Below, piece after piece: positions 1 to 64,000 of a DNA stretch of 64,000 bases. This DNA is from Candidatus Poribacteria bacterium. GTDB lineage: Bacteria > Poribacteria > WGA-4E > PCPOR2b. Location of the stretch: contig OZ242351.1 in assembly GCA_965208675.1 (NCBI GenBank), forward strand, positions 416,001 through 480,000. Direction: 5' to 3'. Made by a program: the position numbers and the translations under genes. The notes under the pieces were generated by a model. The model saw nothing but the letters and a program-made list of their open reading frames with translations, had not been told where the DNA came from and did not search any database. Every line of letters begins with the position of its first letter. Positions within the stretch are counted from its first letter, which is position 1.

Positions 1-1529
1 TGGTAGACGTTGTCCGCGCCAAAGCGGTACATGTTGTCGAGCAGCGCCCAAAAACCGGCAAATGTGCCAACAATTGAGGCGATAACCATTGCAATTAAGA
101 AATGGCGGCTGCGGGCATTTAGCAATTGCGCCATCTTGAATGCTTCAATCTGATGACCAACCGGATGGGAGCGGTATGCGCGGCACATCCAGAACAGATG
201 GCTGAACATGGCGATATTCGTCACCCCGATACGCCGTGAGCCGAATACGTTCAATAGCATCTGATCCGGCCCCATAAACTCGGCGTCGTGTGCTGCGGGA
301 CCTATCTCGGCACGAATGCGAGCTATAGCAACGGCGTAGAGAATATATACGAGTAGAAACAGAAGCACGACCCACGCGGACATGCCGGCGTATCCGAGGA
401 ACACCGCCATAGACACTACACCAAGCACGATGCCGATGATAGCCGATCGGTAGCTCATTGCCTCGTTTGCGGCAGTTTCAGCCGTTTTGCCGCGGACAAC
501 CTCTGTGACCACTTGCTTTAGATGGTTTCGTGCAGACCACAAAGGTAAAATTGCTAAGACTATCCAAGCCCCCGCAGTTTGGTAACTTCGGAATGGCCCC
601 GGTGTTGCCCAGATGCCCACCGCATCTCGATACACTAAGTCCGCCTTCCAGAAAAGATGGAAGAACCAAGCAGAAAACGCCAGATTCAGCGGCAAGAAAT
701 AAGCCATCCCGACCACGAAAGGGTAAACCGCCAAGGGCAGCCAACCGACAGCATTCCACGGCTTTTCGGTGAAGAATCTGCCGAGATTGTAGATAGGTGC
801 AAAATTCGGTGCTGCGGGCCATAAGCCGTGCAGCCCGTTGATGAAGTCAAATGCGCCGGCCAGCCCGAATCCTAGCCACAACATGCGGTTGGAAAGCAGC
901 CCGGTGCCGCCCTTTGCCATCTCCATCGGTAGTTGTATAACTGGATACGCAAGTTTTTCATTTTCTGTCCACTGTTTGCGAATGATTACGTTGATACACA
1001 CAATTACGAAAAAGAGGACGATCAGAAAACCGCCCCAAGATAACGCCGGGACTATCCACGGCATGATATGTTCCGAGATATAGAGAGACGTTTCGCCGTG
1101 ATGGTAACCTAGGAGCGCTGTCGGGTCGTAGACGGTTGCCCATTCGGGTACGTGCCTGCCGAAAAGCGTCATCCATTCGTTTTCTGGCGTCACAAACCAA
1201 AAGCTCGTGAGGTGCTGAACCATGACGAGCAATAGGTCATGTCCGAATATGCCGGTCGCTATGGCTGTCATCACATATATGATGATGAGTTCTACGGGTT
1301 GAAAGGCGGCGCTGGGTGCGAATTTGTTAAGAATGGCGTTTAACACCAGCAGCAGGAATAGGGTGAATGTGACGTTGTAAAATAGTGTGAAGAGTGTCGA
1401 AAAGACGGGCTGATAAATGGTTTCAGCGAGCGTCAGCCAATACAAATTGATAGGGATGAGGAGGGCGCCGGTAATGAGTGCACGGTATGAAATAGAGGTA
1501 GGATTACGAGGGGCAGATCCAGCTTTCAA
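1..1529 (-). CDS. DUF6785/DUF6784-type polytopic membrane protein (putative transporter), 3' end runs off the window
   Basis: Not in the ORF track because it has no stop in the window. Manual translation from TTG 1529 (…ISYRALITGALLIPINLY…TPENEW…IRKQWTENEKLAYPVIQLP…AGFWALL) stays in the same frame at the window edge and is collinear with paralogue 18598-20505. Confidence 0.8.
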   Translation of the reverse strand, partial: MKAGSAPRNPTSISYRALITGALLIPINLYWLTLAETIYQPVFSTLFTLFYNVTFTLFLLLVLNAILNKFAPSAAFQPVELIIIYVMTAIATGIFGHDLLLVMVQHLTSFWFVTPENEWMTLFGRHVPEWATVYDPTALLGYHHGETSLYISEHIMPWIVPALSWGGFLIVLFFVIVCINVIIRKQWTENEKLAYPVIQLPMEMAKGGTGLLSNRMLWLGFGLAGAFDFINGLHGLWPAAPNFAPIYNLGRFFTEKPWNAVGWLPLAVYPFVVGMAYFLPLNLAFSAWFFHLFWKADLVYRDAVGIWATPGPFRSYQTAGAWIVLAILPLWSARNHLKQVVTEVVRGKTAETAANEAMSYRSAIIGIVLGVVSMAVFLGYAGMSAWVVLLFLLVYILYAVAIARIRAEIGPAAHDAEFMGPDQMLLNVFGSRRIGVTNIAMFSHLFWMCRAYRSHPVGHQIEAFKMAQLLNARSRHFLIAMVIASIVGTFAGFWALLDNMYRFGADNVY

Positions 1530-1668
1530 ACAATCACCGGTGTGAGGGTTTTCAAACGTCTTAGCACAAAGGTGGAATGGGACGGAGCGTCGTTAAAAAT
1601 TTCACAATAAAGGAGCGCGTCATTCTAGCACACAAGATTACACTGAACAACCTAAAAGAGATGTTCCA

Positions 1669-1697
1669 TTGACCGTTCTATCGGGCTATGCTATACT
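1669..1697 (+). promoter_or_regulatory. sigma70-type promoter TTGACC-N17-TATACT with extended -10 TG
   Basis: Near-consensus hexamers with 17-bp spacing, upstream of the 1953 CDS. Confidence 0.55.
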
Positions 1698-1831
1698 GTA
1701 ACTTCTGCACTAAATGTAACCATTTTTGGCTGTAGGCTGATACGTATTCCGTTTGTTTCAGTAAAATCGAAATTCATTTTTGCTTCTCGGCAGGTTCGGT
1801 TTTTCAGCCGAACCGGCATTCATTCAGTCTC

Positions 1832-1854
1832 GTAGGTGCGGCTAAATCCGCACC
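1832..1854. repeat. GTAG-type REP-like palindrome (gtaggtgcgg-ctaaat-ccgcacc)
   Basis: GTAG tetranucleotide followed by a GC-rich hairpin in an intergenic leader; a similar hairpin lies at about 1791-1816. Confidence 0.45.
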
Positions 1855-1952
1855 AATCGAAACGCATATAAACACCAATGGAATTGACTGTAAATCGTAA
1901 TATATTTCTTTAAATCGAATCATTCAAAGGAGAAAGTTGCAAAGGAAATTCT

Positions 1953-4421
1953 ATGAAGAAGACGAATTCAATGTTAATTTTCGCGGTGTTAATTGTAGTT
2001 GGTACGGGACTGCAAGCAATCAACCCCAACGCTTCGGGCGGAAGCGAATCAGGGTTCACCGACAATACTCTCATCTTCGGGCGCGGCGGAGATTCGCTTA
2101 CGCTGGATCCCGCCCTGTTGACCGACGGAGAATCGGCAAAAGTTTGTGAGATGCTGTATGACACGCTAATCCAATACAGAGATGAAACCACCGAACTTGC
2201 ACCTGCATTAGCGGAAACGTGGGAAAGTTCCGCCGATGGGTTGACGTGGACGTTTTACCTGCGCCAAGGTGTCCAATTCCACGACGGTACACCGTTCGGT
2301 GCGGACGCGGTTGTATTCTCGCTCTCTCGTGCGAACACCGTATTTCGTGATTTCCATGCTGAATTCATCAATCAGATTATCGCACTGGATGCGTATACTG
2401 TGCAGATACAACTCAAAAAATCCTACGCGCCTTTCATTAGCACATTAGCAGGGACATCGTATTCTATCGTGAGCCCGGACGCCGTTCAACGCTACGGTGA
2501 CAATTTTGGAGATGTTAACGCCGTCGGTACAGGCCCCTTTAAGTTCGTCCAGTGGGATAAGGGCGACAGCGTCGTCCTTGAAGCAAACGAGAATCATTGG
2601 GCGGGGCGGCCGGCGCTGGATCGGTTTATATTTCGGTCCATACCGGATAACTCGGTTCGGCTGATGGAGCTTCAGGCGGGCAATATCCATGCTATGGAAT
2701 TCCCCAATCCTGAAGAGATACCGGTTATTGAAGCCGATCCACTGATTGAACTAGTCACGCAATCCAGTTTGAACGTCGGGTATTTAGCCATGAATTTCGA
2801 CAAGCCGCCTTTTGACAATTTGAAGGTGAGGCTTGCCATCAACCACGCCATAAACAAACCCGATATTATTGAACGGCTCTATCAAGGCACAGGCATACCC
2901 GCGAAGGGGCCGATACCGCCAACTCTCTGGAGTTACGACGAGGCTATTCAAGACTACGAATATAATCCGGAACTTGCAAGGCAACTTCTCGCTGAAGCGG
3001 GATTTCCCGACGGTTTTGAGACCACGCTCTGGGCATTACCGGTACCGCGCCCGTACATTCCGGATGGCATGGCGCTAGCGGAAGCGTTACAATCCGACCT
3101 TCGGGAAGTTGGGATAGAAGCGGCGGTCGAAACGTTCGACTGGGGTACATACATTGATAAGACCAAAATCGGCGAGCACGATATGGCAATGTTAGGCTGG
3201 ATTGTATCAGAGGGCGACCCAGACAGTTTTTTCTACTATCTGCTGAGCAAGACCTACGCGGAGAAACCCGCTTTCAATATCGCTTTCTATCGCAGCGACG
3301 AAATGCAAGATATACTGGATCGAGCGAGAACCAGCACTAATCGCGGGGAACGTACTGAACTCTACCGGCAAGCGCAAGCGATATTCCACAGAGACGCACC
3401 GTGGGTGCCGCTAGCTCATGCCCAAAGGCTTCTTGTGGTCAATTGGCGAGTGAAGAATCTTAGGCTTGCTCCTACAGGATGGAAATACCTTCGCAGTTTG
3501 TCGTTGGAAGAAGACACGACTTCGCTTTATGTTTCGTCGCTCTCTCAAGGTCTCAACACGATTTCCATTCCCTTGCAACCCGATACGCCGATGAACGCTC
3601 GGACGCTGTCGGATATGGTCGGCGCAACGGCGGTCATTACCCTAGACGCCGCCAACCAACGATTTGTCGGTTGGACACCCGACGCACCTCACGACGGATT
3701 TCCGATTGAAGGCGCAAACGGCTACATCGTCAACCTACCGGAAGCGCGGGAGGTGGCATTCGTCGGCAAAGCTTGGGCAAACCAAGCGCAAGCCGCCGCC
3801 GCACCAAGCCTATCGCACAACGCCGACACGTGGGCGTTTGTGGTTAGCGGGTACTTAGAAAGCAGTCGAAACCTAGGCGGCTATCTCGTCACGGTGCAAA
3901 ATTTAACCACAGGCGATGTCATGACAGGGAGTGTGAGAGACGGTTACTTCGCCGCGGCTACTGCAAATCTCGCACGCCAGAGCGTGGTGAATGTTGGCGA
4001 CACTTTAGAGGTCACCGTCACCGATACGACCGGCGAAATGGCTTCGAAGCCAGTAGTTTTCACGGTTACGCGCGACGCGCTCCTAAACGCAGTACTTCCC
4101 GTAATGCTTGATGGCGTAGGCGTACCGAAGCAAACGATGTTATTGCAGAACTATCCTAACCCGTTCAACCCTGAGACATGGATACCGTATCACCTTTCGG
4201 AGGCAGGCGATGTGTCGATAACTATTTACGATACGGTGGGGCAACGTGTTCGGATACTATCGCTTGGCTTTCAGTCGGAGGGTTACTATCAAAGCCGTTC
4301 GCTCGCCGCCTATTGGGATGGACGGAACGACTTGGGTGAGCGGGTACCGAGCGGTATTTACTCCTATCACCTCTCCGCCGGCGATTATACTGCTGCGCAG
4401 CGGATGGCGATTGTCAAATAG
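1953..4421 (+). CDS. DppA/OppA-family (SBP_bac_5) ABC substrate-binding protein fused to a C-terminal Ig-like module ending in a T9SS-type-A/FlgD-like C-terminal domain
   Basis: Signal peptide; motifs 'TLDPA', 'PALAETWESSADGLTWTFYLRQGVQFHDGTPF', 'VGTGPFKF'; C-terminus 'LLQNYPNPFNPETWIPYHL…YWDGRNDLGERVPSGIY…RMAIVK'. Confidence 0.9.
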   Translation: MKKTNSMLIFAVLIVVGTGLQAINPNASGGSESGFTDNTLIFGRGGDSLTLDPALLTDGESAKVCEMLYDTLIQYRDETTELAPALAETWESSADGLTWTFYLRQGVQFHDGTPFGADAVVFSLSRANTVFRDFHAEFINQIIALDAYTVQIQLKKSYAPFISTLAGTSYSIVSPDAVQRYGDNFGDVNAVGTGPFKFVQWDKGDSVVLEANENHWAGRPALDRFIFRSIPDNSVRLMELQAGNIHAMEFPNPEEIPVIEADPLIELVTQSSLNVGYLAMNFDKPPFDNLKVRLAINHAINKPDIIERLYQGTGIPAKGPIPPTLWSYDEAIQDYEYNPELARQLLAEAGFPDGFETTLWALPVPRPYIPDGMALAEALQSDLREVGIEAAVETFDWGTYIDKTKIGEHDMAMLGWIVSEGDPDSFFYYLLSKTYAEKPAFNIAFYRSDEMQDILDRARTSTNRGERTELYRQAQAIFHRDAPWVPLAHAQRLLVVNWRVKNLRLAPTGWKYLRSLSLEEDTTSLYVSSLSQGLNTISIPLQPDTPMNARTLSDMVGATAVITLDAANQRFVGWTPDAPHDGFPIEGANGYIVNLPEAREVAFVGKAWANQAQAAAAPSLSHNADTWAFVVSGYLESSRNLGGYLVTVQNLTTGDVMTGSVRDGYFAAATANLARQSVVNVGDTLEVTVTDTTGEMASKPVVFTVTRDALLNAVLPVMLDGVGVPKQTMLLQNYPNPFNPETWIPYHLSEAGDVSITIYDTVGQRVRILSLGFQSEGYYQSRSLAAYWDGRNDLGERVPSGIYSYHLSAGDYTAAQRMAIVK

Positions 4422-4445
4422 CCTATCTCGAGTTGGAAAGGCAAA

Positions 4446-4937
4446 TCAACCGCCTACCTTGACTCGCGCCCACAGTGTTAATCGTTTTAACTTTGGGTGG
4501 ACAGAAGAGGTTTTGTCGACTGGGTGCCCCGCCTGTTCCCAAGCGAAAAACCCACCCAACAGTACCGCAACATTCTCTCGCTTAAAGCCGAATTTATCAA
4601 TTAGCTGGCGTGCCGCACGGACACTGGTGGCTTCAGCCGGTCAGCTTCAGTAAAATACGACAAACGGCTCATTTTTGAGCTCCTGATGCCTCGCAGAGAT
4701 GTCGCCAATCGGCATAGAGATGGCATTCCGAATATGGCCGTTGTCGTAGGCACCTTTGATACGGACATCTATAATCACGACATCATCGCCTGCATCCAAC
4801 CGGGCTTTGAGGTCCGCGACCGTAATTCGCTGCACATCTTCTTCAGGGGGCGCTTGAGCAATCGAAAGTGACGCGAAAAACGTTTGAAGGAGAAGGACGG
4901 TCAACAGGAAGAATATGCACCTATCTGTTTTTTTCAT
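4446..4937 (-). CDS. Secreted rhodanese-like protein, candidate selenoprotein with two in-frame TGA codons (YUSUP), 163 aa with read-through
   Basis: The ORF-track protein stops mid-domain at 'VVFY'. Reading through TGA 4649-4647 and 4643-4641 gives PAEATSVRAARQL…GF…NVAVLLGGFFAWEQAGHPV, the canonical rhodanese C-terminal half; the next stop is TGA 4448-4446. Confidence 0.85.
4610..4624 (-). promoter_or_regulatory. Candidate bacterial SECIS hairpin GUGUC-CGUGC-GGCAC
   Basis: 5-bp stem with a GU-containing loop; the loop starts 21 nt after the second UGA and 27 nt after the first. Folded by eye only. Confidence 0.45.
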
Positions 4938-5025
4938 CGGTTTTTCTCCAAGTGTTGGGTTTTGACATTTGTAATTTTAAGGTGTTCGTCGCCTCAGTGT
5001 CAAGAGTTTTCTGACATTCGTCAAA

Positions 5026-6591
5026 TCATAGGTTTTCCATCTCACCCGTCATCAGCAGCCCAATTGCCGGCAGTTCATGTCGAAACGGTGTTGCGTCCGT
5101 CAGCCCGCCGTTGTACATCACGAGGATGCGGTCGCTGAGTGCTAGCAATTCATCTAACTCAGTGGAGATTAGCAATACGGCACAGTGATTTCGCCGCTGC
5201 TCAAGAAGCCGCTGCCGCACATAGTCCGCCGCGCTAATGTCCAAACCGCGCGTTGGGTTGACTGCAAGCAGCAGTTCCGGTGATTGCGACAGCTCCCTAG
5301 CAATGAGCACCTTCTGCTGATTACCGCCGGATAAGAATTTTACCGGCAATTTCCGATCGGGAGTCCGAACATCATAGCCCCGGATGAGTTCGTCGGCATC
5401 AGCATTGATGCGTTTTCGATCCAACAGCGGGCGCCAACTTTTGAGAAATTTGGAACCGCTCATGAGGTTTGTTTGATAGTTTTCGAGCTGCTGAATGTTA
5501 AGAATTAGATTTTCCGCAACTGTGAAATCGAGAATTAGACCGGCGTTTTGGCGATCATTGGGGATATATCCATATTTTAATCGGCGTATTTGATTCGACA
5601 ATAAGTTGGTGACTGATTTCCCGTTTAAAAGAATTTCACCGTTGCGTGGCTTTCGCAGTCCCATAATGGTTTCTGCGAGTTCAATCTGACCGTTGCCGTC
5701 AACCCCGGCGATTCCGACGATTTCGCCCGTATTCACCTCAAGCGAACAACTGTTTACTGCAATCCGGCCTCGACTTCCGACGACAGTTAGGTCTCGGATT
5801 TGGAGGTGTGCGGTGCCTACGGCGTGCGGTTCCCGTTCGAGCTGCGGCGGGTCATACCCAACCATGTGTTTCGCCAGGTCTCGCGGCGATGCATGTGCCG
5901 CATGTGTAGTCACGACCCGCTTGCCGCGGCGCAGGACTGTGATTCGATCGCTAATTTCCATGACCTCTTTGAGTTTGTGGCTGATGAAGATTATCGAGTT
6001 GCCTTCTGCCTTCAGGCGGCGCAGGATGGTGAAGAGTTCATGGGTTTCTTGAGGGGACAGGACGGATGTCGGCTCGTCAAGCACTAAAATTCGCGGCTTG
6101 ATGGAATCATCCATCGTTGGATTGACCAGCGCCTTTAGAATTTCAACGCGTTGCTGCATCCCCACCGACAATTGCCAGATTTTGGCGCGCGGTTCGATCA
6201 ACAATCCATAACGGCGGGAAAGTTCAAGCACTAGTGCCTCAACCGTCCGCCGCTTTAGGCGGAATTTCCCGTGTCTGAAATTATGCGCGATGTTTTCGGC
6301 AACGCTCAACGTGGGAACTAATGCAAAGTGTTGATGAACCATGCCTATCCCGTGTGCAATTGCCGTGTTCGGCGAATCAATAAGAGCCGGATTGCCGTCA
6401 ATCCAAATCTCACCCTCATCGGGTTGGCACAAGCCGTAAATCGTATTCATAAGGGTTGATTTTCCGGCTCCATTCTCACCGAGTACGGTGTGGACTTCAC
6501 CGCGGCGCAAAGTTAGATCCACGCGGTCAACGGCGAGGTTTTTTCCAAATGCCTTAGTGATGCCGCGAAGCTCAAGTGCGTAAGGTGTCAA
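5026..6591 (-). CDS. Sugar/nucleoside (CUT2) ABC transporter ATP-binding protein with two NBDs
   Basis: Walker A 'GENGAGKST', '[15 protein letters not shown]', 'LDEPT', and second-NBD signature 'LSGGNQQK'. Confidence 0.92.
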
Positions 6592-6868
6592 ACTTACGGT
6601 CTCCCCTTTAATTTTCCGAAGTTAATCTTAACCCTGGAAGCCGTTTTCTTATGCCCTATCAAACCGGATTTTGTTTCAATAATACCAGATCTGGGTGTGT
6701 CCCGCTATTAAAAAGCAAGCAGACATGCCGGCGCGATCGGTTGTGAATTAGGTGTCTTCGATTGAAAACGGATAATTTTGCAGACACGGGTAAATTGGTA
6801 CACCGTCAGCGCCGTATGGGCGCCGTTGCGTTGATTAACGAATGCTCCGTCACCATCTCCACTCCCCG

Positions 6869-8881
6869 TTACGCAACGACAAACCTCATGCCCCAAGCTT
6901 CGACAGCGGGCAAAACAAATTTATTGTATGGTCCATCCGTTCCATGGGAGCGGATAACTGTCTTGGCGCAGTGCATGTCGAATACGCTAATCTCCTTCAT
7001 TGATGTTCGGAGCATTAGCGCAACCTCCTCTGCCCGGTCGAGGCATGAATTGGTTGCCGCAAGAGCTAAGCCCCCTGATTCGGTCGTTCTTACCCACATG
7101 TTAATTTTGTGGAAGGAACTGACATACGCCGGCAGCGTATTCTTCGAAAGCCAGCGTAAAAGGATTTTGAGCTGAGATGATTTAGAACCGTTTTGTAAAA
7201 ACCTCCAGGGATAGTACCCCGCGGCACATATTCTGCCGCCGATCTGGTTTTCAAATACGCCCATGCAGCACGGAGCGGTTTCTCGCCCTTTATAATCCAC
7301 GATTCGCGCCAGGACTTTCGCGGTTTCACTAATCGGCTTAAGAACCGCGGCGGGGGACAGCCATGGTAAGAACGATTGGCGCGCATCACGCTTGCGCCCG
7401 GCAAAGGGCGTATTTAGCGGATGATTCGTGAATTCTTCGATGCAATCTTCGTCCAAGAAACGCTCGACCTCAAATCCGGTGAGCTCGCCGTACCCCATTT
7501 CGTTCAGGCAGATTAGCGCTTTCGCGTCCATGTAAACCCCCGAAGACAGCATTTTTAACACGTGCTCGTCACTCATGGCTAAAACGCTGCTTTCGGACAG
7601 GGCGGTCACTGAGGCGCATTCGGGTGAATAAGCTGCGGGCAATCCGATTTCTAGCAGTTCATCCGCATGCGACGCGCAGATGCTTAGGATATTTCCGGCA
7701 AGCCAATCGCCTTCTGCAATGTTGTTCACTGCATAAACATCCATTCCCCATCCGGTATAAATCCCTAACGGTTTATCTCTTTGGAAATGCCTTACCAGTA
7801 AATCATAAAAAGGCCTAGAATCCCGTAGTTTTCTCAGGAGCGGCTCATACTCATCAAGAGGCTCGTCATGTTGAGATAGTACATTGAAGGCGGCGCCCGT
7901 GCAGCCTGCTGCGATATGCGACGCGGCTTCCAGCGCTGTCGCCGCGGCACTTTTCTGCAACCGTTGATACGGAAAATTCTCTATCTCGGATTGTATTGAG
8001 ATGACGCTGTTTGGAAGCATGGATACCTGTCTCCCGACATCGTGGGACTTCCCTGCTAGTCCTCTCATGTAATCATCAAAATAGAAGCCGCCCCCCGGCC
8101 GCCACATGACCGCCGACCCGTGGTCGCCGGACAAGACTTCACTCCAATGCTGGAAATCATAACCCTCAAAAAACCGGTCACCCGTCATGAATCCTAGCGG
8201 CAAACTCGGCTTCACCCGATGTACTGTGTGTTCTATCAATTCAAAAAGGCGAGCGATTGTATTGCGGTTATGCTGCAGCCACGCCAAGCGCACCTCCAGC
8301 TTGTTCGCGGTAGGACCAGTGTTAAATGCGTCTTTAAGTGTATCCCTCGTAAACATGACCCCAAACTCTTCTTCAAATATGAGTAGGCAATTATCGCAAA
8401 AGCAGCCGTAACCAATGGGCATATGCCCAAAGCGTACATCGTCGTCTATCCAGATATAGTCCGGATGGGCACTAGTTACAATATTGTAGAGCTGACTGAT
8501 ATAAGTTTTCATGCCCTCATCGTTGGGACAAAATGAACCCAAGCAGATGTTACCGTAGATGTCAGTCATGCGCGTATAATCGGCAGTCAGAGAGTTGGGC
8601 AGATTTTCGTTGTGATGGCCTATAGTGGTGAGAATGTTGATACCCGTTCTGTAGCCCATAGACCGCAGTTGCGCCATGCGTTCACTCAGTATTGATACGT
8701 GTTCCTCAATTGTTTCTAAATCAAGCGGTGCGTGAGTTTCCGAGGTAAAAAATGTCACCTCATCGGTGAGTCCTTTATATTTTTCAAATAATTTAACAAG
8801 CGACTGAAAGCCCTTTTCCGGCCGCCACTGGCTTATCCCAATTCTAAAGGAAACGACAGCGTTTTGAATTCCGCGTTTCAT
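6869..8881 (-). CDS. Hypothetical glycoside-hydrolase-like protein (TIM barrel plus probable GATase-like trimerisation domain)
   Basis: 670-aa ORF; 'YIWIDDDVR…GCFCDNC' Cys cluster as seen in GH42-like/uncharacterised GH families. Family not assignable by eye. Confidence 0.6.
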   Translation of the reverse strand: MKRGIQNAVVSFRIGISQWRPEKGFQSLVKLFEKYKGLTDEVTFFTSETHAPLDLETIEEHVSILSERMAQLRSMGYRTGINILTTIGHHNENLPNSLTADYTRMTDIYGNICLGSFCPNDEGMKTYISQLYNIVTSAHPDYIWIDDDVRFGHMPIGYGCFCDNCLLIFEEEFGVMFTRDTLKDAFNTGPTANKLEVRLAWLQHNRNTIARLFELIEHTVHRVKPSLPLGFMTGDRFFEGYDFQHWSEVLSGDHGSAVMWRPGGGFYFDDYMRGLAGKSHDVGRQVSMLPNSVISIQSEIENFPYQRLQKSAAATALEAASHIAAGCTGAAFNVLSQHDEPLDEYEPLLRKLRDSRPFYDLLVRHFQRDKPLGIYTGWGMDVYAVNNIAEGDWLAGNILSICASHADELLEIGLPAAYSPECASVTALSESSVLAMSDEHVLKMLSSGVYMDAKALICLNEMGYGELTGFEVERFLDEDCIEEFTNHPLNTPFAGRKRDARQSFLPWLSPAAVLKPISETAKVLARIVDYKGRETAPCCMGVFENQIGGRICAAGYYPWRFLQNGSKSSQLKILLRWLSKNTLPAYVSSFHKINMWVRTTESGGLALAATNSCLDRAEEVALMLRTSMKEISVFDMHCAKTVIRSHGTDGPYNKFVLPAVEAWGMRFVVA

Positions 8882-9376
8882 ACCAATGTCTTCCTTTCAT
8901 TCGATCTCGAGATCGCGGCGAATCAGCACAGTTCACAACTTTTATAAGTATACCGCATCTGTTATCCCCGCGTCTTGGCAACACCGTGTCAAAGCGTTTA
9001 AGCAATCCTAGCCCTAGTTACAAAATTGCATAGCCGAACCAATAAAACACTTGACAAAAGCGGCGTAGATAAGTTATCAATATATTTGCGTTACACCGGG
9101 GCATCACCCCATATTTTTGCACGTTGCAGATGATGACTCCTTCCTGATGTGTAGTTAGTTAAAATATTTTGTCTCAATCACGCGAGGCATAGGAAGCGGA
9201 TGTCAATGATTCTCGTGAATGAACGAAACCGGAAAAAAATGGATACACCCGAGAAATCTAAGTTTTTGGTGTAATCTTCCGATTTTTTTTGGACGTTCTA
9301 ACGACTAACTATTTTATCGGGGCACCGCGTTCGGTCTATCCCGCCAAATCTGTTAAAATGCGAGCAAAAGTCAAAT

Positions 9377-10384
9377 ATGTACTATTCCAACCGGTTAATT
9401 CAACGCATCTTGAGTCTAGTGGTTCCCGTAATTCTCATATCCGGCTGCGGTGAGGAGGATGTTGATAGATATGGCGGCAATCTCGCGCCAAAAATTTTTG
9501 CTTTTGAGGCAGAATCGGACATCGTTGAACCCGGCGCACAGGTACGCATTACACTCGACGCCCGCGATATTGAAGGGCAAAAGGTCACCGTCAGATGGGA
9601 TGCAGCAGGAGGTGACATTGACGGAGACATTTTCGGCGCTGTCTGGACTGCTCCAGAACGGGAACGCAAGTATCAGATTGAAGTCAAGGTAAGCGACGGA
9701 GAAAAATCAACATCAAGCACCATAGATATCCAGGTGTGGCGGACGCGCCCCGGAGATTACTACCCACTTGCGGTCGGGAATATATGGCGGTATCGCGACG
9801 ATGAAGCGAACGAGATAATTTTTGAGATTGTGGATACAATTCAGATCCATTTACAGGACAGTGATCCCGTCAGAAGTTATGTACTTGAAAAATACAGTAA
9901 TGATGAAGATCTCGAAGGAATTAGCAACTTTTCCTATCTTGGCAGACAGCTTGACGAAAATGGGGATTCTCAAGGCATTGTTCAGCACGCCCAAAATGTT
10001 ACATCTGGCGGGCCGGATACGATACTCTTTGTTCCATTCCTGCCGCTCTACAACTTTCCACTGATTCCCGGCAACACCTGGAGAACAAATTTTGAGGCGA
10101 GGTTAACAGGGGAATTGTTCCCAATTGGCGGCGGAAACGACCAATTTGAGGTCGTGTCTGAGGAAACCGTGACAGTTCCAGCGGGCACATTTGAACATGT
10201 CTTTCAAGTTCAGGAGACGTTTAAGTGGAGCATTTTTGAACAGGATCTTGATACTACAATCGCCCAGAAATGGCTCGCGCCTGGTGTTGGTATCATTAAA
10301 TTTACGCAGTCCCAGACTCGTGCCGGCGTAACGGTTGAAGTTGAATTTGAACTAGAGTCCTTTGAATTGGCGGCTGATGATTGA
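9377..10384 (+). CDS. Putative lipoprotein with an N-terminal Ig-like domain and a beta-rich C-terminal domain
   Basis: Lipobox-like 'LISGC'; motifs 'DYYPLAVGNIWRY', 'ETVTVPAGTF', 'WLAPGVGIIK'. Confidence 0.75.
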   Translation: MYYSNRLIQRILSLVVPVILISGCGEEDVDRYGGNLAPKIFAFEAESDIVEPGAQVRITLDARDIEGQKVTVRWDAAGGDIDGDIFGAVWTAPERERKYQIEVKVSDGEKSTSSTIDIQVWRTRPGDYYPLAVGNIWRYRDDEANEIIFEIVDTIQIHLQDSDPVRSYVLEKYSNDEDLEGISNFSYLGRQLDENGDSQGIVQHAQNVTSGGPDTILFVPFLPLYNFPLIPGNTWRTNFEARLTGELFPIGGGNDQFEVVSEETVTVPAGTFEHVFQVQETFKWSIFEQDLDTTIAQKWLAPGVGIIKFTQSQTRAGVTVEVEFELESFELAADD

Positions 10385-10403
10385 AAAGTGAAGTGTAATT
10401 CTA

Positions 10404-11483
10404 ATGAGAACAGCGCATGACAAATCAACGCGCCGCAAATTGCACGGCAAGCAACACGAACTGCGTGTATTCGCTCGGCTCAGCGCGATAGTTGTTTTGG
10501 TTACAGTCTTGAGTTGGACGGGCGCCGAGGCGGCAAGCCGGTATGCGTGCGATTTCTTGACACTGGGCGTAGGTGCCCGACCGTTAGGCATGGGCGGCAG
10601 CTTCGCGGCAGTCGCAGATGATTCCACCGCCGCTTACTGGAATCCCGCGGGACTCGGGCGGTTGCGCCATTCCGAAATCGCTTTCATGCATTCCAGCCTC
10701 GGTGAGCTAGATAGCTACGATTTCGTCAATTACATCCATCCGCTCGGTAAAAGTGAATCCATCGGACTTAGTTGGTTGCGCGTTGGCATTGATGACATAC
10801 CAATCACGAGCTTAAGAGTTGCGTCCCGGTCGATAGGTCCGACCAATCGCCCCGAAATTAGGGGGACTTTCAGCAACACCAACAACGCCTTCTTATTCTC
10901 CTACGGCAGACGAATCGGATTTGACTTATCGTCGAAGCGAATAGATTTACTCGTCGGCGGTAATGCCAAGTTTCTTTACATTTCTGCGTTAGGAAATAGA
11001 AATGCGATTGGTGTAGGGGGGGATGCCAGCTTGCTCTGGACAACAAACCCTGAAATGCCAAGTCGATTTTCCATCGGGATGGTCGCGCAAGATTTCTTTA
11101 AGACAAAATTATACTGGAACAATCCGCCCGAACATCCGGATCAGGCTGCGAACACAGATACAATCAACCCGAATCTTAAGGTTGGTGTCTCGTTTGGTCA
11201 AGATATCGCCCCGCTAAATAGCCGTGTGTTGTTGACAATCGATACCGATAGCCTATACGCCTTTGAGATGCACTACGGCGCCGAGTATGTTTTCGCCGAT
11301 CTTCTTTCGCTTAGGGCCGGCGTACAGGAGCGCAAAGGTATAAACACAATTCGGCTGATGACGGCGGGTGCAGGTTTCCGTCTCTCTTTCTTGACAGGGG
11401 CGGCCTTCTCCATTGATTATGCGTTTCTCGGCAACGACGAACTCGGGAATAGCAATCGAATTTCGCTGATGACAAGGTTCTAA
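10404..11483 (+). CDS. PorV/PorQ-like (UPF0164) outer-membrane beta-barrel protein
   Basis: N-terminal motif 'FLTLGVGARPLGMGGSFAAVADDSTAAYWNPAGL'; C-terminus 'IDYAF…LGNSNRISLMTRF' with terminal Phe. The true start may be downstream. Confidence 0.85.
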   Translation: MRTAHDKSTRRKLHGKQHELRVFARLSAIVVLVTVLSWTGAEAASRYACDFLTLGVGARPLGMGGSFAAVADDSTAAYWNPAGLGRLRHSEIAFMHSSLGELDSYDFVNYIHPLGKSESIGLSWLRVGIDDIPITSLRVASRSIGPTNRPEIRGTFSNTNNAFLFSYGRRIGFDLSSKRIDLLVGGNAKFLYISALGNRNAIGVGGDASLLWTTNPEMPSRFSIGMVAQDFFKTKLYWNNPPEHPDQAANTDTINPNLKVGVSFGQDIAPLNSRVLLTIDTDSLYAFEMHYGAEYVFADLLSLRAGVQERKGINTIRLMTAGAGFRLSFLTGAAFSIDYAFLGNDELGNSNRISLMTRF

Positions 11484-11543
11484 TGGAGTTAAGCAAGCGT
11501 CATCTATCGCTTTTGACGGTTGCGGTTGCGGTTTTCGATATGT

Positions 11544-12797
11544 TCACGGATCCGTAGGCTCGTCCAACATAAATCTGATTCGATTGAATCTGTGTGCCAG
11601 CGCGATTACGATACGCCTTAAATCATCAAGATTGTCTCCACGCAGCGCATTGAAGATGCATTCAGCAATCTCCGGTGCGTCTGACGGGGTCATACCGTAC
11701 CGTGTAACTTCTTGTACCCCAATGCGTAGGCCGTGCGATCCGAGTTTCGCAGGAACCTCGGCGGATCCAACGATAATATTACACGCCTCAAGCCGCTTAG
11801 CTAATGCTCCTCCTTCACCAAATTCATCGACTATGGGTAGGAGCGTATGCGATTCTGTGTACCCAAGCTCCGACCCTACAAGGCGTATTCCGCGTTCGTG
11901 CAACGCTTGCCCCAACGCTTTGGCATTATTGATGATTGCGGATGCGTGGGCTTTGCCGAACGTGAGCCATTCCAAAAATGTTGCCGCGAGTGCGGGCAAG
12001 CGCCCGAGGTGGTGATTCGCGATCAGCAACGGCGCCAGCGCTGATCCCATTCGCTCTGCGATAGCCTTATCGTTGGTCAAAATCATGCCGCCTTGCGGTC
12101 CGGCGAGGGTTTTGTGTGTGCTGGTAACGATCACGTCTGCGCCTTCATCTAGCGGTGATTGAAACCGTCCTCCTGCAATCAACCCCATGACATGTGCGGC
12201 GTCATATATCAGATAAGAGTCGGGATTGAATTTGCGCATTGCCATTTTGAGTTCTCGCACCGGTTGAGGAAAGAGAAAGAGCGCGGACCCAATGATGACG
12301 AGTTTGGGACGATGGTGTTGGATGAGAGCGATTGTCCGATCCAAGTCAATGTTGTATTTTTCTCCGTCCCAAGGAATGTCGACGGAATTGAGCTCTACCT
12401 TCAAGCAAGAGGAAGCCAACTTGTGCGCATAACGATGCGCATTATGTACTTCTAACGCTGTATCGCCCGGGCTGCCGAGCGCAAATACAGCCGCAATCCC
12501 GGCTATGTTTCCAGACAATGGCCGCAAATCGACATGCGCCGTGCCGAAAAGTTGTTTTGCCAATTCCTGGGCGGTCTCTTCAATCTTTTCGATATATTGA
12601 TTTCCACGATAGGCGCGGTGGTGTAGATCGACGCCGGTATAGTATCCGTACCGGCGGTTGAGTTCATCGGAAAGCAAACGCTCCACCAATGGACTGGGGG
12701 TATTTTCAGAAGCGATAAGATTGAGACAATCGGCTCGAAAATTTCCGTGTTTCTGCAATAGGGATTCAATATCCTGTACGTTGGCAGCAGGCTCCAT
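11544..12797 (-). CDS. Divergent serine hydroxymethyltransferase (GlyA)-like PLP enzyme
   Basis: 'LNLIASEN', 'YDAAHVMGLIAGG', PLP-lysine motif 'STHKTLAGPQGG', 'GLRIGVQEVTR'. Confidence 0.8.
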   Translation of the reverse strand: MEPAANVQDIESLLQKHGNFRADCLNLIASENTPSPLVERLLSDELNRRYGYYTGVDLHHRAYRGNQYIEKIEETAQELAKQLFGTAHVDLRPLSGNIAGIAAVFALGSPGDTALEVHNAHRYAHKLASSCLKVELNSVDIPWDGEKYNIDLDRTIALIQHHRPKLVIIGSALFLFPQPVRELKMAMRKFNPDSYLIYDAAHVMGLIAGGRFQSPLDEGADVIVTSTHKTLAGPQGGMILTNDKAIAERMGSALAPLLIANHHLGRLPALAATFLEWLTFGKAHASAIINNAKALGQALHERGIRLVGSELGYTESHTLLPIVDEFGEGGALAKRLEACNIIVGSAEVPAKLGSHGLRIGVQEVTRYGMTPSDAPEIAECIFNALRGDNLDDLRRIVIALAHRFNRIRFMLDEPTDP

Positions 12798-12849
12798 AGA
12801 ACTTTCTCAATCCGTGGGGCGTATTGTATTCTTGAATAATTAAACGATC

Positions 12850-13647
12850 TTACTCATTCTTCGCCTCGGGCTTGGGCGGCATTACAATTATTTCGATGCG
12901 GCGGTTTCTCGCTCTACCCGAGGAGGTGTCGTTAGTATCGATTGGGTGGTAATGTGCGTAACCGACAGCCGCCAAACGGGTTGCCTCTACGCCCGCGTGT
13001 TTTTGTAAATAGCGCACCGCAGAAATCGCCCGCGCCGTGGATAAATCCCAATTTCCGAGGAGAGCGCCTCTGAATGGGCGATTGTCGGTATGCCCTTCTA
13101 CACGTATCTCTCGATCGGGATAACGGTTCAAGAACGTCTCCGCAATCTTATCTAAAACCTGCTTGCCCTCAGTTTTTATCATTGCGTCCCCAGAGTCAAA
13201 CAGAATCTTATCCATGAGGTTGACAGTCAGCTTACCCTGTAGTTCGGTAATCATGATTTCTTTATTTTCAATTTCTTGCTGAAGGCTGTCAACTAGGTCT
13301 TGATACTCTTCTTCCCTATCCTTTTTTTCTTTGAGGAGTTTCTGCTTTTCGGCTTCCACCTCGGCTTTTGCTTTACTCAATTTTGTGACGTCTTGCTGAA
13401 CCTCCGCAATAGTGCCTTCAATAATTTTAATACGATATTTTTTGGCTTCTAAGTCTTTCTGGGTTTTCTTCAATTCGCGTTGTAATTCCTTGGACTCCTT
13501 TCGAGAGGTTGCCAAATTTGCCTGCTCTGCAACCAATTCGACTTCTGTTCGCTTGAACTTGACGCGGTAATAGCCGATCAACGCGGTGAGAACAACCAAG
13601 ATAAGCCCCGCGGCACTTCCGGCTAGATATAACCGTTTCTTGCTCAC
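12850..13647 (-). CDS. OmpA/MotB-family peptidoglycan-binding protein with a TM anchor and coiled coil
   Basis: N-terminal TM helix, coiled coil, 'ILFDSG', 'VEGHTDN', 'NWDLSTARA', 'GRARNRRIEI'. Confidence 0.88.
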   Translation of the reverse strand: MSKKRLYLAGSAAGLILVVLTALIGYYRVKFKRTEVELVAEQANLATSRKESKELQRELKKTQKDLEAKKYRIKIIEGTIAEVQQDVTKLSKAKAEVEAEKQKLLKEKKDREEEYQDLVDSLQQEIENKEIMITELQGKLTVNLMDKILFDSGDAMIKTEGKQVLDKIAETFLNRYPDREIRVEGHTDNRPFRGALLGNWDLSTARAISAVRYLQKHAGVEATRLAAVGYAHYHPIDTNDTSSGRARNRRIEIIVMPPKPEAKNE

Positions 13648-13941
13648 GTTTTCTTAATCCTCCAGATTGGTTATTCCAAGTAGGTTGAAATTTATATCAA
13701 GTTTAGAATCAATTTGTAAGTTGTGGAGCCGCAGATTGTGTGCCCGGCTTGTGTTTCGGTGAGAAGCTAGTTTAGCACGTAGACCTAGTCGTGTCAAGAA
13801 TGAACGCATGCGGCGATGCTGCGATAGTAGTTGATCTCTATCGAGATTTCTGTTACACTTTTGGTTGCCAGAATCACAGGATAGGTTTCATGATTACGTT
13901 TCTTTACGGCGCCTTTTGTACACGACGGTTGATATTTAACT

Positions 13942-15096
13942 ATGCGAATTCTCATGTTCAACTACGAATTCCCGCCAATCGGAGGCGGCGGTGGATGGGT
14001 GTCCTATTTCCTCGGCAAACAGTTTGTTGAAGCTGGACATGAGGTGCGGCTCATCACGTCGCGGTTTCGAGATTTACCGAATGAGGAAATGATTGAGGGG
14101 TTTCGCGTTTACCGCGTTCCCACGATACGAAAAAACCGCTCGACATGCGCCGTCCACGAAATGCTGACCTACGCGTTTAGTTCAAGTTTATACGGGTTCA
14201 AGTGTGTTAAAAGCTTCCGTCCAGAGATAATCCAAGTGTTTTTTGGGATTCCGTCCGGAGGCGGTGCATATCTGCTTCGAAAGATTTTTGGTATTCCATA
14301 CATTGTATTTCTTGGTGGGCGCGATATTCCACGCCGGAACCCGGATCCGCCCTATTATCGTCTACTGTACGGTTTACTTGCCCCTGTGATTAAAGCAATT
14401 TGGGGCAATGCTGCTGCCGTGGTTGCGTGCAGCGGTGGCTTGCGTGAGTTAGCTTTGCGCACGGAGCCGAATATAGACATCGATACGATTCCGGATGGAC
14501 TAGATGTTAACCGTTTCTCGCCGCTTCCCCGTGGCGTGAACAGTGAGCGCGTACGGATTTTGACTGTCGGACGGCTCATCCCTCGGAAAGATGTTCAGCT
14601 CCTCATCCGCGCCCTTCCGCAGCTGATTCAAAACACAACTCGCGATTTCGAAGTCAAAATTGTGGGAGACGGTCCTTGTCATGAGAATCTAGTAAAATTG
14701 GCGGAAGAATTGGGTGTCATTCATAAAGTCCGTTTCGCCGGCTCGGTTCCGTATTCGGCACTCCCGCAAATATATCAAAGCGCCGATATTTTTGCGCTAT
14801 GTTCCCTCGCCGAAGGGATGCCGCTTGTTGTGCTGGAGGCAATGGGGTCGGGTTTACCTGTAGTTGCGACCCGCGTGCAGGGAGTTGAAGATATAGTCCA
14901 AGTTGGAATAAACGGTTGTCTCTTTACCGCCGGCGATGTCGGTGCGCTAGCCAGGCATTTGGCTTCACTAATTAATGATGACGAGACCCGCAGAAAAATG
15001 GGCAACGCGAGCGTCCTACAAGCGCAGCGGTACGACTGGAAAAATATCGCCCAGTCCTATTTGGATATATATGAACGCGTAACGTGTGCGGGTTAG
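13942..15096 (+). CDS. Glycosyltransferase family 4
   Basis: 'YEFPPIGGGG', 'VGRL', E-x7-E motif 'EGMPLVVLEAM'. Confidence 0.92.
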   Translation: MRILMFNYEFPPIGGGGGWVSYFLGKQFVEAGHEVRLITSRFRDLPNEEMIEGFRVYRVPTIRKNRSTCAVHEMLTYAFSSSLYGFKCVKSFRPEIIQVFFGIPSGGGAYLLRKIFGIPYIVFLGGRDIPRRNPDPPYYRLLYGLLAPVIKAIWGNAAAVVACSGGLRELALRTEPNIDIDTIPDGLDVNRFSPLPRGVNSERVRILTVGRLIPRKDVQLLIRALPQLIQNTTRDFEVKIVGDGPCHENLVKLAEELGVIHKVRFAGSVPYSALPQIYQSADIFALCSLAEGMPLVVLEAMGSGLPVVATRVQGVEDIVQVGINGCLFTAGDVGALARHLASLINDDETRRKMGNASVLQAQRYDWKNIAQSYLDIYERVTCAG

Positions 15097-15154
15097 GTCA
15101 TCTAGGTAGACATAACGGCTATTTCCGAATGCGGTATTACCGAGGAATTCCTTG

Positions 15155-16513
15155 ATGAGAGTTGCAATCATCGGTACGGGTTACGTTGGTCTAACGACGT
15201 GCGTAGCCATGGCATACCTAAACCACGAGGTTGTGGGGGTAGATGTCGATCCAAAGAAACTGGAGGCATTACGCCGTGGAAAAAGTCCCATCCACGAGCC
15301 GGGTATCCAGAAACTCCTAGATCAGGTCGGCGAATATGTCTGCTTCACAGATGAGTTGGCAGATGCTATAGCGAATGCTGACATCATAATGATTGCAGTC
15401 GGCACGCCGCCGAAGCTTAATGGAGATGCGGACACGAGCTACGTAGAAGAGGCGGCGTGGCAAGTGGCTCAAGGGTTGCAGCCTAATCGGACGTATACCT
15501 TGGTTGTCAAATCTACTGTACCTATCGGGACGAACCGGCGGGTGGCTAACGTAATCACTCGCGCACTTTCTGAACGTAAGGTAAAAACCAAAATTCATCT
15601 TGCTTCGAATCCGGAGTTTTTGCAAGAGGGTTTAGCCTTGCGGGGTACCTTCTACCCAGATCGAATTGTTGTCGGCGTCGAAGAATCGGAAGGCGTAGAG
15701 GCGTTGCGCCGACTTTATCGTCCTATACTTGAACAGACGTTCGATCCGCCTAGTTTTTTGCCGCGCCGCGAAGGTTATAGCTTACCACCCTTAATTACGA
15801 CCGACCCAACGAGTGCCGAGATGATTAAGTATGCTGCCAACACGTTCCTTACGCTCAAGATTAGTTTCATCAACGAAATTGCAGGACTTTGTGAAAAGGT
15901 GGGTGCGGATGTGACGGAGGTATCTCGCGGAATTGGCTTGGATACCCGTATTGGGCAACGTTTCCTCGAAGCGGGGCTGGGATGGGGAGGCAGTTGTTTC
16001 CCCAAAGATACTGCGGCGCTCCTGAGTGTTGCAGCGGAATACGGGTACACGATGCAAATTGTCCAAGCCGCGCGTGAGGTCAACTGGGGACAACGTCAGT
16101 TGATTGTGGAGAAACTCCAATCTGCCCTTAAAATTCTGCGCGGCCGTACTATAGGAATACTGGGGTTGACATTCAAACCCAATACGGACGATGTTCGAGA
16201 TGCTCCGGCAATGGATATTATCCGGGCGCTGATCGAACGCGGCGCGCATGTCCAAGCTCACGACCCAATTGCTATCCCTCACGCCCGGCTACTTTTGAAA
16301 GGGCTGGATGTGGCATTCGAGGAAGATGTTTACTGCCTCGCGGACGGAGCCGATGCACTCGTATTGGTTACGGGTTGGGAAGCATACCACTCACTCGATT
16401 TGGCGGAACTCGGCAGGCGCATGAATAACCGCGTTTTAGTTGATGGACGAAATTTTTTCATGCCAGACGACGCACTTGCTGCCGGATTTGTTTACATGGG
16501 TGTTGGCAGGTGA
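15155..16513 (+). CDS. ugd: UDP-glucose 6-dehydrogenase
   Basis: 'GTGYVG', 'KSTVP', 'NPEFL', catalytic 'GGSCFPKD', 'FKPNTDD'. Confidence 0.93.
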   Translation: MRVAIIGTGYVGLTTCVAMAYLNHEVVGVDVDPKKLEALRRGKSPIHEPGIQKLLDQVGEYVCFTDELADAIANADIIMIAVGTPPKLNGDADTSYVEEAAWQVAQGLQPNRTYTLVVKSTVPIGTNRRVANVITRALSERKVKTKIHLASNPEFLQEGLALRGTFYPDRIVVGVEESEGVEALRRLYRPILEQTFDPPSFLPRREGYSLPPLITTDPTSAEMIKYAANTFLTLKISFINEIAGLCEKVGADVTEVSRGIGLDTRIGQRFLEAGLGWGGSCFPKDTAALLSVAAEYGYTMQIVQAAREVNWGQRQLIVEKLQSALKILRGRTIGILGLTFKPNTDDVRDAPAMDIIRALIERGAHVQAHDPIAIPHARLLLKGLDVAFEEDVYCLADGADALVLVTGWEAYHSLDLAELGRRMNNRVLVDGRNFFMPDDALAAGFVYMGVGR

Positions 16514-16633
16514 TTACAATCTCGACTATACACGCTAAGCATTTGGACGATAGTAGTGAAAACAGGCATGATGAAATTTAAGATTGGCGATGCCGTATGG
16601 ATTTTAGCATCTTTACAGGATATTATGTAAAAT

Positions 16634-18022
16634 ATGAAAACACATCAATACGATCTCATTGTTATCGGCAGCGGAAGCGCCGGATTTTCCGCGGCGACGA
16701 CCGCTAAGGAGAATGGACTAGAGAAGATACTGCTGATTGAGAAACGCCGAGTCGGGTACAGCCTCTGTACAAATGAAGGTTGTATGCCTTCCAAAACGCT
16801 GCTCGCCTCCGCCGAAGTGAAGCGAATCATTGAGGCAAGCACCGATTTCGGGATTGCATCGACTCAGCCAAATGTGAATTGGGACGCCGTGCAGGAACGA
16901 GTCCGAACTTTGGTGGAAGATGATTTCTTTGCTGCAAGGCGGGACGCGATTCGCAACGCCCCGGTGGATTTAGTCGAAGGGAATGCGCAGTTTACAAGCC
17001 CGCACACTATCCAAGTCGGTGAATGTTCCTATGCGGCAGACCGAATCGTTATCGCTACCGGTTCCGTCGTTAGTGTTCCTCCCTTTCCCGGATTACGAGA
17101 AACCGGGTATTTGGATAGCGACGGTGCGCTCTATTTGAAGAAATTGCCGAGGTCGTTAATTGTGTTGGGGGGCGGATACATTGCCATTGAGCTTGGATAT
17201 CTATTTCACAAAATGGGCGTTGATGTCACGATTGTACAGCGCAGCGAACGGATTTTGTCGCGTTTGGATGCAGATATCAGTTTTGAATTGGAGCGAATTC
17301 TCCGGCGTGACGGGATGAACATTCTCACCGGAGCAGATGTAGAATCGGTGCGCCGATCGTCCGGAAACAAGCGTATTCACGCCGTGATCGAAGAAGGGGG
17401 GAAAACCACATTAGAAGCAGAGGAGATAATGATAGCCACGGGACGCGACCCCGCAATCCACGGTTTAAACTTGGAGCAACTCGGCGTCCAGTTAGATGAG
17501 TATGGCGCGATTCAGGTCAACGATTTCTTACAGACATCTGTACCGCATATCTATGCAGTCGGCGATGTGAACGGCAAGATGCCGCTTGTCTACGTTGCCT
17601 CAATGGAAGGCAGGGTCGCGGGGCTCCATGCTGCAGGGGTAAACGGCGAAAAAATCGATTACCGATTGGTTTCGAACATCATCTTTTCGCACCCGGAAAT
17701 TGGTACCGTCGGCCTTACCGCTCAAGAAGCAGAGGCAAACGGGCTGAACGTAATAACTGCAAAGACGCCGATGGAAGATATTGGTAAAGCTGTGGCGATT
17801 GGGCAGACGGACGGATTCATTAAGCTAGTTGCTGAACGGCCTTCGGGCAAAATCGCCGGGTTACACGTCATAGGGCCGCATGCAACTGACATAATGCAGG
17901 TGGCGCTGCCTCATATTTACCATAATGACACGGTGTTTGACGTGCTAAATATCCCTTACCCTCACCCTACACTCGGCGAAGCCCTCAGTTACGCAGCCGA
18001 AGAAATCGCGGCGTGCTTATAA
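16634..18022 (+). CDS. Class I pyridine nucleotide-disulphide oxidoreductase (dihydrolipoamide dehydrogenase/MerA-like)
   Basis: 'GSGSAG' FAD motif, redox 'CTNEGC', 'GGGYIA', 'HPTLGE'; lacks the MerA C-terminal CC pair. Confidence 0.88.
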   Translation: MKTHQYDLIVIGSGSAGFSAATTAKENGLEKILLIEKRRVGYSLCTNEGCMPSKTLLASAEVKRIIEASTDFGIASTQPNVNWDAVQERVRTLVEDDFFAARRDAIRNAPVDLVEGNAQFTSPHTIQVGECSYAADRIVIATGSVVSVPPFPGLRETGYLDSDGALYLKKLPRSLIVLGGGYIAIELGYLFHKMGVDVTIVQRSERILSRLDADISFELERILRRDGMNILTGADVESVRRSSGNKRIHAVIEEGGKTTLEAEEIMIATGRDPAIHGLNLEQLGVQLDEYGAIQVNDFLQTSVPHIYAVGDVNGKMPLVYVASMEGRVAGLHAAGVNGEKIDYRLVSNIIFSHPEIGTVGLTAQEAEANGLNVITAKTPMEDIGKAVAIGQTDGFIKLVAERPSGKIAGLHVIGPHATDIMQVALPHIYHNDTVFDVLNIPYPHPTLGEALSYAAEEIAACL

Positions 18023-18038
18023 ATCAAGCCGCCGATCG

Positions 18039-18422
18039 TCATCCGTTCCGCTGCTTTTCCTGAATCTGCCTATCCAACTGCCGCGACGCCTGAACTGCAG
18101 CAGCGTCACCGGATTCAACCAAATGGCGGAGACGCGTTGCGCCGCAGGTTTCCAGCGATTCTTGCCAGACTGGCTGGTTTTGGCATTCCGCATGCGCTTG
18201 TGTAATTTCCGCCGGACGCATCCGATCGATACGTTCACGGTAGATGTTCAATTTTTGCCATCGAAGTACGTCCGAAGATAGCGTGTGAAATTTTTCCGAT
18301 TCCAACAAAATGGACGTCAGATTAACATCCTGTTCTTGTTGATGGGGAGGTAGGTGTGTCGTTTGGCTAGCTTTTATCAACCGGGAGGCTTTCGATTCCA
18401 ACATGGGTAGAATTCCTTTCAC
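18039..18422 (-). CDS. Hypothetical protein
   Basis: 127-aa ORF filling the intergenic gap; no recognisable motif. Confidence 0.35.
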   Translation of the reverse strand: MKGILPMLESKASRLIKASQTTHLPPHQQEQDVNLTSILLESEKFHTLSSDVLRWQKLNIYRERIDRMRPAEITQAHAECQNQPVWQESLETCGATRLRHLVESGDAAAVQASRQLDRQIQEKQRNG

Positions 18423-18540
18423 AGCATCGTCATAACAGCCGCCGTTGTGCGTTTCAATTAGCGTGCAAACTTAAAGACGGCTGAATGGAAACACAGGACT
18501 GATAACGACCAATTGAAGGCTCTAACCGTAGGAACGAAAA

Positions 18541-18585
18541 ATAAAAGCGGCGGTTTCCAAAATTTTCAATATTTTCCCGCCGTGC
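18541..18585 (-). terminator. Putative intrinsic terminator
   Basis: On the minus strand, a CGGCGG…CCGCCG stem followed by a T-rich tract just after the 18598 stop. Confidence 0.4.
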
Positions 18586-18597
18586 GTTAGCAGTAAC

Positions 18598-20505
18598 TTA
18601 CCACCACGCGGTGAAGGTGTAAATCGGTTTTTTTACAACAATACTCAATAACGCCCAAAATCCGCCGACGACAAATTCTCCGAGAATAACCCCAAAGAAA
18701 AAAGGAACCGCTTTGCGATACGCCTTTACGCCGCCATATTTCAAGATAAGCCATTTTATGAGCCATGCCACAATAAATTGCGTCCAAAACGTTCGCATAG
18801 ACCAGGTACTGGACACTGCATAGCCGGCCGGGTGCAAGGACCACCATAAAAACCTGACTCGCATAAACATAAGGAAAATACCAAACAGTATACCGTAGAG
18901 AAAGAAGCCTAGACCTGCCATGTCCGTGGACGCAGGAATTGTCAGCCACTGCTGCAACCGCGCAAACGGTTCCCGTCCGAAAAACTGCAAGACGACATTA
19001 CTATGCTTGTATCCCGAATGTAAAATTGCCCAGAAAGCGGCAAAAGTACCTGCAACAGTCGCGATAAGGATAGCGCCAAATACCCAACGGTTGTCCATTC
19101 GGGCTCTATCAGCCAGCTTAAACCCCTCCAATTGATGCGGCATCACGTCGCTGTAATGCATGCGCGATAGAAACCAAAAGAGCGACATGATGGATAGATT
19201 TCTGGGGCCAATCTTTCGCGTGCCGACCGCTCCAATCATGAGTATTTCGGGTCCGGCAAAGTGCAGGTCATGAAATGGAGAGCCGACTTCCGCGCGAATT
19301 CGCGTAATCCCAATTTCCGTCATCAGGTATAGTGCGAAAAAAGCCCCGGCCGCCCAAAGTGACATGCCAGCCTTCCAGCAAAAAAGCAGAATTAACGCAA
19401 TACCGCAGATAAGTCCCCAAACGGCGATTCTGTAGTTTAACAACTCGGCAGAATCGTCACGTTTGTCGTCGCGCATGGCGGGCTTCAGCGCAACCTTGAA
19501 TACATGGGCCAAATGACGTCTGCCTATCCATATCGCGATGAAAAACAGGGAGATGTGCGCGCCCGCGGCCTGTTCCGAAAGCAATGGCCGGGCGCGCCAT
19601 CCCAAGGTGCTCTCGAATATTTGCTGTGCTTTCCAAAGAACAAAGAAGAACCAGCAAGAAAAGGAGATGTCCAAGGGAATTAAAAACACCAACCCAATTA
19701 GGAACGGGCGGAAGGTAAGCGGCGTGTAACCCACGGCGTTCCACGGCCTGTCGGAAAATAGTTCGCCGAGGTTATAGGGTGCCACGCGTAGGGAGGGGAC
19801 GGAAGGGAAAAAGAAGTTCAGCCCATTGATGAAGGTCATAACACCTACAATGGAAAAACCTAACCACATCAACTTATTTTTGAACAACCTGGATGTGCGG
19901 TTCGTAATTTCGAACGGGAGTTGGACGATAGGATATGACAGCCTTTCTCTATCAATCCACTGCTTACGTACGATGACGTTGAAGCATATCATCACGAACA
20001 TGAGTGTACAGATGAACGCTGCCCAGACCAAAACCGGCGTCAGCCATGCCTCAATGTGCTGTGCGGTATAGAGGGTTGACTCTCCCGTCAATTTTTTGGC
20101 AATGTATCCATCGACTGCCCGCTCATCAGTCACAGCGAGCCAGTGCGGAATATACCGCCAAAAGAGTTCTTTCCATTCGTTCTCGGGCGTTGCAAGTCCA
20201 AACGCTCCAGCCATCGTTGGCGGCAAAATCTGCATCATGCTGTGCCCAGCGAGTGCAGACGCTTGGCACAGCATGATGTAAATGGTGAGTAGCTCGCCCT
20301 GTTTGAAAGCCATGTCGGCGGACAGCTTTCTCAATGGAATGTTGACCACTAACAATACCAACACCATGAGTAGGACGTTAAAGAAGAGCGAAAACAGTGT
20401 AGAGTGGGCGACGTAATACACGCACTCCATCTGTATCAGCAGATACGAGTTAATGGGAATCAGGATAAGACCTATAAGTATCGCTCTCCAAGTTACGTTT
20501 CTCAC
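18598..20505 (-). CDS. DUF6785/DUF6784-type polytopic membrane protein (putative transporter)
   Basis: Many TM segments; 'ATPENEW', 'RKQWIDRERLSYPIVQLP', 'RIRAEVG', 'LHPAGYAV', 'LKYGG…PFFFGVILGEF'. Confidence 0.85.
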   Translation of the reverse strand: MRNVTWRAILIGLILIPINSYLLIQMECVYYVAHSTLFSLFFNVLLMVLVLLVVNIPLRKLSADMAFKQGELLTIYIMLCQASALAGHSMMQILPPTMAGAFGLATPENEWKELFWRYIPHWLAVTDERAVDGYIAKKLTGESTLYTAQHIEAWLTPVLVWAAFICTLMFVMICFNVIVRKQWIDRERLSYPIVQLPFEITNRTSRLFKNKLMWLGFSIVGVMTFINGLNFFFPSVPSLRVAPYNLGELFSDRPWNAVGYTPLTFRPFLIGLVFLIPLDISFSCWFFFVLWKAQQIFESTLGWRARPLLSEQAAGAHISLFFIAIWIGRRHLAHVFKVALKPAMRDDKRDDSAELLNYRIAVWGLICGIALILLFCWKAGMSLWAAGAFFALYLMTEIGITRIRAEVGSPFHDLHFAGPEILMIGAVGTRKIGPRNLSIMSLFWFLSRMHYSDVMPHQLEGFKLADRARMDNRWVFGAILIATVAGTFAAFWAILHSGYKHSNVVLQFFGREPFARLQQWLTIPASTDMAGLGFFLYGILFGIFLMFMRVRFLWWSLHPAGYAVSSTWSMRTFWTQFIVAWLIKWLILKYGGVKAYRKAVPFFFGVILGEFVVGGFWALLSIVVKKPIYTFTAWW

Positions 20506-20744
20506 GGCATCACCTATTTTCGAAGCGGCAACATACGGCAGCGTTGCTGCAGAAAAGGTTTGTAAATGGCATGTTGTATGGGCATGCCGCTCCGCTGGCG
20601 CGAATCCCTACCGCCGTGCTATGGCAGTAGCTGATAGTGTTTTCACGACTTCGAAGCGGAATGTGAATCGTTGAAAGAAACCGCGTAAGTCAATAACGCG
20701 TGGTAGCGCTCATTGAAACATGGGAAGTGGCAAACTCTAATCCC

Positions 20745-21374
20745 CTAATCAGCCAATATCCTGACCGGTGTGCCAGCCGCAATACGTTCATAAATTTTTT
20801 GGGCGTGATGGGGGATTAGGGCAATGCATCCGAGCGTTCCTTTGTAGGATTTAAAGCCGACGTTCTCTAAAATTGCCGAGGCATGAATTTCAATAGAACT
20901 TCCTGTCCTACCTTCCATCTTATCTTCTTCGTTTGGATAGTCGAGCGCCATCACATAAACATGCTCGCCGCCATAAGCTGCGGTCCACAGCTTTTCGTCT
21001 TGAGCGATTTTTAACTCTTGCTCTGAAAGACCGGCATGTTCCAATTTTCCAAAGTAAAGTTCAGTATCTCGTATGGCGTATGTTTCGCCATCCACAACAA
21101 AACTGCTTTGTCCTCCGGGGTTAATTTTGGGCGGTCCGTTGCGGCTGACCATCCATTTGACAGAGTAATCCCCAAGCGGGGTTTTCTTGTCCCCTTCTTT
21201 TTCTTTTCCGATGCCGTTTTGCCCGATGGCAACCGGAAAACACAAATCGACTCGATCACTTTGAACGAGGCGGATTTCTTTAGATTCGCCCAAAACTAAC
21301 AGACAGAATCCGTTTTCATCTCTCCTTAAACCTTGCAGATGGGTTTCTGCATTATTTGACTCGAATTTTGGCAT
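20745..21374 (-). CDS. L,D-transpeptidase (YkuD-like) domain protein
   Basis: 'GKEKEGDKKTPLG', 'ALDYPN', catalytic 'IEIH…TLGCIAL'. Confidence 0.82.
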   Translation of the reverse strand: MPKFESNNAETHLQGLRRDENGFCLLVLGESKEIRLVQSDRVDLCFPVAIGQNGIGKEKEGDKKTPLGDYSVKWMVSRNGPPKINPGGQSSFVVDGETYAIRDTELYFGKLEHAGLSEQELKIAQDEKLWTAAYGGEHVYVMALDYPNEEDKMEGRTGSSIEIHASAILENVGFKSYKGTLGCIALIPHHAQKIYERIAAGTPVRILAD

Positions 21375-21472
21375 TTATAGCGCTATACCTTCCTAATTTT
21401 TACAGGTGTTGAAAAAGAGATTCGTTGAATCCCCGGGACGCCTGGTGTGAGGAGAAAAAATTTCAATGCAAA

Positions 21473-22798
21473 TTAGATTGTAAGCACAACCTCGACCGCA
21501 TTTTTTCCGGGTTGCACATCGACGCGGACAAACAACAGGCGATTGTCCAACCGGGTTACAGCATGGGTGTTGGATTTGGAGAGCGTCAGGCCCGCGTGAT
21601 CGCCCCAAATCGTCAAGCCGTACGGCATGGATTTAGGAGACTCAATCTCAAAGTGCATCCGCAATAGCGACCGTGTGCGAGAAGGCAGAAATTTTTCAAT
21701 CTTTGGCAGGTTAAATTCTGTACCATCGCGCGAATTCACTGGCGGCGAAATGTAGTTCTTTACGGCAATCGGTTCCATGCTGCCTGCTTCAAAAACCAAC
21801 TGGCATTCCGAATCGTAATAGAACAGCATCGACTGCGGCGGCATCCGCCCAGCATCGGTGGGGCTGTCTGGCATCTTATTAGAGGTTGAATCGCCCGATT
21901 CAATGAGGAGAAAGGTGGGGGGCGTCTGATTGCACTCTCGCTGGTAGTCCTCCATAGCATTTGCAAGCGGAATGATTTGTGTGTCGGACTGTTGTGCCAC
22001 ATGTGCGAAGTACGCGTTCAACGCTTCGAGATGTTCCGATGAAAATTGTGCTACCTGATCTGCATTGATATATTGAACGTAAGCAAGCCAAGGATTCCAC
22101 GCTGCATTTGCCGCATACAGATTGAAGAAATGGCGTGCAGTTCCGTTCAAAATTTGAGTGCGAAGATCGAGTGAATCATTCTCTTTAGACTCGTGCTCTT
22201 GAGTCGAAGGCAATTTTTGTTTCACAACGCCCCATGCCGACGCGGGATTTGGCGAAGCAGCCGGAATTCCAGCGATTTTTCCCGCAGCGGGACCGCCCAT
22301 ATTATGCGCATCAGTGGACGGGTAAAAAAATCCAAAAGGGCAACCGGCATCGCCGCCCTTATCCCCCCATCGATAACCCCATAATCCTTTGAAGCCAACT
22401 TTACCCACCGCATACAGCAGGACATGATTTTTTTCCACCGCACCCGCTACCGCCGGGCTTGCCCATTCCATTACCCGCTGGACCTTTTCCCATTCGGATG
22501 AAATGAAACCCGGCAGTTTCTCGCGCATCGTTACGATATGCTCGGCTGATTCAGGCCTATCTATCGGCGTATCACTGCCCCAAATGGGTTTCATATCTAG
22601 CAGCAAGAGCAATTCGTCGCCATAACTTTCGTGCCATTGAGTAAAGTCAGCAGCGAAAGCTCGCGCGGATACGCGGTTAATTGCCCAAGTAATAGGAATG
22701 CCGTGTGTGTGTGCAATTTCTGCAAGAAGGCGAACGCCGCGTCTCAGATTTGTCCTGTCATCGGTAATAGCAGTGCTAACGAGTGAGTAGGCAAACAT
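21473..22798 (-). CDS. Hypothetical protein, possibly a carbohydrate-esterase/deacetylase-like barrel
   Basis: 441-aa ORF; 'GIPITW' and 'GCPFGFFYPS' resemble motifs of uncharacterised deacetylase-like folds (weak inference). Confidence 0.55.
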   Translation of the reverse strand: MFAYSLVSTAITDDRTNLRRGVRLLAEIAHTHGIPITWAINRVSARAFAADFTQWHESYGDELLLLLDMKPIWGSDTPIDRPESAEHIVTMREKLPGFISSEWEKVQRVMEWASPAVAGAVEKNHVLLYAVGKVGFKGLWGYRWGDKGGDAGCPFGFFYPSTDAHNMGGPAAGKIAGIPAASPNPASAWGVVKQKLPSTQEHESKENDSLDLRTQILNGTARHFFNLYAANAAWNPWLAYVQYINADQVAQFSSEHLEALNAYFAHVAQQSDTQIIPLANAMEDYQRECNQTPPTFLLIESGDSTSNKMPDSPTDAGRMPPQSMLFYYDSECQLVFEAGSMEPIAVKNYISPPVNSRDGTEFNLPKIEKFLPSRTRSLLRMHFEIESPKSMPYGLTIWGDHAGLTLSKSNTHAVTRLDNRLLFVRVDVQPGKNAVEVVLTI

Positions 22799-22801
22799 AT
22801 T

Positions 22802-23905
22802 TTACTGCTGTACGTAAGTTTTGTTCAAATAATGGGCGATAATCTCAATATCTTCCTCTAAAAGGAAAAGACCATTTTCAATCATCCGGGAAATGAGTTC
22901 TCTGGTTTCCTCTTCGGACGTGGGCGGCGCATTGTCAACGTCCGCTAATGGATGGCATTGAGAGCACGTTATTTCAAAAAGTTCTAGTGCCTCTGCAGGA
23001 TCATAGCTCGCCTGGTCCAAGCTGGCCGCAACGATGGCATCGGGGTCTTGGGCGGCAGTGTCCGGGTCCTGAATGACATCAGGTACTGGGCTGAACGCCG
23101 ATTGCAGTGCAACTTGTGACTGGCTTGCTTGCATCTCTTCTTTTCTCCGCTCTTTCACCGAATTCTGAATGTCAGGCGTAATCGCAATTAAGTATGCGGA
23201 TACTGTCCACTGTTCTTCCCGGTTAATCGGTTCTCCAATGACGGGTTTAATCGCCATTCGATTTACAAGCCTTACCCAATCCGGCGGAGTGCGGGGGCGA
23301 ACAAGAATAGTTCGTAGGTCGTGGCACTGGACGCATTTCTTCAATAGTACGTCCTGTCCGTCGCGCAATTTTCGTTTGGAAGCTAGTTTATCCAGCGGTG
23401 CATCGTCAGGCAATCCGGCTGTTAGTAACATTTTGTGCGTTCTTTGCATACCGGCTTCGCTAAAGACTTCTTGAGACGTTCGCAGGGCGCGTTCCCGCAG
23501 TGTGAAGGGCACAGACAAGCCGATTAACAGATAGGTACACAACAATAGGGCAGTTCCAATATACGGCATGGCTTCTTCAAAGTGCCTGAAGAAGCGGAGG
23601 ATTGCGATTTTGACCAATAACAGCACGCCGATCGTAATGCCAAGCATCAAGTGGGCAACTGTGCGCGGCGGGAGTTCGATCTGATAGTTCCACAAGCGGG
23701 GCACCATATGCCACATCATGAAGACATAAAGTATCGCATACGAAATACCAATGAGACGATGTATCAACACGAGCGGCGCAGGAGCGGCGCTTGTGCGGGT
23801 TTTTTCATCAAAAGGATAACCCCACAGTTTGTACATTAGGAACACCGCTGCGTTGCCCAAACCTAAGAATACAAGACCAAGTATGGCGCTTGTCGAAGTA
23901 GACAT
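22802..23905 (-). CDS. Membrane-anchored di-haem c-type cytochrome with a 4-TM N-terminal domain
   Basis: Four hydrophobic helices containing His residues; two CxxCH motifs (CVQCH, CSQCH). Start moved to ATG 23905, behind a GGAAGG RBS. Confidence 0.82.
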   Translation of the reverse strand: MSTSTSAILGLVFLGLGNAAVFLMYKLWGYPFDEKTRTSAAPAPLVLIHRLIGISYAILYVFMMWHMVPRLWNYQIELPPRTVAHLMLGITIGVLLLVKIAILRFFRHFEEAMPYIGTALLLCTYLLIGLSVPFTLRERALRTSQEVFSEAGMQRTHKMLLTAGLPDDAPLDKLASKRKLRDGQDVLLKKCVQCHDLRTILVRPRTPPDWVRLVNRMAIKPVIGEPINREEQWTVSAYLIAITPDIQNSVKERRKEEMQASQSQVALQSAFSPVPDVIQDPDTAAQDPDAIVAASLDQASYDPAEALELFEITCSQCHPLADVDNAPPTSEEETRELISRMIENGLFLLEEDIEIIAHYLNKTYVQQ

Positions 23906-24019
23906 ATAGTAATTCCTTCCATTGGGCAGCGAGGCCAGATTGAAGATATTAGAATCAGGCAATTGTAACACAAAGCCGTGCGATTGTCACCACTACTTTA
24001 CCTCGCGGCGATTTTTGCA

Positions 24020-24048
24020 TTGGCGCAGTTTCTATTATGTGATACAAT
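24020..24048 (+). promoter_or_regulatory. sigma70-type promoter TTGGCG-N17-TACAAT with extended TG
   Basis: Hexamer match and spacing, upstream of 24136. Confidence 0.4.
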
Positions 24049-24135
24049 AATCTTCAGTAATTTTGTGAATCGGGCGGCAAAACATCCAAATTAACACTTG
24101 TGTTTTTACTTACGTAGGTGATGAAGGAGTCGTAA

Positions 24136-24810
24136 ATGAAAAGAAAACTTCTGTTAATGCTAGCGTTGGTTGTGGTTGTGTGCGGTCTTGTATTAACCGT
24201 ACAGAGCCGGATGGGCGGGACGAATGAAGTTCAGCCAATGTACGGCAGCCTGCTTATAGATGGTTATGATTTTAAGAATGATGTTGGTCCAAAAGGCACC
24301 ATAATATATGATGAAGACAAAAATGAATTTAGAGGCACCTACATTGGGCTAAAGATGCCCCAGGGACGGCGTGCGGTCTTCGCATGGCTTTACGACACTG
24401 TCAATCAAAAATCTGAATATCTAGGACCGGTTGGCTGGTTAAGAGTTGATACGGGCGGCAAGAAGAAAGGGAAGTTCGCTATTAAGGTGCCGGATAAATT
24501 CAAGGGCGGAAACTTTGGAAGTTACGAAATAATCGGATTCACAGCCGAGAAAACATCGCTAATAGCCAACGGTACTGAGGTAGTAGAGAAGCCGGCGAAG
24601 CCCGCGGGAAGCAAAATTTTAAAGAAACTGGACCCGGCTTTTTACCTATATGCGGCGCTGCCGAACTCTGACACGCCAATGCACTACTGTGGACACGGGG
24701 GAGATTTCTTTTTTGCGAAGGATTTGGAGAATCAACTCTGTTACGACTGACTGTGCGGCACAACATATTCTAAGTGTAAAGCTGCCGGGTTAAAAGCCCA
24801 CGGCAAATAG
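24136..24810 (+). CDS. Secreted hypothetical protein; candidate selenoprotein (CYDU-LC) if TGA 24748-24750 is read through, otherwise ends at 24750
   Basis: Signal peptide and AAGGAG RBS. The TGA follows C-Y-D and is followed in frame by LCGTTYSKCKAAGLKAHGK-TAG. Confidence 0.65.
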
Positions 24811-25081
24811 CATTTTGAATATGTCCTCGGCTCGTGAAGCTGAGGTAATTCAGATTTATACATAAATACCACAACACTTGAATCTATCGGCTGCCGAATC
24901 ATAGTTGCATCGTTCGAGTTTACCGTAGGCGTGATGCAGTTGAGCGGAAGGCTGGGCGATTGGGTTGTCCTTGCCCCGCCGATGTCACTCGGTGACGAGG
25001 CGTTTTTCTTGGCGCTGCATCAGATGATTGAATGGATTTGCGGCGTTGAGTGTGTTTTAAACTTGTCGGAGGTTAAGCACT

Positions 25082-25444
25082 ATGAGCTATCGCGCACCGG
25101 TACCAGTCTTGCGTATATTTGACGAGGCTAAGGCGAAGGAGTTTTATGTCGATTTCTTGGGCTTCAACGTCGATTGGGAACACCGTTTTGATGACAATGC
25201 GCCGCTCTACATGCAAATCTCGAAGGATAAGTGTGTCATACATCTGTCAGAGCATCACGGCGACTGTTGTCCCGGCGGAGCAATGAAAATTGAAACGACG
25301 GAAATAGATGCGTACGAGAAAGAACTAAACGACAAGAATTACCGGTACTACCGGCCAGGAATAGACGACATGCCTTGGGGCAGCCGAGACATGTCGGTCA
25401 AAGATCCATTCGGCAACAGATTGACGTTTACAGACGCGGTATGA
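25082..25444 (+). CDS. Glyoxalase/bleomycin-resistance (VOC) superfamily protein
   Basis: 'KAKEFYVDFLGF', 'HLSEHHGD', 'PWGSRDMSVKDPFGNRLTF'. Confidence 0.9.
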   Translation: MSYRAPVPVLRIFDEAKAKEFYVDFLGFNVDWEHRFDDNAPLYMQISKDKCVIHLSEHHGDCCPGGAMKIETTEIDAYEKELNDKNYRYYRPGIDDMPWGSRDMSVKDPFGNRLTFTDAV

Positions 25445-25554
25445 AGTCGAAATACCCGACTATTTGCGGCTCCATTTTGCTCCAGCTGCAAACCCACCCC
25501 TGCGCTTCGGTTTTTTGCTCGCTCGCTTTGTAATCAAAATGTCAAGGCACCCGA

Positions 25555-27972
25555 ATGAACGTAAAACAGATTCAAATCTTGCACGCTGATGACGCGGACC
25601 TGATGCGCATCAGCCGTGAAGGATTGCTCTCGCTAAATCTTGCCGAGATGAAGGCAATCCGGACATACTTCGCCAATCTAGGTAGAGATCCGACCGATGT
25701 TGAACTTGAAACGCTTGCCCAAACCTGGTCCGAGCATTGCGTTCATAAGACGTTCCGGGGATTGATTGAGTATTCCGAACACGGTTGCGAGACAGTCGTG
25801 ATCGATGGGTTGCTTAAGACTACGATAATGCGGGCAACGCAAACTATCGACAAGAGTTGGTGCGTCTCTACATTTACCGATAACGCTGGCATCATCGAAT
25901 TTGATGATGAATATAACGTCGTGTTTAAGGTCGAAACCCACAACCACCCTTCTGCAATTGAGCCGTATGGCGGCGCCGGAACAGGAATCGGAGGCGTCAT
26001 ACGGGATTCGCTCGGCACAGGCCTTGGCGCCAAACCCGTATTGAACACGGACGTTTTCTGTCTAGGGCTTCCAAATATGGATTATGACGCCTTGCCAAAA
26101 GGTGCGCTCCATCCGAAGCGAGTTTTCAAAGGCGTCGTAGCGGGTGTGCGAGACTACGGTAATCGCATGGGCATCCCGACGGCAAACGGTGCTGTTCTAT
26201 TCGATGAGCGGTATACTGCCAATCCGCTTGTGTTCTGCGGCAATGTCGGGCTGATTCCAAAAAACCGGTGCGATAAAGAGGTTATTCCCGGCGACCGCAT
26301 CGTTGCGCTTGGCGGGCGAACCGGACGTGACGGTATTCACGGGGCGACGTTTTCTTCGCTGGAGTTGGACGACACCTCTGAAACTCTCGGAAGCGTCATA
26401 CAAATTGGCAACCCGATTATGGAGAAAAAAATCGTCGACGCCTTGCTGCAAGCGCGTGATTGCGGGCTTTACCGTTCCATCACTGATTGCGGTGCCGGCG
26501 GATTTTCCTCGGCCATAGGTGAGATGGGCCAGCATACGGGCGCAGAGGTACATTTGCAAAACGTACCGCTCAAATACACAGGCCTTGAACCCTGGGAGGT
26601 TTGGCTTTCCGAGGCACAGGAGCGGATGGTAATCGCGGTTCCAGCCGAAAAGCTTGATGCGCTAATGCAGATTTGCCATGCGGAATCGGTCGAAGCTACG
26701 GTGCTTGGAAAGTTTACAGACAGCGGCAAACTGCGCGTATTATTTGATGGGGAAATCGTGGCAGATATGGATATGGATTTCCTTCATGGTGGATTGCCGC
26801 GTATCACAAAAAAGGCCGTGTGGAAATTGCCTCAACACCGTGAATCAAATGCGTTAGAACCTGCGGGATTGAATTTCAGTCCTAGGCTTTCACAGTCCGA
26901 AACAACGGAGATTCTCTTCAAGATTCTCGGCAGCCCCAACGTCGCCAGTAAAGAATGGGTCATCCGTCAATACGACCATGAGGTTCAGGGCGGGATTGTC
27001 GTCAAGCCGCTCGTTGGAATTGAAAATGACGGCCCGGGCGATGCATGCATCACAACGCCGGTCCTCGGATCCCGACGAGGACTCGTTGTTGCGAACGGTA
27101 TCAATCCAAGATATGCAGACGTCGATCCATATCACAGCGCAGCGTCCGCTATCGACGAAGCGCTCCGAAACGTCATCGCAGTGGGCGGCAACCTTGAACA
27201 CACCGCTCTGCTCGACAACTTCAGTTGGGGGAATCCCGATAAACCGGATAGACTCGGCGGCTTGGTCCGCGCGGCGAGAGCGTGCCACGATATTGCCGTC
27301 GCCTACGGTACGCCCTTCATCTCCGGTAAGGATAGTCTCTACAATGAATACCGCGATACCACCACCGGTGAGCAGCTGGCTATCCCGCCAACACTGCTAA
27401 TCTCCGCTATTTGCGTCATGCCGGACGTGGGTAAAGCAGTTACCATGGATGCGAAATCGCCGGGAGATTTAGTCTACATCGTCGGGGAGACCTATTCCGA
27501 ACTCGGCGGATCACATTACTATGCTTTGCAAGGATACGTCGGAAACGATGTGCCGAAAGTGCGCCCCAAAGAAGGCAAACGGACGATGACGGCGATAAGC
27601 CATGCTATCAATAATCAACTCGTCCGTGCGTGCCACGACTGTTCAGAGGGCGGCATAGGCGTCGCGGCGGCGGAAATGTCATTTGCCGGTGGAATGGGTA
27701 TGCAATTGGATTTGGCGGGCGTTCCGCGCAAAGCATCCATCACGGCGGACGACGTGCTGTTGTTCTCCGAATCCAACAGCCGCTTCGTGTTGAGCATCGC
27801 CCCCGAAAATCGTGAAGAATTTGAGGCGGCAATGGCCGGCATCGCCATCGGCCTCATGGGCACGGTGGTTGAAACTTCAGATTTTGTAGTTAAAGGGTTG
27901 CGTGGAGAGATAATAATTCGGACGACTATTGATCGACTCAAAGAACATTGGAAGCGGACATTTCGCTGGTGA
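25555..27972 (+). CDS. purL: Phosphoribosylformylglycinamidine synthase subunit PurL (small type)
   Basis: 'QTWSEHCVHK', 'KVETHNHPSAIEPYGGAGTG', 'DCGAGG', 'SEAQERM', 'HDCSEGG', 'LFSESNSR'. Confidence 0.96.
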   Translation: MNVKQIQILHADDADLMRISREGLLSLNLAEMKAIRTYFANLGRDPTDVELETLAQTWSEHCVHKTFRGLIEYSEHGCETVVIDGLLKTTIMRATQTIDKSWCVSTFTDNAGIIEFDDEYNVVFKVETHNHPSAIEPYGGAGTGIGGVIRDSLGTGLGAKPVLNTDVFCLGLPNMDYDALPKGALHPKRVFKGVVAGVRDYGNRMGIPTANGAVLFDERYTANPLVFCGNVGLIPKNRCDKEVIPGDRIVALGGRTGRDGIHGATFSSLELDDTSETLGSVIQIGNPIMEKKIVDALLQARDCGLYRSITDCGAGGFSSAIGEMGQHTGAEVHLQNVPLKYTGLEPWEVWLSEAQERMVIAVPAEKLDALMQICHAESVEATVLGKFTDSGKLRVLFDGEIVADMDMDFLHGGLPRITKKAVWKLPQHRESNALEPAGLNFSPRLSQSETTEILFKILGSPNVASKEWVIRQYDHEVQGGIVVKPLVGIENDGPGDACITTPVLGSRRGLVVANGINPRYADVDPYHSAASAIDEALRNVIAVGGNLEHTALLDNFSWGNPDKPDRLGGLVRAARACHDIAVAYGTPFISGKDSLYNEYRDTTTGEQLAIPPTLLISAICVMPDVGKAVTMDAKSPGDLVYIVGETYSELGGSHYYALQGYVGNDVPKVRPKEGKRTMTAISHAINNQLVRACHDCSEGGIGVAAAEMSFAGGMGMQLDLAGVPRKASITADDVLLFSESNSRFVLSIAPENREEFEAAMAGIAIGLMGTVVETSDFVVKGLRGEIIIRTTIDRLKEHWKRTFRW

Positions 27973-28060
27973 TTTTACTTGCAATTTCTTCAATACAACA
28001 ACGGTTGTTTTAAAGCAGTTGACCGATTGTGAGGCGAGGTTTAGTTTGATTGACGTGTAC

Positions 28061-29548
28061 ATGAATCTGCAACAAGAACCAATGTTGCGTCGGCAGTTGG
28101 ATTCTCAAATTTTTTGCCGGCGTTCCGGCTGTTTTCTCCTTCTTGGGCTTTGGATATGCAGTTTATTGGGATGTAATTTTTCGGGCAGGGACCGTACCCC
28201 GCCCCAAATTAAACTCACAATCCAGAATACGTTGCCAATAGAGCGCCTCAATGTTCCCATAGTGCTCACTCTTGAAGAGCTTAGGTCGGTTGCGCCGGAT
28301 TTTTCGTTTGATATTTACCTAGTAAATCCTAGTCAACGAGGTCCTGAAATTCATAGTCAAACCGACGATACTGACTATGACGGCCAAAAGGACGAATTGA
28401 TATTTCTGGTAGACCTCGCGCCGCGGGAAACAAAAGAGGTTTCAATCCTATATGAACCCCGAAACGGCGCTAATTACAGGACGCCGTTGACGCTTGAATT
28501 TCCAAAGCGGACAAGATCCGGTATTTTTCCGGAATTACATGGGTTTGCAGCGTTGGAATCTGAGACAATTGCCTATGTTCTACATGACGACGGGTCGACT
28601 CAAGCTTACGGAAAGCGAAAAAAGCTACTGTTTAACATTGAGCCGCATTTTCAGAATGAGCTAGAATACCGCAATGCTGTTTCACCAGAGTTGCGGCAAG
28701 CGTTTGAAAATAATGGTGTTGGGTTATCTCGGAATATCACAGTTGAAATTCATACGCCCGAAAGTGATTGGATGATTATCGATCAGCAGAGTAAGCAAAA
28801 ATTCTCAGTCCGGAAAGAAGAAAACCAACTTAACGTCTACAATGCTAAGGAATTGTCAATCGATCGATTTATCGGTCGGACTGATAGTACAACCGCATAT
28901 GATCCGGATATCATGACCCCGCTTACTCCGTCTCGCGGGTTAATCGGCTGCGGCGGCTTCGCGCTTTGGGACAAAATAAACCAAGAACTGATCGCGCCGA
29001 CAGGTATAGATGACTACGTGCGGGTCTTATCCGATGGCCCCGTTCGGTCCGCCGTACAGCGGATTATACCCAATTTTCCCTTGGATACGGGAACGATTCA
29101 ACTGACGTCAACGACTATGATTTATGCGGGGCACCAATGGGGAGAACATCACATTGAGGCGCCCGGGTTAACATCCAGATATTGTATTGCAACGGGTTTT
29201 CCAACTGACGGATACAGCTTGGGCAAAAACGCAACTGAAGGGTGGCTATGGACTCGGAATCAACCGGCCCTCACATCACCGCCAACCCAACTTGATATGG
29301 GCATTGTTTTCCCGCCTGATCGGTTGGAGACGTTCAAAGAGTTAGTCTTGATTAAATCTGGTACGAAGACTTATGCTGCGCTTATGAACCCGTCTGACAA
29401 CGGGCGAGTTGTATACCGTTTTTCGTGTGTTTGGAAAATCGATGAAATCAAGGCTGAAGAGGATGTGCACCAATATGTTCAATTTACGGCGGCGGACTTC
29501 CGTACCCCGCCAGTAATTACATTTTTGCCCCAGTCGGCAAAGAGGTAA
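28061..29548 (+). CDS. Putative lipoprotein, DUF4861-like
   Basis: Lipobox-like 'LLGC'; 'SQTDDTDYDGQKDELIF', 'ALESETIAY', 'GCGGFALW', 'DGPVRS'. Start moved to ATG 28061 to avoid overlapping purL. Confidence 0.65.
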   Translation: MNLQQEPMLRRQLDSQIFCRRSGCFLLLGLWICSLLGCNFSGRDRTPPQIKLTIQNTLPIERLNVPIVLTLEELRSVAPDFSFDIYLVNPSQRGPEIHSQTDDTDYDGQKDELIFLVDLAPRETKEVSILYEPRNGANYRTPLTLEFPKRTRSGIFPELHGFAALESETIAYVLHDDGSTQAYGKRKKLLFNIEPHFQNELEYRNAVSPELRQAFENNGVGLSRNITVEIHTPESDWMIIDQQSKQKFSVRKEENQLNVYNAKELSIDRFIGRTDSTTAYDPDIMTPLTPSRGLIGCGGFALWDKINQELIAPTGIDDYVRVLSDGPVRSAVQRIIPNFPLDTGTIQLTSTTMIYAGHQWGEHHIEAPGLTSRYCIATGFPTDGYSLGKNATEGWLWTRNQPALTSPPTQLDMGIVFPPDRLETFKELVLIKSGTKTYAALMNPSDNGRVVYRFSCVWKIDEIKAEEDVHQYVQFTAADFRTPPVITFLPQSAKR

Positions 29549-29629
29549 TGTGTGCCATGGGTGGCAGCGTGTGATTGGCGGTTTAAATCGGGTTTTCAGC
29601 CGTCCAATCAGCAATTCGAGAGTCTGACC

Positions 29630-30226
29630 ATGCTTAACAAAGAAGAATGCCTTAAAATCATCGCCAAGTGCAGAAAAGATGAAGTCGTCATTACAACCAT
29701 GGGGTGCGTAGCGGTTTGGGGAGAGATTTCTGAACATCCCCTCGATTTTGCTTCTGTGGGAAGCGCAATGGGGCATGCTGCCGATTTCGCATTGGGGATT
29801 GCGCTTGCGCGGCCAGACAAAAAGGTATTGGTACTTAATGGGGACGGAAGCATGCTGATGAGCTTAGGCACGCTTGCAACGGCTACCGGGTTGGCTAGAC
29901 CGCCGCACAACTACTACCTTTTCGTGTGTGAAAACAGCGAGTATGAGGTAACAGGCAATCAATCGATACCCGGTGGAATGAACTTTAGCTTCGCCACGGT
30001 TGCGCACGGATCCGGATTTGCGAAGATTCATCGGTTCGACGAACCTTCAGTGCTGGACAGTGCCCTTCCGCAGGTTTTGGCTGAGGAGGGCCCCACCTTT
30101 ATAAACCTTAAAATCGCGTCTTCAAATTCGCGGCCGCCTCATCGGAGTTCAGCGAATTCGGTTAGTTATTTGCGGGAAACGCTTTCCCATTCAGCGCACA
30201 AATTAGCAAAAGCTTTGCAGTCATAA
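29630..30226 (+). CDS. Thiamine-diphosphate-binding subunit (sulfopyruvate/phosphonopyruvate decarboxylase beta-like)
   Basis: 'SAMGHA…ALGIALARPD…NGDGSMLMSLG…EN..YEVTGNQ' ThDP motif. Confidence 0.85.
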   Translation: MLNKEECLKIIAKCRKDEVVITTMGCVAVWGEISEHPLDFASVGSAMGHAADFALGIALARPDKKVLVLNGDGSMLMSLGTLATATGLARPPHNYYLFVCENSEYEVTGNQSIPGGMNFSFATVAHGSGFAKIHRFDEPSVLDSALPQVLAEEGPTFINLKIASSNSRPPHRSSANSVSYLRETLSHSAHKLAKALQS

Positions 30227-30460
30227 ATCTTCTGCGTAGATTCGTCCCTACTCGAGCGGCAGAACAACCCTTTTTTGGATTACCCCGATTCACCTTGGCA
30301 CGGGAATGTATTCTACACCGCGCACTAGCCAACTCGGCACCTAGTAGAAGCAGGTACAACGCCGTTCGGGTTTAAAAAAAGCCGCTTATTGCGCTGTAGA
30401 CGGAAGCAATTGGCTACTGATTAGTTTCACTGATGCGAAAACTGCAGAAGGGAGAATCCG

Positions 30461-31054
30461 TTGAAACGTCTGATTGTTGCTATTACGGGCGCGAGCGGCG
30501 TTGTATACGGGATACGGTTACTGAAAATCCTTGCGCATCAAAAGGAATTTGAGGTACATTTGACAATTTCCCGTTCGGGGGCAACAGCGCTGTGGGAGGA
30601 GCTTCAGATACGTGTAGACTTGGATAACTTTGGGTTTGCATCGCTGACCGGTTTTGACTCAGAAACCGTGGTTTACCATCGTGAGTCCGACATAGCGGCT
30701 CCGATTGCGAGCGGTTCCTTTCGCACACAAGGCATGATAATTGCCCCGTGCAGTATGGGAACGTTGGGGTCGATCGCCGCCGGCATTTCGCGCAACCTCA
30801 TTCATCGTGCTGCTGATGTCTGTATTAAGGAACGGCGCAAGCTGGTGCTAGTGCCGCGTGACACACCGCTCAGCGCCATCCATCTCGAAAACATGTTGAA
30901 ACTGTCACGCATCGGTGCGTGTATACTGCCCGCCATGCCTGGTTTTTACCACTTCCCCAAAACAGTCGATGACCAGATCGACTTCGTGGTCACCAAAGTG
31001 CTGGATCAGTTCGATATTGATGCCGGACTGATTCAACGATGGAAGGAAGAGTAA
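30461..31054 (+). CDS. ubiX: Flavin prenyltransferase UbiX
   Basis: 'AITGASG', 'IASGS', 'APCSMGTL', 'RAADVCIKERR', 'PAMPGFYH'. Confidence 0.93.
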   Translation: MKRLIVAITGASGVVYGIRLLKILAHQKEFEVHLTISRSGATALWEELQIRVDLDNFGFASLTGFDSETVVYHRESDIAAPIASGSFRTQGMIIAPCSMGTLGSIAAGISRNLIHRAADVCIKERRKLVLVPRDTPLSAIHLENMLKLSRIGACILPAMPGFYHFPKTVDDQIDFVVTKVLDQFDIDAGLIQRWKEE

Positions 31055-31079
31055 ACTTCTTGTACTGAGAAAACACAAA

Positions 31080-31943
31080 ATGATCTTCCGTAAAATCAAA
31101 ATCATACTCGACATGATTAAGTTCGAGCACACCATATTCGCGCTTCCGTTTGCAATCATGAGCGCGTTCATTGCATCCGACGGTATGCCCGCACCCGACA
31201 TACTTTTTTGGATACTCCTCGCCATGATCGGCGCGAGAAGTTGCGCCATGGCATTCAATCGCCTTGCCGATTCCGGTTTCGATGGCGCTAATCCACGAAC
31301 AGCCGCGCGCGCTATCCCGGCAGGTAGGATTACAAAACGGGCGGTGTGGGTGTTCACCGTCGTTTCTGCCGCCCTGCTAGTACTCGCCGCGTACAAGCTC
31401 AATCCGCTCGCATTTGCGCTTTCGCCGGTCGCGCTCGCCGTGATTGTGGGGTACTCCTACTCAAAACGGTGGACTATTCTCTCGCACTTCTGGCTTGGCC
31501 TATCTATCTCTATCGCCCCGATTGGCGCCTGGATTGCTATCACCGGGACGCTTGGTTGGCCGCCAATGTTACTCGGTTTGGCGGTGTTGCTTTGGATTGG
31601 TGGATTTGACATTATCTATGCTTGCCAAGACTATGAATTCGATCGTAAGCATGGGCTTTTCTCAATTCCGGCTCGTTACGGAAAACAGCGCGCATTGCGA
31701 TTGTCGTCTACACTACATGCCATGATGGTTGGTGTGCTCATTGGTGTAACTGCAATAACGAACCTCGGGGTACTCTACCTGATTGGCGTAGGTATCGTCA
31801 CGATTCTTCTCATATATGAACATGCAATCGTCAGACCTAATGACCTCTCAAGAGTAAACCTCGCGTTCTTCACGCTGAATGGCATAGTGAGTTTGGTGCT
31901 CATGGCGCTGTCAGTGGCAGACATGCTGTTTGGTATAGACTGA
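31080..31943 (+). CDS. ubiA: UbiA-family prenyltransferase (MqnP-like)
   Basis: 'IKFEHTIFALPFA', 'AMAFNRLAD…D..NPRT..R.IP.G', 'GFDIIYACQD'; adjacent to ubiX. Confidence 0.88.
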   Translation: MIFRKIKIILDMIKFEHTIFALPFAIMSAFIASDGMPAPDILFWILLAMIGARSCAMAFNRLADSGFDGANPRTAARAIPAGRITKRAVWVFTVVSAALLVLAAYKLNPLAFALSPVALAVIVGYSYSKRWTILSHFWLGLSISIAPIGAWIAITGTLGWPPMLLGLAVLLWIGGFDIIYACQDYEFDRKHGLFSIPARYGKQRALRLSSTLHAMMVGVLIGVTAITNLGVLYLIGVGIVTILLIYEHAIVRPNDLSRVNLAFFTLNGIVSLVLMALSVADMLFGID

Positions 31944-32048
31944 TTGTTCGCACAGTTAATCATCAGTGTGCAGTGTAGTATGCAACCTCTTCCGCCGGTA
32001 TTAAATCACAAACGCGCCACGGTGGGATGCAGAACATCACAGGGGGAA

Positions 32049-35000
32049 TTGAAGTTGAATCGCAAATGCGCCCTCCTCGCCAAATCGCCGCTTGATGTTA
32101 CGTGGAATTGCCTCGCGTTGATGTTAATTTTGGGAATCTTGATTTTTTTGCAACCTATCCCAGCAACTTTTGGAGCGCGAAGCGAATCCCCAACTCCGAT
32201 TGAGCATTATCCCGGAATCACGCCTGGCGAACTCCTGATTCGCGTGACACCTGAAGCACAGAAGGAAGCAGAGCTGCTGCACGCCAAAGCGGCGATACAT
32301 AAACTCCACAATCAGATGGGAGTCCAGTCCTTTCGCCGCGTATTACCGCACGTTGCATGTCCGGAATTCAACCCCAATTTAGTACGCATTTATTTGCTGC
32401 GTTTTCCAGTTTCGGCAAATCTACACGCACTCAAAGCGGCGTATGCCGCATCTCCGCTAATTGAGGCGGTCGCATTTAACTATCTCCGCCCAACCCAGGA
32501 ATCCATAGCTCTGCCCAACGATCCGCTGATTGAGGAGCAGTGGAATGTACTTCTCACCAATATGCCGGAGGCTTGGCTGATCGAGAAGGGCGATCCCAGT
32601 ATAGTCATCGCCGTGGTTGACTCTGGAATTGATTATCAACACGAGGATCTTGCCTCGCAAATTTGGGTCAATCTCAACGAAATTCCTGATAATGGGATGG
32701 ACGACGACCATAACGGTTACGTCGATGATATTCGGGGGTGGGATTTTACCGATGCGCCGAATGTTGCGGCTGAAGGGGATTTTTTGGAAGGTGATAACGA
32801 TCCAATTGATGAAACTGGACACGGTACGCACGTCGCCGGTATTGCCGCCGCATCAGGAGATAACGGGATTGGCATCGCCGGCGTGGCTTGGAATTGTAAG
32901 CTGATGGCTGTTCGCACCGGACACTCTGTTGCGGGTGTCTCAGGTCTGCAGGACGATGATTCTTCGGCGGCAATTGTCTATGCAGTTGATAACGGTGCGA
33001 GAATTATCAACATGAGCTGGGGAAGCAGTTCAAGTTCGTTTGTAATTCGAGATGTAATTGATTACGCATACGCGCGCGGTGTGCTTCTCGTTGCTGCAGC
33101 CGGAAATGACTTTCAAAATCAGGTCATTTACCCGGCAGGTTATCGCAAGGTTATCGCTGTCGCTGCAACCGACCAGAACAAAAGTAGATTTTATCAATCA
33201 AATTTTGGCGCATCAATAGATATCGGCGCACCAGGCAACGTAATATTGAGTACACAGATAAACAATCAATACCGACTTCTCACAGGCACGTCAATGGCGG
33301 CGCCGCATGTCTGCGGAGCGGCGGCGCTGGTAATGTCGAAGCGCCCGAGCCTGACGCATGAGGACGTTCGGAACATCCTCATCTCTACGTCTGATGCGAT
33401 TACAGATAGTCCAGAGCTCGTTGGCGCCGGACATCTGAACGCTGGGCGAGCGGTGATGGCAAGCGGTTCGCTGCAAGGGCGAATGTTTTCGCCGGAGACT
33501 AACAGCGGTGGATCGGACAGCATGGAGATAATCGGAACCGCCGGTGGATTTAGGTTTTCGACCTGGCAGTTGATGTATGGAGAATCTAGGACACCGGATA
33601 CATTTTTTCCCATCAATACACCGAGCAGTCGGCAAAAATCCGGCGAAACCTTGCTCGAGTGGAATACTTCCGAGGTACCGGAAGGCGCTTATACCCTCCG
33701 TCTCGAAGTAACTGGGCACGATGACAAAAAGGTGCACGATGAGGTTGTCGTGTCGGTGGACCGAACCGCCCCCGTAGTTCAGAACGTGAAAGTGCGGGAG
33801 TTGATTTCTATGGATAGCTTTGCCACGGTTATCACTTGGTCGACGGATGACTTCACAATCAACACGTTGAGCCAGCGGGCACGCCAAGGACTCGCGCCGT
33901 TCTCGCCAATTGAGGAAAACTCGGCAAGCCGGGAACATGTTTTTTCGCTGCCGCTCAGCGCGGGCAGTTACGACTTTTTTATCACCTCTCGCAACGCGTC
34001 GGGACTAGAGACAGTAGACAACAATGATGGTAAATTCTATAGCACCGGCGTAATTGGCGGAACTATTTCACCGAACGGCTTCACGCAAACGTCGTCGGAG
34101 CTTTCCCCCATGCACCTTGCTTCCAAACCGGCGGATTTCGATCAGGATGGGCAGTTTGAAATCGTTGGCATTTCATTGGAGAATTTGAAAAACCGTACGC
34201 TTACCGGCGTTGAAATCTACGAGCGGTCTCATCAACTTCAACACATCGGCAGTACGAATTATATACCGCGGGAGGTCGGTGATACAGATGGCGATGGATT
34301 GTTGGAAATTTTGGGCAGCTCAGATGAGCGCACATTTCTAATCGAGAGTGCAAAGCATGATGGTTATCCTGAAAATGTCATTTGGGAATTCCCTTTTATC
34401 TCGTCTGCGCAGATTGCGGACCTTGACGGCGATGGGCGAAAAGAGATTATTGGACCCGACAACAACAACAATCGCATTCTTATCTTCGAAAATCGTGGAA
34501 ACGACGCCTATGAAGAAATTATCAGCATTGAGAACAACACACCCGGAACGAATGCATTTGGAGAACGGTTTGCTATCGGCGATTTCAACAACAATGGCCG
34601 TATGGAATTGATGGTGGGAGACAGTGAAGGCGAGTTATTTGTCTACGAATCCGTGGGAAACGACCTGCTTGTTGAAACGTGGAGGGATAAGATAGATGTC
34701 GAAGATGCCCATCTGCTCGCGGCAGGCGATCTTACGGGAGATAGAATTCCCGAGTTCGTGGTGGGCGGATCGGTATCGCAGGCAAATCTTCCTTCGCTGC
34801 CGCCAAACTGGGAATTCCGTGTGTTTACCGCTTTCCCTCCTCCTGATTTCTCAACGTCATCAAATAAAAACGGTGATTCGCTATTTCAATCTATAGCCTC
34901 ACAGGAGATTACTCCATATCACTTATACGGTAACAGCATTGCCATCGGCGATGTTGACGGCGATACGGCGAATGAGATGGTGGTTGTCGCGAATCCGAGC

Positions 35001-36158
35001 ATCTATGTGTTCAAACTGCTCTCGCAAACGACTACTGAGACCGGAAAAGGGGTTCTTCCTCCCCTTGCGGATGAAGGTCGGCCGGTACTCGCCTTAACTC
35101 CAGTCTGGCACCACGATGCTGGAGAAACCCCAAGCATATTACTCGCCGATCTAAATCGCAACGGGTTCAGTGAGTTATTTTTTAACGATCAAGAAAATCT
35201 CTCGGTTTTTGAACATGTACACGCTGGCAACCCAAACGCCGCAGTTGATGTTCAGCCGTGGGGTTTATCGGCAAATCCGCTGACTGCGCGTGTGGTCCAA
35301 CTGGAGTGGCAAGCACCAGAGGACGCCGCCCGCTTTACAGTGTATCGGGCAGTTGGCGCGTCAACCGCGCAAGATGCCGACTCGCCTCCTACATCTGCGT
35401 TTAAAATAGTGGGTCAAAATTTGGATCGCCCGGGTTTTCTTGACCGAAACGTCACGAAGGACACAACCTATTGGTATGCAGTCACCGGGGCTAATGAGCA
35501 GGGCGTAGAGACAGATAGGACCGAAGCAGTTTCAGTAACGCCGCGCACATCCCCAAAGTTGATTGGCGCTGAATACATTCGTTCAAACCAGGTGGTGGTT
35601 GTTTTTGATAAACGAATGGGGCCGTCCGCCGGTAATGAAAACCGTTATCAGTTGCGCGAGCCGGACCAACTTGCCGGCGTCCGGCCGGTCTCAGCCATTA
35701 GGGATCGAATGGGGACGCGAACCATCCTTACATTTCGAGATGAAGACCTAATCCCCGGACATACGTATGAGATTTCGGTTGACGGGGAGGTGCAGGACAT
35801 CGATCGAAATCGAATTGATTTGCGAGCGATATCGCAGGCAATTGAGATTCCGGTCGAAGCCGATTCAGCCGATCTAAATGACTTTACGCGCACGATTGTG
35901 TATCCCAATCCCATTCAGCCGAACGAGTTTCACAAAAGCGCAGTCACATTTGAACGTGTTCCAACGGGGACAGAGATTGGGATTTATAATGTAAACGGAG
36001 ATTTGCTTGAAAAATTGACGGTGACAGAAAACGACCGCGGACGCAAGGAGTGGCTTCTATTGAGCGATGGATATTCAGAGGTAACCACCGGGCTTTACAT
36101 CTACACTATGCAATTTGACGAACTGAAAAAGATTGGGAAGATAGCGGTGATTAAATAG
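32049..36158 (+). CDS. Secreted S8 (subtilisin) serine peptidase with FG-GAP repeats, FN3/Ig domains and a T9SS-like C-terminal domain
   Basis: Catalytic triad motifs 'VVDSG', 'GHGTHVAG', 'GTSMAAP'; repeated 'GDxDGDG..E' motifs; tail 'VYPNP…IYNVNG…GLYIY…GKIAVIK'. Start set at TTG 32049 behind AGGGGG (uncertain). Confidence 0.9.
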   Translation: MKLNRKCALLAKSPLDVTWNCLALMLILGILIFLQPIPATFGARSESPTPIEHYPGITPGELLIRVTPEAQKEAELLHAKAAIHKLHNQMGVQSFRRVLPHVACPEFNPNLVRIYLLRFPVSANLHALKAAYAASPLIEAVAFNYLRPTQESIALPNDPLIEEQWNVLLTNMPEAWLIEKGDPSIVIAVVDSGIDYQHEDLASQIWVNLNEIPDNGMDDDHNGYVDDIRGWDFTDAPNVAAEGDFLEGDNDPIDETGHGTHVAGIAAASGDNGIGIAGVAWNCKLMAVRTGHSVAGVSGLQDDDSSAAIVYAVDNGARIINMSWGSSSSSFVIRDVIDYAYARGVLLVAAAGNDFQNQVIYPAGYRKVIAVAATDQNKSRFYQSNFGASIDIGAPGNVILSTQINNQYRLLTGTSMAAPHVCGAAALVMSKRPSLTHEDVRNILISTSDAITDSPELVGAGHLNAGRAVMASGSLQGRMFSPETNSGGSDSMEIIGTAGGFRFSTWQLMYGESRTPDTFFPINTPSSRQKSGETLLEWNTSEVPEGAYTLRLEVTGHDDKKVHDEVVVSVDRTAPVVQNVKVRELISMDSFATVITWSTDDFTINTLSQRARQGLAPFSPIEENSASREHVFSLPLSAGSYDFFITSRNASGLETVDNNDGKFYSTGVIGGTISPNGFTQTSSELSPMHLASKPADFDQDGQFEIVGISLENLKNRTLTGVEIYERSHQLQHIGSTNYIPREVGDTDGDGLLEILGSSDERTFLIESAKHDGYPENVIWEFPFISSAQIADLDGDGRKEIIGPDNNNNRILIFENRGNDAYEEIISIENNTPGTNAFGERFAIGDFNNNGRMELMVGDSEGELFVYESVGNDLLVETWRDKIDVEDAHLLAAGDLTGDRIPEFVVGGSVSQANLPSLPPNWEFRVFTAFPPPDFSTSSNKNGDSLFQSIASQEITPYHLYGNSIAIGDVDGDTANEMVVVANPSIYVFKLLSQTTTETGKGVLPPLADEGRPVLALTPVWHHDAGETPSILLADLNRNGFSELFFNDQENLSVFEHVHAGNPNAAVDVQPWGLSANPLTARVVQLEWQAPEDAARFTVYRAVGASTAQDADSPPTSAFKIVGQNLDRPGFLDRNVTKDTTYWYAVTGANEQGVETDRTEAVSVTPRTSPKLIGAEYIRSNQVVVVFDKRMGPSAGNENRYQLREPDQLAGVRPVSAIRDRMGTRTILTFRDEDLIPGHTYEISVDGEVQDIDRNRIDLRAISQAIEIPVEADSADLNDFTRTIVYPNPIQPNEFHKSAVTFERVPTGTEIGIYNVNGDLLEKLTVTENDRGRKEWLLLSDGYSEVTTGLYIYTMQFDELKKIGKIAVIK

Positions 36159-36224
36159 AATATCCGGAACTTAGTGCATAAACTGCATTTGAATTCACCC
36201 ACCGTAACTTACGCAGTCTGTAAG

Positions 36225-37067
36225 TCATAAACCCGCTGATGCCGCCTTCGAACCACGAGTTTTTATTTTTGTCAAGGCTTTGGTAGCGCATTCACGAACT
36301 TCATTATCAGAGTCCTTTAACGAGCGTGTCAATTCCGGGATTGCGTCAGAATCGCCTATCATTCCCAGCGCGTTGACTGCATTCCACCGTACCCAACGAT
36401 GTTCATCGCGAAGCGCCTGTAACAACGTGGGAACTGCAATGGAATCTCCGATTTTGCCCAACGCTCCCGCCGCATTCATACGGACGTGCTCTACCGGGTC
36501 GTTCAATGCCTGAGTTAAGGCGGAGACGGCAGTCGTGTTGCCGATTTTATATAAGGCATCACCGGCATTCATGCGGACTCCCTCGTCCGCATCACCCAAT
36601 GCTGTTACTAAGGCGGGAACTGCGGCGCTGTCTCCTATTTGTCCGAGCGCACCTATAGCATTTACCCGCAAAGCTGAAGCCTTATCACCCAAAATTTTGA
36701 TTAAGGCATCAACAGCTTGCCTTGCCGGTTTGCCTATATTTTTCAATGTTCTTGCCGCATACGTGCAAACGTCCTTGTCTCTGTCGCTTAACGCCTCGAT
36801 TAATGCAGGAACTGCCTCTTTAGCGTATACGCCCATCTCGCTCATAGTGATAAGCGTGTTTAAGCGAACCTCCTTATCCGGATTGTCCAAAGCCTTTATC
36901 AATGCTGGAATTTCCCTTACCAACGCCTGTCTCGCTTCGGGGGTATCAATTACGCTGCTCAAGACACTCGCAGCGTAAACGCGGACCCGTTCATCGGAAT
37001 CTCCTAGTTTCCTAATCCATTTCTGAATCACTAAGTACGCTCCTACGCTGTTTGATTCCAAGTGCAA
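36225..37067 (-). CDS. HEAT (PBS-lyase-like) repeat protein
   Basis: Tandem repeats of about 31 aa, 'AVPAL..AL.D….VR.NA..ALG.IGD'. Confidence 0.9.
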   Translation of the reverse strand: MHLESNSVGAYLVIQKWIRKLGDSDERVRVYAASVLSSVIDTPEARQALVREIPALIKALDNPDKEVRLNTLITMSEMGVYAKEAVPALIEALSDRDKDVCTYAARTLKNIGKPARQAVDALIKILGDKASALRVNAIGALGQIGDSAAVPALVTALGDADEGVRMNAGDALYKIGNTTAVSALTQALNDPVEHVRMNAAGALGKIGDSIAVPTLLQALRDEHRWVRWNAVNALGMIGDSDAIPELTRSLKDSDNEVRECATKALTKIKTRGSKAASAGL

Positions 37068-37112
37068 GAAATCATTCCGAATACCGGCTGTAAGTCGAGA
37101 TGCTGACGGTGT

Positions 37113-39023
37113 TCAAAAATTATCCACGGCATATTTCAAAATTACGCCACGATCGCCAACGATCCAACCGTTTTCAGAATCAGTCATGGAAATTGAATTA
37201 AGATTATGTCGGGTTTCGCACCATTGCGGTCGCCAGTTTTCACCGCCGTCAATGGTGTGAAGGACGATTCCCTCGCCGCCTACAGCCCAACCCTCGTTAT
37301 GGGTGAGAAAGAAAACATCGTTTAGTGAAGCCTGGATGTAGGACTTTTGGCGTCCCCAAGACTTGCCGCCGTCTGTTGTGTGCAAAATCAACCCGCCGAC
37401 GCCGACTACCCACCCGGTTAACTGATTTGTGAAATGGACTCCTAGCAACCATATCTCACCGAGATTGGTTTGCAAAGACCATTTTGCCCCGCCATCTCCT
37501 GTATGGAGGATTGCCCCGCCTTGACCGACAATCCAGCCATTTTGCGAATCGGCGAAATGAACCCCAAATAGATGACGAGTGACACTGCTCTGTTGTCGTT
37601 CCCAACTCCTTCCGCCGTTTGTAGTATGCAAAATTTCTCCGCTTTCCCCAACAACCCAGCCCTTTTCATCATCAATAAAAAAGACACCCAAAAGGTCATT
37701 CGTCGATTCTGCCTCCTGCAGCGCCCATGTACTGCCGCCATCACTAGTGTGAATAATTGTTCCCCATTCCGCGACCGCCCATCCGAGCTGGTCGTTGATG
37801 AAATGGGTTGAACCAAAACATTCCATCGTCCGGCTGTCTTGCGGGTTCCAACTTCTACCCCCGTCTTTAGTGTAAAGCACTACCCCGCGATCGCCAACGC
37901 CATACCCGGTTTGGTCGGAGACAAAATGTACGTCCGCCAAGAAATAACTTTGCAATGCCTGAAGTGTCCATGTTTTGCCTCCATTCCCCGTGTGGAGGAT
38001 TGTACCAAATTCGCCGACCGCCCATCCAGTTTGATTATCCACGAAATGAATACCAAACAGGACGCTATCGCCTCCAATATGGGGTGTTGGCCCGCCTCTC
38101 TGATGATTCCATGTATTGCCTCCGTCGTCTGTATGCAAGATTGCGCCTAAATCTCCGGCAATCCAACCGCGCTGCGAATCAGTAAAGCAGAAGTCGTAAA
38201 GCGTGAAACTGTGTAAGGGTTCATCACCGGTTTTCAATCGTTGTCCGTAGGTGGTTTCGTGCCGCTTGTTTGAACCGTGTGTGAGATGCCTCCAAGTTTT
38301 CCCGCCATCCGTTGTTGCAAGTATTGTTCGTCTATCGCCGACAATCCATCCTCTACTGGGATCGGCAAAAAAAACGTCTGACAACCTGTAACGGACCCCC
38401 GTATCTTGGTAATGCCAAGTTTTTCCGCCATCGCTGGTACGGTATGTCAGACCTTCGTAGCTAACCGTCCACCCGTGCTGCGGATCAAGAAAATGAAGTC
38501 CCCGCAGGGAACTACCCCCAAGCCCCTGCGCGCGATTCTCCCAAGTGTCGCCGCCATTTTGAGTATACAGTGCGGTTCCAAAATCGCCGACCGCCCATCC
38601 CTCACGTGCAGAGAAAAAGTGGAGATCGAAGAGATTATTGAAAGTGTTTGACGCCTGTTTGTCCCATGTGCTTCCACCATCACTTGTGTGTAAAATCACG
38701 CCGTTGTCGCCGGCAATCCACCCTGACCGATGGTCCACAAACATGACCGATCTTAACGCATGCTGCGTTTCGCTGGCTTGCGGTTTCCAGGTTTCGCCGC
38801 CATCGACGGTGTACGCGATTACGCTATCAAATTCTTCTTCAATTGTATTGCCTTCGTTGTTGCCGACAGCCCATCCCGTTTTCTCATCAATAAAAAATAC
38901 ATCGTAAAACCGCGTTTCCCAATCCGCACGTCGAATTATTTTCCACCGCCCCGATTTCTGCTTTTGATTCCTCGTGCATCCAATCATTCCTAAAACGAGC
39001 GGCAGAATAATCAGAAAAATCAT
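37113..39023 (-). CDS. YCF48/BNR-repeat beta-propeller lipoprotein
   Basis: Many 'F.D…GWAVG..G.ILHT.DGG.TW' repeats; lipobox-like 'MIGC' after ATG 39023. Confidence 0.9.
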   Translation of the reverse strand: MIFLIILPLVLGMIGCTRNQKQKSGRWKIIRRADWETRFYDVFFIDEKTGWAVGNNEGNTIEEEFDSVIAYTVDGGETWKPQASETQHALRSVMFVDHRSGWIAGDNGVILHTSDGGSTWDKQASNTFNNLFDLHFFSAREGWAVGDFGTALYTQNGGDTWENRAQGLGGSSLRGLHFLDPQHGWTVSYEGLTYRTSDGGKTWHYQDTGVRYRLSDVFFADPSRGWIVGDRRTILATTDGGKTWRHLTHGSNKRHETTYGQRLKTGDEPLHSFTLYDFCFTDSQRGWIAGDLGAILHTDDGGNTWNHQRGGPTPHIGGDSVLFGIHFVDNQTGWAVGEFGTILHTGNGGKTWTLQALQSYFLADVHFVSDQTGYGVGDRGVVLYTKDGGRSWNPQDSRTMECFGSTHFINDQLGWAVAEWGTIIHTSDGGSTWALQEAESTNDLLGVFFIDDEKGWVVGESGEILHTTNGGRSWERQQSSVTRHLFGVHFADSQNGWIVGQGGAILHTGDGGAKWSLQTNLGEIWLLGVHFTNQLTGWVVGVGGLILHTTDGGKSWGRQKSYIQASLNDVFFLTHNEGWAVGGEGIVLHTIDGGENWRPQWCETRHNLNSISMTDSENGWIVGDRGVILKYAVDNF

Positions 39024-39131
39024 CCCGCGAATGAAATTTTGCCGGACGCATGAACTTCGAGCGGTGTCTATTTTCCAAAATGAGCATCTAAAATTATAGA
39101 TTGTGATTCTTGCATTTAGTCGGTGCACCAT

Positions 39132-40106
39132 TTACACGCACTGGTCCAGATCTGCTTTAACCATCATCTCAACGAGTTCTTCAAAGCCAACACTCGGTTT
39201 CCAGCCCAATTTTCGTTCCGCTTTGGTGTAATCTCCCTGAAGAATATTAACTTCCGCGGGTCGGTATAGGTTTTCATCTATTACGACGTAATCTTCATAG
39301 TTGAGATTAACGTAATCGAAGCAAATGCTTACATAGTCTTTAACGGAGTGAGCAACCCCGGTAGCAATGACATAGTCATCCGGTGCATCTTGCTGCAACA
39401 TAAGCCACATGGCACTCACATAATCGCCGGCGTATCCCCAATCTCGTTTAGCCGCTAAGTTCCCCAACCGTAACTCCGCGGCAAGTCCGCGTTTTATTTT
39501 TGCGGCTACGCTGGTTATCTTTCTCGTCACAAACTCGTAGCCGCGCCGCGGGGATTCATGGTTAAACAGAATCCCGCTGCAGGCGAAGATATCGTACGCC
39601 TCTCGATAATTCCGCGTCAAATGAAAGCCCGCTACTTTAGAGATTCCATAAGGTGAACGGGGATGGAAGCGAGTATCTTCATTTTGGGGAGTCTCCTCGG
39701 CATTTCCAAACATTTCACTCGACGCGGCAAAATAGAACCGGCACTCCGGAACATTCTCCTTGATGGCGGACAAGACATAATGCGTTCCGTTAATGTTTGT
39801 GTTGATCGTGGAAAATTCGTCTTCAAAGGAGTAGCTGACGAAACTTTGGGCAGCAAGATGATAACACTCATCCGGCTTCAAATTTTCAATCACCCTAAAT
39901 AAACTCGCGTAGCTCTCAAGGGATGCTGTGTGTAAATTTAATTTGTCAAGGATATGCTGGATTCGCCGGAGTCTATGTTCGGGATCTTCAAGTGCCACCC
40001 GCCTGATGATGCCGTGGACTTCATATCCTTTGGAAAGCAAAAATTCGGCGAGGTATGAGCCATCCTGCCCTGTAATACCCGTGATTAACGCCTTTCTCCT
40101 TCTCAT
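39132..40106 (-). CDS. gmd: GDP-mannose 4,6-dehydratase
   Basis: 'ALITGITGQDGSYLAE', 'HLAAQSFV', 'SPYGISK', 'LFNHESPRRG.EFVTRKI', 'RDWG'. Confidence 0.96.
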   Translation of the reverse strand: MRRRKALITGITGQDGSYLAEFLLSKGYEVHGIIRRVALEDPEHRLRRIQHILDKLNLHTASLESYASLFRVIENLKPDECYHLAAQSFVSYSFEDEFSTINTNINGTHYVLSAIKENVPECRFYFAASSEMFGNAEETPQNEDTRFHPRSPYGISKVAGFHLTRNYREAYDIFACSGILFNHESPRRGYEFVTRKITSVAAKIKRGLAAELRLGNLAAKRDWGYAGDYVSAMWLMLQQDAPDDYVIATGVAHSVKDYVSICFDYVNLNYEDYVVIDENLYRPAEVNILQGDYTKAERKLGWKPSVGFEELVEMMVKADLDQCV

Positions 40107-40157
40107 GATTCCACCTTTGTTAGATCAGGTACAGCTAAGGCTGGGCTTGAGATGTGA

Positions 40158-40994
40158 TTATGGTGATGGGATTAGATTGCCTGTTCCGAACCCAATTTTC
40201 ATGCCCCTCGCCATCAGTTCCTGGCAACGAGGGCCGCTATTCGCAAGCAAGCCATCGCTGTAGATTATGCCGTGGCCCTCGGTAATACCGTTAAGGTATT
40301 GAACAAGCCAATCGTAGTGCTCTCGGTTTTTTTCGGGGGTTGTATTCTGGACACAAGTGACTCGGAGGATTCGCCTGCCGGGCCGCGGTTTCAAGGAGGC
40401 GTGGTATAACTTGTGATTCATGAAAATCACGTCTCCCGGCTCGTTCACGAGCGGATATTGGCCCGGCAACTCTGACGCTTTGAGCCCTAACTGGTTGCTG
40501 TGCTGGAAGTTTCCAACTGTATTGACTAGTGCATCTCGAAATTCTTTAAAATGGCTTCCCGGAATGACCGTTAGGCAGCCATCCTCAGGTCCAAGCGGGT
40601 CGAGATACAGTGCCGCCCGCATACTAAAGAAACCTTCGGGCGCAACGGTATCATGATGCCATGGCGTCCCGCCGCCATAGATGACTGCGCTGTGAGCCGC
40701 CATGATGTAGTCGCTGCCCATCAGTTGTTCAAAGACATCAAGGATACGTGCATCATCCAACAGTGGGTAAAACGCATCGGGGTCAGTGTCAAAAAACGGT
40801 ATCTCGTCCTGGCTCGCTGTCGAATAACCGTGTTCATCTTGGTTAAGCGCCGGTTCTGGTTTTCCGCCGCGTTGGCGTTCCATCGCCGCGTCGAAGGCGT
40901 CCGAGAGCGCCTGAATCTCATCGGGTGAAAACAGTTGCCTACACTGCAGGAAGCCCAACGTCTGAAAATGGATGACTTCGTCCGCGGTTATCAC
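40158..40994 (-). CDS. Phytanoyl-CoA dioxygenase (PhyH) family Fe(II)/2OG oxygenase
   Basis: 'WHHD', 'GCLTVIPGSH', 'PGDVIFMNHKLYHAS' (HxD…H triad). Confidence 0.9.
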   Translation of the reverse strand: MITADEVIHFQTLGFLQCRQLFSPDEIQALSDAFDAAMERQRGGKPEPALNQDEHGYSTASQDEIPFFDTDPDAFYPLLDDARILDVFEQLMGSDYIMAAHSAVIYGGGTPWHHDTVAPEGFFSMRAALYLDPLGPEDGCLTVIPGSHFKEFRDALVNTVGNFQHSNQLGLKASELPGQYPLVNEPGDVIFMNHKLYHASLKPRPGRRILRVTCVQNTTPEKNREHYDWLVQYLNGITEGHGIIYSDGLLANSGPRCQELMARGMKIGFGTGNLIPSP

Positions 40995-41117
40995 GATTCT
41001 CGTTTCCTTTCTGGATTATCACTAAAGAGTTGTGGCGCGTATATTCTAATTAACTGTGGCGCCGTCTGTTCAATTGCTCAACCGATTCTAACACCGCGAT
41101 AAATTGGTTGGCTTGAT

Positions 41118-41927
41118 TTAGGTCAGGTCTTGTAGGTGAGTGACTCGCCCAGTGTTGCCAAATCCCAGTTCAATTGCCCGGTTCAGCATCTTTTTGCGGC
41201 GAGGACTTGCAGTCCGAATCAAACGATCGCTATAAAACCTGCCCCATCCGTTAGTCTCCCCGTTGAGAAAGCCCATGAGCCAATCGAAATGTCCGGTGCT
41301 CTTTTCGGGTGTCGCATTCTGGGTACAGTTGATATGGATAGCGCGCCGCCCGGGCTTATCGCTCAACGCGGAGTGAAACGTCTTGTGGTTCATATAAAGC
41401 ACATCGCCCGGTTCGTTGATAAGCGGGTATCGACCGGGTATATCTCCAGGTCCTTCCCCCACGTTGTTGATGTTGCTAGCAATCGTGTCGCGGTACTCCT
41501 TCATGTGGCTTCCCGGGATGACGTTGAGGCAGCCGTCTTCTGCGCTTAGGCGATCTAGATAGATTGCCGCCCTCATGCTAAAGATTCCTTCGGGTGCGCA
41601 GGCGTCATGATGCCAGCCGCTGCCGCCGGTATGGAGAATTCCTTCGCTGACGGTAAGGATAAAATCCTCACCCATCAGTTGTACCAGCGGCTCGACGATA
41701 CGCGCATCGTCCAGGAGCGGGTAGAATGTCTCGGGATCGTAGTCAAAGAAGGGTACAACCTGTTGTCTGGCTTCGCCTGGTTTCGGTTTTGGTGCACCGT
41801 CCCGCGCCTTTTCCATCGCTGTGTCGAAAGCATCGGAAATTACCTGCATCTCCCCTTTCGACAGTAGCCCCTTGCACAGGACAAAGCCTAACGTACGAAA
41901 ATGACGAATCTGTTCCTGAGTCAACAT
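41118..41927 (-). CDS. PhyH family Fe(II)/2OG oxygenase, tandem paralogue of 40158-40994
   Basis: 'WHHD', 'GCLNVIPGSH', 'PGDVLYMNHKTFHSA'. Confidence 0.9.
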   Translation of the reverse strand: MLTQEQIRHFRTLGFVLCKGLLSKGEMQVISDAFDTAMEKARDGAPKPKPGEARQQVVPFFDYDPETFYPLLDDARIVEPLVQLMGEDFILTVSEGILHTGGSGWHHDACAPEGIFSMRAAIYLDRLSAEDGCLNVIPGSHMKEYRDTIASNINNVGEGPGDIPGRYPLINEPGDVLYMNHKTFHSALSDKPGRRAIHINCTQNATPEKSTGHFDWLMGFLNGETNGWGRFYSDRLIRTASPRRKKMLNRAIELGFGNTGRVTHLQDLT

Positions 41928-42095
41928 GTTAATCTCCACGCGGTAAAAGTGTCATATCAATTATTCTTTCGCGATGCAGCAATGCAGATGGCCACTGCAA
42001 CGGCAAATGCATTTGACGAAATCCAACTGTCATATTCCATCAAAATTTAACCTCCAATTGCGCGTTTTGGACGATTAAAGCCCGGTTTTCTTTGT

Positions 42096-43277
42096 TCATT
42101 GATTGCAAAAGTTTGTAATCAATTGCAATGCGCCGTTATCCTCAGCCTCTAACGTGATTTCGTCAAGACGAATCTCGCGCCTTTCTTGCGCTGAAAGATA
42201 AGACGCAAGAATGTAGCGTTTAATCTCCATGGCATTCTCACCCGAGTAAATCGGTTCTTCGCCCTCAATGATTGACTCTATGAAATGGCGGGTGCTTGCC
42301 ACAAAAGATGTGGACCAGTTACGCTCAGCCAACGATATGTCCGCCAAATAGGAATCCACTCTACCGTCAATGAATACCGCTATCGGTGGAAACACCGGGC
42401 TAGAAGACATATTGAAATTTTTGTACATCTCTCGATTTCCGGCGGCATCGCACTGGTTAATCCACATTATCCCTTTATCCCCAACGATTTCAACAAAATC
42501 ATCAAGCCAAAAATTGGAAGGTATTGACATTTGGGGAGAAAACGTGAAGTCAATCTGCGCGTATTTTGGGGATTCGTCGGGCGCGGTGCGAAATTTCGCA
42601 CGGATGAACGCGGGCGCGTCCAAACGTGTATCCGGGTCGATCCAACAGTCCACCGTTTCAAAATCTCGTTCCATAAACCATCTGACGACCGAGAATCGGT
42701 GAAATCCGTGATCGCCAATCAGTGGTCCGGACCCAGCCGTTTCAAGATTTCCCCGCCAGCTTGAAGCAGACCACGCCGACGGCCATTCGATGCCTCCTCG
42801 GATGCCTACCATCGTGCACGAACGTATGGTAAGCAATTCGCCAATTAAGCCGCCGTCAATCAACTCCTTGGCTTTGCTATAGATTGGATAGAACAACACA
42901 TTTTCAAAAACCCTGAGTTTTGCCCCGTTTGCCCGGCATGCCTCAATCATCCGGTTTGCCTCACGCAGATTAAGCCCCATCGGTTTCTGAACGCTGATGT
43001 TTTTCACCTTCGCCTCGGCGGCTTTCAACACCATAGGGCAATGCAGATTGTGCGGGGTCAAAATTTCAATGAGGTCTATCTTTTCCCGCTGGAGCATGTC
43101 TTCCAAGTTTGTATATAGCGCCACCTCGTATGGCAAATTCCATTTCCGCAACCGAGCTAGCGCTGTTTCCTTATCAATATCAGCCGCAGCGACAATTTTG
43201 GCATCCTCGTTGCCGATGTAACCCAACACGTGTTCGTCGCTTATAAATCCGAGACCGGCAAATCCAACCTTCAACAC
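42096..43277 (-). CDS. Gfo/Idh/MocA family oxidoreductase
   Basis: 'VGFAGLGFI', 'ILTPHNLH', 'VQKPM', 'GPLIGDHGFH'. Confidence 0.88.
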   Translation of the reverse strand: MLKVGFAGLGFISDEHVLGYIGNEDAKIVAAADIDKETALARLRKWNLPYEVALYTNLEDMLQREKIDLIEILTPHNLHCPMVLKAAEAKVKNISVQKPMGLNLREANRMIEACRANGAKLRVFENVLFYPIYSKAKELIDGGLIGELLTIRSCTMVGIRGGIEWPSAWSASSWRGNLETAGSGPLIGDHGFHRFSVVRWFMERDFETVDCWIDPDTRLDAPAFIRAKFRTAPDESPKYAQIDFTFSPQMSIPSNFWLDDFVEIVGDKGIMWINQCDAAGNREMYKNFNMSSSPVFPPIAVFIDGRVDSYLADISLAERNWSTSFVASTRHFIESIIEGEEPIYSGENAMEIKRYILASYLSAQERREIRLDEITLEAEDNGALQLITNFCNQ

Positions 43278-43347
43278 AGTCGTTTCACCTTTTTATCAGT
43301 TGTTGCAACTCTTTTTATGATTGCCGCGCGGCATATCGGACATCAAA

Positions 43348-44238
43348 TTACGGAATTCGGTATTTATCGTAAAAAGCGCGATAATCTTGAAGCCCGAGCA
43401 CTTCATAGAATTCGTCATCTGTGGAAATGTGATCGGCGATCTCATTCCAATCTCCTGTTTCATACAGTTTCTTTAGACCGTCCAACAAACCTCTTACATA
43501 CATATACAGCGTCGCAATCGAACCTATCGTCATCGCGTACCCAGTTCGTTCGAACTCTTTAATCGCAATTGGCTCCATCGGAGCAAAAAGACCGACCCGC
43601 AGCCCCTTTATGCGTTTAGCAAAATATTCCATCTCACCCACGTTTAGCGCCATAAGCATAATACCGTCCGCACCCGCGTCGACATAGGCGTTGCTCCGCT
43701 CGACGACATCTTCAATCATATTCTTCTTGTAATACGTTTCGAGCGGAACCGTCCCGATTGTGTCACATCGTGCGATAATCAGAAAATCGGGGTCCTGGCG
43801 TGCATCAACAGCTGCCTCAATTTTGCCGCACATTTCGTCTACCGAAATAAGCTGGTTGCGGGGGATGCCGGGTAGAAACGGGCACTTGCAAGGAAGCTGT
43901 TCGTCGTCAATGTGAATCCCTGCAACGCCGGCATCCTCAAAATCTCGAATTGAATCCATGACACTTATGGCGTTACCGTATCCTTCCTCCATGTCAGCAA
44001 TCACCGGAACATCTACTGCTTTGACAACATTGCGAACGAGTAGAAGGCGCTCGGTTTTGGACATGAGCGCCAAATCCGGTTTGCCCAAAAATGAGGCTTC
44101 AGTGGAATAGCTGCCAACATACACAGCGTCAAAACCTGCCCGTTGAACTAACAATCCCGACAGAGCGTCTTGGGCGCCGACCCCAACAACCGTCTTGCCC
44201 TCGTTAATCATTTTGCGCAGTTTTGCAGTTTTTTTCAT
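43348..44238 (-). CDS. Isocitrate lyase/PEP mutase superfamily enzyme
   Basis: 'AGFDAVYVGSY', 'LGKPD', 'PVIADMEEGYG', 'LIIARCD', 'YVDAGAD'. Confidence 0.9.
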   Translation of the reverse strand: MKKTAKLRKMINEGKTVVGVGAQDALSGLLVQRAGFDAVYVGSYSTEASFLGKPDLALMSKTERLLLVRNVVKAVDVPVIADMEEGYGNAISVMDSIRDFEDAGVAGIHIDDEQLPCKCPFLPGIPRNQLISVDEMCGKIEAAVDARQDPDFLIIARCDTIGTVPLETYYKKNMIEDVVERSNAYVDAGADGIMLMALNVGEMEYFAKRIKGLRVGLFAPMEPIAIKEFERTGYAMTIGSIATLYMYVRGLLDGLKKLYETGDWNEIADHISTDDEFYEVLGLQDYRAFYDKYRIP

Positions 44239-44328
44239 AATACCCTCAACGCAGATTATTGTTCGTAAATCAAGTATTGCCTGATTCGCAATACGCGAAA
44301 TTTACGGTTCATATTATCGCTGAGGTTC

Positions 44329-44356
44329 ATTATATCATAGACACCAATTTTGTCAA
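44329..44356 (-). promoter_or_regulatory. Consensus sigma70 promoter TTGACA-N16-TATAAT with extended -10 (TGn)
   Basis: Perfect hexamers on the minus strand, about 90 bp upstream of the 44238 start. Confidence 0.65.
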
Positions 44357-44528
44357 TTTTTTCTCCAGTAACGATTCTTTATCCAAAAGAGGACGTTGCT
44401 AGATGGAGACGTTAGCTATCGAAAATGACGGACGGCAACTGATTGGTTCATGGCAGCGACTATAGCAATTCTCTTTCAATTCGCTGGGTATTCCAGCCAT
44501 GCAATTTTTTCTCAGGTTCAAGGTCATA

Positions 44529-44558
44529 TTGACATTATTCTCAATTCAAGTGTATACT
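44529..44558 (+). promoter_or_regulatory. sigma70-type promoter TTGACA-N18-TATACT facing the defence island
   Basis: Near-consensus hexamers, divergent from the 44329-44356 promoter. Confidence 0.45.
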
Positions 44559-44654
44559 AAACAGCAATCAATTAGTGTGTGCGAGTCAATAACAACTATG
44601 GTTCGCCGATATTGTCTTTGGAAATTCTATTTGTACAGATCTGATCTAAAACTG

Positions 44655-44671
44655 ATAGGACTTACGCAGTT
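44655..44671. repeat. ATAGGACTTACGCAGTT dispersed repeat end
   Basis: Inverted copy at 56063-56079 (16/17); direct variant at 55895-55911; partial copies at 20679-20691 and 36207-36229. Confidence 0.7.
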
Positions 44672-44952
44672 GGGCAGACACAAGGGTTGCGCCTTGCTAC
44701 GCCTAATCCTAAAAGTCCGCGATTCAGACAAAAAATCCAAAATATGTGATATTTTGTGAGGTTTTGTGATTTCCGTTGAAGATCCATCAAATTTCAAAAC
44801 CCTTTAAACCCGCATAATAAGCGGATTTCAGCCCAATCTCGTGTGAACCGTTTCTCACGTCACAGACACCTCACAAAATGTGACATGATGTGATATTTTT
44901 GAGGTTTTTTTGATGTTCAACATAGAATCCGGCAGATTTCTATCCAATCAAA

Positions 44953-45031
44953 CTATAGCCATTGCCACTAAAAATTATACATTTAGTCATTGGTCTGTGG
45001 GAGAGGCTTCCTAGCCTCGATTATCAATCAG
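44953..45031 (+). repeat. Left 79-bp terminal inverted repeat
   Basis: 74/79 identical to the reverse complement of 55553-55631 (manual alignment); contains the hairpin GAGGCT-TCCT-AGCCTC. Confidence 0.92.
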
Positions 45032-45036
45032 TTTTC

Positions 45037-45296
45037 GTAGGTTGGGTTAAGCGGTGTTAACGAATAAATGTAGGTAATTCGCATGCGATTCGTGCTTTGA
45101 TTGCATTAGAAATTATGATTGATATAGCGTAACCCAACACTTTTTATGAATTGCGAAGTGTTTAGTTGACCGGAGGTGGTTGGGAATTCGAAAAACGTTG
45201 GGTTACGCTTCATCCATCAAATCCCGAAGGCGGTTAACCTGCCGAGCGATTCGTTATAATGAACATCATTCGTATAATCCGCTTAACCCAACCTAC
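45037..45296. repeat. GTAG-type REP doublet (REPIN/MITE-like), 260 bp
   Basis: Perfect 18-bp outer IR GTAGGTTGGGTTAAGCGG (45037-45054 / 45279-45296) and perfect 13-bp inner IR (45126-45138 / 45197-45209); a further half-copy at 55471. Confidence 0.8.
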
Positions 45297-45377
45297 AAAA
45301 GCTATTGGAAAATCCTCCGTCTTGCTAAAGGGGAGCTAGAAGGGGGTCAGGTACTTTTCACCTCGCAGAAGATAAAA

Positions 45378-48300
45378 ATGAACTTATCCAAAGACAAAAT
45401 CAAGAGCGCCCTACAGCACTTCACCAACGGCGATCTCGCCGACAACGCCCGCAATCTCCTCAACACCCTCGGCTACCGCAGCCAAAGGACGCTATCCCTC
45501 GAACCGAACACCGTCGACGGCTTTATTGTGCACTTCGATCCACATAATGCGATGAACCGGGAACGCGGGCTGTTGAGTGAGTGGGCGTCCATCGACTTCC
45601 TTTTTCAACTGACAGACGACGAAATCATACAGAGCGCTCAAGCTAAGTTGAACTTCGAAGGCAACGCTGTCGATCAGCACCGTTATGAATCTTACCTCCT
45701 TTTTGCCCTGAATCTCCAGAATCGCGGCTACACCCGCACCCAACTATCGGACATCGTCCGCGAAATCAACAAATTGCTCATGATACCCGCCATGGTCATC
45801 TTCCAGCACGGCGATGCCCTTACCTTCGCCGTAATCGACCGCCGGTTGCACAAGCGCGACGAGTCCAAAGATGTCCTCGAGAAAGTGACGCTCATCAAAG
45901 ACATCGTCTTCGCCGACCCCCACCGTGCCCACATCGACATCCTGTTCGACCTGTCGCTCAGTGAACTGCACCGCCAGCATGGTTTCACGGATTTCCCGGC
46001 GCTGCATGAAGCTTGGAAAAAGACTCTCGACACCGAGTTGCTCAACAAGCAGTTTTACCAAAGGTTGTACAATTGGTTTGGACGGGCGGTCAAGGAGTCG
46101 AAATTTCCCCTAAAAGAGAAGCGCTTATTGAAACCCGAACAGCATGTCATCCGCTTAATCACGCGCTTGCTTTTCGTCTGGTTTATTAAGGAGAAAAGAC
46201 TGATTGCGGACGAACTATTCGACGAAAGCGAAGTTGTTCCCTTGCTGAAGGACTACAACCGCAATACCGGCGATTCCTACTACCGTGCTGTGTTACAAAA
46301 CCTGTTTTTCGCCACGCTGAACACCGAAATAGCGAAGCGTGAGTTTAGCACGGAGAAAAACGCTACGCATCGCAACTTTTCGCGGTATCGTTACAAAAGC
46401 CAAATCAACAATCCCGATAAACTGCTGGAACTGTTCGCCCAAACGCCGTTCATCAACGGCGGGTTGTTCGACTGTTTGGACAGTGAGGAAGCCACAGAAG
46501 GCGGCGGCTACCGCATCGACTGTTTTTCGGATAGACACTACAAGCGTTTGAGTATTCCCAACCGTCTCTTCTTCGACGAGGACGACGGTCTGTTTCCCCT
46601 GCTGAAACACTACAAGTTCACCGTTGAGGAAAACACGCCGATTGAGCAAGAGGTCGCGCTGGACCCCGAACTTCTCGGCAAGGTGTTTGAGAACCTACTG
46701 GCGGCATACAATCCGGAAACCGGTGAGTCTGCCCGCAAACAGACCGGCTCTTACTACACCCCGCGCCCCATCGTGGATTACATGGTGGAGGAAGCATTAG
46801 TAGCCACGCTGGTGCAACAGGTAAACCCATCGGACGGAGATGTGAATTTGTGGGAGGAGCGCGTGCACTATCTGCTAGATTATGCGACAGCATTCGACGA
46901 TGCGAATGAATGGTTTGATGACGATGAGAAAGGCGAGCTTGTACGAGCAATTTCAGAACTCAAGATACTCGACCCCGCAGTCGGTTCCGGCGCGTTTCCG
47001 ATGGGTGTGCTGCACAAACTGACTCTCGCCCTCCGGCGGCTTGATCCGGATAACAGGCACTGGGAACTGTTGCAGCGGGAACGAGCAATACAACGGGCAG
47101 AAGTGGCATTTGATACGAAAGACGACAAGACACGGCGCGAGGAACTCGTCGAAATTGACGAAACCTTCAAACGGTATCGGGATTCGGATTTCGGACGGAA
47201 GTTGTACCTGATTCAGAACAGTATTTTCGGCGTAGACATTCAATCCATTGCTTGCCAAATCGCCAAACTCCGTTTCTTCATCTCCCTTGCCATCGAACAG
47301 ATGCCTGATAAAGATTCAGAGAATTTCGGCATCAAGCCGTTGCCGAATCTGGAGACGCGCTTTGTTGCCGCGAATGCGCTAATCGGTCTCAAAGGTGAAG
47401 GAACCCTTACAAGTCCCAAAGCGAAGGCTTTAGAACAAGCATTGGCAGAAAACCGCGAGCGGCATTTCCACGCAACGACACGTCCGCAAAAACTGGCGTG
47501 TAAACGCAAAGACATAAAGTTGCGGCGAGAATTAGCAGCGGATTTAAGGCATATCGGTATGCCTGACGATGATGCGGCACGAATCGTCCATTGGGACCCT
47601 TACGACCAGAGTGCAAGCACGGATTGGTTTGATTCGGAATGGATGTTTGGTGTCAAAGACGGTTTTGATGTCGTAATCGGTAATCCGCCTTATAAGCAAG
47701 TAAGAAAAGGCGCTCACTCCGATCAGCTGTTTCCGTATTTCGGAGGGCAAAGACAAAGGGAAGCAGAATCTCTACAAGCTTTTTGTGGAGCAGTCATACA
47801 ACCTTTGCGGACAGAGTGGCATCGCCACCTTAATCGTGCAAAGCAGCTTAATGTGTGATTTATCCTCTGCTGCCACCCGCGAATTGTTACTCACACGGAC
47901 TTGTTTGAACCATTGCCTTGAGTTTCCTAAAACCGCAAAGTCACCAGATACGCAAGTATTTACTTCTGTTTGGCAGGGGACTTGCATTTATCAGTTTGCC
48001 AAATCGGAACCTGATGGCAAGCCGGTTAACATCTCGGTAGGCAACGACACCCGCTCGATAGAGAATCCACGATTTGCTCCAATCACAAAGGATGAAATCT
48101 TAACGTTGTACCCGGATTTGAAATGTCTCCCACACATCAAAGAGGGTAGCATTTCCATACTAAAAAAACTAGCTGCTAGCAAAGCAATAAAACCACTGCA
48201 TGAATTTGTCTTAGGTATCAGACAAGGCGACATTAACCTTGCCACACACAAGCGTTATTTCTCTCCATCTCCTACAAAGGTGCGCCTCTTACGTGGGAGG

Positions 48301-48819
48301 CATGTGGCGCGTTACACGGTTCATTACAATGCGGCAACCGAATACCTTGAAGAAGGATTTATGTCCGAAATGGTTAGGGATAACCGAAATAAAGTTTTCT
48401 TGATTTCTCAGGAAGTCACTGGGACAGTTGACCCTCGCCGCTTGCATTTCGCGCTAGCAGAAAACCCACCGGTAGATATTCTATGGGGACACTCTACAAA
48501 CAAGACATTGTTGAAGAATCAAAAAGACAGTGCTGCATTGATGACATTGCTCAACTCCAAATTTATGGATTGGTATTTTCGCATCACTTCAACAAATAAT
48601 CATGTGCAGGGTTACGAATTGAAACAGCTTCCAATGCCGTTAATGTCTGATACACACCTTGAATACCTCAACAATCTAGCAATGCAAATCATGGAAGCCA
48701 AACGTACCGCATCAGACGCGGACGCAACCGCGCTTGAAAATGAAATTGATTGGGTGGTATACTCCTTATACAATCTTACGCCCGACGAAATCGCCATTGT
48801 GGAGGACACAACAGGGTAA
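45378..48819 (+). pseudogene. Type IIG/Eco57I-like N6-adenine DNA methyltransferase (RM fusion) split by a +1 frameshift at 47738-47740
   Basis: Motif I 'ILDPAVGSGAF' and motif IV 'VIGNPPY'. Removing one T from TATTTCG joins …LFPY to SEGKDKGKQNLYKLFVEQ and the TaqI_C-like TRD ('LLNSK…WYF', 'EIDWVVYSLYNLTPDEIAIVE'). Confidence 0.85.
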
Positions 48820-48916
48820 ATGGTCTGAATCGCAAATTAAGCGGGGCAGATTTGAGATGAACTATCGGACAATGAGGCCCACGTCACTGAAAATTGAAGG
48901 CAGGAGGCGAAAAATC

Positions 48917-51900
48917 ATGAATCCCAAAGAAACTTCTCTTATTTTAGCATTGGAAAATATTGATGCCGCGTCGTTACACGGTCTTTGTGATGATTTGGTT
49001 TTTGCCGGTGCACTTATACCAAATCTAAAGGGTAAGCTAATTCGTCCCAAGGGCTGGAATCCCGGAAAACACCATACAATCCCTTCGCCGGCAGATAGCC
49101 TTATTGAGTTGGACGACGGTGTGTGTGTTTTGGAATACAGCCGGCGGAAAGATTGGGATAATAAACTCAAAGATGATGTAGAATCTATCAAACAATGGGA
49201 GGAGCAGACGAGCCAAAAACTAGCTCGGTTTGTCTTCATCACGACGAGGGACATCGGAAACCGGAAGATTGGTAGGCGCGGTGAAGATAAACTCCCACCT
49301 GAAGAATATATCAGAAAAAAGTTTCCTCATTTAAATATTCGAGCGTATGTAATCGGTCAAAAAGACTTACTCGTTCCCCTGCAGAATAGCGATTATTTCT
49401 ATATACGGAGACGGCGGCTAAATATCCCCGAAGATTATTTCCTGTCGCTCGAATCTTTTAAATCATGTCACTTCAATCAAGCCCAAGACCGTCGCATATA
49501 TCTAAAATCCTACATTCAAGGAACTGGTCGTGCAGAGAGAATTAAGGCGCTTGAAAACTTTGTTAGTCAGACCGATGCAAGGGTACAACTGATTCACGCT
49601 CAGGGTGGCATGGGCAAAACACGGTTCGTGCTGGAATCCCTTAAACGGCTAGAGAAACAACATCCAAACATCGACATATTGTTTAACAAAAGACGAAAGT
49701 ATGTGAGCGTTGATGAAGTTATTCCCGAAATTTCGTCAGATCGGGAAAGTTTGATTGTGCTCGACGATGCGCACCTCATTGACAATCTGACGGATTTTTC
49801 AAACATTCTATCAGAGAGGGTGCACACGAAAATTATTCTCGTTACCCGCTCAACGGCAAGCGAGTCTGTCAAGCGGTCCATAGGGTACCCTATGGAAGAA
49901 ATAGAACTGACTCCGCTCGAACGGGACGCTTCAATTGAATTGCTAAAAGGTAATCTGGAAACACCGCTTCGAGACGAATACTTGAGATACGCCGCTGATA
50001 TATGTGACGGAAATCCACTTCTGATTGGAATCACCGCCCACCTAATCAACAAGGGGGAAATTCAATCGTTTGGCGACCTTAAGAAAAATGACTTAATTGG
50101 AGACTACCTTAAGAACATTCTCGCCGAGTTAAAACAACAAAATAGGTTAGATCGAACGATTTATGAACCGTATCTGGCTTTGCTGTACCTATTAAAGCCT
50201 TTCGCTACTAGTGATAATGAAACCAAATCTTTAATAAGATCTTTCCCTTTCTTGGAAATCAATAAACCTCAGGAAGGAGTTCTGCTCAGAGACCTTGAAC
50301 AGTGCGCAGTATTGGAGCGCCATGGAGACACGCTATGGTTGTACCCGGATCTATTGGGGGAGTATATGGTCGAAATGACCTTTTTCTCAGACATTTCGAT
50401 TCTAGATTTTGATGACATTTTTCCAGACATACCTTCATCGAATATGAAAAGTGTTTTCAAAACACTCCGCGATTTAGGCAATAGTAAAGCAGATTTGTTT
50501 CTCAAGCGTTGGTCTGATAATCTGGAAGATAAAGTCGGATCCCAGAATAATTTTGAGCTTTGCGAAAATCTTGACCTATTAGAAATTATTGTCCCAAATG
50601 TGGCAGATGAGGCGCTCCAGATAATTGATGTCTTGCTCAGACCAGAGAGCGAAAAGCCGCCTTCCACAAACGAAATACTAGGGTTGGCTACAACAACACG
50701 AAAGTATCGGGCTGTTCTGAGCCGGTGCCTGAGAATCTTGGAGAGCCATAGGCTCAGATACAATCATTTTGATGACACTTTAGAAATGGTTCTCAGAATC
50801 TATTTTTATAAGCCCGAAAGTGAAGAATATTCCGTGTTGCGAAAGGACGCTCTTGAAGCCATTGCTAAAACCGCCGCCTATAACTTGAACGTGGTGGAGG
50901 CTGGTTACGGGTATTCAATACAGACACGGATGTTTGAGAGGGTTCGGGCGTGGAAACAGGAAAATTTAGAGAAAAACTTCACACTTATCCTCCGTGTGTG
51001 TGGGACGCTATTGGGAACAGAGATAAAGAGTCAATACTCGGATTATGAAGGGATTGGCTGGACATCTGCGCCCGTACTTATCACGGACGAGTTAATCCGT
51101 TTGAGGCGAGATATTATTTCGCTGCTTCAGTCGATATTTGATGGAGTCCTAGACAGTCGCCAGCGGGTTGAAGTCCTTGACGTATTGAATTGCGCAATCT
51201 CCCCGTCAGTGATGCACTACAATGCGAAGATGAGCGTAATGATTCGAGACAACGCCAACACAATCATCAATTACTACCTCGATCTTATTAATCATACCTC
51301 ACCCCTGGAGGCACAAGTTCTTGAAAAAATGGAGCAACAAGCACATCACCTAAAGGTGTGGCACGAGGAAGATATCCAAGTCATGAACGTTGTCAATCAA
51401 TTGCTATCTGTACTCCAATCGCACGCGCCGTATCAACTGTTCAGAACTTTAGCCGTCGACGATTCGTTGTTTTCGCGAGATGACGGAAAAAATTACGAAC
51501 AGATTCAAACCGAGAAAGATCAGAGAATTAAGGAAATCGCAGATGGAATAACACATGAAAATCTCAGTGGGTGGTTAGAAGAGCTTAACAAAATCGCAAT
51601 TATTTTGTCGCAGAATTCCGACCAAGATTCTTCGTCTTTTTGCAAACTCTTGTTTGAAATCGGTAAAGACAATCCGCAGACCGCTCAAGCTCTCATTGAC
51701 AATAGTATCCGTGAAAACAATGCTTTGAAGGAGTTCGTTGCTGAATTCATAAGGGGCATTAGGGCATCAACAAGCCCAGATATTGCTAGCAGCTACGTCA
51801 GGCAGTGGCTATCGGGTGAAGATCGGATGTTAATCTTGGAAATTCCGGAAACTTATCGGACTGTAGATGAAAAGTTTTTAGACGCCAAAGATGTAGAAAT

Positions 51901-52846
51901 CTTTGCCCGCTTACTGAATTATAAGATGGGTGATAACGAACACGACCGAAGGCTAAGTATACGCATAATGTCTAATATCAGGTGGGTCTATACTAAGAAC
52001 CCAACGGAGGCAACCGAAATAATCTGTCAGGTCTTCAAGGAGATAGATCAAGACAGCATTTACCGCTGCGTACATGAATTGTGGTGGGCGAGAAATCAGA
52101 TTAACCTGAGCCAGTGGGATTTGACGGATCTCGAGGAGATTCTCAAAACGTTCGAAGATCTTCGTGCGCTGAATAATGATGCTATCTACATTTTGGCTCA
52201 ATATGGTCAAAAAGAACCCTTTGCATTAGTTAAGTTTTTTGAACGTCGTGTAGAGAAACAAACGGAGCATGGCAGTCTCTCGGATTATCGAGCCATTCCG
52301 TCTGGTCCTTATCTTAAGGCGTTTACTAAAGTGTACCAAGCCCATCCCCAGTATTCTGAAGCAATCAACCAAATATTGGAGTGGTTCCAAAAAGATGATT
52401 ATCGTTATGAACAGGCAGCGGCAGACCTGATTTCGGGTATCTCTCCTGAACTTGACGGTCCTCTCAAGGAAACTCTGTTGAACCTGATTAGAAGTGGAGA
52501 TGAGAAAAGTATACTTGCTGTTTTGAAAGTATTAGAAGAATTCCCCGAAGATTCAGCCACGCATGCGCTATACAAAGAGGCTGTAAGGCATTCCGAAGGG
52601 GAAAAAGAACTTCAGAACAAGATTCAGTCTTTGATTATGAGTCGAATCCGCGTACATATAGGAATTGGTGGATCGGTTATAACATTTCAAAAACTGAAGG
52701 AAAAATTTCGTTCATGGCTTGAAGATGACAACCGATGTGTCTGTGATTTTGCCCGAAGAGTCATCCGTCGTTTAGACGACCGTATTGATTTTGAGAAAAA
52801 GTGGACTACGGAAGAGGAGATTAAACGGAAAAAGGGACTACTGTAG
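48917..52846 (+). CDS. Avs-like antiviral STAND NTPase with an N-terminal PD-(D/E)xK-like domain and a long helical C-terminal region
   Basis: RBS AGGAGG before ATG 48917; N-terminus 'LCDDL…PADS…VLEYS…KLKDD'; Walker A 'QGGMGKT', Walker B 'LIVLDDAH', 'ILVTR', STAND GxP motif 'CDGNPLL'. Confidence 0.75.
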   Translation: MNPKETSLILALENIDAASLHGLCDDLVFAGALIPNLKGKLIRPKGWNPGKHHTIPSPADSLIELDDGVCVLEYSRRKDWDNKLKDDVESIKQWEEQTSQKLARFVFITTRDIGNRKIGRRGEDKLPPEEYIRKKFPHLNIRAYVIGQKDLLVPLQNSDYFYIRRRRLNIPEDYFLSLESFKSCHFNQAQDRRIYLKSYIQGTGRAERIKALENFVSQTDARVQLIHAQGGMGKTRFVLESLKRLEKQHPNIDILFNKRRKYVSVDEVIPEISSDRESLIVLDDAHLIDNLTDFSNILSERVHTKIILVTRSTASESVKRSIGYPMEEIELTPLERDASIELLKGNLETPLRDEYLRYAADICDGNPLLIGITAHLINKGEIQSFGDLKKNDLIGDYLKNILAELKQQNRLDRTIYEPYLALLYLLKPFATSDNETKSLIRSFPFLEINKPQEGVLLRDLEQCAVLERHGDTLWLYPDLLGEYMVEMTFFSDISILDFDDIFPDIPSSNMKSVFKTLRDLGNSKADLFLKRWSDNLEDKVGSQNNFELCENLDLLEIIVPNVADEALQIIDVLLRPESEKPPSTNEILGLATTTRKYRAVLSRCLRILESHRLRYNHFDDTLEMVLRIYFYKPESEEYSVLRKDALEAIAKTAAYNLNVVEAGYGYSIQTRMFERVRAWKQENLEKNFTLILRVCGTLLGTEIKSQYSDYEGIGWTSAPVLITDELIRLRRDIISLLQSIFDGVLDSRQRVEVLDVLNCAISPSVMHYNAKMSVMIRDNANTIINYYLDLINHTSPLEAQVLEKMEQQAHHLKVWHEEDIQVMNVVNQLLSVLQSHAPYQLFRTLAVDDSLFSRDDGKNYEQIQTEKDQRIKEIADGITHENLSGWLEELNKIAIILSQNSDQDSSSFCKLLFEIGKDNPQTAQALIDNSIRENNALKEFVAEFIRGIRASTSPDIASSYVRQWLSGEDRMLILEIPETYRTVDEKFLDAKDVEIFARLLNYKMGDNEHDRRLSIRIMSNIRWVYTKNPTEATEIICQVFKEIDQDSIYRCVHELWWARNQINLSQWDLTDLEEILKTFEDLRALNNDAIYILAQYGQKEPFALVKFFERRVEKQTEHGSLSDYRAIPSGPYLKAFTKVYQAHPQYSEAINQILEWFQKDDYRYEQAAADLISGISPELDGPLKETLLNLIRSGDEKSILAVLKVLEEFPEDSATHALYKEAVRHSEGEKELQNKIQSLIMSRIRVHIGIGGSVITFQKLKEKFRSWLEDDNRCVCDFARRVIRRLDDRIDFEKKWTTEEEIKRKKGLL

Positions 52847-52994
52847 GCCTTTCTCATTTCGGAGAAGCACGTACAGATTGAAAGGCTTTGCCGGTAAAAA
52901 CGACAAACCCGAATTGAATCACAGAACCACAGGACTTTCAGCGTTTAACTGCGTTAATCCTAAAAGAAACAGTGCTGTAATGAAAAAACTATGT

Positions 52995-53029
52995 CCGTTT
53001 TTGCGAAACGAACCCAAATCGAAACCAAT
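52995..53029 (+). repeat. CGAAACGAACCCAAATCGAA-containing direct repeat, copy 1
   Basis: 32/35 identical to 55732-55766; both copies are followed downstream by GTGATTCAGACAA. Confidence 0.75.
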
Positions 53030-53314
53030 CGCGCAAGCGGGTTAAAGAACACTCACCGTGCATCAAGAATAGACAGTGGACAATCCGTTTTTTTCGAAAC
53101 AAAGCCTATCGTAATGGTGTGCCGTTTTTTCAATTCGTTTTCTCCAAATAATTCGTGGAAATTTGTGATTCAGACAACTTCGAGATTTCAATCTTAGTTG
53201 CCTATCTGTCTTTTACAAAATCGGGATAGGGCGGTTCAGTTAAGAGATCGGTTCAGTAGGTTCGTGAGGGGTCTATCCAGTAAGATATGCTATGATTAAT
53301 TATGGAACTTCGAG

Positions 53315-54535
53315 ATGTTTGACAGTTTGACCGAACTGCGTGAAAAATTTTCCCTCGGAGAGGATTCAACTATTGAACTTAAAAGAGAGTTGCCTGAAAG
53401 ACAAAATCTTGCCGATGAGATAGTTGCTTTGACCAACACCCTCGGCGGTATCATACTGGTCGGCGTTGACAAGGATTGCATTATTTTTGGTATTGACCGT
53501 CAACATCTAGATCGAGATGAGCAAATCGTGGTTGATATATGTTGGGACATAATTGAGCCTAGAGCTCACATTGTTACAGAAAAGCTGAAGGTTGATTGTA
53601 GAAATCTGTTAAAAATAGATGTGTTACGTAGCCAATATGTTCACCGATCATCTAACGGTTATTTCATTCGCCACGGTAGCAGCAAAAGAAGGATGTCCAC
53701 CGAGGAATCGGTACGAGAATTTCAAAAAAATTTGCCGGGACGAATGATTCCTTTTGACGAACGGTCTGTGCCGAACACGCACAGAGACATATTGAGCAAT
53801 TCGATCTATAAACGATTTATTACAGAAGAAGCGACTAAGCGTGAGCAGATGGAAAACCTATTAATTAAAAGGCGTTTGCTAGTTAAGGAAAATGGCGAGT
53901 ACCATGCTTCGGTCGCCGGTGTATTGATGTGCTGTGAGAAACCCGATGATTATCTCGACAACAGTTTCATTCACGCGGCTTATTATGATGCATTGGAAAA
54001 AGATGTGAACTGCGAGATTGACATCGATGATTTCAGGGGACCGCTAGATCGACAGATTGTGGACGCCTTCAAATTTGTTGAAAAATACAACCATGTTTCG
54101 GCTCGTAAGGAGATTGGTAGAATAGACCGACCGCAATACAGTATGAGAGCCGTTTTTGAGGCAGTGGTTAATGCCGTCGTCCACAGAGATTATTCAAAAT
54201 ACAATTCGAAAATTCGTCTGTTCTTGTTCGCGGACCGGTTAGAACTCTATTCGCCCGGTACATTGGTAGATAGCTTGACTATGGACAATTTGCCCTATGA
54301 GCAAGCAACTCGTAACAAACTCTTGGCTGACTTACTTTCGGAAATTACTCTCGACGACGATATGAGAACGCAGGTAGTTCGGCGAGACTTTTTGGGAAAT
54401 CGCGGCGATGGCGTCGGTATCATTTTGATCGAAAGCGAGAAGCTTAGCGGTAAAGCGCCTTTATACGAGCTGTTGGGTGAAGAATTGCGCTTGACAATCT
54501 TCGCGGCAGAATCCTTACAAGAAGCGGAATCGTAG
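53315..54535 (+). CDS. Schlafen/AlbA_2 DNA-binding domain protein with an HATPase_c_4 (RecG C-terminal-like) domain
   Basis: 'GEDSTIELKR', 'GGIILVGVD', 'EAVVNAVVHRDYS…RLELYSPG', 'RNKLLA'. Confidence 0.85.
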   Translation: MFDSLTELREKFSLGEDSTIELKRELPERQNLADEIVALTNTLGGIILVGVDKDCIIFGIDRQHLDRDEQIVVDICWDIIEPRAHIVTEKLKVDCRNLLKIDVLRSQYVHRSSNGYFIRHGSSKRRMSTEESVREFQKNLPGRMIPFDERSVPNTHRDILSNSIYKRFITEEATKREQMENLLIKRRLLVKENGEYHASVAGVLMCCEKPDDYLDNSFIHAAYYDALEKDVNCEIDIDDFRGPLDRQIVDAFKFVEKYNHVSARKEIGRIDRPQYSMRAVFEAVVNAVVHRDYSKYNSKIRLFLFADRLELYSPGTLVDSLTMDNLPYEQATRNKLLADLLSEITLDDDMRTQVVRRDFLGNRGDGVGIILIESEKLSGKAPLYELLGEELRLTIFAAESLQEAES

Positions 54536-54646
54536 GCACGATCAGGAATAAATAAAATCTGTCAAATTTGGATTCTTGAGATTTATCTCCATTCTTATCT
54601 GGCTCCGTTGAAATGTCAACAGAACCTAAACATTTTGCCGAAAACT

Positions 54647-55417
54647 ATGGACTATTTCTACATCAACACCAACCAAAGCAATGCCCCCGACCAATTCCCC
54701 GTCTGGTTAGACAACAACATGGCATTCGTACATGGCGAAAAGTTGGGGAAACGACTCGATAACCTCTCACCCGGCGACATCTGTCTGATGTATATTAGCG
54801 AGCGAGGTGTGAAAGCAGTGGGCGAAGTGCTCAACAATCGGGATAAGACACCGTATCGCAAGCACATGATTCGCCGGAAGGAAAGACTCGATGCAAACGA
54901 ATATCGAATCGATGTCCGTTGGTATCTCGTACTCCCGGAACCAATTACACCCGAAGTGCTCAGAATCAGGTATGGGCTTGAACCCTGGATCGGCACTGTC
55001 AATCGCATCATAGAGAAAAAGCATAAAGCCGAAGAACTGATACGCCACCTGGAGGAAAAATACGCACGAATCCCACAGCAAGTTGACGAGAACGAAATCG
55101 CTGAATCACATCGCGAAGGCAACCTACGCCAAATCACCGTCAATGCGCATGAACGCAATCAAAAAGCCAGAGCAAAATGTATTGCGCATTACGGATACTG
55201 TTGTGCTGTGTGTGGTTTCAATTTTGAGGCAAAGTATGGCGAGGTGGGACAAGGCGTCATTGAAGTGCACCACATAACGCCCTTGTCTCAAATCAGCGGC
55301 GAATATGCAGTCGACCCGATCGAAGATTTGATACCCGTTTGTTCCAACTGTCACACTATTATACATAAACAAAAACCGCCATACGGCATTGAAGAAGTTA
55401 CAGCACTTTTGAAGTGA
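54647..55417 (+). CDS. HNH endonuclease (McrA-like) with an EVE/PUA-like N-terminal domain; candidate modification-dependent restriction enzyme
   Basis: 'EG…HERN..AR..CI.HYG..C.VCGF.F…IEVHH…L.PVCSNCH..IH'; N-terminal 'LSPGDICLMY…GVKAVGEV'. Confidence 0.85.
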   Translation: MDYFYINTNQSNAPDQFPVWLDNNMAFVHGEKLGKRLDNLSPGDICLMYISERGVKAVGEVLNNRDKTPYRKHMIRRKERLDANEYRIDVRWYLVLPEPITPEVLRIRYGLEPWIGTVNRIIEKKHKAEELIRHLEEKYARIPQQVDENEIAESHREGNLRQITVNAHERNQKARAKCIAHYGYCCAVCGFNFEAKYGEVGQGVIEVHHITPLSQISGEYAVDPIEDLIPVCSNCHTIIHKQKPPYGIEEVTALLK

Positions 55418-55552
55418 GCGACAGGTAAAACTCATGGCGTCATCGCGTTAGATAAGCTGGGACAGTTTTTGTAGGTTGGGTTTCGCTACGCCAAACAAAT
55501 CTTGAACGCAATTATAGTCATTTAGGTTCATATTTACACAAGGAGGAATCGG

Positions 55553-55631
55553 CTGATTGACAATCGAGGCTAGGAAGCCTCTCCCACAATCCAATGAGTA
55601 AATGTATAATTTTTAGTCGCAATGGCTATAG
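55553..55631 (-). repeat. Right 79-bp terminal inverted repeat
   Basis: Reverse complement of 44953-45031 with 5 mismatches. Confidence 0.92.
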
Positions 55632-55731
55632 AATGTGCGGAAGCTGATGTGAAAGCGGGAAGGCTAAAGCGTTTGGGGTGCTGTTAGACAGGACTTTTGA
55701 CGTACAGTTTACTGATGGCGACTGTAGCATC

Positions 55732-55766
55732 CCGATTTTACGAAACGAACCCAAATCGAAGCCAAT
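55732..55766 (+). repeat. CGAAACGAACCCAAATCGAA-containing direct repeat, copy 2
   Basis: Matches 52995-53029. Confidence 0.75.
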
Positions 55767-55894
55767 TGTGGCGAAGTGTTTTCAATCCGTTTCATCCTTA
55801 AATCTGCGGCAATCCGTGATTCAGACAAATGCACTCGCCGGCGATGGGCGGAAGAATTGTGCAAAATCTGTCAAATTTTGTAAACTTTTGTCAA

Positions 55895-56079
55895 ATAGGA
55901 GCTACGCAGTTGAACATCCATAGGTTCGTAGTAGGGATTAAGGAAGCGAATAGCGACCGCGATGGGAATCCACGTTATTGCCCATTTCTGCATAAAAAAT
56001 ATGTCAGGTCAAGGAAATGAACGGCCTGCCGGACGCGCAATAAATTGCGCTACTACAAACTGAACCGCGTAAGTCCTAT
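55895..56079. repeat. MITE-like element with ATAGGA(C/G)(T/C)TACGC ends enclosing a GTAG-type REP
   Basis: Left end ataggagctacgcagtt, right end aaccgcgtaagtcctat; internal gtagtag…gcgcaataaattgcgc-tactac. Confidence 0.6.
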
Positions 56080-56210
56080 TTAGATTAGCGGTGTAAACTG
56101 CTTGGTTTTACGCCTCGCCGAGATTCGTCACCTCTATCTTCCTCGGTCCTCATAGGCCAAAGCTAATCCGCTTCAATGAATAGTGGAAATTCCAGAAACT
56201 AGACAACTAT

Positions 56211-57602
56211 ATGACAGATCAAACGAAGTTCGATGATTTGAAGAGCATTATTACACCGGCGCACATATCTCAAGATCCGGAGGACTTAGCACTTCACAGT
56301 TGTGACTGGTGGCCCATAGCTATCAAGCGACGGCAACAAGGCAGGACGCCGATGCGCCCGGAGCTAGTCGTGCGCCCTAGCATTCAAGACGAGGTATCAA
56401 GGATTCTCGCTTGGGCGAATCAGCGGGGTGTAGCGGTCACCCCGTGGGGAGCCGGTTCCGCCGTGACCGGTGCGCCCCTCCCTACACAGGAGGGCATCTC
56501 CTTGGACCTTTCGACTATGAATCGGACGCTCCACATCGATTCGATTGATCATCTTGTCCGCGTTGAAGCCGGCAAAATTGGAATTCAGTTGGAACAAGAA
56601 CTGAACGAGAAGGGATTCACGCTAAACCATTCGCCGCAGTCGCTGAATCGATCGAGCGTAGGCGGATGGCTGTCGACGCGCTCCAGTGGACAATTCTCGA
56701 GCCGTTGGGGCAATATAGAAGATTTGTGCATTTCCTTTACAGTCGTGCTCGCCAACGGCGAAGTTCTAACAATGCCCCAAACGCCTCGCGCCGCCGTTGG
56801 GCCGGACCTTCGCCATATTTTCATCGGTGCTGAAGGTACCTCTGGTGTAATCACCGAAGTTAGTCTCAAGATGTTTCCGCTTCCGGAAACTCGCTGCTAC
56901 GAGAGTTTTCGTTTTCCCAAACTTCATCAAGGCCTGAATGCCGTTCGGCAAATCATGCAGTCCGGTTTTCGTCCGTTTCTGGTGCGTTTGTATGACGCCG
57001 ATGAATCAAAGCATGTCATGGCAGACGAGCGATTTACAGATTCCGTTTTGTTTGTCGGCTGTGAGGGCATCCGGGAGGTTGCGATGGCTGAAATGCATGC
57101 CGCTACGGACATCTGTCTCCAGAGCGGCGGGGAAGCCATGGGACCAGGTCCAGCCGAATCCTGGATGCAGCGGCGTTTTGATTTCTCGACGTTTGAGCGC
57201 ACGCTAGACTTGCCCGGCGGAATTGCTGAGACCGTTGAGGTGTCACACTTCTGGAGCGAAGTGGAACACACGTATTGCGTAATGAAGGAGGCATTGCGCC
57301 CCTTTGTTGATCAGGTTCTGTGCCATTTTTCCCACGCCTATCCCCAAGGTACATCGCTTTACCTGATTCTCTTCGGGCAGGCTGTGGATGACCGAGAGGC
57401 AGAAAACACTATTCTACGGATTTGGGACGTGGCTATGGAGGCTGCTCTGCGCAAAGGCGCCGCCATCTCGCACCATCACGGGATTGGATTTGCGCGCCGA
57501 AAATATGTCGCACCGTATTTGGGCAGCGGATACAAAATGATCCAACAGTTGAAGGATGCGGTTGACCCGAACGGAATCATGAATCCCGGCAAATTGGTTT
57601 AA
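56211..57602 (+). CDS. FAD-linked oxidase (VAO/PCMH family; alkylglycerone-phosphate-synthase-like)
   Basis: 'VTPWGAGS', 'HSPQS…SSVGGW.STRSSGQFS..WG.IED', 'GPDL…IGAEGT.GVIT', 'CHFSHAY', 'SHHHGIG', 'DPNGIMNPGKL'. Confidence 0.88.
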   Translation: MTDQTKFDDLKSIITPAHISQDPEDLALHSCDWWPIAIKRRQQGRTPMRPELVVRPSIQDEVSRILAWANQRGVAVTPWGAGSAVTGAPLPTQEGISLDLSTMNRTLHIDSIDHLVRVEAGKIGIQLEQELNEKGFTLNHSPQSLNRSSVGGWLSTRSSGQFSSRWGNIEDLCISFTVVLANGEVLTMPQTPRAAVGPDLRHIFIGAEGTSGVITEVSLKMFPLPETRCYESFRFPKLHQGLNAVRQIMQSGFRPFLVRLYDADESKHVMADERFTDSVLFVGCEGIREVAMAEMHAATDICLQSGGEAMGPGPAESWMQRRFDFSTFERTLDLPGGIAETVEVSHFWSEVEHTYCVMKEALRPFVDQVLCHFSHAYPQGTSLYLILFGQAVDDREAENTILRIWDVAMEAALRKGAAISHHHGIGFARRKYVAPYLGSGYKMIQQLKDAVDPNGIMNPGKLV

Positions 57603-57616
57603 AAGGAGCGAATTCA

Positions 57617-58249
57617 ATGAATCTAGAGGCAATTGCCGCAGAGATGAGCGATGTTAGTGAAAAATTAGTCGTGACAGGCATGGTGCATCTGCTTGGCGGC
57701 AATTTTAGCGTGCGTGAAGGTGAAAAGATGGCAATTACCGGGCACCGGTCACCGAAGAGGGACTTATCAGGAAACGACTTGTTCGTTGCCGACGTAAACA
57801 GCGATGAATCAGTTGAAGGCGCTTCTTCGACGCTGGACATGCATCGATCAATATTCAGGATGACGGATGCCGACGCTATAATTCATGCGCACCCATACTA
57901 CGCGACATTACTATCATATTATACCGATGTCATCTGCCCGATTGATGAGAACAACATCTATTACCTCGGCGAACGGGTTTATTGTATCCAATCTGAAGGA
58001 TACATGAAGTGGGCATTGCTTGCGGATCAAATGGCGGAGTTACTTACCCGAAGTCCGGCGGCAGTCTTAAAATGGCACGGCAGTTTTGCGATTGGCGACT
58101 CCCTTGCGGAGGCGTTTAATCACACTCAGGCGCTTGAACAGGCATCTCGGTTCATATTGGATACACGCCGGCTCAAGCCGCACCTAGGTCCCCCCGATTT
58201 GCCCGATTACGCCAAGCACGATTCTTTTGAGGAATCGGGAAAATCCTGA
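57617..58249 (+). CDS. Class II aldolase/adducin family protein
   Basis: 'GGNFSVR', 'MHRSI', 'IIHAHP', 'LKWHG' (three Zn-binding His). Confidence 0.88.
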   Translation: MNLEAIAAEMSDVSEKLVVTGMVHLLGGNFSVREGEKMAITGHRSPKRDLSGNDLFVADVNSDESVEGASSTLDMHRSIFRMTDADAIIHAHPYYATLLSYYTDVICPIDENNIYYLGERVYCIQSEGYMKWALLADQMAELLTRSPAAVLKWHGSFAIGDSLAEAFNHTQALEQASRFILDTRRLKPHLGPPDLPDYAKHDSFEESGKS

Positions 58250-58264
58250 TTGCGTAGATAGGAA

Positions 58265-59677
58265 ATGACAATCGATATAAACCGGAATCCTGCAACGCTA
58301 GTATTGGACGTGGGCAAAACCAACGTCAAACTGCTGGTCATGAGCAAAACCGGGCATGTAATTGACGATGTAAGATTAGACAATCGATCGCTTGATGCGC
58401 CGCCGTATCCTCATTTGGACACAGAACGCGTTTGGCGGTGGCTGTTGGAAACGGCGAGCGGGTTTGCCAGAAAATATACAATTGATGCCATCGTACCGAC
58501 GACTCACGGCTGCGCCGCAGCCCTAGTAGGCGCCGGCGAGTTGGTTCTACCCATCCTTGACTATGAAGCAGAAATACCGGAAGATTCAGTGGAGGCGTTT
58601 CGCGCGGTCATGCCTACGTTCGAGGAGACCCAATCCCCGGATTTGCCCGGTGGTTTGAGTCTCGGTCGGCAACTGTTTTGGTTGCAGCGGGATTTTCCGG
58701 ATGAATTTGCGCGAGCAGAGTGGGTGCTCACCTATCCTCAATACTGGGCTTGGCGGTTGAGCGGCGTTGCGGCAAGCGAGGTTACTTCAATTAGTTGTCA
58801 CAGCCACCTGTGGCGTCCGCAAACCCGGTCATTTTCTTCGCTCGTGGAAGAACAGGGGTGGTACCGTCTGTTTCCACCAATTCGTCCTGCGTATGATGCG
58901 TTGGCGCCAATTCTTACTCAGGTCGCGCAGGCGGCGGGCATTTCTCCCGAGTGTAGGATATACAATGGTATTCACGATGCCAATGCAGCGTACAGTCGTT
59001 TCATGAGAGGCTATGCGGAGCCCTTTAACCTCCTGTCTACGGGAACTTGGGTCGTCCTGATTAACCCTAACCTACCCATAGCACGACTGAATGAGCATCG
59101 GGACACCATGGCACTGGCTGACCTTAACGGCAAGCCAGTACCTATGGGACGTTTCATGGGCGGCAGGGAGTTTGAAATTTTGAGCGCAGACGTTGGCGCT
59201 ACCAAAGAATTTTCGGAAGCGGACGTAAGAAGTGTAATCGCCAAACGCAGTTTTCTGCTGCCGTCTTTCGCTGCGGGCGGCCCATATATGGGACACCGCG
59301 GCTCGGAGATAGGGCAACAGGTAAGCACTAGCGGCGAAATCCTTGCGCGTGCGACGCTGTATTTGGCGATGATGACCACGACGAGCACGCGTATTCTCGA
59401 AATGGACGGCGATCTGATAATTACGGGCGGGTTTGTCAACAACCCGTGGTATTGCCGGTTGGTAGCAACATTGACAAGGTGCCGGCGCTGTTTTGTCGAT
59501 CATCAGTCTGAAAGCACAGCGCTTGGCGCGGGCATGTTGCCCGTATGGAACGATGACGATATTCAATGGCCGCTTGATTTGACACCCGTAGAAAAATTCC
59601 ACGATACAGACCTCTTGCAGTACGCCGAAGAGTGGCAACAATTGACCAACTTACAAGCAGCCGATGGCGCCAAGTAA
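58265..59677 (+). CDS. FGGY-family carbohydrate kinase (fuculo/rhamnulokinase-like)
   Basis: 'LDVGKTNVK', 'TTHG', 'GIHDANA', 'LSTGTW', 'RFMGGREF'. Confidence 0.88.
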   Translation: MTIDINRNPATLVLDVGKTNVKLLVMSKTGHVIDDVRLDNRSLDAPPYPHLDTERVWRWLLETASGFARKYTIDAIVPTTHGCAAALVGAGELVLPILDYEAEIPEDSVEAFRAVMPTFEETQSPDLPGGLSLGRQLFWLQRDFPDEFARAEWVLTYPQYWAWRLSGVAASEVTSISCHSHLWRPQTRSFSSLVEEQGWYRLFPPIRPAYDALAPILTQVAQAAGISPECRIYNGIHDANAAYSRFMRGYAEPFNLLSTGTWVVLINPNLPIARLNEHRDTMALADLNGKPVPMGRFMGGREFEILSADVGATKEFSEADVRSVIAKRSFLLPSFAAGGPYMGHRGSEIGQQVSTSGEILARATLYLAMMTTTSTRILEMDGDLIITGGFVNNPWYCRLVATLTRCRRCFVDHQSESTALGAGMLPVWNDDDIQWPLDLTPVEKFHDTDLLQYAEEWQQLTNLQAADGAK

Positions 59678-59834
59678 GACCAAAAAGGCGAGTCATAGTC
59701 TAAAACCCTCTTTCGGGTTACCGTAAATCGGAAATCCCCAAAAAGCGTAGCGAGGACCGGTCTGCATCAAAGGCGGCCGAGAATCCACTCAAAACGGCGC
59801 AATAATTTAAGCAACGACCGTTAGCGGGCATTTC

Positions 59835-60587
59835 ATGGAATTACAAGAAGCCATTGACCACCTCGACACCTACGGCTACTGTCTTCTCGAAAATCTCATT
59901 TCCGTTGAAAGTGCGGATTGCATGGCGGAGAAGTATTTCCAGCTTCATGAAGACCCTGCCAATCGGCGGTTGTTGCAAGATCCTAACGCTGAATTGTACC
60001 AAACGCTGTTCAGCGTTATAAACCTGGACGAAATGTGTTGGGATTGCATCATACATCCACAGGTGCTCACTGTAGTGCGTCACTTCTTGGGCGAGAACGC
60101 GCGGTCCTCAGGACAGGGGAGCACGAAATGGGTTAAGCCGGGCGCGCCGATGGGCGGATTGCATGTAGACTCCGCACACGACTTGCCGCCGAGATTACCA
60201 GATATTCCGTGGATGATTAATACAATTTGGATGATAACAGACTTCACGGAAGACAACGGAGCAACAATCGTTGTACCGTTCAGCCATAGGACAAGGCGAA
60301 GGCCTTTACCGGGGATAAGTCTATCGGACATGTGTTCGCTGTCCGTTACCGGACGCCGCGGTTCAGTCGTGCTTTGGCAGGGCGGTACGTGGCACGCCAA
60401 TGGCGCAAACACATCGCATGACAATCACCGAATGGGGCTGAACTTCGCCTACTTTCCGCCGTGGTGGAATCAGGGACGCGAAGGCGCGCATACAGTTTTA
60501 CCCGAGGTGTACGCACGGATGCCTAAAACTCTCCAAGATTTGTGCCGCCATAGGGTCGGTAAAGCACGGTCTGAGGCGCGTGGATGA
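59835..60587 (+). CDS. PhyH family dioxygenase
   Basis: 'LHVD', 'WMITDFTEDNGAT.VVPFSH', 'WHANGAN'. Confidence 0.9.
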   Translation: MELQEAIDHLDTYGYCLLENLISVESADCMAEKYFQLHEDPANRRLLQDPNAELYQTLFSVINLDEMCWDCIIHPQVLTVVRHFLGENARSSGQGSTKWVKPGAPMGGLHVDSAHDLPPRLPDIPWMINTIWMITDFTEDNGATIVVPFSHRTRRRPLPGISLSDMCSLSVTGRRGSVVLWQGGTWHANGANTSHDNHRMGLNFAYFPPWWNQGREGAHTVLPEVYARMPKTLQDLCRHRVGKARSEARG

Positions 60588-60660
60588 GCGGTTGGCGGAT
60601 TGTCTGCACTGAGAAATTGCCTGAAAAACGGTCTCACAGGGCGTTATGTAATTTCTCTCC

Positions 60661-60690
60661 TTGATCGCCGCTGCAATTTTGTGCTATAAT
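60661..60690 (+). promoter_or_regulatory. sigma70-type promoter TTGATC-N18-TATAAT with extended TG
   Basis: Perfect -10 with TGn, upstream of the LamG gene. Confidence 0.45.
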
Positions 60691-60812
60691 ACAGCCGTTA
60701 AGCACAGCTCAATTAAGTTGCTTGGCAAATAAGAACATCTTGATGTTTTTCCCGAGCAGTTTTAACCTGCTTTCCAGCAGCCAACCGGACATGTCAAATG
60801 GAGGTCATAACT

Positions 60813-61589
60813 ATGAGAACCACAGTCAGGTATCTAATGTTGGTATCGGTCGGTTTAATCCTCTTAGGACTGATATTCACCTCACACAATTACGCCCAGG
60901 TTAACCCAGATTCCTTTGCCGGGCTTTGGACCTTTGATGAAGGAGAAGGCAATGAAGCAAAAGATTCTTCAGGCAACGGAAATGATGGGGAGTTTGTGGG
61001 CAACCCCGCTTGGGTCGAGGGGAAATTCGGCAACGCCTTACAGTTTGATGGCTCAAATCATGTTGATTGCGGCGATTCTCGCTCGCTAGATATTGACGGC
61101 GAAGCGCTAACACTGATGGCGTGGGTAAAGCCAAACACAACACAGGGGTTGGATGGAATAATTGAAAAAGAGTGCGGCGCTAATGCCGGTTACAATCTCT
61201 ATTTGGATAACGGCAAAATCCATTTCAGGATGTTTGCCGGCGGGAATGTCGCTGTAGATGCTGTCGATGGGGTTCCCAACAATTCATGGTCGCATATCGC
61301 CGCGGTCTATGACGGTTCTAAGATGAAAGTTTACATCGACGGCGAATTTAACGCGGAAAGAGATCAAAGCGGTAATATAACGACTAATGATATCAAGTTA
61401 GCTATTGGCGCAAGCAGCGAGTGCGGGCGGGGGTACGATGGCGCCATCGACGAAGTCGCTATATTAAACGTTGCCTTGTCCGAAGATGAGATTAGCGATG
61501 TTATGAAGAATAGGTTTCCAGGCGTAAACGCCGTTTCGCCCAACGAAAAAATCGCAACGACCTGGGCTCGGCTAAAATCCGATGGCTAG
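60813..61589 (+). CDS. Secreted LamG/concanavalin-like domain protein with C-terminal 'AVSPNEKIATTWARLK' motif
   Basis: RBS GGAGGT; signal peptide; 'LWTFDEGEG…DSSGNGNDG', 'WSHIAAVYDG…YIDG', 'G.IDEVAI.N.ALS..EI'. Confidence 0.9.
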   Translation: MRTTVRYLMLVSVGLILLGLIFTSHNYAQVNPDSFAGLWTFDEGEGNEAKDSSGNGNDGEFVGNPAWVEGKFGNALQFDGSNHVDCGDSRSLDIDGEALTLMAWVKPNTTQGLDGIIEKECGANAGYNLYLDNGKIHFRMFAGGNVAVDAVDGVPNNSWSHIAAVYDGSKMKVYIDGEFNAERDQSGNITTNDIKLAIGASSECGRGYDGAIDEVAILNVALSEDEISDVMKNRFPGVNAVSPNEKIATTWARLKSDG

Positions 61590-61857
61590 AGCGGGCGAAG
61601 GGATATTTGAAAATCTCAATGTCGAAATCCGCCGCTAGGAGGTTCTAATTTAGGGCGCGATGTCGCGCGCCAGAATTCAGAGTTATCGCCGCATACGCGC
61701 CCCGAATTGTCCATTAGCTCTGACTCTCAAGTGTTCGTTGTTTTGAATGGGACTGCTATCCGGTTCGGAACAGCGGACACGTATTTTAAAATGGAAAGAC
61801 TATCGGTATATGAGGCGGTGCGGCGATTGAAATTCAATACAGCGAATTAGAAAAACA

Positions 61858-62643
61858 ATGCTCTCGGAACAGCAAATAACCGACTTCCACACCTTCGGGT
61901 TTTTAATCATCCGTCAGTTGTTTAGTCCAGATGAGCTTCAGACCATTAACGCTGAGTTCGACTTTGCGATGGACACTTCCTACCGCCATGCGCCTTTTGA
62001 CGGTACGCGCCGTCATTGGGTTACTATGGTGGGACCGCGGACTCCGTTCTTTGCCTCATTGCTTGAAGACCCTCGATTTTGCACTGTGGCAGAGCAGCTA
62101 TACGGCGAAGACGTTATCGGCGCAGTTAGCGATGCGAACCGTTACGTTAGGGAATCAAATTGGCACCGAGATACGGGGAACAGGCATCAGTACGGCGTGA
62201 AATTTGCGTATTACCTGCAACCGGTGGGAGCGGAAACCGGCGCGCTGCGCGTCGTTCCGGGGTCGCATAAGCATCCGATTAGTGACGACCTGGCGCACTA
62301 TTTTAGCCAATCCGAGCTAGGCATCCAAGACGTTCCCGCCTACGTATGCGAATCGGAACCGGGCGACGTAGTTGCATTTGACCTCCGCTGTTATCATGCG
62401 AGTTGGGGTGGTTCTAAGGACCGCCGGATGTGCACGGTGGTTTATTACAACAACCCAAAGTCTCCCGAAGAGGAGGAAGCAACCCGGGTGCAAGTGGGAG
62501 GCTTTGCCACATCCGGAACCCCGGCAAGTTTTAACCGCCCGGACGATCCATTTTACGATCCGCACTGGATTGCAAACAGTGAGCGCAGCGTGAAACGCCA
62601 ACGGTGGCTGGATCGCATGCGGGAGTTGGGATGCGCCATTTGA
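61858..62643 (+). CDS. PhyH family dioxygenase
   Basis: 'WHRD', 'GALRVVPGSH', 'PGDVVAFDLRCYHAS'. Confidence 0.9.
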   Translation: MLSEQQITDFHTFGFLIIRQLFSPDELQTINAEFDFAMDTSYRHAPFDGTRRHWVTMVGPRTPFFASLLEDPRFCTVAEQLYGEDVIGAVSDANRYVRESNWHRDTGNRHQYGVKFAYYLQPVGAETGALRVVPGSHKHPISDDLAHYFSQSELGIQDVPAYVCESEPGDVVAFDLRCYHASWGGSKDRRMCTVVYYNNPKSPEEEEATRVQVGGFATSGTPASFNRPDDPFYDPHWIANSERSVKRQRWLDRMRELGCAI

Positions 62644-62715
62644 AAGATATTCCATTTATTTGTGCGGAAATTCTTGCCGAAGTCCTCGTTCATTACGTCC
62701 AACCGGAAAAACTGC

Positions 62716-63480
62716 TTACCCTGCGTCGTAACATGCCTCCTTCAGAAAAGTTAACATCTGCAACCGCTTTGGTGTTGCGTCCTCAAACAGCTCGCGGGTA
62801 TAGTAGGTCCAACCGTGCGATGCATCATGATGGTAGAGCCATTTAATATACTCCTCCTCTTCCCGGGTTTGCGGATTCTGGACATAGTTAATGTAAACGC
62901 CTTTTCGAGGCGTTTCGCTAAACGCGGCGTGATAGCACTTTACATTAAATACTACAGCGTCCCCTGGATCAGACTCAATTGGATAGGCGCCCGGCACATC
63001 TTTACCTAACGGCAGGACAGACTCGCCATACTTCTGCATCCGTTCTCGATACGGCAAAAATTGGCTGCCCGGAAGTACGCATAGACAACCGGTATTCGCC
63101 CGAACGGGATTGAGAAAAAACACCACTTTGAGATGAGTCTGCCCCTCCGGCGCCACGGAGTCGTGGTGCCAACGCGTCCCGCCAAAGTGATGAATCCCCA
63201 CTGAGACAGTAAAAACGAAGTCTTTCCCTAGCAGGTCTTCCACAACTTCGTGGATGTTGTCATGATCGAGGAGTCGATGGTACACCGCTGGGTTGTGACG
63301 GTAGAACGGTACGACCTGCTGTCGCCGCGGCGCATGCTGCCAGGGCACGCCTCCGTTTGCCGCCGTCATCGTTTCATCGAACGCATCAATGAAAGTGTTC
63401 ATTTCATCGGGCGGGATGAGGTTTTTCAAACGGAGAAATCCGAGGGTTTCAAATTGATGTTTTTGTGCATCGGTAAGCAT
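62716..63480 (-). CDS. PhyH family dioxygenase
   Basis: 'WHHD', 'GCLCVLPGS', 'PGDAVVFNVKCYHAA'. Confidence 0.9.
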   Translation of the reverse strand: MLTDAQKHQFETLGFLRLKNLIPPDEMNTFIDAFDETMTAANGGVPWQHAPRRQQVVPFYRHNPAVYHRLLDHDNIHEVVEDLLGKDFVFTVSVGIHHFGGTRWHHDSVAPEGQTHLKVVFFLNPVRANTGCLCVLPGSQFLPYRERMQKYGESVLPLGKDVPGAYPIESDPGDAVVFNVKCYHAAFSETPRKGVYINYVQNPQTREEEEYIKWLYHHDASHGWTYYTRELFEDATPKRLQMLTFLKEACYDAG

Positions 63481-63552
63481 GTTGTACCTCCCGTGGAAGC
63501 GATGTGGAAATCTTATGTCGAGCTAACAACCTGTTCGCCGTTGTGCCGCTAA

Positions 63553-64000
63553 TCATACATCGATACGATAAAGCGGCGTGAGTCCTTGCGCGAGGCGGTC
63601 GACATTTTCGGCCGCGCACGCTGCACGCTTCAGAGATGTTTGGTACGTGACCCCTGCGATATGCGGAGTCACAACGACGTTGGGGAGCTGGAACACGGGA
63701 AGATTCGGATCGGGCGGTTCTTGAGCGAATACATCAAGACCTGCACCGCCGAGTTTGCCATTGGAAAGCGCCTGATGCAGCGCGGACTCGTCCACTAGTG
63801 CGCCGCGGGCGACATTAATGAGACACGCCGTGGATTTCATCAGGGCGATGCGGCGGGCATCCATAATGCGGCGTGTTGCCGGGTTTAAGTGAAGATGCAG
63901 TGAGAGAAAATCGCTTTCGGATATCACATCGTCCAAATCAGCGGGAGTTCCCATCAAATTGGGTTTTATCTCCCGAAGAATTTCCGGCTCTATGGTTCGG
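63553..64000 (-). CDS. D-isomer-specific 2-hydroxyacid dehydrogenase, 5' part outside the window
   Basis: 'LINVARG.LVDE', 'GAGLDVF..EP', 'TPHIAG'; frame is open to the window edge. Confidence 0.9.
   Translation of the reverse strand, partial: RTIEPEILREIKPNLMGTPADLDDVISESDFLSLHLHLNPATRRIMDARRIALMKSTACLINVARGALVDESALHQALSNGKLGGAGLDVFAQEPPDPNLPVFQLPNVVVTPHIAGVTYQTSLKRAACAAENVDRLAQGLTPLYRIDV

What the first reader, a model, noticed from the sequence alone, without database searches (positions are those of the whole stretch)
4446..4937. Secreted rhodanese with two in-frame TGA codons in its active-site loop (U-x-U): candidate di-selenocysteine protein
Seen: the minus-strand frame reads …VVFY-TGA-AGC-TGA-PAEATSVRAARQLIDKFGFKRENVAVLLGGFFAWEQAGHPV…, and the downstream part is an intact rhodanese C-terminal half with no further stop for 64 codons. 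Established: rhodanese domains of this type often carry 'YCxCPxE' here, and bacterial Sec is encoded by UGA plus a 3' SECIS hairpin. Seen: a GUGUC-CGUGC-GGCAC hairpin lies at 4624-4610. Inference: both Cys positions are Sec. That would need one hairpin to serve two UGAs separated by a single codon, in an exported protein. Two independent nonsense mutations hitting exactly the two Cys codons while the rest stays intact is unlikely. The read-through product also ends in the lineage's C-terminal motif, which supports translation to 4446.
Basis: partly seen in the sequence, partly recalled or inferred. Interest (0 to 1): 0.88.

Follow-up and report, generated by a model that had tools for sequence, protein, structure and literature searches.

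The report
Exported rhodanese with two selenocysteines
This gene encodes a small exported sulfur-transfer enzyme whose active-site loop most likely holds two selenocysteines, each written as a stop codon; a form with this motif was predicted in 2007, but in this sponge-symbiont lineage public gene calls cut the protein off at the first stop.

Summary
The minus-strand gene 4937..4449 (stop TGA 4448..4446) reads ...VVFY-TGA-AGC-TGA-PAEATS... inside an intact rhodanese domain.

It is very likely a real selenoprotein:
- The genome has tRNA-Sec, selA, selB and a Sec-type selD. RF2 is present and TGA is an ordinary stop.
- In 43 orthologues read here, the second codon is TGA in 43 of 43. The first is TGA in 37 and TGT/TGC in 6.
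- Sequence after the TGAs is under purifying selection (omega 0.09-0.33).
- All-Cys relatives carry YCSCPNE.
- The hairpin at 4624..4610 pairs in 195 of 195 cells, with two compensatory pairs. Its synonymous sites are frozen.
- The product ends in a C-terminal tag shared by about 168 frames of this genome.

Novelty is modest. A UxU rhodanese form was reported in 2007 from worm symbionts, the CxU form is curated as NCBIfam NF041203, and UxxU proteins thought to use one SECIS are in print.

What is new: this clade falls below the NF041203 cut-off, public gene calls stop at 95-96 aa, and the protein combines a signal peptide with the unnamed tail.

Sec insertion and enzyme chemistry remain inferred; no protein-level data exist.

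The parts
4446..4937 (-). Full coding sequence of the rhodanese selenoprotein: 163 aa plus its own stop TGA at 4448..4446
   Evidence: Orthologues of 154-176 aa were read in 31 of 41 relatives.
4974..5003 (-). Promoter-like site TTGACA-18-TAAAAT (11 of 12 matches). GGAGA lies at 4949..4945, 7 nt before the ATG.
   Evidence: (consensus scan only). Not tested for function.
4851..4937 (-). Signal peptide, residues 1-29 (MKKTDRCIFFLLTVLLLQTFFASLSIAQA). No twin-arginine motif.
   Evidence: Read. The model predicts an N-terminal helix at residues 3-25. All 31 orthologues printed start with a basic then hydrophobic N-terminus. The cleavage site is inferred by eye; no predictor was run.
4533..4823 (-). 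Rhodanese domain, residues 39-135
   Evidence: Pfam PF00581, E 5.4e-16. AlphaFold2 blocks over residues 41-140 average pLDDT 94-96. Foldseek top hits are single-domain rhodaneses such as 3nhv, 3gk5 and 2hhg.
4647..4649 (-). UGA#1, residue 97. Sec here; Cys in some orthologues.
   Evidence: TGA 26, TGT 4, TGC 1 of 31. U 37 and C 6 of 43.
4641..4643 (-). UGA#2, residue 99. Likely the canonical catalytic position of the rhodanese loop (U-X5-S).
   Evidence: TGA 31 of 31 and 43 of 43. It aligns without a gap to the catalytic Cys of 1yt8 domain 2 and 6mxv domain 2. The Cys label for those chains is my reading of their CxxxxRS loops.
4610..4624 (-). Candidate SECIS hairpin: 5-bp stem GUGUC/GGCAC with loop CGUGC
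   Evidence: 195 of 195 cells paired in 39 distinct rows, and 2 of 5 pairs have compensatory changes; synonymous third positions are frozen; the degenerate motif occurs once in the genome.
4449..4508 (-). C-terminal tail SSVHPKLKRLTLWARVKVGG. It matches the lineage's tag [LF][AS]VxPxGKLATTWGx[LI]K followed by about 3 residues.
   Evidence: All 31 orthologues printed contain a W-x-x-[IVLM]-[KR] tail; L071 lacks it.

Best explanation
The gene encodes a 163-aa exported single-domain rhodanese. It has a signal peptide, a rhodanese fold and a lineage-specific C-terminal tag. Its active-site loop reads Y-Sec97-Ser-Sec99-P-A-E-A-T-S.

Both UGAs are recoded to selenocysteine by the organism's SelA/SelB/SelD/tRNA-Sec system. 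One small hairpin (4624..4610) directs both. It sits 22 nt after UGA#1 and 16 nt after UGA#2. The third TGA, 65 codons after UGA#2, has no such hairpin and terminates.

Sec99 occupies the canonical catalytic position (U-X5-S). Residue 97 is a second redox-active chalcogen, Sec in most genomes and Cys in some.

Inferred chemistry: Sec99 accepts a sulfane sulfur (or selenium) atom or an oxidant. Residue 97 then resolves the adduct by forming an intramolecular diselenide or selenenylsulfide. This would make the protein a periplasmic or surface redox and sulfur-transfer catalyst.

Shown here: gene anatomy, conservation, Sec machinery, selection and RNA covariation. Inferred: actual Sec insertion at both codons, the single-SECIS mechanism, export, and the chemistry.
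For: Machinery:
- tRNA-Sec scores 77.5 bits against a cut-off of 47 and has anticodon tca.
- It lies beside selB (367.5 bits) and selA (595.6 bits).
- selD scores 375.8 bits and has one in-frame TGA in KCAGUASKL.
- RF2 is present at 512.6 bits. TGA ends 677 of 2005 long open frames.
- The gene's own stop is TGA in 21 of 31 orthologues and TAA/TAG in 10. TGA is therefore not a general sense codon.
- Only 1 of 48 tRNAs has anticodon UCA.

Conservation:
- 31 of 41 relatives have an orthologue.
- Codon 97 is TGA 26, TGT 4, TGC 1. Codon 99 is TGA 31 of 31.
- With 12 more orthologues the motif is USU 37 and CSU 6 of 43.
- In a phylum sample, 42 of 151 genomes match: 36 with 2 TGA, 4 with 1 TGA, 1 with 1 TGA plus its TAA stop, and 1 paralogue with none.

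Translation past the TGAs:
- NG86 omega downstream is 0.09-0.33 in the 9 of 12 pairs where dS was defined. This is equal to or lower than upstream in 4 of the 6 pairs defined on both sides.
- The tail tag is conserved.

Cys homologues: P0011 and P0013 carry YCSCPNE.

SECIS:
- Stem pairing is 195 of 195 cells.
- Pair 2 switches U-A to C-G through two synonymous third-position changes in L071. Pair 4 is C-G 26, U-G 11, U-A 2. Only 2 of 500 shuffles reach this.
- 7 of the 9 zero-entropy third positions among 152 codon columns lie in codons +1 to +12 after UGA#1.
- Short contigs in all four runs laid match only 4609-4660.
- CSU and USU forms share the same hairpin.
- A paralogous U-G-U rhodanese (L078) has a different 7-bp hairpin 15 and 21 nt after its UGAs.

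Independent assemblies: contigs X5 record 14, X7 record 20 and X12 record 6 cover the TGAs, and no difference is listed at 4641-4649. An RNA-library contig of a relative (X20 record 11) spans 4531-4895.
Against: - There is no protein-level evidence.
- The hairpin is small. The single-sequence fold is not better than shuffles (z -0.13; 77 of 200 shuffles fold at least as well).
- No Rfam family matches.
- Much of the hairpin's conservation could also come from the conserved S-[VA]-x-A-A peptide. Only three sequences carry double-sided changes.
- P0067 sits inside the clade in the tree and has Y-C-S-R, with Arg at position 99. Sec99 is therefore not indispensable in every relative.
- Two PDB alignments (3tp9 with a 2-residue gap, and BH2092) put the first Cys on the template's Cys. 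Which of the two positions is catalytic is therefore not settled.
- Family f2 (0 of 100 genomes) lacks the gene although 95 of 100 have selA.
- Gene neighbourhoods differ between genera and give no functional support.
- Table 3 was truncated ('48 more are not shown'), and contigs drop rare variants.
Confidence: 0.8

Rival explanations
1. Only UGA#2 is efficiently decoded as Sec. UGA#1 mostly terminates, giving the 96-aa fragment, or is read by a near-cognate tRNA. The full-length product would then be rare or would carry a single Sec. This could act as a selenium-dependent throttle on expression.
For: UGA#1 lies 6 nt further from the hairpin (22 against 16 nt). Position 97 tolerates Cys in 6 of 43 orthologues, while position 99 is always TGA. 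The 2026 hydrogenase paper treats decoding of both UGAs of UXXU by one SECIS only as a possibility (passage seen).
Against: TGA at codon 97 is kept in 37 of 43 genomes across several families, with a frozen AGC between the two TGAs in 31 of 31. A costly leaky stop would be expected to revert to TGY. A paralogous U-G-U gene shows the same 15 and 21 nt geometry. Downstream omega is as low as upstream.
Confidence: 0.12
2. The UGAs are recoded to cysteine rather than selenocysteine, by a tRNA-ReC-type system: a SelC-like tRNA charged with Cys and delivered through a SECIS.
For: The caveat is raised for UXXU hydrogenases in PMC13582414 (passage seen).
Against: ARAGORN finds one UCA tRNA among 48. 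Only one tRNA-Sec match passes the Rfam cut-off; the next best scores 42.7 bits against 47. Only one SelB passes its cut-off; the next hit, at 190 bits, covers profile positions 1-266 of 581 in a 402-aa frame. I read that as the shared translational-GTPase part, but I did not identify the protein.
Confidence: 0.04
3. The gene is a pseudogene, or the TGAs are assembly errors or reflect a genome-wide TGA reassignment.
For: Public gene callers end the protein at 95-96 aa: 8 of 12 hits are 95-96 aa and one is 115 aa. Two database entries read the TGAs as W, which implies a table 4/25 gene call.
Against: Both TGAs are conserved in 37 of 43 genomes. Purifying selection continues downstream. Contigs of three other runs agree. 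RF2 is present and TGA is a frequent stop. There is one tRNA-Trp and no other UCA tRNA. The gene itself ends in TGA where orthologues end in TAA or TAG.
Confidence: 0.02

Closest known systems
Rhodanese-related sulfurtransferase selenoprotein, UxU form (Zhang and Gladyshev 2007, NAR, PMC1976440; Olavius algarvensis symbiont metagenome)
   Same: A rhodanese-family selenoprotein in which 'a second Sec evolved ... resulting in a UxU motif' (passage seen). It is also from a marine invertebrate symbiont community.
   Different: Their sequences (Figure 3A) are not held, so I could not test orthology. That paper assigns its selenoproteins to deltaproteobacterial symbionts. The present clade carries a source name of Candidatus Poribacteria. 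Here there is also a signal peptide, a lineage C-terminal tag, and covariation support for the hairpin.
NCBIfam NF041203 rhodanese_LYCAU, 'rhodanese-related (seleno)protein'. [quoted passage not shown]
   Same: It is the best NCBIfam hit and covers nearly the whole profile (7-125 of 126). The Y-C-x-U register is the same as the CSU orthologues of family f4.
   Different: All 11 of 11 members tested score 63-81 bits, below the curated cut-off of 115. The review table lists this form with 1 Sec. Here 37 of 43 have 2 Sec.
Closely spaced two-Sec bacterial selenoproteins: UxxU Prx-like, metal-binding and FmdB proteins, UXXU group 4 [NiFeSe] hydrogenases, and UxxxxU TsoB
   Same: Each has two UGAs a few codons apart upstream of one predicted SECIS. 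A C/U toggle at the first position occurs without any change of the SECIS.
   Different: The folds differ. The spacing here is the tightest listed, with one codon between the UGAs. TsoB scores only 29.5 bits against a cut-off of 805.
Single-domain Cys rhodaneses: GlpE, PspE, YgaP, and PDB entries 3nhv, 3gk5, 2hhg and 1yt8
   Same: They share the fold and an active-site loop of canonical length from residue 99. PspE is periplasmic (recalled, not from a call).
   Different: They have a single catalytic Cys and no Sec. They have no partner residue at -2, except in the YCSC relatives P0011 and P0013.

Membership tests
Bacterial selenoprotein (Sec-UGA recoding) | The genome encodes tRNA-Sec, SelA, SelB and SelD | tested here: met
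   All four score over their curated cut-offs. selC, selB and selA are adjacent at C1:2.131-2.135 Mb.
Bacterial selenoprotein (Sec-UGA recoding) | The in-frame UGA is conserved in orthologues and pairs with Cys in homologues | tested here: met
   Codon 99 is TGA in 43 of 43. Codon 97 is TGA in 37 and TGY in 6 of 43. All-Cys YCSCPNE relatives exist.
Bacterial selenoprotein (Sec-UGA recoding) | Coding constraint continues downstream of the UGA | tested here: met
   Omega is 0.09-0.33 downstream. The Pfam domain spans both TGAs. The conserved tail tag is present.
Bacterial selenoprotein (Sec-UGA recoding) | A SECIS stem-loop lies shortly downstream of the UGA | tested here: inconclusive
   The hairpin is conserved with 2 compensatory pairs, 195 of 195 cells paired and frozen synonymous sites. 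However, the stem is only 5 bp, the fold z-score is -0.13 and there is no Rfam match. bSECISearch was not available. The spacing rule I compare it with (16-37 nt from UGA to apical loop) is recalled.
Bacterial selenoprotein (Sec-UGA recoding) | Selenium is present in the protein | not testable with these tools
   This needs 75Se labelling or mass spectrometry.
Rhodanese (Pfam PF00581) | Domain match over Pfam's gathering score, and rhodanese fold | tested here: met
   59.3 bits against 22.2. Foldseek probability is 1.00 to rhodanese structures.
Rhodanese (Pfam PF00581) | Catalytic Cys/Sec at the start of a six-residue loop before the helix | tested here: inconclusive
   Residue 99 aligns without a gap to the Cys of 1yt8 domain 2 and 6mxv domain 2. 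Residue 97 aligns to the Cys of 3tp9 (with a 2-residue gap) and of BH2092. P0067 has Arg at position 99.
NCBIfam NF041203 rhodanese_LYCAU (CxU selenoprotein form) | Score at or above the curated cut-off of 115 bits | tested here: not met
   The window protein scores 80.6 bits. Ten orthologues score 62.9-77.8 bits. All 11 of 11 fall below the cut-off.
NCBIfam NF045694 TsoB (rhodanese/DsbD fusion, UxxxxU) | Score at or above the cut-off of 805 bits; fusion architecture | tested here: not met
   29.5 bits, rhodanese part only. The protein is 163 aa and has a single domain.
UxU rhodanese form of Zhang and Gladyshev 2007 | A rhodanese-related sulfurtransferase with a U-x-U motif | tested here: met
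   The motif Y-U-S-U lies in a rhodanese domain. Sequence-level orthology with their contigs is not testable, because the figure and supplements are not held.

The most novel reading that the evidence does not exclude
A single minimal 5-bp SECIS hairpin lets SelB insert selenocysteine at two UGAs only one codon apart, at spacings of 22 and 16 nt. The product is an exported rhodanese with a U-x-U diselenide redox centre. It is routed by a previously unnamed C-terminal tag ([LF][AS]VxPxGKLATTWGx[LI]K) that marks about 170 exported proteins of this sponge-symbiont lineage. If so, this is a natural system for measuring how much spacing bacterial SelB tolerates. It would also be a new protein-sorting signal.
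Probability: 0.45. Interest if true: 0.6.

Novelty: new member of a known kind. Interest (0 to 1): 0.45.

Why it matters
Bacterial proteins with more than one selenocysteine are rare. The 2026 review counts 119 families or subfamilies, 'the vast majority' of them with one Sec (passage seen).

This clade offers 43 natural sequence variants of one gene, with UGA-NNN-UGA and one covarying hairpin. That makes it a good test bed for a specific question: can one SECIS and SelB serve two stop codons 6 nt apart?

It also exposes an annotation gap. Public gene calls for this lineage stop at residue 95-96 or read the TGAs as Trp. The curated NCBIfam model does not reach the clade. Selenoproteomes of these sponge symbionts are therefore probably undercounted.

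The shared C-terminal tag may be a separate lead on protein sorting.

Tried and rejected
- Thermodynamics. The 63-nt single-sequence fold is no better than shuffles (z -0.13). The case for the hairpin therefore rests on conservation and covariation, not on energy.
- An outer AGCUG/CAGCU stem in the window's fold is not conserved in other genera, so I dropped it.
- Two 2-bp helices that RNAalifold proposed around the UGAs pair in 98.7-100% of cells but are too short to mean much. They are not claimed.
- Rfam. The only match at E up to 10 was a spurious lncRNA hit.
- Synteny. An FAD-dependent disulfide oxidoreductase of the MerA/Lpd type follows the gene in the two loci of genus g5 that I listed (L030, L028). 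Read-through frames of several other g5 loci show the same ORF start. It does not follow the gene in the window or in other genera. The window's neighbours are an ABC ATPase, a DppA-like binding protein and a 670-aa protein with no NCBIfam match at E up to 1e-10. No operon argument is made.
- Gene tree. The base is unresolved, so I could not tell whether USU arose from CSU or the reverse. The tree needs 2-3 changes, and a single origin is not excluded.
- The '1 TGA' rhodanese hits in G005 and G009 proved to be ordinary stop codons at gene ends.
- Naming the tail. Pfam and NCBIfam cover only the LamG part of the other tail-bearing protein in the window. One literature search found nothing relevant.
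- RNA evidence. One metatranscriptome-library contig of a relative spans the TGAs. Contigs cannot show transcription level or strand, and DNA may be present in such libraries, so this is only a hint.
- The representative-library search was dominated by multi-domain rhodaneses. It gave only three useful single-domain rows.
- Print searches:
  - 'UxU' with selenocysteine: 7 papers, 1 relevant.
  - rhodanese, selenoprotein, selenocysteine and SECIS: 26 papers.
  - Poribacteria with selenocysteine: 3 papers, none on rhodanese by title or abstract.
  - UxxU, SECIS and bacteria: 5 papers.
Either may list sequences like these.
Full report
OBSERVATION

On the minus strand an ATG at 4937 follows a GGAGA (4949..4945) and a promoter-like TTGACA-18-TAAAAT (5003..4974, consensus match only). 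It opens a frame that reads MKKTDRCIFFLLTVLLLQTFFASLSIAQA... and then ...NEPFVVFY-TGA-AGC-TGA-PAEATSVRAARQLIDKFGF... It ends at ...KRLTLWARVKVGG-TGA.

TGA#1 is 4649..4647, TGA#2 is 4643..4641, and the terminal TGA is 4448..4446. Pfam's rhodanese model matches residues 39-135, straight across both TGAs (E 5.4e-16). That is 22 nt after TGA#1 and 16 nt after TGA#2.

DOES THE ORGANISM DECODE SEC, AND IS TGA OTHERWISE A STOP?

The window lies in a single-contig 4.89-Mb genome.
- The genome has a tRNA-Sec (77.5 bits against Rfam's cut-off of 47; anticodon tca).
- This gene lies directly beside selB (367.5 bits) and selA (595.6 bits).
- selD is itself a selenoprotein gene, with one in-frame TGA in KCAGUASKL.
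- RF2 is present (512.6 bits).
- TGA closes 677 of 2005 open frames of 300 codons or more.
- ARAGORN finds 48 tRNAs, of which only one has anticodon UCA.
- The rhodanese gene itself ends in TGA in 21 of 31 orthologues and in TAA or TAG in the other 10.

A genome-wide reassignment of TGA is therefore excluded. I found no sign of a second SelC-like tRNA or a second SelB that could deliver Cys. That is the tRNA-ReC caveat raised in PMC13582414 (passage seen).

ORTHOLOGUES

Among 41 genomes (own plus 40 relatives), 31 have an orthologue at E 1.5e-27 or better. The other 10 have only paralogue-level hits. I read all 31 through.
- Each is 154-176 aa, with a basic then hydrophobic N-terminus, the rhodanese domain and the same tail.
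- Codon 97 is TGA in 26, TGT in 4 and TGC in 1.
- Codon 99 is TGA in 31 of 31.
- The Ser codon between them is AGC in 31 of 31.

A phylum-wide sample of 151 genomes gave 42 matches at E 1e-20 or better. Of these, 36 have two TGAs, 4 have one, 1 has one TGA plus its true TAA stop, and 1 is a paralogue with none. One family (f2) has 0 of 100, although selA is present in 95 of 100 of its genomes and in 144 of 151 overall.

I read twelve further orthologues. The totals become U-S-U 37 and C-S-U 6 of 43. Protein identity to the window's product falls to 37-50% in most genera.

TRANSLATION CONTINUES PAST THE TGAs

Nei-Gojobori omega for the 62 codons after TGA#2 was defined in 9 of the 12 pairs computed. 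It ranges from 0.09 to 0.33. In 4 of the 6 pairs where both sides were defined, it is equal to or lower than for the 60 codons before TGA#1.

All-Cys relatives exist. P0011 and P0013 carry YCSCPNE(A/V)TSAR, which satisfies the usual Sec/Cys-homologue criterion at both positions.

THE C-TERMINAL TAIL

The tail is a real lineage feature. In the genome, 168 of 29358 stop-to-stop frames carry W[GAS]x[IVLM][KR] within their last 14 residues. A control slice has 29.

The consensus is [LF][AS]VxPxGKLATTWGx[LI]K followed by about three residues. Val at -10 occurs in 129 of 168, Pro at -8 in 103, and Lys at -5 in 112.

By a crude regular expression, 117 of the 136 longer frames have signal-peptide-like N-termini, against 150 of 500 random frames. 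The rhodanese tail SSVHPKLKRLTLWARVKVGG matches at the V, P, K, W, A, V and K positions.

THE HAIRPIN

RNAalifold on 26 sequences recovers the 5-bp stem. On 43 sequences (39 distinct rows), all 195 of 195 cells pair.
- Pair 4 is C-G 26, U-G 11, U-A 2.
- Pair 2 is U-A in 38 rows and C-G in one (L071). There AGU...GCA became AGC...GCG, so both changes are synonymous third positions.
- Only 2 of 500 shuffles reach the observed pairing or covariation. Slid registers pair in 20-65% of cells.

Of 152 gap-free codon columns, 9 have an invariant third position. Seven of those 9 lie in codons +1 to +12 after TGA#1, including AGC, GAA, AGU, GYC, GCG and RCA.

In all four runs laid, extra short contigs match only 4609-4660, with unlike sequence on both sides. 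The UGA-plus-hairpin block is therefore the most conserved DNA of the gene across community members.

CSU and USU genes share the same hairpin. A separate rhodanese in genome G008, with no signal peptide and no tail, reads TY-U-G-U-PGEGS. It has its own, different 7-bp hairpin 15 and 21 nt after its UGAs.

Several points count against the hairpin as a SECIS:
- The stem is short.
- The single-sequence fold is not better than shuffles (z -0.13).
- Nothing matches in Rfam.
- Part of the conservation may come from the conserved S-[V/A]-x-A-A peptide.

I therefore call the SECIS 'likely', not 'shown'. The spacing window for bacterial SECIS elements that I compare it with (16-37 nt from UGA to apical loop; here 27 and 21) is recalled and comes from no call.

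INDEPENDENT ASSEMBLIES

Contigs from three other sponge-metagenome runs cover the TGAs: X5 record 14 (37.8 kb), X7 record 20 and X12 record 6. No difference is listed at 4641-4649, though the table was truncated. A 374-nt contig from a metatranscriptomic library, about 89% identical, spans 4531-4895. Together with 43 genomes this rules out assembly error. It is only a hint of expression.

WHICH RESIDUE IS CATALYTIC?

Profile alignments place residue 99 on the Cys of the CxxxxRS loops of 1yt8 domain 2 and 6mxv domain 2, without gaps. They place residue 97 on the Cys of 3tp9 only with a 2-residue gap, and on the YC of BH2092.

Residue 99 gives the canonical U-X5-S loop length and is TGA in 43 of 43. 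I therefore take it as the catalytic position and residue 97 as a partner. However, P0067, which sits inside the clade in the tree, has Y-C-S-R, so this is not settled.

The AlphaFold2 model has a mean pLDDT of 85, with blocks over residues 41-140 averaging 94-96. It puts both residues in the loop between strand 93-96 and helix 103-116. Its nearest structures are single-domain rhodaneses.

MECHANISM (INFERRED)

SelB with Sec-tRNA binds the hairpin and decodes UGA#1. Two codons later a second SelB complex uses the same, still unmelted hairpin for UGA#2. The distant third TGA is read by RF2.

The signal peptide has no twin arginines. The protein is probably exported unfolded and then routed by its tail. 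In the oxidising periplasm, Sec97 and Sec99 could form a diselenide, or a selenenylsulfide in CSU forms. Such a centre could cycle with sulfane sulfur or other oxidants. No call tests any of this chemistry.

COMPARISON WITH WHAT IS KNOWN

Rhodanese selenoproteins are established computational families. The 2026 review lists five forms, including 'form 3, CxU, NF041203' and the two-Sec UxxxxU TsoB (table passages seen).

The 2007 Olavius-symbiont paper states that in a rhodanese-related sulfurtransferase 'a second Sec evolved ... resulting in a UxU motif' (passage seen). UxxU proteins, and the idea that one SECIS serves both UGAs, are also in print. The kind is therefore known.

The present clade differs in these ways:
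- NF041203 is its best hit, but all 11 of 11 members tested score 63-81 bits against a cut-off of 115.
- Eight of the 12 public homologues found are 95-96-aa N-terminal fragments and one is 115 aa. One of them is named 'rhodanese-like domain-containing protein [Candidatus Poribacteria bacterium]'.
- Two database entries read the TGAs as Trp.
- The term 'UxU' does not occur in the 2026 review, because that paper is absent from the search.
- No paper pairing Poribacteria with selenocysteine concerns rhodanese, judged by listing and abstracts only.

Supplements, and the 2007 figure with the sequences, could not be seen.

VERDICT

Novelty: a new member of a known kind.

Interest is about 0.45. This is a clean, well-replicated natural case of two Sec codons one codon apart with a covarying hairpin, and it is missed by current annotation. 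A selenoprotein specialist would not be very surprised by it.

Noticed in passing
window 4449-4508 (-) and window 60798-61589 (+); genome-wide in G000: There is a lineage-specific C-terminal tag, [LF][AS]VxPxGKLATTWGx[LI]K plus about 3 residues. It ends 168 of 29358 stop-to-stop frames, against 29 in a control slice. Carriers are mostly proteins with signal-peptide-like N-termini, including LamG-like paralogue families, ~350-aa proteins with a 'SPAWFDP' motif and 590-660-aa proteins with a 'DWQDP' motif. No Pfam or NCBIfam model covers it. It looks like an undescribed sorting or anchoring signal.
   Followed up: partly
L078 (G008:C33), about 584-680 (+): A second rhodanese in a related genome has no signal peptide and no tail. 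It reads TY-U-G-U-PGEGS and has its own 7-bp hairpin 15 and 21 nt after the two UGAs. U-x-U therefore occurs in at least two rhodanese lineages of the phylum. P0034 (FY-W-G-W-RGEHTS, a TGA=W gene call) may be another.
   Followed up: partly
P0067: A homologue placed inside the clade in the tree reads Y-C-S-R-PAEQTS, with Arg where all 43 orthologues have TGA. CGA is one step from TGA. It also lacks the tail. It may be an inactivated or re-purposed copy. I could not read its DNA.
   Followed up: no
G000:C1:4649539-4650462 (-) (L018): selD of this genome is itself a selenoprotein gene (KCAG-U-ASKL), with a different hairpin starting right after the UGA.
   Followed up: partly
L030 1978-3456 (+), and the same ORF in other genus g5 loci: In genus g5 the rhodanese gene is followed by an FAD-dependent pyridine nucleotide-disulfide oxidoreductase of the MerA/Lpd type, with a CLWTGC redox motif. 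Its best NCBIfam score is 485.8 bits, below every cut-off. This pairing is not present in the window's genus.
   Followed up: partly
window 1953-4421 (+): A DppA-like ABC substrate-binding protein is extended to 822 aa by a long C-terminal region that ends like a T9SS-type sorting domain (...NYPNPFNPETWIPY...). That label is recalled, not tested. The gene converges on the rhodanese gene, with 24 nt between the two stop codons.
   Followed up: no
phylum sample, family f2: One large family of the order (100 genomes sampled) has no orthologue of this rhodanese, although 95 of 100 of its genomes keep selA. The gene is dispensable in that family.
   Followed up: partly

Follow-up and report, generated by a model that had tools for sequence, protein, structure and literature searches.

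A probable selenoprotein family of Poribacteria and other bacteria with a proposed SECIS hairpin in the 3' untranslated region

The gene that starts at position 24136 of the window (a stretch of 64,000 nucleotides from a Candidatus Poribacteria bacterium, contig OZ242351.1, positions 416,001 to 480,000, forward strand) raises two questions: whether the TGA that closes its annotated reading frame is read as selenocysteine (Sec), and which RNA element would direct such decoding. All features described here lie on the forward strand. The ATG at 24136 was preceded by GAAGGAG, and the open reading frame from 24136 to 24750 contained 204 open codons followed by the TGA at 24748–24750. Past the TGA, 19 further in-frame codons were found before the TAG at 24808–24810, exactly as an earlier sequence-only reading of this locus had described, and the read-through product is ...CYD-U-LCGTTYSKCKAAGLKAHGK. 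The full selenoprotein CDS (24136–24810) would therefore comprise 224 codons (204 codons, Sec codon 205, and the 19-residue tail) and the TAG; its extent was assigned from the sequence, the tail-bearing homologues, and the coding pattern of the tail. An upstream promoter-like site (TTGGCG-17-TACAAT, 24020–24048, 9/12 in the consensus scan) is weak, and promoter-like sites were no more numerous in that scan than in shuffles.

The codon following CYD was compared in 58 copies of the gene, namely 55 related loci, the window, and two extra tandem copies. It was TGA in 53 copies, TGT or TGC (Cys) in 4, and TAA or TAG in none, while one copy (L061) was cut by the contig end; TGA was thus present in 53/57 assessable copies and Cys in 4/57. 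These counts place read-through far beyond chance. The Cys forms were found in L038, the middle copy of L043, L062, and L063, and the natural homologues P0019, P0089, and P0113 also contained Cys at the TGA column, so that the alignment of Cys with the TGA, which the sequence-only reading had named as a check, was recovered; homologues ending at CYD with TAA or TAG, which it had named as evidence to the contrary, did not occur in any of the 57 assessable copies. The tail contained the consensus U-[LIMF]-C-[GSAR]-x-x-Y-x-x-C-x-x-[AS/V]-G-x-x-x-H. In alignment A2, C185, C202, Y203, D204, position 205, C207, Y211, C214, and G218 were invariant in 26/26 sequences. The frame, the length, and the invariant Cys, Tyr, and Gly residues of the tail were kept across Poribacteria, Gammaproteobacteria, SAR324, Entotheonella, and others. 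The variation in this tail of 18–19 residues was mostly at the third codon position: the entropy at codon positions 1, 2, and 3 was 0.64, 0.57, and 1.39 in the tail, as against 0.40, 0.47, and 1.30 in the upstream CDS. The 19 downstream codons are thus conserved in the manner of coding sequence, both in this pattern and in their invariant residues.

The genome of the window was found to encode selA, selB, selC, and selD. The tRNA-Sec scored 77.5 bits and was called tRNA-SeC by ARAGORN, selB scored 367.5 bits, selA scored 595.6 bits and adjoined selB, and selD scored 375.8 bits with one in-frame TGA, which makes it a Sec-containing selD. The selA gene was also present in 7/7 other tested genomes carrying the TGA form (8/8 when the genome of the window is included). 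From the copy counts and the co-occurrence of selA, we consider it very likely that the UGA at 24748–24750 encodes selenocysteine, U205 of a C-Y-D-U-L-C motif, in an exported protein of this sponge symbiont that belongs to an uncatalogued family. The view that this is a selenoprotein with a Cys/His-rich tail, belonging to an unrecognised family other than the thioredoxins, is thus borne out by the aligned Cys, the conserved tail, the Sec machinery, and the lack of a family match reported below.

Two other explanations of the TGA were weighed. In one of them the TGA is a true stop that leaves ...CYD as the C-terminus, and what is conserved downstream is no more than an RNA element or the decaying remnant of a longer, Cys-containing ancestor. 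Public gene callers do end the protein there, and in alignment A1 (25 rows, the query included) 19 of 24 database homologues stop at CYD; as bacteria decode Sec with limited efficiency, part of the product should be truncated. A true stop is, however, hard to reconcile with a tail whose frame, length, and invariant residues persist across phyla and whose changes fall at third positions, with the complete absence of TAA and TAG from the site, and with the full Sec machinery of the genome, and we regard it as very improbable. The other explanation, also very improbable, is that a near-cognate tRNA inserts Trp or Cys at the UGA under stimulation by a downstream structure. The database entry P0017 has W at this position, most likely from a gene caller that applied a TGA=W code, and Trp is said to be the chief product in an engineered construct with a distant SECIS. 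However, the natural non-TGA homologues always carried Cys (4/4), which is the signature of Sec, every one of the eight examined TGA-form genomes carried selA, and the loop of the hairpin described below resembled the loops, of a proven SECIS type, of selD and of a DUF3179 gene in the same genome.

The sequence-only reading had pointed to a stem shortly after the UGA, in which GCGGC (24755–24759) pairs with GCUGC (24781–24785) and ACAU (24763–24766) pairs with GUGU (24774–24777) around the loop AUUCUAA. This stem is physically present in the window and its loop lacks a G, as had been noted, but it was rejected as the SECIS, being neither conserved nor provided with a loop G. The minimum free energy fold avoids it, it is broken in relatives (e.g., L010 and L024), and it failed the canonical bSECIS scan, which returned no candidate in the window. 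In the sequences compared, conservation falls instead on another hairpin, located beyond the stop codon.

This proposed SelB-binding SECIS hairpin, CCUCGGCU-CGUGA-AGCUGAGG, lies at 24825–24845 and was recognised by conservation and covariation. In the window it contains a stem of 8 bp and the loop CGUGA, and across the copies it contains a stem of 7–9 bp and a CGUGN loop in the 3' UTR. It was found in 32/51 assessable TGA copies (the window and 31 others) as against 0/4 Cys copies. A CGUG[ACU] loop on a stem of 6 bp or more was present in 31 TGA copies, and L040 contained the variant CGGGU. In the 32 sequences, 93.4% of the cells were paired, whereas slid controls reached at most 47.7%; 6 of the 8 pairs changed on both sides, with 62 double-change cells, and 0/500 shuffles equalled this result, although many loci come from closely related sponge-symbiont MAGs and the cells are therefore not independent events. 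No T run follows the hairpin. The hairpin/T-run scan placed a terminator-like hairpin with a T run, likely the real 3' end of the transcript, at 24983–25007, about 140 nt beyond the SECIS hairpin. In Rfam, no family was found in the whole window at gathering thresholds, and at E ≤10 the region 24700–24900 returned only miRNA and snoRNA rows at chance level.

The hairpin was accompanied by a long-range helix, found by folding, complementarity, and covariation. Its 5' arm, ACAUAUUCUAAGUG (24763–24776), lies in the coding tail and begins 12 nt past the UGA, and its 3' arm, CAUUUUGAAUAUGU (24811–24824), is 14 nt long and opens the 3' UTR. In the window, 13 of the 14 positions pair, and 0/300 shuffles were as good. 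In the alignment of 14 Poribacteria, 95.9% of the cells of the helix were paired as against at most 52.5% when slid, 4 pairs changed on both sides, and a separate RNAalifold run on these sequences returned both the helix and the hairpin. RNAalifold on a MAFFT alignment of 14 Granulosicoccaceae recovered the hairpin and not the long-range helix. The layout of a hairpin past the stop, preceded by an arm complementary to the bases after the UGA, occurred in the window and in 30/32 copies overall, where the best complementarity between UTR and coding sequence begins +13 to +19 past the UGA and ends 0–5 nt before the hairpin; L044 and L045 had their best helix in a different register. The arm sequences vary by lineage yet remain complementary (e.g., L039, L040, L047, and L051). 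The shuffle p-value of the helix was ≤0.01 in 18/32 copies, ≤0.05 in 22/32, and >0.05 in 10/32, the best helix being fitted at each locus, which biases these values towards finding pairing. In the alignments, both RNA helices covary.

The relatives of the gene differ in the position of their hairpin. The canonical bSECIS scan found a stable proximal hairpin in 15/15 class B and 4/4 class C copies, and in 1/32 of the copies with the distal hairpin, the window having none. Among the copies assessed, the distal and proximal hairpins are distributed in complementary fashion. The one exception, the third copy of L043, carries a hairpin of each type, and the two types are not strictly exclusive. Well-supported branches force at least four changes between the distal and the proximal form within the family, and distal and ordinary proximal elements have probably replaced each other several times within one protein family. 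In the genome of the window, ordinary proximal hairpins were found in selD (from +14, loop CGGGG) and in a DUF3179 selenoprotein, whose Pfam match extends across the TGA (E 3.7e-80; hairpin from +16, loop CGUGU). The distal loop CGUGA resembles both of these loops; genome-wide, hairpins with CGUG loops were not enriched over those with other loops. The genome scan for a TGA followed by a hairpin was noisy, with 147 candidates that were mostly spurious, and the analysis was confined to those with a Pfam confirmation. The candidate C1:3192587 was read as the ordinary terminus of a FolD-like gene, and the candidate L078 was dropped as unsupported.

In linear sequence, the UGA of the window gene is 77 nt from the hairpin and 82 nt from its loop, and the UGA-proximal arm is separated from the hairpin by 34 nt of looped-out sequence and the stop codon. 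The decoding of the UGA would most likely be directed by a bipartite long-range SECIS, formed by the 3' UTR hairpin at 24825–24845 and the helix. Pairing of 24811–24824 with 24763–24776 would bring the foot of the hairpin to a point about 12 nt past the UGA, which would match the spacing of the ordinary proximal SECIS elements in the same genome. SelB would then bind the hairpin, and the long-range helix would be what makes a hairpin at such a distance work. Taken together, a selenoprotein with a distal bipartite SECIS is the likely reading of the locus.

A different division of roles was also considered, in which a weak proximal structure in the 19-codon tail (the earlier stem or a small AU-rich stem) drives Sec insertion, and the 3' UTR hairpin and helix serve another purpose, for example mRNA stabilisation, regulation of translation or of termination efficiency, or a response to selenium mediated by SelB binding. 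The earlier stem does exist in the window, six Poribacteria copies contain a stem of 5 bp and a CGA loop at the canonical distance, and the bacterial SECIS is described in the literature as lying directly after the UGA (PMC13188914; PMC13326102; PMC12013277). We nevertheless consider this division unlikely. The proximal candidates are unstable (folding energy 0.0 kcal/mol) or absent, none being found in 22/32 distal-hairpin copies, including the window, and those that exist occupy the bases of the better-conserved long-range helix. The distal hairpin is absent where a stable proximal one exists (19/19 class B and C copies) and from 4/4 Cys copies, and because it is missing from exactly these copies, a generic stability or terminator element is likewise disfavoured.

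We know of no bacterial SECIS that is located after its gene and folded back beside its codon except in an engineered construct. Su, Li and Gladyshev (Nucleic Acids Res, 2005) are said to have placed an artificial SECIS in a 3' UTR in E. coli, with a stretch complementary to the sequence downstream of the UGA; it was reportedly inefficient, and Trp was reportedly the major product of read-through. The arrangement in the window resembles that construct, a SelB-type hairpin past the stop being preceded by an arm that pairs just after the UGA, whereas here it is natural, kept by selection in 32 copies of several phyla, and its arms covary. The family would probably be the first in which a natural bacterial SECIS acts from the 3' UTR through a helix that docks the hairpin beside the UGA. 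According to PMC13188914, the bSECISearch model (Zhang and Gladyshev, 2005) allows 16–37 nt from the UGA to the loop. By that account, the hairpin of the window gene fits the loop and stem rules (a loop of 5 nt with G second and then U/G, and a stem of 7–9 bp), but its loop, 82 nt past the UGA, lies outside the 16–37 nt range (PMC13188914); the class B and class C relatives contain an ordinary proximal element, as in the canonical bSECIS.

Reviews and search pipelines place the bacterial SECIS right after the UGA, with 16–37 nt to the loop, and the pipelines check their candidates against this model (PMC13188914; PMC13326102). If the proposed arrangement is true, a natural and conserved distal SECIS relaxes this position rule, searches filtered by SECIS have systematically missed such selenoproteins, and the absence of a widespread, Sec-dominant family of marine symbionts from the 2026 prokaryotic catalogue, which contains 119 families, nearly all of them defined by models (PMC13188914, Table 1), is explained. 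The position of the bacterial SECIS would then be evolutionarily fluid, with a natural intermediate between the in-ORF element of bacteria and the 3' UTR element of archaea and eukaryotes. Such a family would also offer a testable model for the evolution of 3' UTR SECIS usage and would suggest a design, already to hand, by which selenoproteins could be expressed with the residues after Sec left unaltered.

The protein itself contained an N-terminal signal peptide at about residues 1–24 (24136–24207), seen directly in the sequence as MKRK followed by a hydrophobic core; the cleavage site is putative. The AF2 model has a helix at residues 2–22 and a low-confidence linker at 22–24, and the gammaproteobacterial homologues contain A-x-A directly before KEV. 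The Cys/Sec/His motif is C202-x-x-U205-x-C207...C214...H222, with C185 and H187 upstream, and H86, which is nearly invariant elsewhere, is Tyr in the window protein. The AF2 model (pLDDT 84.3) is an eight-stranded beta-barrel. In VIA-align, each of the 12 best matches was either a Cu,Zn-SOD or a CCS domain 2; 97–123 residues were aligned, and Z ranged from 7.0 to 4.9, a level that the tool rates as common. Foldseek against PDB gave no match at E ≤1e-3, and a sequence profile search of PDB gave nothing meaningful. Pfam contained 0 matching families at E ≤1, and NCBIfam at E ≤1 returned only a chance-level PepT row (E 0.094, 11.5 bits as against a cutoff of 255). A search of the ESM Atlas with the natural Cys homologue P0019 returned only clusters named 'hypothetical protein', and no longer or fused homologues were found, which is weak evidence.

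Like the predicted redox selenoproteins of the catalogue (PMC13188914), the protein would contain a single Sec, a CxxU motif with a nearby Cys, predicted export, and, at related loci, a neighbouring thiol-disulfide oxidoreductase. Unlike the catalogued families (PMC13188914), it matched no Pfam or NCBIfam model beyond the PepT row and its fold is not thioredoxin-like, and unlike most of them it is Sec-dominant (53 Sec as against 4 Cys). The 'FCYXU motif-type TonB-dependent receptor' of the catalogue resembles it in a short motif, yet NF049945, the model for that receptor, gave no match. In the predicted structure, the eight-stranded barrel may weakly resemble the Greek-key barrel of Cu,Zn-SOD, and a short Cys-rich C-terminal tail (U-x-C) follows it, as the CXC tail does in CCS. 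In contrast to this likeness, there is no sequence relationship to Cu,Zn-SOD, hhalign against the genome's own SodC giving a probability of 0.5% and Pfam no Sod_Cu match, and the group of histidines that binds metal in SOD is not apparent.

The neighbourhood of the gene differed between phyla. Outside Poribacteria, the selenoprotein gene heads an operon, and in 20/27 non-Poribacteria loci a TlpA-like redoxin with WCxxC and then a parvulin PPIase were found directly downstream. These partners were absent from the window and from 28/28 Poribacteria loci, and the genome of the window contained no close orthologue of the operon PPIase. The genes of about 440 aa upstream of the window gene, L039, and L060 were mutually unrelated. 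The operon context in the other phyla suggests a possible role, which we put forward tentatively: a flexible C-terminal tail may bear an extracytoplasmic selenol/thiol redox centre, which a TlpA/CcmG-like reductase would keep in reduced form. A soft-metal site of the copper type would be the main alternative function. In one operon (L063), the third gene carries SCO1/SenC. The family would be a new exported Sec family with a fold other than that of thioredoxin and, outside Poribacteria, a dedicated reductase and PPIase operon, and one may ask which extracytoplasmic chemistry of these symbionts depends on Sec.

The gene at 24136–24810 opens with an ATG at 24136, with GAAGGAG just before it, and was found to contain 204 codons up to an in-frame TGA at 24748–24750, corresponding to residue 205 (U205). 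The in-frame reading past the TGA gave U-LCGTTYSKCKAAGLKAHGK followed by TAG at 24808–24810; an earlier sequence-only reading had placed the TGA inside a tail with read-through to a TAG, and the same tail and stop codon were read in our study. Related genes were taken from 55 loci of species-representative genomes, one of which (L043) contained three tandem copies, and together with the window they made up 58 copies. The codon at the UGA site was TGA in 53 of the 58 copies and Cys in four (TGT in L038 and L062, TGC in the middle copy of L043 and in L063). TAA or TAG after CYD, which the sequence-only reading had named as the sign of an ordinary stop, was present in none; the codon of L061 was not assessable, as the contig end cuts that copy. 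Searching with the protein sequence gave 186 homologues at E ≤ 0.01, and 24 of these were aligned with the query. Exact termination at CYD was found in 19 of the 24 database entries. Three others (P0019, P0089, and P0113) run on past CYD with the pattern C-[LIK]-C-G-x-K-Y-x-x-C-x-x-[AV]-G-L-x-x-H, and P0017 contained W at the UGA site followed by the identical tail pattern. The C-terminal end of P0016 differed from those of the other aligned homologues and is probably frame-shifted. The C202, Y203, D204, C207, Y211, C214, and G218 residues and position 205 were invariant in the 26-sequence alignment, and H222 nearly so. The frame and length of the tail were kept among the copies, and the column entropy of 54 distinct tails was 0.64, 0.57, and 1.39 at the three codon positions, compared with 0.40, 0.47, and 1.30 in 54 nt of the undisputed coding sequence upstream. 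Conservation of the downstream codons, which the sequence-only reading had named as a check, held, with third-position-biased entropy and invariant Cys, Tyr, and Gly residues. We consider it very likely that the gene encodes a selenoprotein.

The genome of the window is a single contig of 4.89 Mb and was found to contain tRNA-Sec (77.5 bits; called tRNA-SeC by ARAGORN, anticodon tca), with selA and selB adjoining the tRNA-Sec gene. The selD gene (C1:4649539–4650462) itself holds one in-frame TGA. The selA gene was also found in all seven other tested genomes with the TGA form and in two of the three genomes with the Cys form only; it was missing from the Rhizobiaceae MAG of L063, a possibly incomplete genome. 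Other selenoprotein genes of the window's genome carry a proximal hairpin after the UGA. The hairpin of selD begins at +14 with the loop CGGGG, that of a DUF3179 selenoprotein (C1:4075205, W-U-PLC) at +16 with the loop CGUGU, and that of a Prx-like UxxC protein at +18. The Pfam match to DUF3179 (E 3.7e-80) and the AhpC/TSA match of the Prx-like protein both extend through the TGA.

Hairpins downstream of the UGA were catalogued in every copy, and the 53 TGA copies fell into three classes, except for L037 and L056, which were too short to assess. Class A (32 copies) contained a distal hairpin of 7–9 bp with the loop CGUG[UAC] (CGGGU in L040), which begins +75 to +108 relative to the UGA and always lies past the stop codon; its members were the window, 13 other Poribacteria, 14 Granulosicoccaceae/Chromatiales, SAR324 (L039), Entotheonella (L040), L047, and the third copy of L043. 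In class B (15 Poribacteria with larger genomes) the hairpin CGG[UC]C-UGUAA-GGCCG was proximal, at +22 to +36, and all 15 copies lacked the distal hairpin. Class C (the first copy of L043, L057, L059, and L060) also had a proximal hairpin, located at +32 to +50, and its loop was GGUCU or GGCCU. A canonical bSECIS scan gave a stable proximal candidate in every class B copy (15 of 15) and every class C copy (four of four). The same scan gave no candidate in 22 of the 32 class A copies, including the window; six others had an AU stem at 0.0 kcal/mol, three had hairpins of −3.2 to −3.7 kcal/mol, and the third copy of L043 was the sole one with a stable proximal candidate. No distal hairpin was found in the four Cys copies. 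A class-C-like hairpin was present in two of them (L038 and the middle copy of L043), and the class C hairpin potential is therefore not TGA-specific. A further hairpin, UGACU-GUGC-GGUCA, spans the UGA codon itself (the first 14 nt from the UGA) in the class B loci L013–L036 and in the Granulosicoccaceae loci. It was present wherever the tail starts with U-L-C-G-Q and was missing in the window, where the codons are GGC ACA.

The recoding signal is the most interesting aspect of this selenoprotein family. The sequence-only reading had proposed a stem directly after the UGA; the bases of this stem are physically present, but in the MFE fold of 24740–24830 the sequence following the UGA pairs instead with the beginning of the 3′ UTR. 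The distal hairpin of the window, CCUCGGCU-CGUGA-AGCUGAGG (24825–24845, + strand), was conserved in the 32 class A copies, with 93.4% of cells paired and six of the eight pairs changing on both sides (62 cells). None of 500 shuffles matched the observed pairing, and sliding the partner by 1–3 columns lowered it to at most 47.7%; by this comparison of sequences, the hairpin is a real conserved structure. No T run follows it in the window, whereas one does accompany the terminator-like hairpin that the terminator scan found at 24983–24997 (+ strand).

The stretch immediately 5′ of the distal hairpin was complementary to coding bases shortly after the UGA. This long-range helix pairs 24811–24824 (CAUUUUGAAUAUGU) with 24763–24776 (ACAUAUUCUAAGUG) on the + strand, with 13 of the 14 positions paired in the window. 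For the 14 class A sequences of Poribacteria, RNAalifold returned, unprompted, a 14-pair long-range helix together with the distal hairpin. On this alignment 95.9% of the cells pair and four pairs change on both sides, against at most 52.5% in slid controls. In the 14 Granulosicoccaceae aligned by MAFFT, where the UTRs were not in register, RNAalifold recovered the hairpin and not the long-range helix. The helix was also searched locus by locus in the 32 class A copies, as the best ungapped complementarity between coding positions +3 to +41 and the UTR. In 30 of the 32 it started at +13 to +19 and ended 0–5 nt 5′ of the hairpin; in L044 and L045 the best helix falls in another register. The arms varied by lineage with complementarity kept, as in L039 (AUUUGAAUUGUA / UACUAUUCAAAU), L040 (GUAUGCAAGCUGUA / UGUAGCUUGAAUAC), L047 (AUGUGAACUGU / ACAGUUCGCAU), and L051 (AAAAGUAUUCAAGC / GUUUGAAUGCUUUU). 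Against 300 shuffles per UTR the helix gave p ≤ 0.01 in 18 and p ≤ 0.05 in 22 of the 32 copies, and p > 0.05 in the other 10. The mean duplex energy was −13.3 kcal/mol, compared with −8.7 kcal/mol when the 18 nt that follow the hairpin were taken instead. The lowest pair of the helix (24763:24824) adjoins that of the hairpin (24825:24845), and therefore the hairpin would emerge 12 nt after the UGA. The distal loop CGUGA resembles the loops of the proximal hairpins of selD (CGGGG) and DUF3179 in the same genome (C-G-U/G-G-N), and via the helix the distal hairpin would have the same effective spacing. The long-range helix would dock the 3′-UTR hairpin near the UGA, forming a natural distal SECIS. 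The comparative evidence for such a docked 3′-UTR element is strong, and a selenoprotein decoded through a distal SECIS is, as a joint reading, probable.

A maximum-likelihood tree was built from 56 copies with a midpoint root only, excluding L037 and L061 as too short. The 29 Poribacteria formed one group (support 96/80). In this group, class A made up one clade of 14 rows (100/98), and class B consisted of L013 and another clade of 14 rows (100/99). Class A further took in the gammaproteobacterial rows, the clade of SAR324, Entotheonella, and L047, and the third copy of L043. At least four changes of the class A label were forced by well-supported branches of this midpoint-rooted tree, the direction of which is readable only with a root. 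Each of the four Cys forms was an event of its own, and two lay on very long branches. Among the tandem paralogues in the uncultured bacterium of L043 (3100–7305), the first (TGA 3692) is a Sec form whose proximal hairpin is of class C, the second (TGC 4571) has Cys, and the third (TGA 5501) is again a Sec form and carries both the distal and a proximal hairpin. A TlpA-like redoxin and a PPIase come after them, and the locus is a natural setting in which SECIS types can be compared side by side.

Reviews from 2019 (PMC7026636), 2023 (PMC10778597), and 2026 (PMC13188914), as well as BSepDB (PMC13326102) and deep-Sep (PMC12013277), place the bacterial SECIS immediately downstream of the UGA; the 2026 review also states that some bacterial elements depart from the SECIS model. 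The full-text library searched contained nothing relevant on a natural distal bacterial SECIS. An artificial E. coli design by Su, Li and Gladyshev (2005) reportedly had a layout matching the distal SECIS of the window. The protein matched no Pfam family and gave only a chance-level row in NCBIfam. Table 1 of the 2026 review contained 119 families, nearly all with a domain model ID, and none of its Pfam, TIGRFAM, or NCBIfam models matched the protein, the comparison covering these three model types (PMC13188914). GOS_A of the 2008 ocean survey, described there with two Sec and 155 Cys members, does not fit a Sec-dominant family when compared by these counts (PMC2398784). A literature search on Poribacteria and selenocysteine gave unrelated papers only. 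Among 1.84 billion cluster representatives, searched exhaustively, only 40 relatives were found at E ≤ 1e-3, and most of these were fragments. A look for longer or fused forms of the protein found none. On wholly computational grounds, the gene very probably represents a genuine, previously uncatalogued family of exported selenoproteins, which, from the titles of the database records, is centred on marine invertebrate-associated bacteria.

The N-terminus, read by eye, contained MKRK and a hydrophobic core, with A-x-A ahead of KEV in the gammaproteobacterial homologues, and is predicted to be a typical export signal. The AF2 model on the 26-row alignment (pLDDT 84.3, pTM 0.78) contained eight strands in residues 33–174 as well as two short ones, and residues 211–222 form a C-terminal helix. 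Foldseek gave no match to this model at E ≤ 1e-3. In an exhaustive VIA-align search the first twelve matches were Cu,Zn-SOD or CCS-domain-2 chains (Z 7.0–4.9, 97–123 residues, rmsd 2.8–4.0), followed by generic Ig and FnIII folds at Z ≤ 4.6. The likeness to the Cu,Zn-SOD fold is taken as a lead only, because a Z of about 7 counts as common by the tool's own warning and hhalign against one of the three SodC genes of the genome gave 0.5% probability. The conserved Cys/Sec positions were five, an odd count (C185 in H-Y-C-G-H-G, C202, U205, C207, and C214), and H187 and H222 were the conserved His residues. Residue 86 (24391–24393) was Tyr in the window and His in at least 90% of the homologues (FAWL-H-DTVNQ); the window copy would differ here if this His is a metal ligand.

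A redoxin gene directly downstream on the same strand, followed by a parvulin-type PPIase, was found at 20 of the 27 non-Poribacteria loci. The redoxin (180–205 residues, AhpC/TSA-Redoxin) contained the active site FWATWC-x-PC and was TlpA/CcmG-like; the PPIase was 270–320 residues long. L059 contained the redoxin and then the contig end, five loci ended too early to tell, and L045 had neither gene beside it. The third operon gene of L063 (5416–6939) matched the operon-PPIase HMM and contained a Pfam SCO1/SenC copper-chaperone domain, with no Pfam PPIase domain reported; the SCO1/SenC domain is the sole direct clue to a link with copper. Neither redoxin nor PPIase was found near the gene at the 28 Poribacteria loci or in the window, and the genome of the window had no close PPIase orthologue (best match 33 bits vs. 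158–475 bits among the operon copies). The tail of this exported protein may act as a redox-active selenol/thiol centre or else as a soft-metal site needing reduction, and a dedicated periplasmic reductase and folding catalyst would service it. A very high Sec-to-Cys ratio in selenoproteins generally points to catalysis, and the ratio of 53 to 4 argues for catalysis over a purely structural role.

In the window, the gene at 22802–23971 (− strand) is divergent from the selenoprotein gene and encodes a membrane protein of 389 residues with two CxxCH haem-binding motifs, matching Pfam Cytochrome_CBB3 at sub-threshold level only (25 bits against a 27-bit cutoff). It was 77% identical and syntenic in L024 and not beside the gene in L013, and is possibly linked in function to the selenoprotein in that Poribacteria clade. 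A glyoxalase-family gene (25082–25444) and a large gene from 25555, read by eye as purL, were also neighbours. In L013 (5796–6659) and L024 (4782–5804), which belong to different Poribacteria clades, an FGE-sulfatase (formylglycine-generating-enzyme-like) gene lies no more than 1.2 kb from the selenoprotein gene. The strand differs between the two loci, and the proximity may be a coincidence. Elsewhere in the genome of the window, two paralogous ORFs of about 440–510 residues (C1:904541 and C1:2543498), with no Pfam match, contained an in-frame TGA in GALDDESC-U-ANGK and the hairpin GAGGGCG-GGUC-CGCUCUC at +20 from the TGA; they are probably two more selenoproteins, with a CU motif, that annotation has missed.

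Follow-up and report, generated by a model that had tools for sequence, protein, structure and literature searches.

Inverted repeats around a variable defence hotspot in Candidatus Poribacteria are probably separate copies of a 114-bp IS630-family MITE

Are the two inverted repeats that enclose 10.7 kb of anti-phage genes in a Candidatus Poribacteria sponge symbiont (genome G000) the ends of one mobile element, or separate insertions that happen to face each other? A first-pass annotation of the window (the whole 64,000-nt stretch of DNA analysed, to which coordinates without a prefix refer) favoured the former. We compared the source genome with its sister species (G002), with two outgroup genomes (G001 and G003), with a further relative (G005), and with four runs, for which joints were listed from assembled contigs; one of these, run X10, is possibly the source sample and would then give no independent evidence. 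Proteins were annotated with Pfam, single-protein PADLOC scans, and NCBIfam. The features are listed in Table 1.

Table 1. Features of the defence locus, in window coordinates.
Feature	Position	Strand	Remarks
Variable island	44453..56082	.	between the last left and the first right base common with G001
Relic (12 bp) of a third MITE-family end	44453..44464	-	A end in G002 is longer (34 bits)
X repeat, GATTCAGAC-type	44718..44728	+	
TA, outer end of left MITE copy	44954..44955	.	
Left MITE copy, first 76 bp (A end)	44956..45031	+	cut short, no B end after it
REP-like doublet, GTAGGTTGGGT ... inverted copy	45037..45296	.	
Type IIG restriction-methylase, N-terminal part	45378..47858	+	Eco57I, N6_Mtase; PADLOC REase_MTase_IIG
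Type IIG C-terminal part, TaqI_C target-recognition region	47785..48819	+	another frame
X repeat, inverted	48824..48834	-	directly behind the type IIG stop codon
STAND NTPase protein, 1309 aa	48917..52846	+	weak Pfam nSTAND_NTPase5 (below cut-off)
X repeat	53164..53174	+	behind the STAND gene
SLFN_AlbA_2 + HATPase_c_4 protein	53315..54535	+	Pfam
HNH endonuclease	54647..55417	+	weak match to type IV restriction model; 89% identical in G002
REP-like doublet, cut	55471..55514	+	cut at its own TA (55513-55514); uncut versions in G002, G001
Right MITE copy, complete 114 bp	55515..55628	-	B end at 55515, A end at 55628; internal GTGGGAGAGGC hairpin motif
TA + 3' stub of small antitoxin-like gene	55629..55718	+	
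X repeat	55815..55825	+	outside the right MITE copy

The 79-bp inverted repeat is present as first described (44953-45031 against 55553-55631, 74/79 identical), and its outer ends, left and right, both read C-TA-TAGCCATTGC. Contrary to what had been supposed, this is no long terminal repeat in its own right but one end of a 114-bp IS630-family MITE: the right repeat continues about 40 bp inward to a second TA and so forms a complete element with its own TA on each side, and the similarity between the repeats stops at 79 bp because the left copy is cut. The element is short, non-coding, and bounded by terminal inverted repeats; its two ends, for each of which a consensus was derived, are called here the A end and the B end, and both start TAGYCATT (termini TA-TAGYCATT ... 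RCTA-TA). Both copies belong to the youngest-looking subfamily, differ at 5 of 76 bases, place third among 153 pairs, and have no derived change in common relative to the MITE consensus. Their A ends, at 44954 (+) and 55630 (-), are intact and face inward, scoring 50.9 and 52.8 bits.

This MITE is dispersed in G000 in many copies and in both orientations. At a threshold of at least 22 bits we counted 87 ends, which make up 26 complete units (including the IS itself, and several with other interiors), 12 lone A ends, and 23 lone B ends; the reversed genome, at a lower cut of 18 bits, gave 0 A and 2 B matches. We detected the MITE in 4 of 41 genomes, all from one genus. For 19 of the 30 MITE loci from G001-G003 both flanks were found in G000: four are clean empty sites, 11 have a common copy, and four are ambiguous. 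The empty sites are 116, 116, 116, and 117 bp shorter, with a single TA in three and GA in one. As these sites show, the mobile unit is the 114-bp MITE and not the 10.7-kb stretch, and solo copies move alone; the short MITE versions that the first-pass annotation suggested looking for do exist. Of the 20 complete copies flanked by TA at both ends, only 1 lies in a CTAG context, the proposed preference.

The empty sites, and the ends in common with an IS630 copy, bear out the proposal of IS630-type ends with TA duplication. That copy (G000:4524977-4525868, about 0.9 kb) has ends scoring 45.4 and 41.7 bits against the MITE ends, and encodes HTH_Tnp_IS630 (E 2e-32) and DDE_3 (E 1.2e-23) domains. 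A cognate transposase with the same ends, another expectation of the first-pass annotation, is thus present in G000, although frameshifted and split over several frames. Among 31 IS630 loci (the best locus of each of 30 genomes, and the second G000 copy) we found no intact IS630 with the MITE's ends; both ends occur only in G000's own L065, and one end each in L078 and L086. Common ends and TA duplication at empty sites point to cut-and-paste movement. The enzyme that moved the MITE into TA sites in trans would have been a small IS630 transposase whose own element has these ends, a role that we infer, because the only copy found is frameshifted. An exact-match scan of viral contigs, which is a weak search, gave no match to the MITE end.

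Removal of the whole 10.7-kb segment had been expected to regenerate a CTAG target. The right outer flank, however, is the tail of an antitoxin-like gene that was already adjoining the right inner flank when the MITE came in: in a MITE-free paralogue in G002, 111 bp separate the right inner flank (39/40) from the outer flank (81/90), with a TA at the border of each, so that the outer flank is joined to the inside flank and not to the left flank. In all five MITE-free homologues of the right outer flank examined (two in G002, one in G000, and two in G005) antitoxin-like codons precede it; the gene is probably antitoxin-like judging from position, as an intact homologue precedes a ParE toxin gene. 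A by-eye resemblance of the left flank to the missing 5' part of this gene did not hold up, since its match to the three MITE-free homologues tested was no better than that of random TA sites (P 0.15-0.34; 3000 random TA sites). For the left outer flank, no MITE-free homologue was found in five genomes. A BLAST search of G000 (word size 7, which copes with the one base missing from the query junction) gave no match spanning the proposed empty junction, and the precise empty allele was found neither in G001 and G003 nor among the joints listed for the four runs, a small sample. Exact-match scans, again weak searches, found the left flank and the right inner flank in no metagenome contig, and the right flank in one record among genome contigs (L064, Ca. 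Poribacteria). The variable island is wider than the repeats (11.6 kb, extending ∼500 bp beyond the left end and ∼450 bp beyond the right end), and its site is occupied by 156 unrelated bases in G001 and 151 in G003; the outgroup genomes therefore lack the whole 11.6-kb island, rather than the TA-to-TA segment.

All interior genes are on the + strand, as first annotated, but they form five ORFs and not four, since the type IIG gene is split into two. This gene matches a fused nuclease-methylase (PADLOC REase_MTase_IIG, E 7e-48; Eco57I and TaqI_C), yet it is frameshifted and not one intact reading frame, the N-terminal ORF leaving its frame after the NPPY motif. The same frameshift is found in the run X10 contig (no differences), and is absent from the run X1 contig. 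Pfam finds no transposase or integrase family in any of the five ORFs, in agreement with the first reading, and the region is, as judged from the domains, a true defence hotspot (type IIG, Mrr-like STAND, AlbA_2, and HNH). The STAND protein has a 63% identical relative in G005, and in the Atlas clusters nearest to it 33-50% of members have Mrr_cat, and nSTAND3/5 also occurs; against curated Avs models it gave no PADLOC or NCBIfam match at cut-off. The SLFN_AlbA_2 protein has a 71% paralogue at G000:3513630-3514842. Other repeats lie among these genes, namely a dispersed repeat that we label X (unrelated to the names of runs X1-X3 and X10), and doublets that we take to be REP-like from the form of their sequence. 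The GTAGGTTGGGT motif of the latter has 270 copies in G000 versus 7 in a reversed control.

G002 has both MITE copies at the corresponding positions, around different cargo. The G000 type IIG gene is 87.7% identical to that of G002 over positions 45321-47693 and conserved up to the NPPY motif, and its C-terminal region differs between the two genomes; downstream, G000 has the STAND and AlbA_2 genes, whereas G002 has Thoeris (ThsB and ThsA). Three related type IIG loci (L059, L062, and L063) have no MITE end, and one of them has the type IIG, ThsB, and ThsA layout of G002. The MITE copies themselves are 114/114 and 75/76 identical to those of G002 (189/190 in total), against 83-93% for their flanks and 742/802 (92.5%) for eight other MITE copies common to both genomes. 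Independent neutral insertions do not predict this identity. Gene conversion, between the copies or towards the consensus, was rejected, since changes private to each copy persist in both species.

When G000's own ends were placed randomly, 53% of 5000 shuffles produced one or more facing same-end pairs with a spacing of 2-12 kb (P=0.53); the facing pair here is no more than chance gives, and such pairs are common. Under uniform placement, a null that ignores clustering in intergenic hotspots, we observed three facing A-A pairs where 0.76 were expected (P=0.043), and nine facing pairs of any kind where 3.8 were expected (P=0.02), a modest excess that speaks against independent insertion. Facing A-A pairs with different cargo, for which the first-pass annotation had proposed a search, thus exist at two other places: one of 11.8 kb encloses folA, thyA, dut, and chlorite dismutase, and one of 5.8 kb encloses DUF4007, a HATPase_c_2 protein, and an oxidoreductase. 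Among the matches listed for the 41 genomes, a MITE-bounded block like the one studied here was found only at the orthologous site in G002.

Most likely, the inverted repeats are separate MITE copies, scattered like the others and flanking frequently swapped anti-phage genes by happenstance, and hence ordinary genome clutter and not a new vehicle. We hold it to be highly probable that two independent 114-bp non-autonomous IS630-family MITE insertions took place near the edges of a repeat-rich defence hotspot, the genes of which were exchanged in situ. The right copy would have landed in a REP-like doublet beside the antitoxin-like stub; as the G002 paralogue shows, it replaced 111 bp between two TAs, which were probably lost either in an adjacent deletion or when two copies recombined. 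The left copy would have lost its B end at the other REP-like doublet. Both copies would have been in place before the split of G000 and G002, and the defence genes between them would since have been exchanged in situ, not through transposition of the whole block, most likely via homologous recombination at the conserved type IIG parts and at the X and REP-like repeats.

The 10.7-kb non-autonomous cargo cassette as first proposed is not upheld, with outer flanks that rebuild no single target, and with no empty allele or second block found. A multi-copy solo repeat without an empty-site allele or a cognate transposase had been named as evidence against it; the repeat is indeed multi-copy and solo and no such allele was found, although a transposase copy does exist. 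A composite transposon, in which two A ends and an IS630 transposase acting in trans moved the block before the G000/G002 split and the interior was remodelled later, would make use of that copy. It would also fit the intact, inward-facing outer ends with TA outside them, and their common places in G002 around different cargo; for ISY100, 30 bp of each end is enough for the transposase to move a mini-transposon (PMC2170065), and in Acinetobacter movement has been inferred for integrons flanked by MITEs (PMC5039589). We nevertheless regard this explanation as very unlikely: the right inner and outer flanks were already neighbours before the MITE, so the paralogue already weakens it, and the left flank is no continuation of the right flank's gene. 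The junction that it predicts has no spanning match in G000, no joint skipping the element is among those listed for the four runs, no second bounded block is among the matches listed for the 41 genomes, and the island reaches about 500 and 450 bp beyond the ends.

The near-identity with G002, private changes included, would instead be accounted for if the copies came separately and selection then retained them, for instance because they end transcripts, form RNA-stabilising hairpins, or anchor recombination at the two edges of the defence operon; the left copy is 350 bp before the first defence gene, and the right copy 100 bp after the last. However, three of the eight other common copies are also 96-98% conserved (112/114, 77/79, and 72/75), promoter and terminator scans gave no site within either copy and no more than in shuffles, as DNA the MITE has no folding advantage over shuffled sequences (z -1.2), and related type IIG operons do without it, all of which makes selection unlikely. 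That the pair has stayed nearly unchanged because it is functional, forming an exchangeable MITE-delimited cassette, either lifted as a 10.7-kb block by an IS630 transposase passing through or serving as fixed anchors for defence swaps (STAND and AlbA_2 against Thoeris), we consider quite unlikely.

On the present reading, with separate MITE insertions around a hotspot, the finding matters little. It carries a caution: in repeat-rich Poribacteria genomes chance alone should yield about one long TA-flanked inverted repeat per genome, and such chance pairs can equally bracket housekeeping genes. If the conservation of both copies were functional, tiny non-autonomous elements would be boundaries for anti-phage gene exchange, a role so far described, in the literature consulted, for resistance integrons (PMC5039589). 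Our literature search, which covered mostly papers available without subscription, turned up no paper about this MITE, nor about Poribacteria defence cassettes bounded by MITEs.

Similar to MITE-flanked class 1 integrons of Acinetobacter, the locus has one MITE twice around accessory genes with no transposase inside; there the MITEs are reported to be identical and movement was inferred from target duplications around the block, whereas here the copies differ at 5/76, one is cut, and the flanks rebuild no single target (PMC5039589). ISY100 (ISTcSa), other small IS630/Tc1/mariner elements, and their MITEs likewise insert at TA with duplication and have short imperfect terminal repeats (PMC2170065). 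The G000 IS630 copy, with its size of about 0.9 kb and its HTH and DDE domains, is likened to them by description, but its transposase is split over several frames, in contrast to the single 282-aa ORF of ISY100 (PMC2170065). The 114-bp derivative also differs from ISY100-type elements in its internal REP-like hairpin and in its occurrence, among the 41 genomes, within one genus. Compared with REP/REPIN sequences, the doublets here are short palindromes starting with GTAG/GTGG, arranged as inverted doublets, in hundreds of copies (of two motifs that were counted, one has 270 and the other 52). Where a type IIG restriction-methylase stands at the head of a defence hotspot, target-recognition domains are swapped and the downstream genes are variable. 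The locus resembles such hotspots in a gene conserved to NPPY, followed by a differing C-terminal region and differing downstream defence genes; it differs from them in its frameshifted allele and in being packed with Poribacteria-specific repeats. The analysis adds to the record a genus-specific IS630 MITE, and a further type IIG defence locus of the variable kind from Poribacteria.

The two inverted repeats described in the first-pass annotation are present (44953-45031 and 55553-55631, alike at 74 of 79 positions in opposite orientation), and their outer ends both read C-TA-TAGCCATTGC, as claimed. When both ends were compared by BLAST with the entire genome, however, the 79-bp repeat proved to be part of a longer unit: the right repeat extends inward to 55515 and is a whole 114-bp IS630-family MITE with TA at either side. 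The left repeat is the initial 76 bp of this MITE, abutting a REP-like doublet, and similar truncated-MITE/REP-like junctions occur at two further sites in the genome. The interior genes are co-oriented and gave no match to any family of transposases or integrases, both as stated; but there are five ORFs rather than four, since the type IIG restriction-methylase is in two pieces, the others encoding a 1309-aa STAND protein, an AlbA_2 and HATPase_c_4 protein, and an HNH nuclease. Runs containing portions of this stretch carry sponge metagenome labels.

The sister species (G002) has both MITE copies at matching positions, with different contents between them: a type IIG gene, ThsB and ThsA (Thoeris, Macro type), the HNH gene, and insertions of the IS4 and ISL3 types. 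Its type IIG gene is 87.7% identical to that of the genome holding the window (G000) as far as the NPPY motif, with a different C-terminal region. In several relatives (matches in G005, G006, G019, and G021) there are between three and six related type IIG genes, and in all of these the match ends at the same NPPY position; judged from sequence, the shared break may point to frequent exchange of the target-recognition region. In the relative G001, 156 unrelated bases join the two flanking operons, and G003 retains this arrangement beside the right operon; the variable region is therefore the one listed in the table, reaching about 500 bp beyond the left repeat and about 450 bp beyond the right one, with a third, nearly erased MITE end at its left edge. 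Since we found no MITE ends at related type IIG loci (G000 1.81 Mb, G003, and G001), and the G001 locus holds the same ThsB and ThsA pair as G002, cargo exchange is independent of the MITE. The two ThsB (TIR) and ThsA (Macro) sites, each immediately after a type IIG gene, are unrelated loci in two species.

Coordinates of features in the window and in compared loci
Feature	Location	Position	Remark
Proposed cassette	window	44953-55631	
Left MITE copy	window	44956-45031	
Right MITE copy	window	55515-55628	
Variable region	window	44453-56082	
Repeat ending GATTCAGAC	window	44718; 48834; 53164; 55815	48834 inverted
Repeats flanking STAND gene	window	48824-48834; 53164-53174	inverted; 15/16 bases alike
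Type IIG frameshift site	window	47735-47745	
Sigma-70 promoter match	window	44329-44356 (-)	12/12; just left of island edge
Sigma-70 promoter match	window	44529-44558 (+)	11/12; just inside island edge
Direct repeats	window	37143-38908	at least 8, ~123-bp period, 60-75% similarity; probably a minus-strand gene for a repeat protein
DUF4007 locus	L061 (G000 1.70 Mb)	2063-7570	
ThsB + ThsA	L014 (G002)	8133-12850	
ThsB + ThsA	L063 (G001)	5227-6671	
0.9-kb IS	G000	4524977-4525868	
Enlarged MITE	G000:C1	1190488-1192021	
MITE ends, different interior	G000:C1	728103-728253; 2318994-2319119; 4719009-4719133	CCCCCCTAGCCCCCC-type hairpin

The paired repeats had been read as bounding a mobile 10.7-kb defence cassette inserted at a single TA. 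We consider this very improbable, because the variable region is wider than the repeats and the outer flanks do not join into one older site. Read in frame, the right outer flank is a 3′ gene end. The intact homologue of this small gene sits before a ParE toxin gene, a position that suggests an antitoxin; a Pfam search with the small gene gave no significant match. Codons of this gene precede the TA in all five MITE-free homologues read (from G000, G002, and G005), and the left flank fits three tested MITE-free homologues no better than random TA sites do (P 0.15-0.34). In a G002 paralogue without the MITE, the right inner flank (39/40 identical, TA at its end) and the right outer flank (81/90, TA at its start) are separated by 111 bp, and in G001 the inner flank runs on as an uncut REP-like doublet; thus, the right MITE is placed between sequences that were already neighbours. 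For the left site (44901-44955) no MITE-free homologue was found in five genomes; among the joints listed from run contigs, none bypasses the 10.7-kb element. What we have is an ordinary variable defence locus with a MITE copy close to each edge.

With the 61 units of G000 placed at random (5000 shuffles), at least one facing A-A pair 2-12 kb apart (A and B being the two MITE ends) arose in 53% of shuffles. Under this random placement, the three facing A-A pairs observed compare with a mean of 0.76 (P=0.043), and the nine facing pairs of any kind with 3.8 (P=0.02), which indicates some clustering of the copies. Of the two other A-A pairs, one surrounds folA, thyA, dut, and chlorite dismutase, and the other DUF4007, a HATPase_c_2 protein, and an oxidoreductase. 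At 1.70 Mb, a gene for DUF4007 and one for an ATPase-like protein of 1181 aa, which have a MITE copy and a small HTH-like ORF between them, look like another defence-type operon. The left and right copies are identical at 71/76 positions (third of 153 pairs) and have no derived change from the consensus in common. Between G000 and G002, the right copy is identical at 114/114 positions and the left at 75/76, against 83-93% in the flanks and 742/802 in total for eight other shared copies (the G002 ones among 11 shared loci with a clear copy in both genomes), which would fit a pair that is kept and functional. Yet three of these eight likewise reach 96-98%, so that high identity could arise by chance, and promoter and terminator consensus sequences, sought in the two copies, were found in neither; we regard a kept pair as unlikely. 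Any such selection could act on the two copies jointly or on each singly.

Another dispersed repeat, ending GATTCAGAC, occurs in 30 of 41 genomes and is concentrated at the type IIG, AlbA_2, and toxin-antitoxin loci of G000. Inverted copies flank the STAND gene; as this gene is missing from the G002 allele, a smaller repeat-bounded STAND unit may have been gained or lost. A contig from sequencing run X10 covers 47334-55591 with zero differences, so the type IIG frameshift would be more than an artefact of assembly, provided that X10 and the assembly are independent; in a run X1 contig, with one base fewer at 47738, the gene is in frame. The G002 orthologue is split elsewhere, so inactive type IIG alleles may be common. 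Two near-perfect sigma-70 promoter matches are divergent, and the plus-strand one could be a candidate driver of the defence genes.

Weight matrices for A and B (cut-off at least 22 bits) found 87 ends in G000. These form 26 complete A-B units, the predicted short MITE versions among them, while 12 A ends and 23 B ends stand alone. One complete unit is a 0.9-kb IS (domains HTH_Tnp_IS630 and DDE_3), the sole DDE_3 match in the genome; an element with the same ends thus exists, as anticipated for a cognate IS630 transposase, but its reading frame is broken before the DDE part. Interiors differ among units. One unit contains four ~346-bp REP-like doublets in tandem, which bring it to 1.5 kb; no true A and B ends were seen to enclose more non-coding cargo. 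Three others share the ends around a different interior, and several unrelated small repeats are carried in this way.

Comparison of 30 MITE loci from G001-G003 against G000 gave 11 without pairable flanks, 11 with a shared copy, four unclear, and four clean empty sites. Three of these are 116 bp shorter and one is 117 bp shorter; a single TA is present at three of the four. Because of these lengths and the TA duplication, the mobile unit is the MITE. CTAG, proposed as the preferred target, is the context of only one of 20 complete copies with TA kept on both sides. The 114-bp form is present in four of 41 genomes, all of the same genus; it is a new genus-specific member of the IS630-family MITEs, itself a known kind, and its empty sites show the same TA duplication as that demonstrated for ISY100 (PMC2170065).
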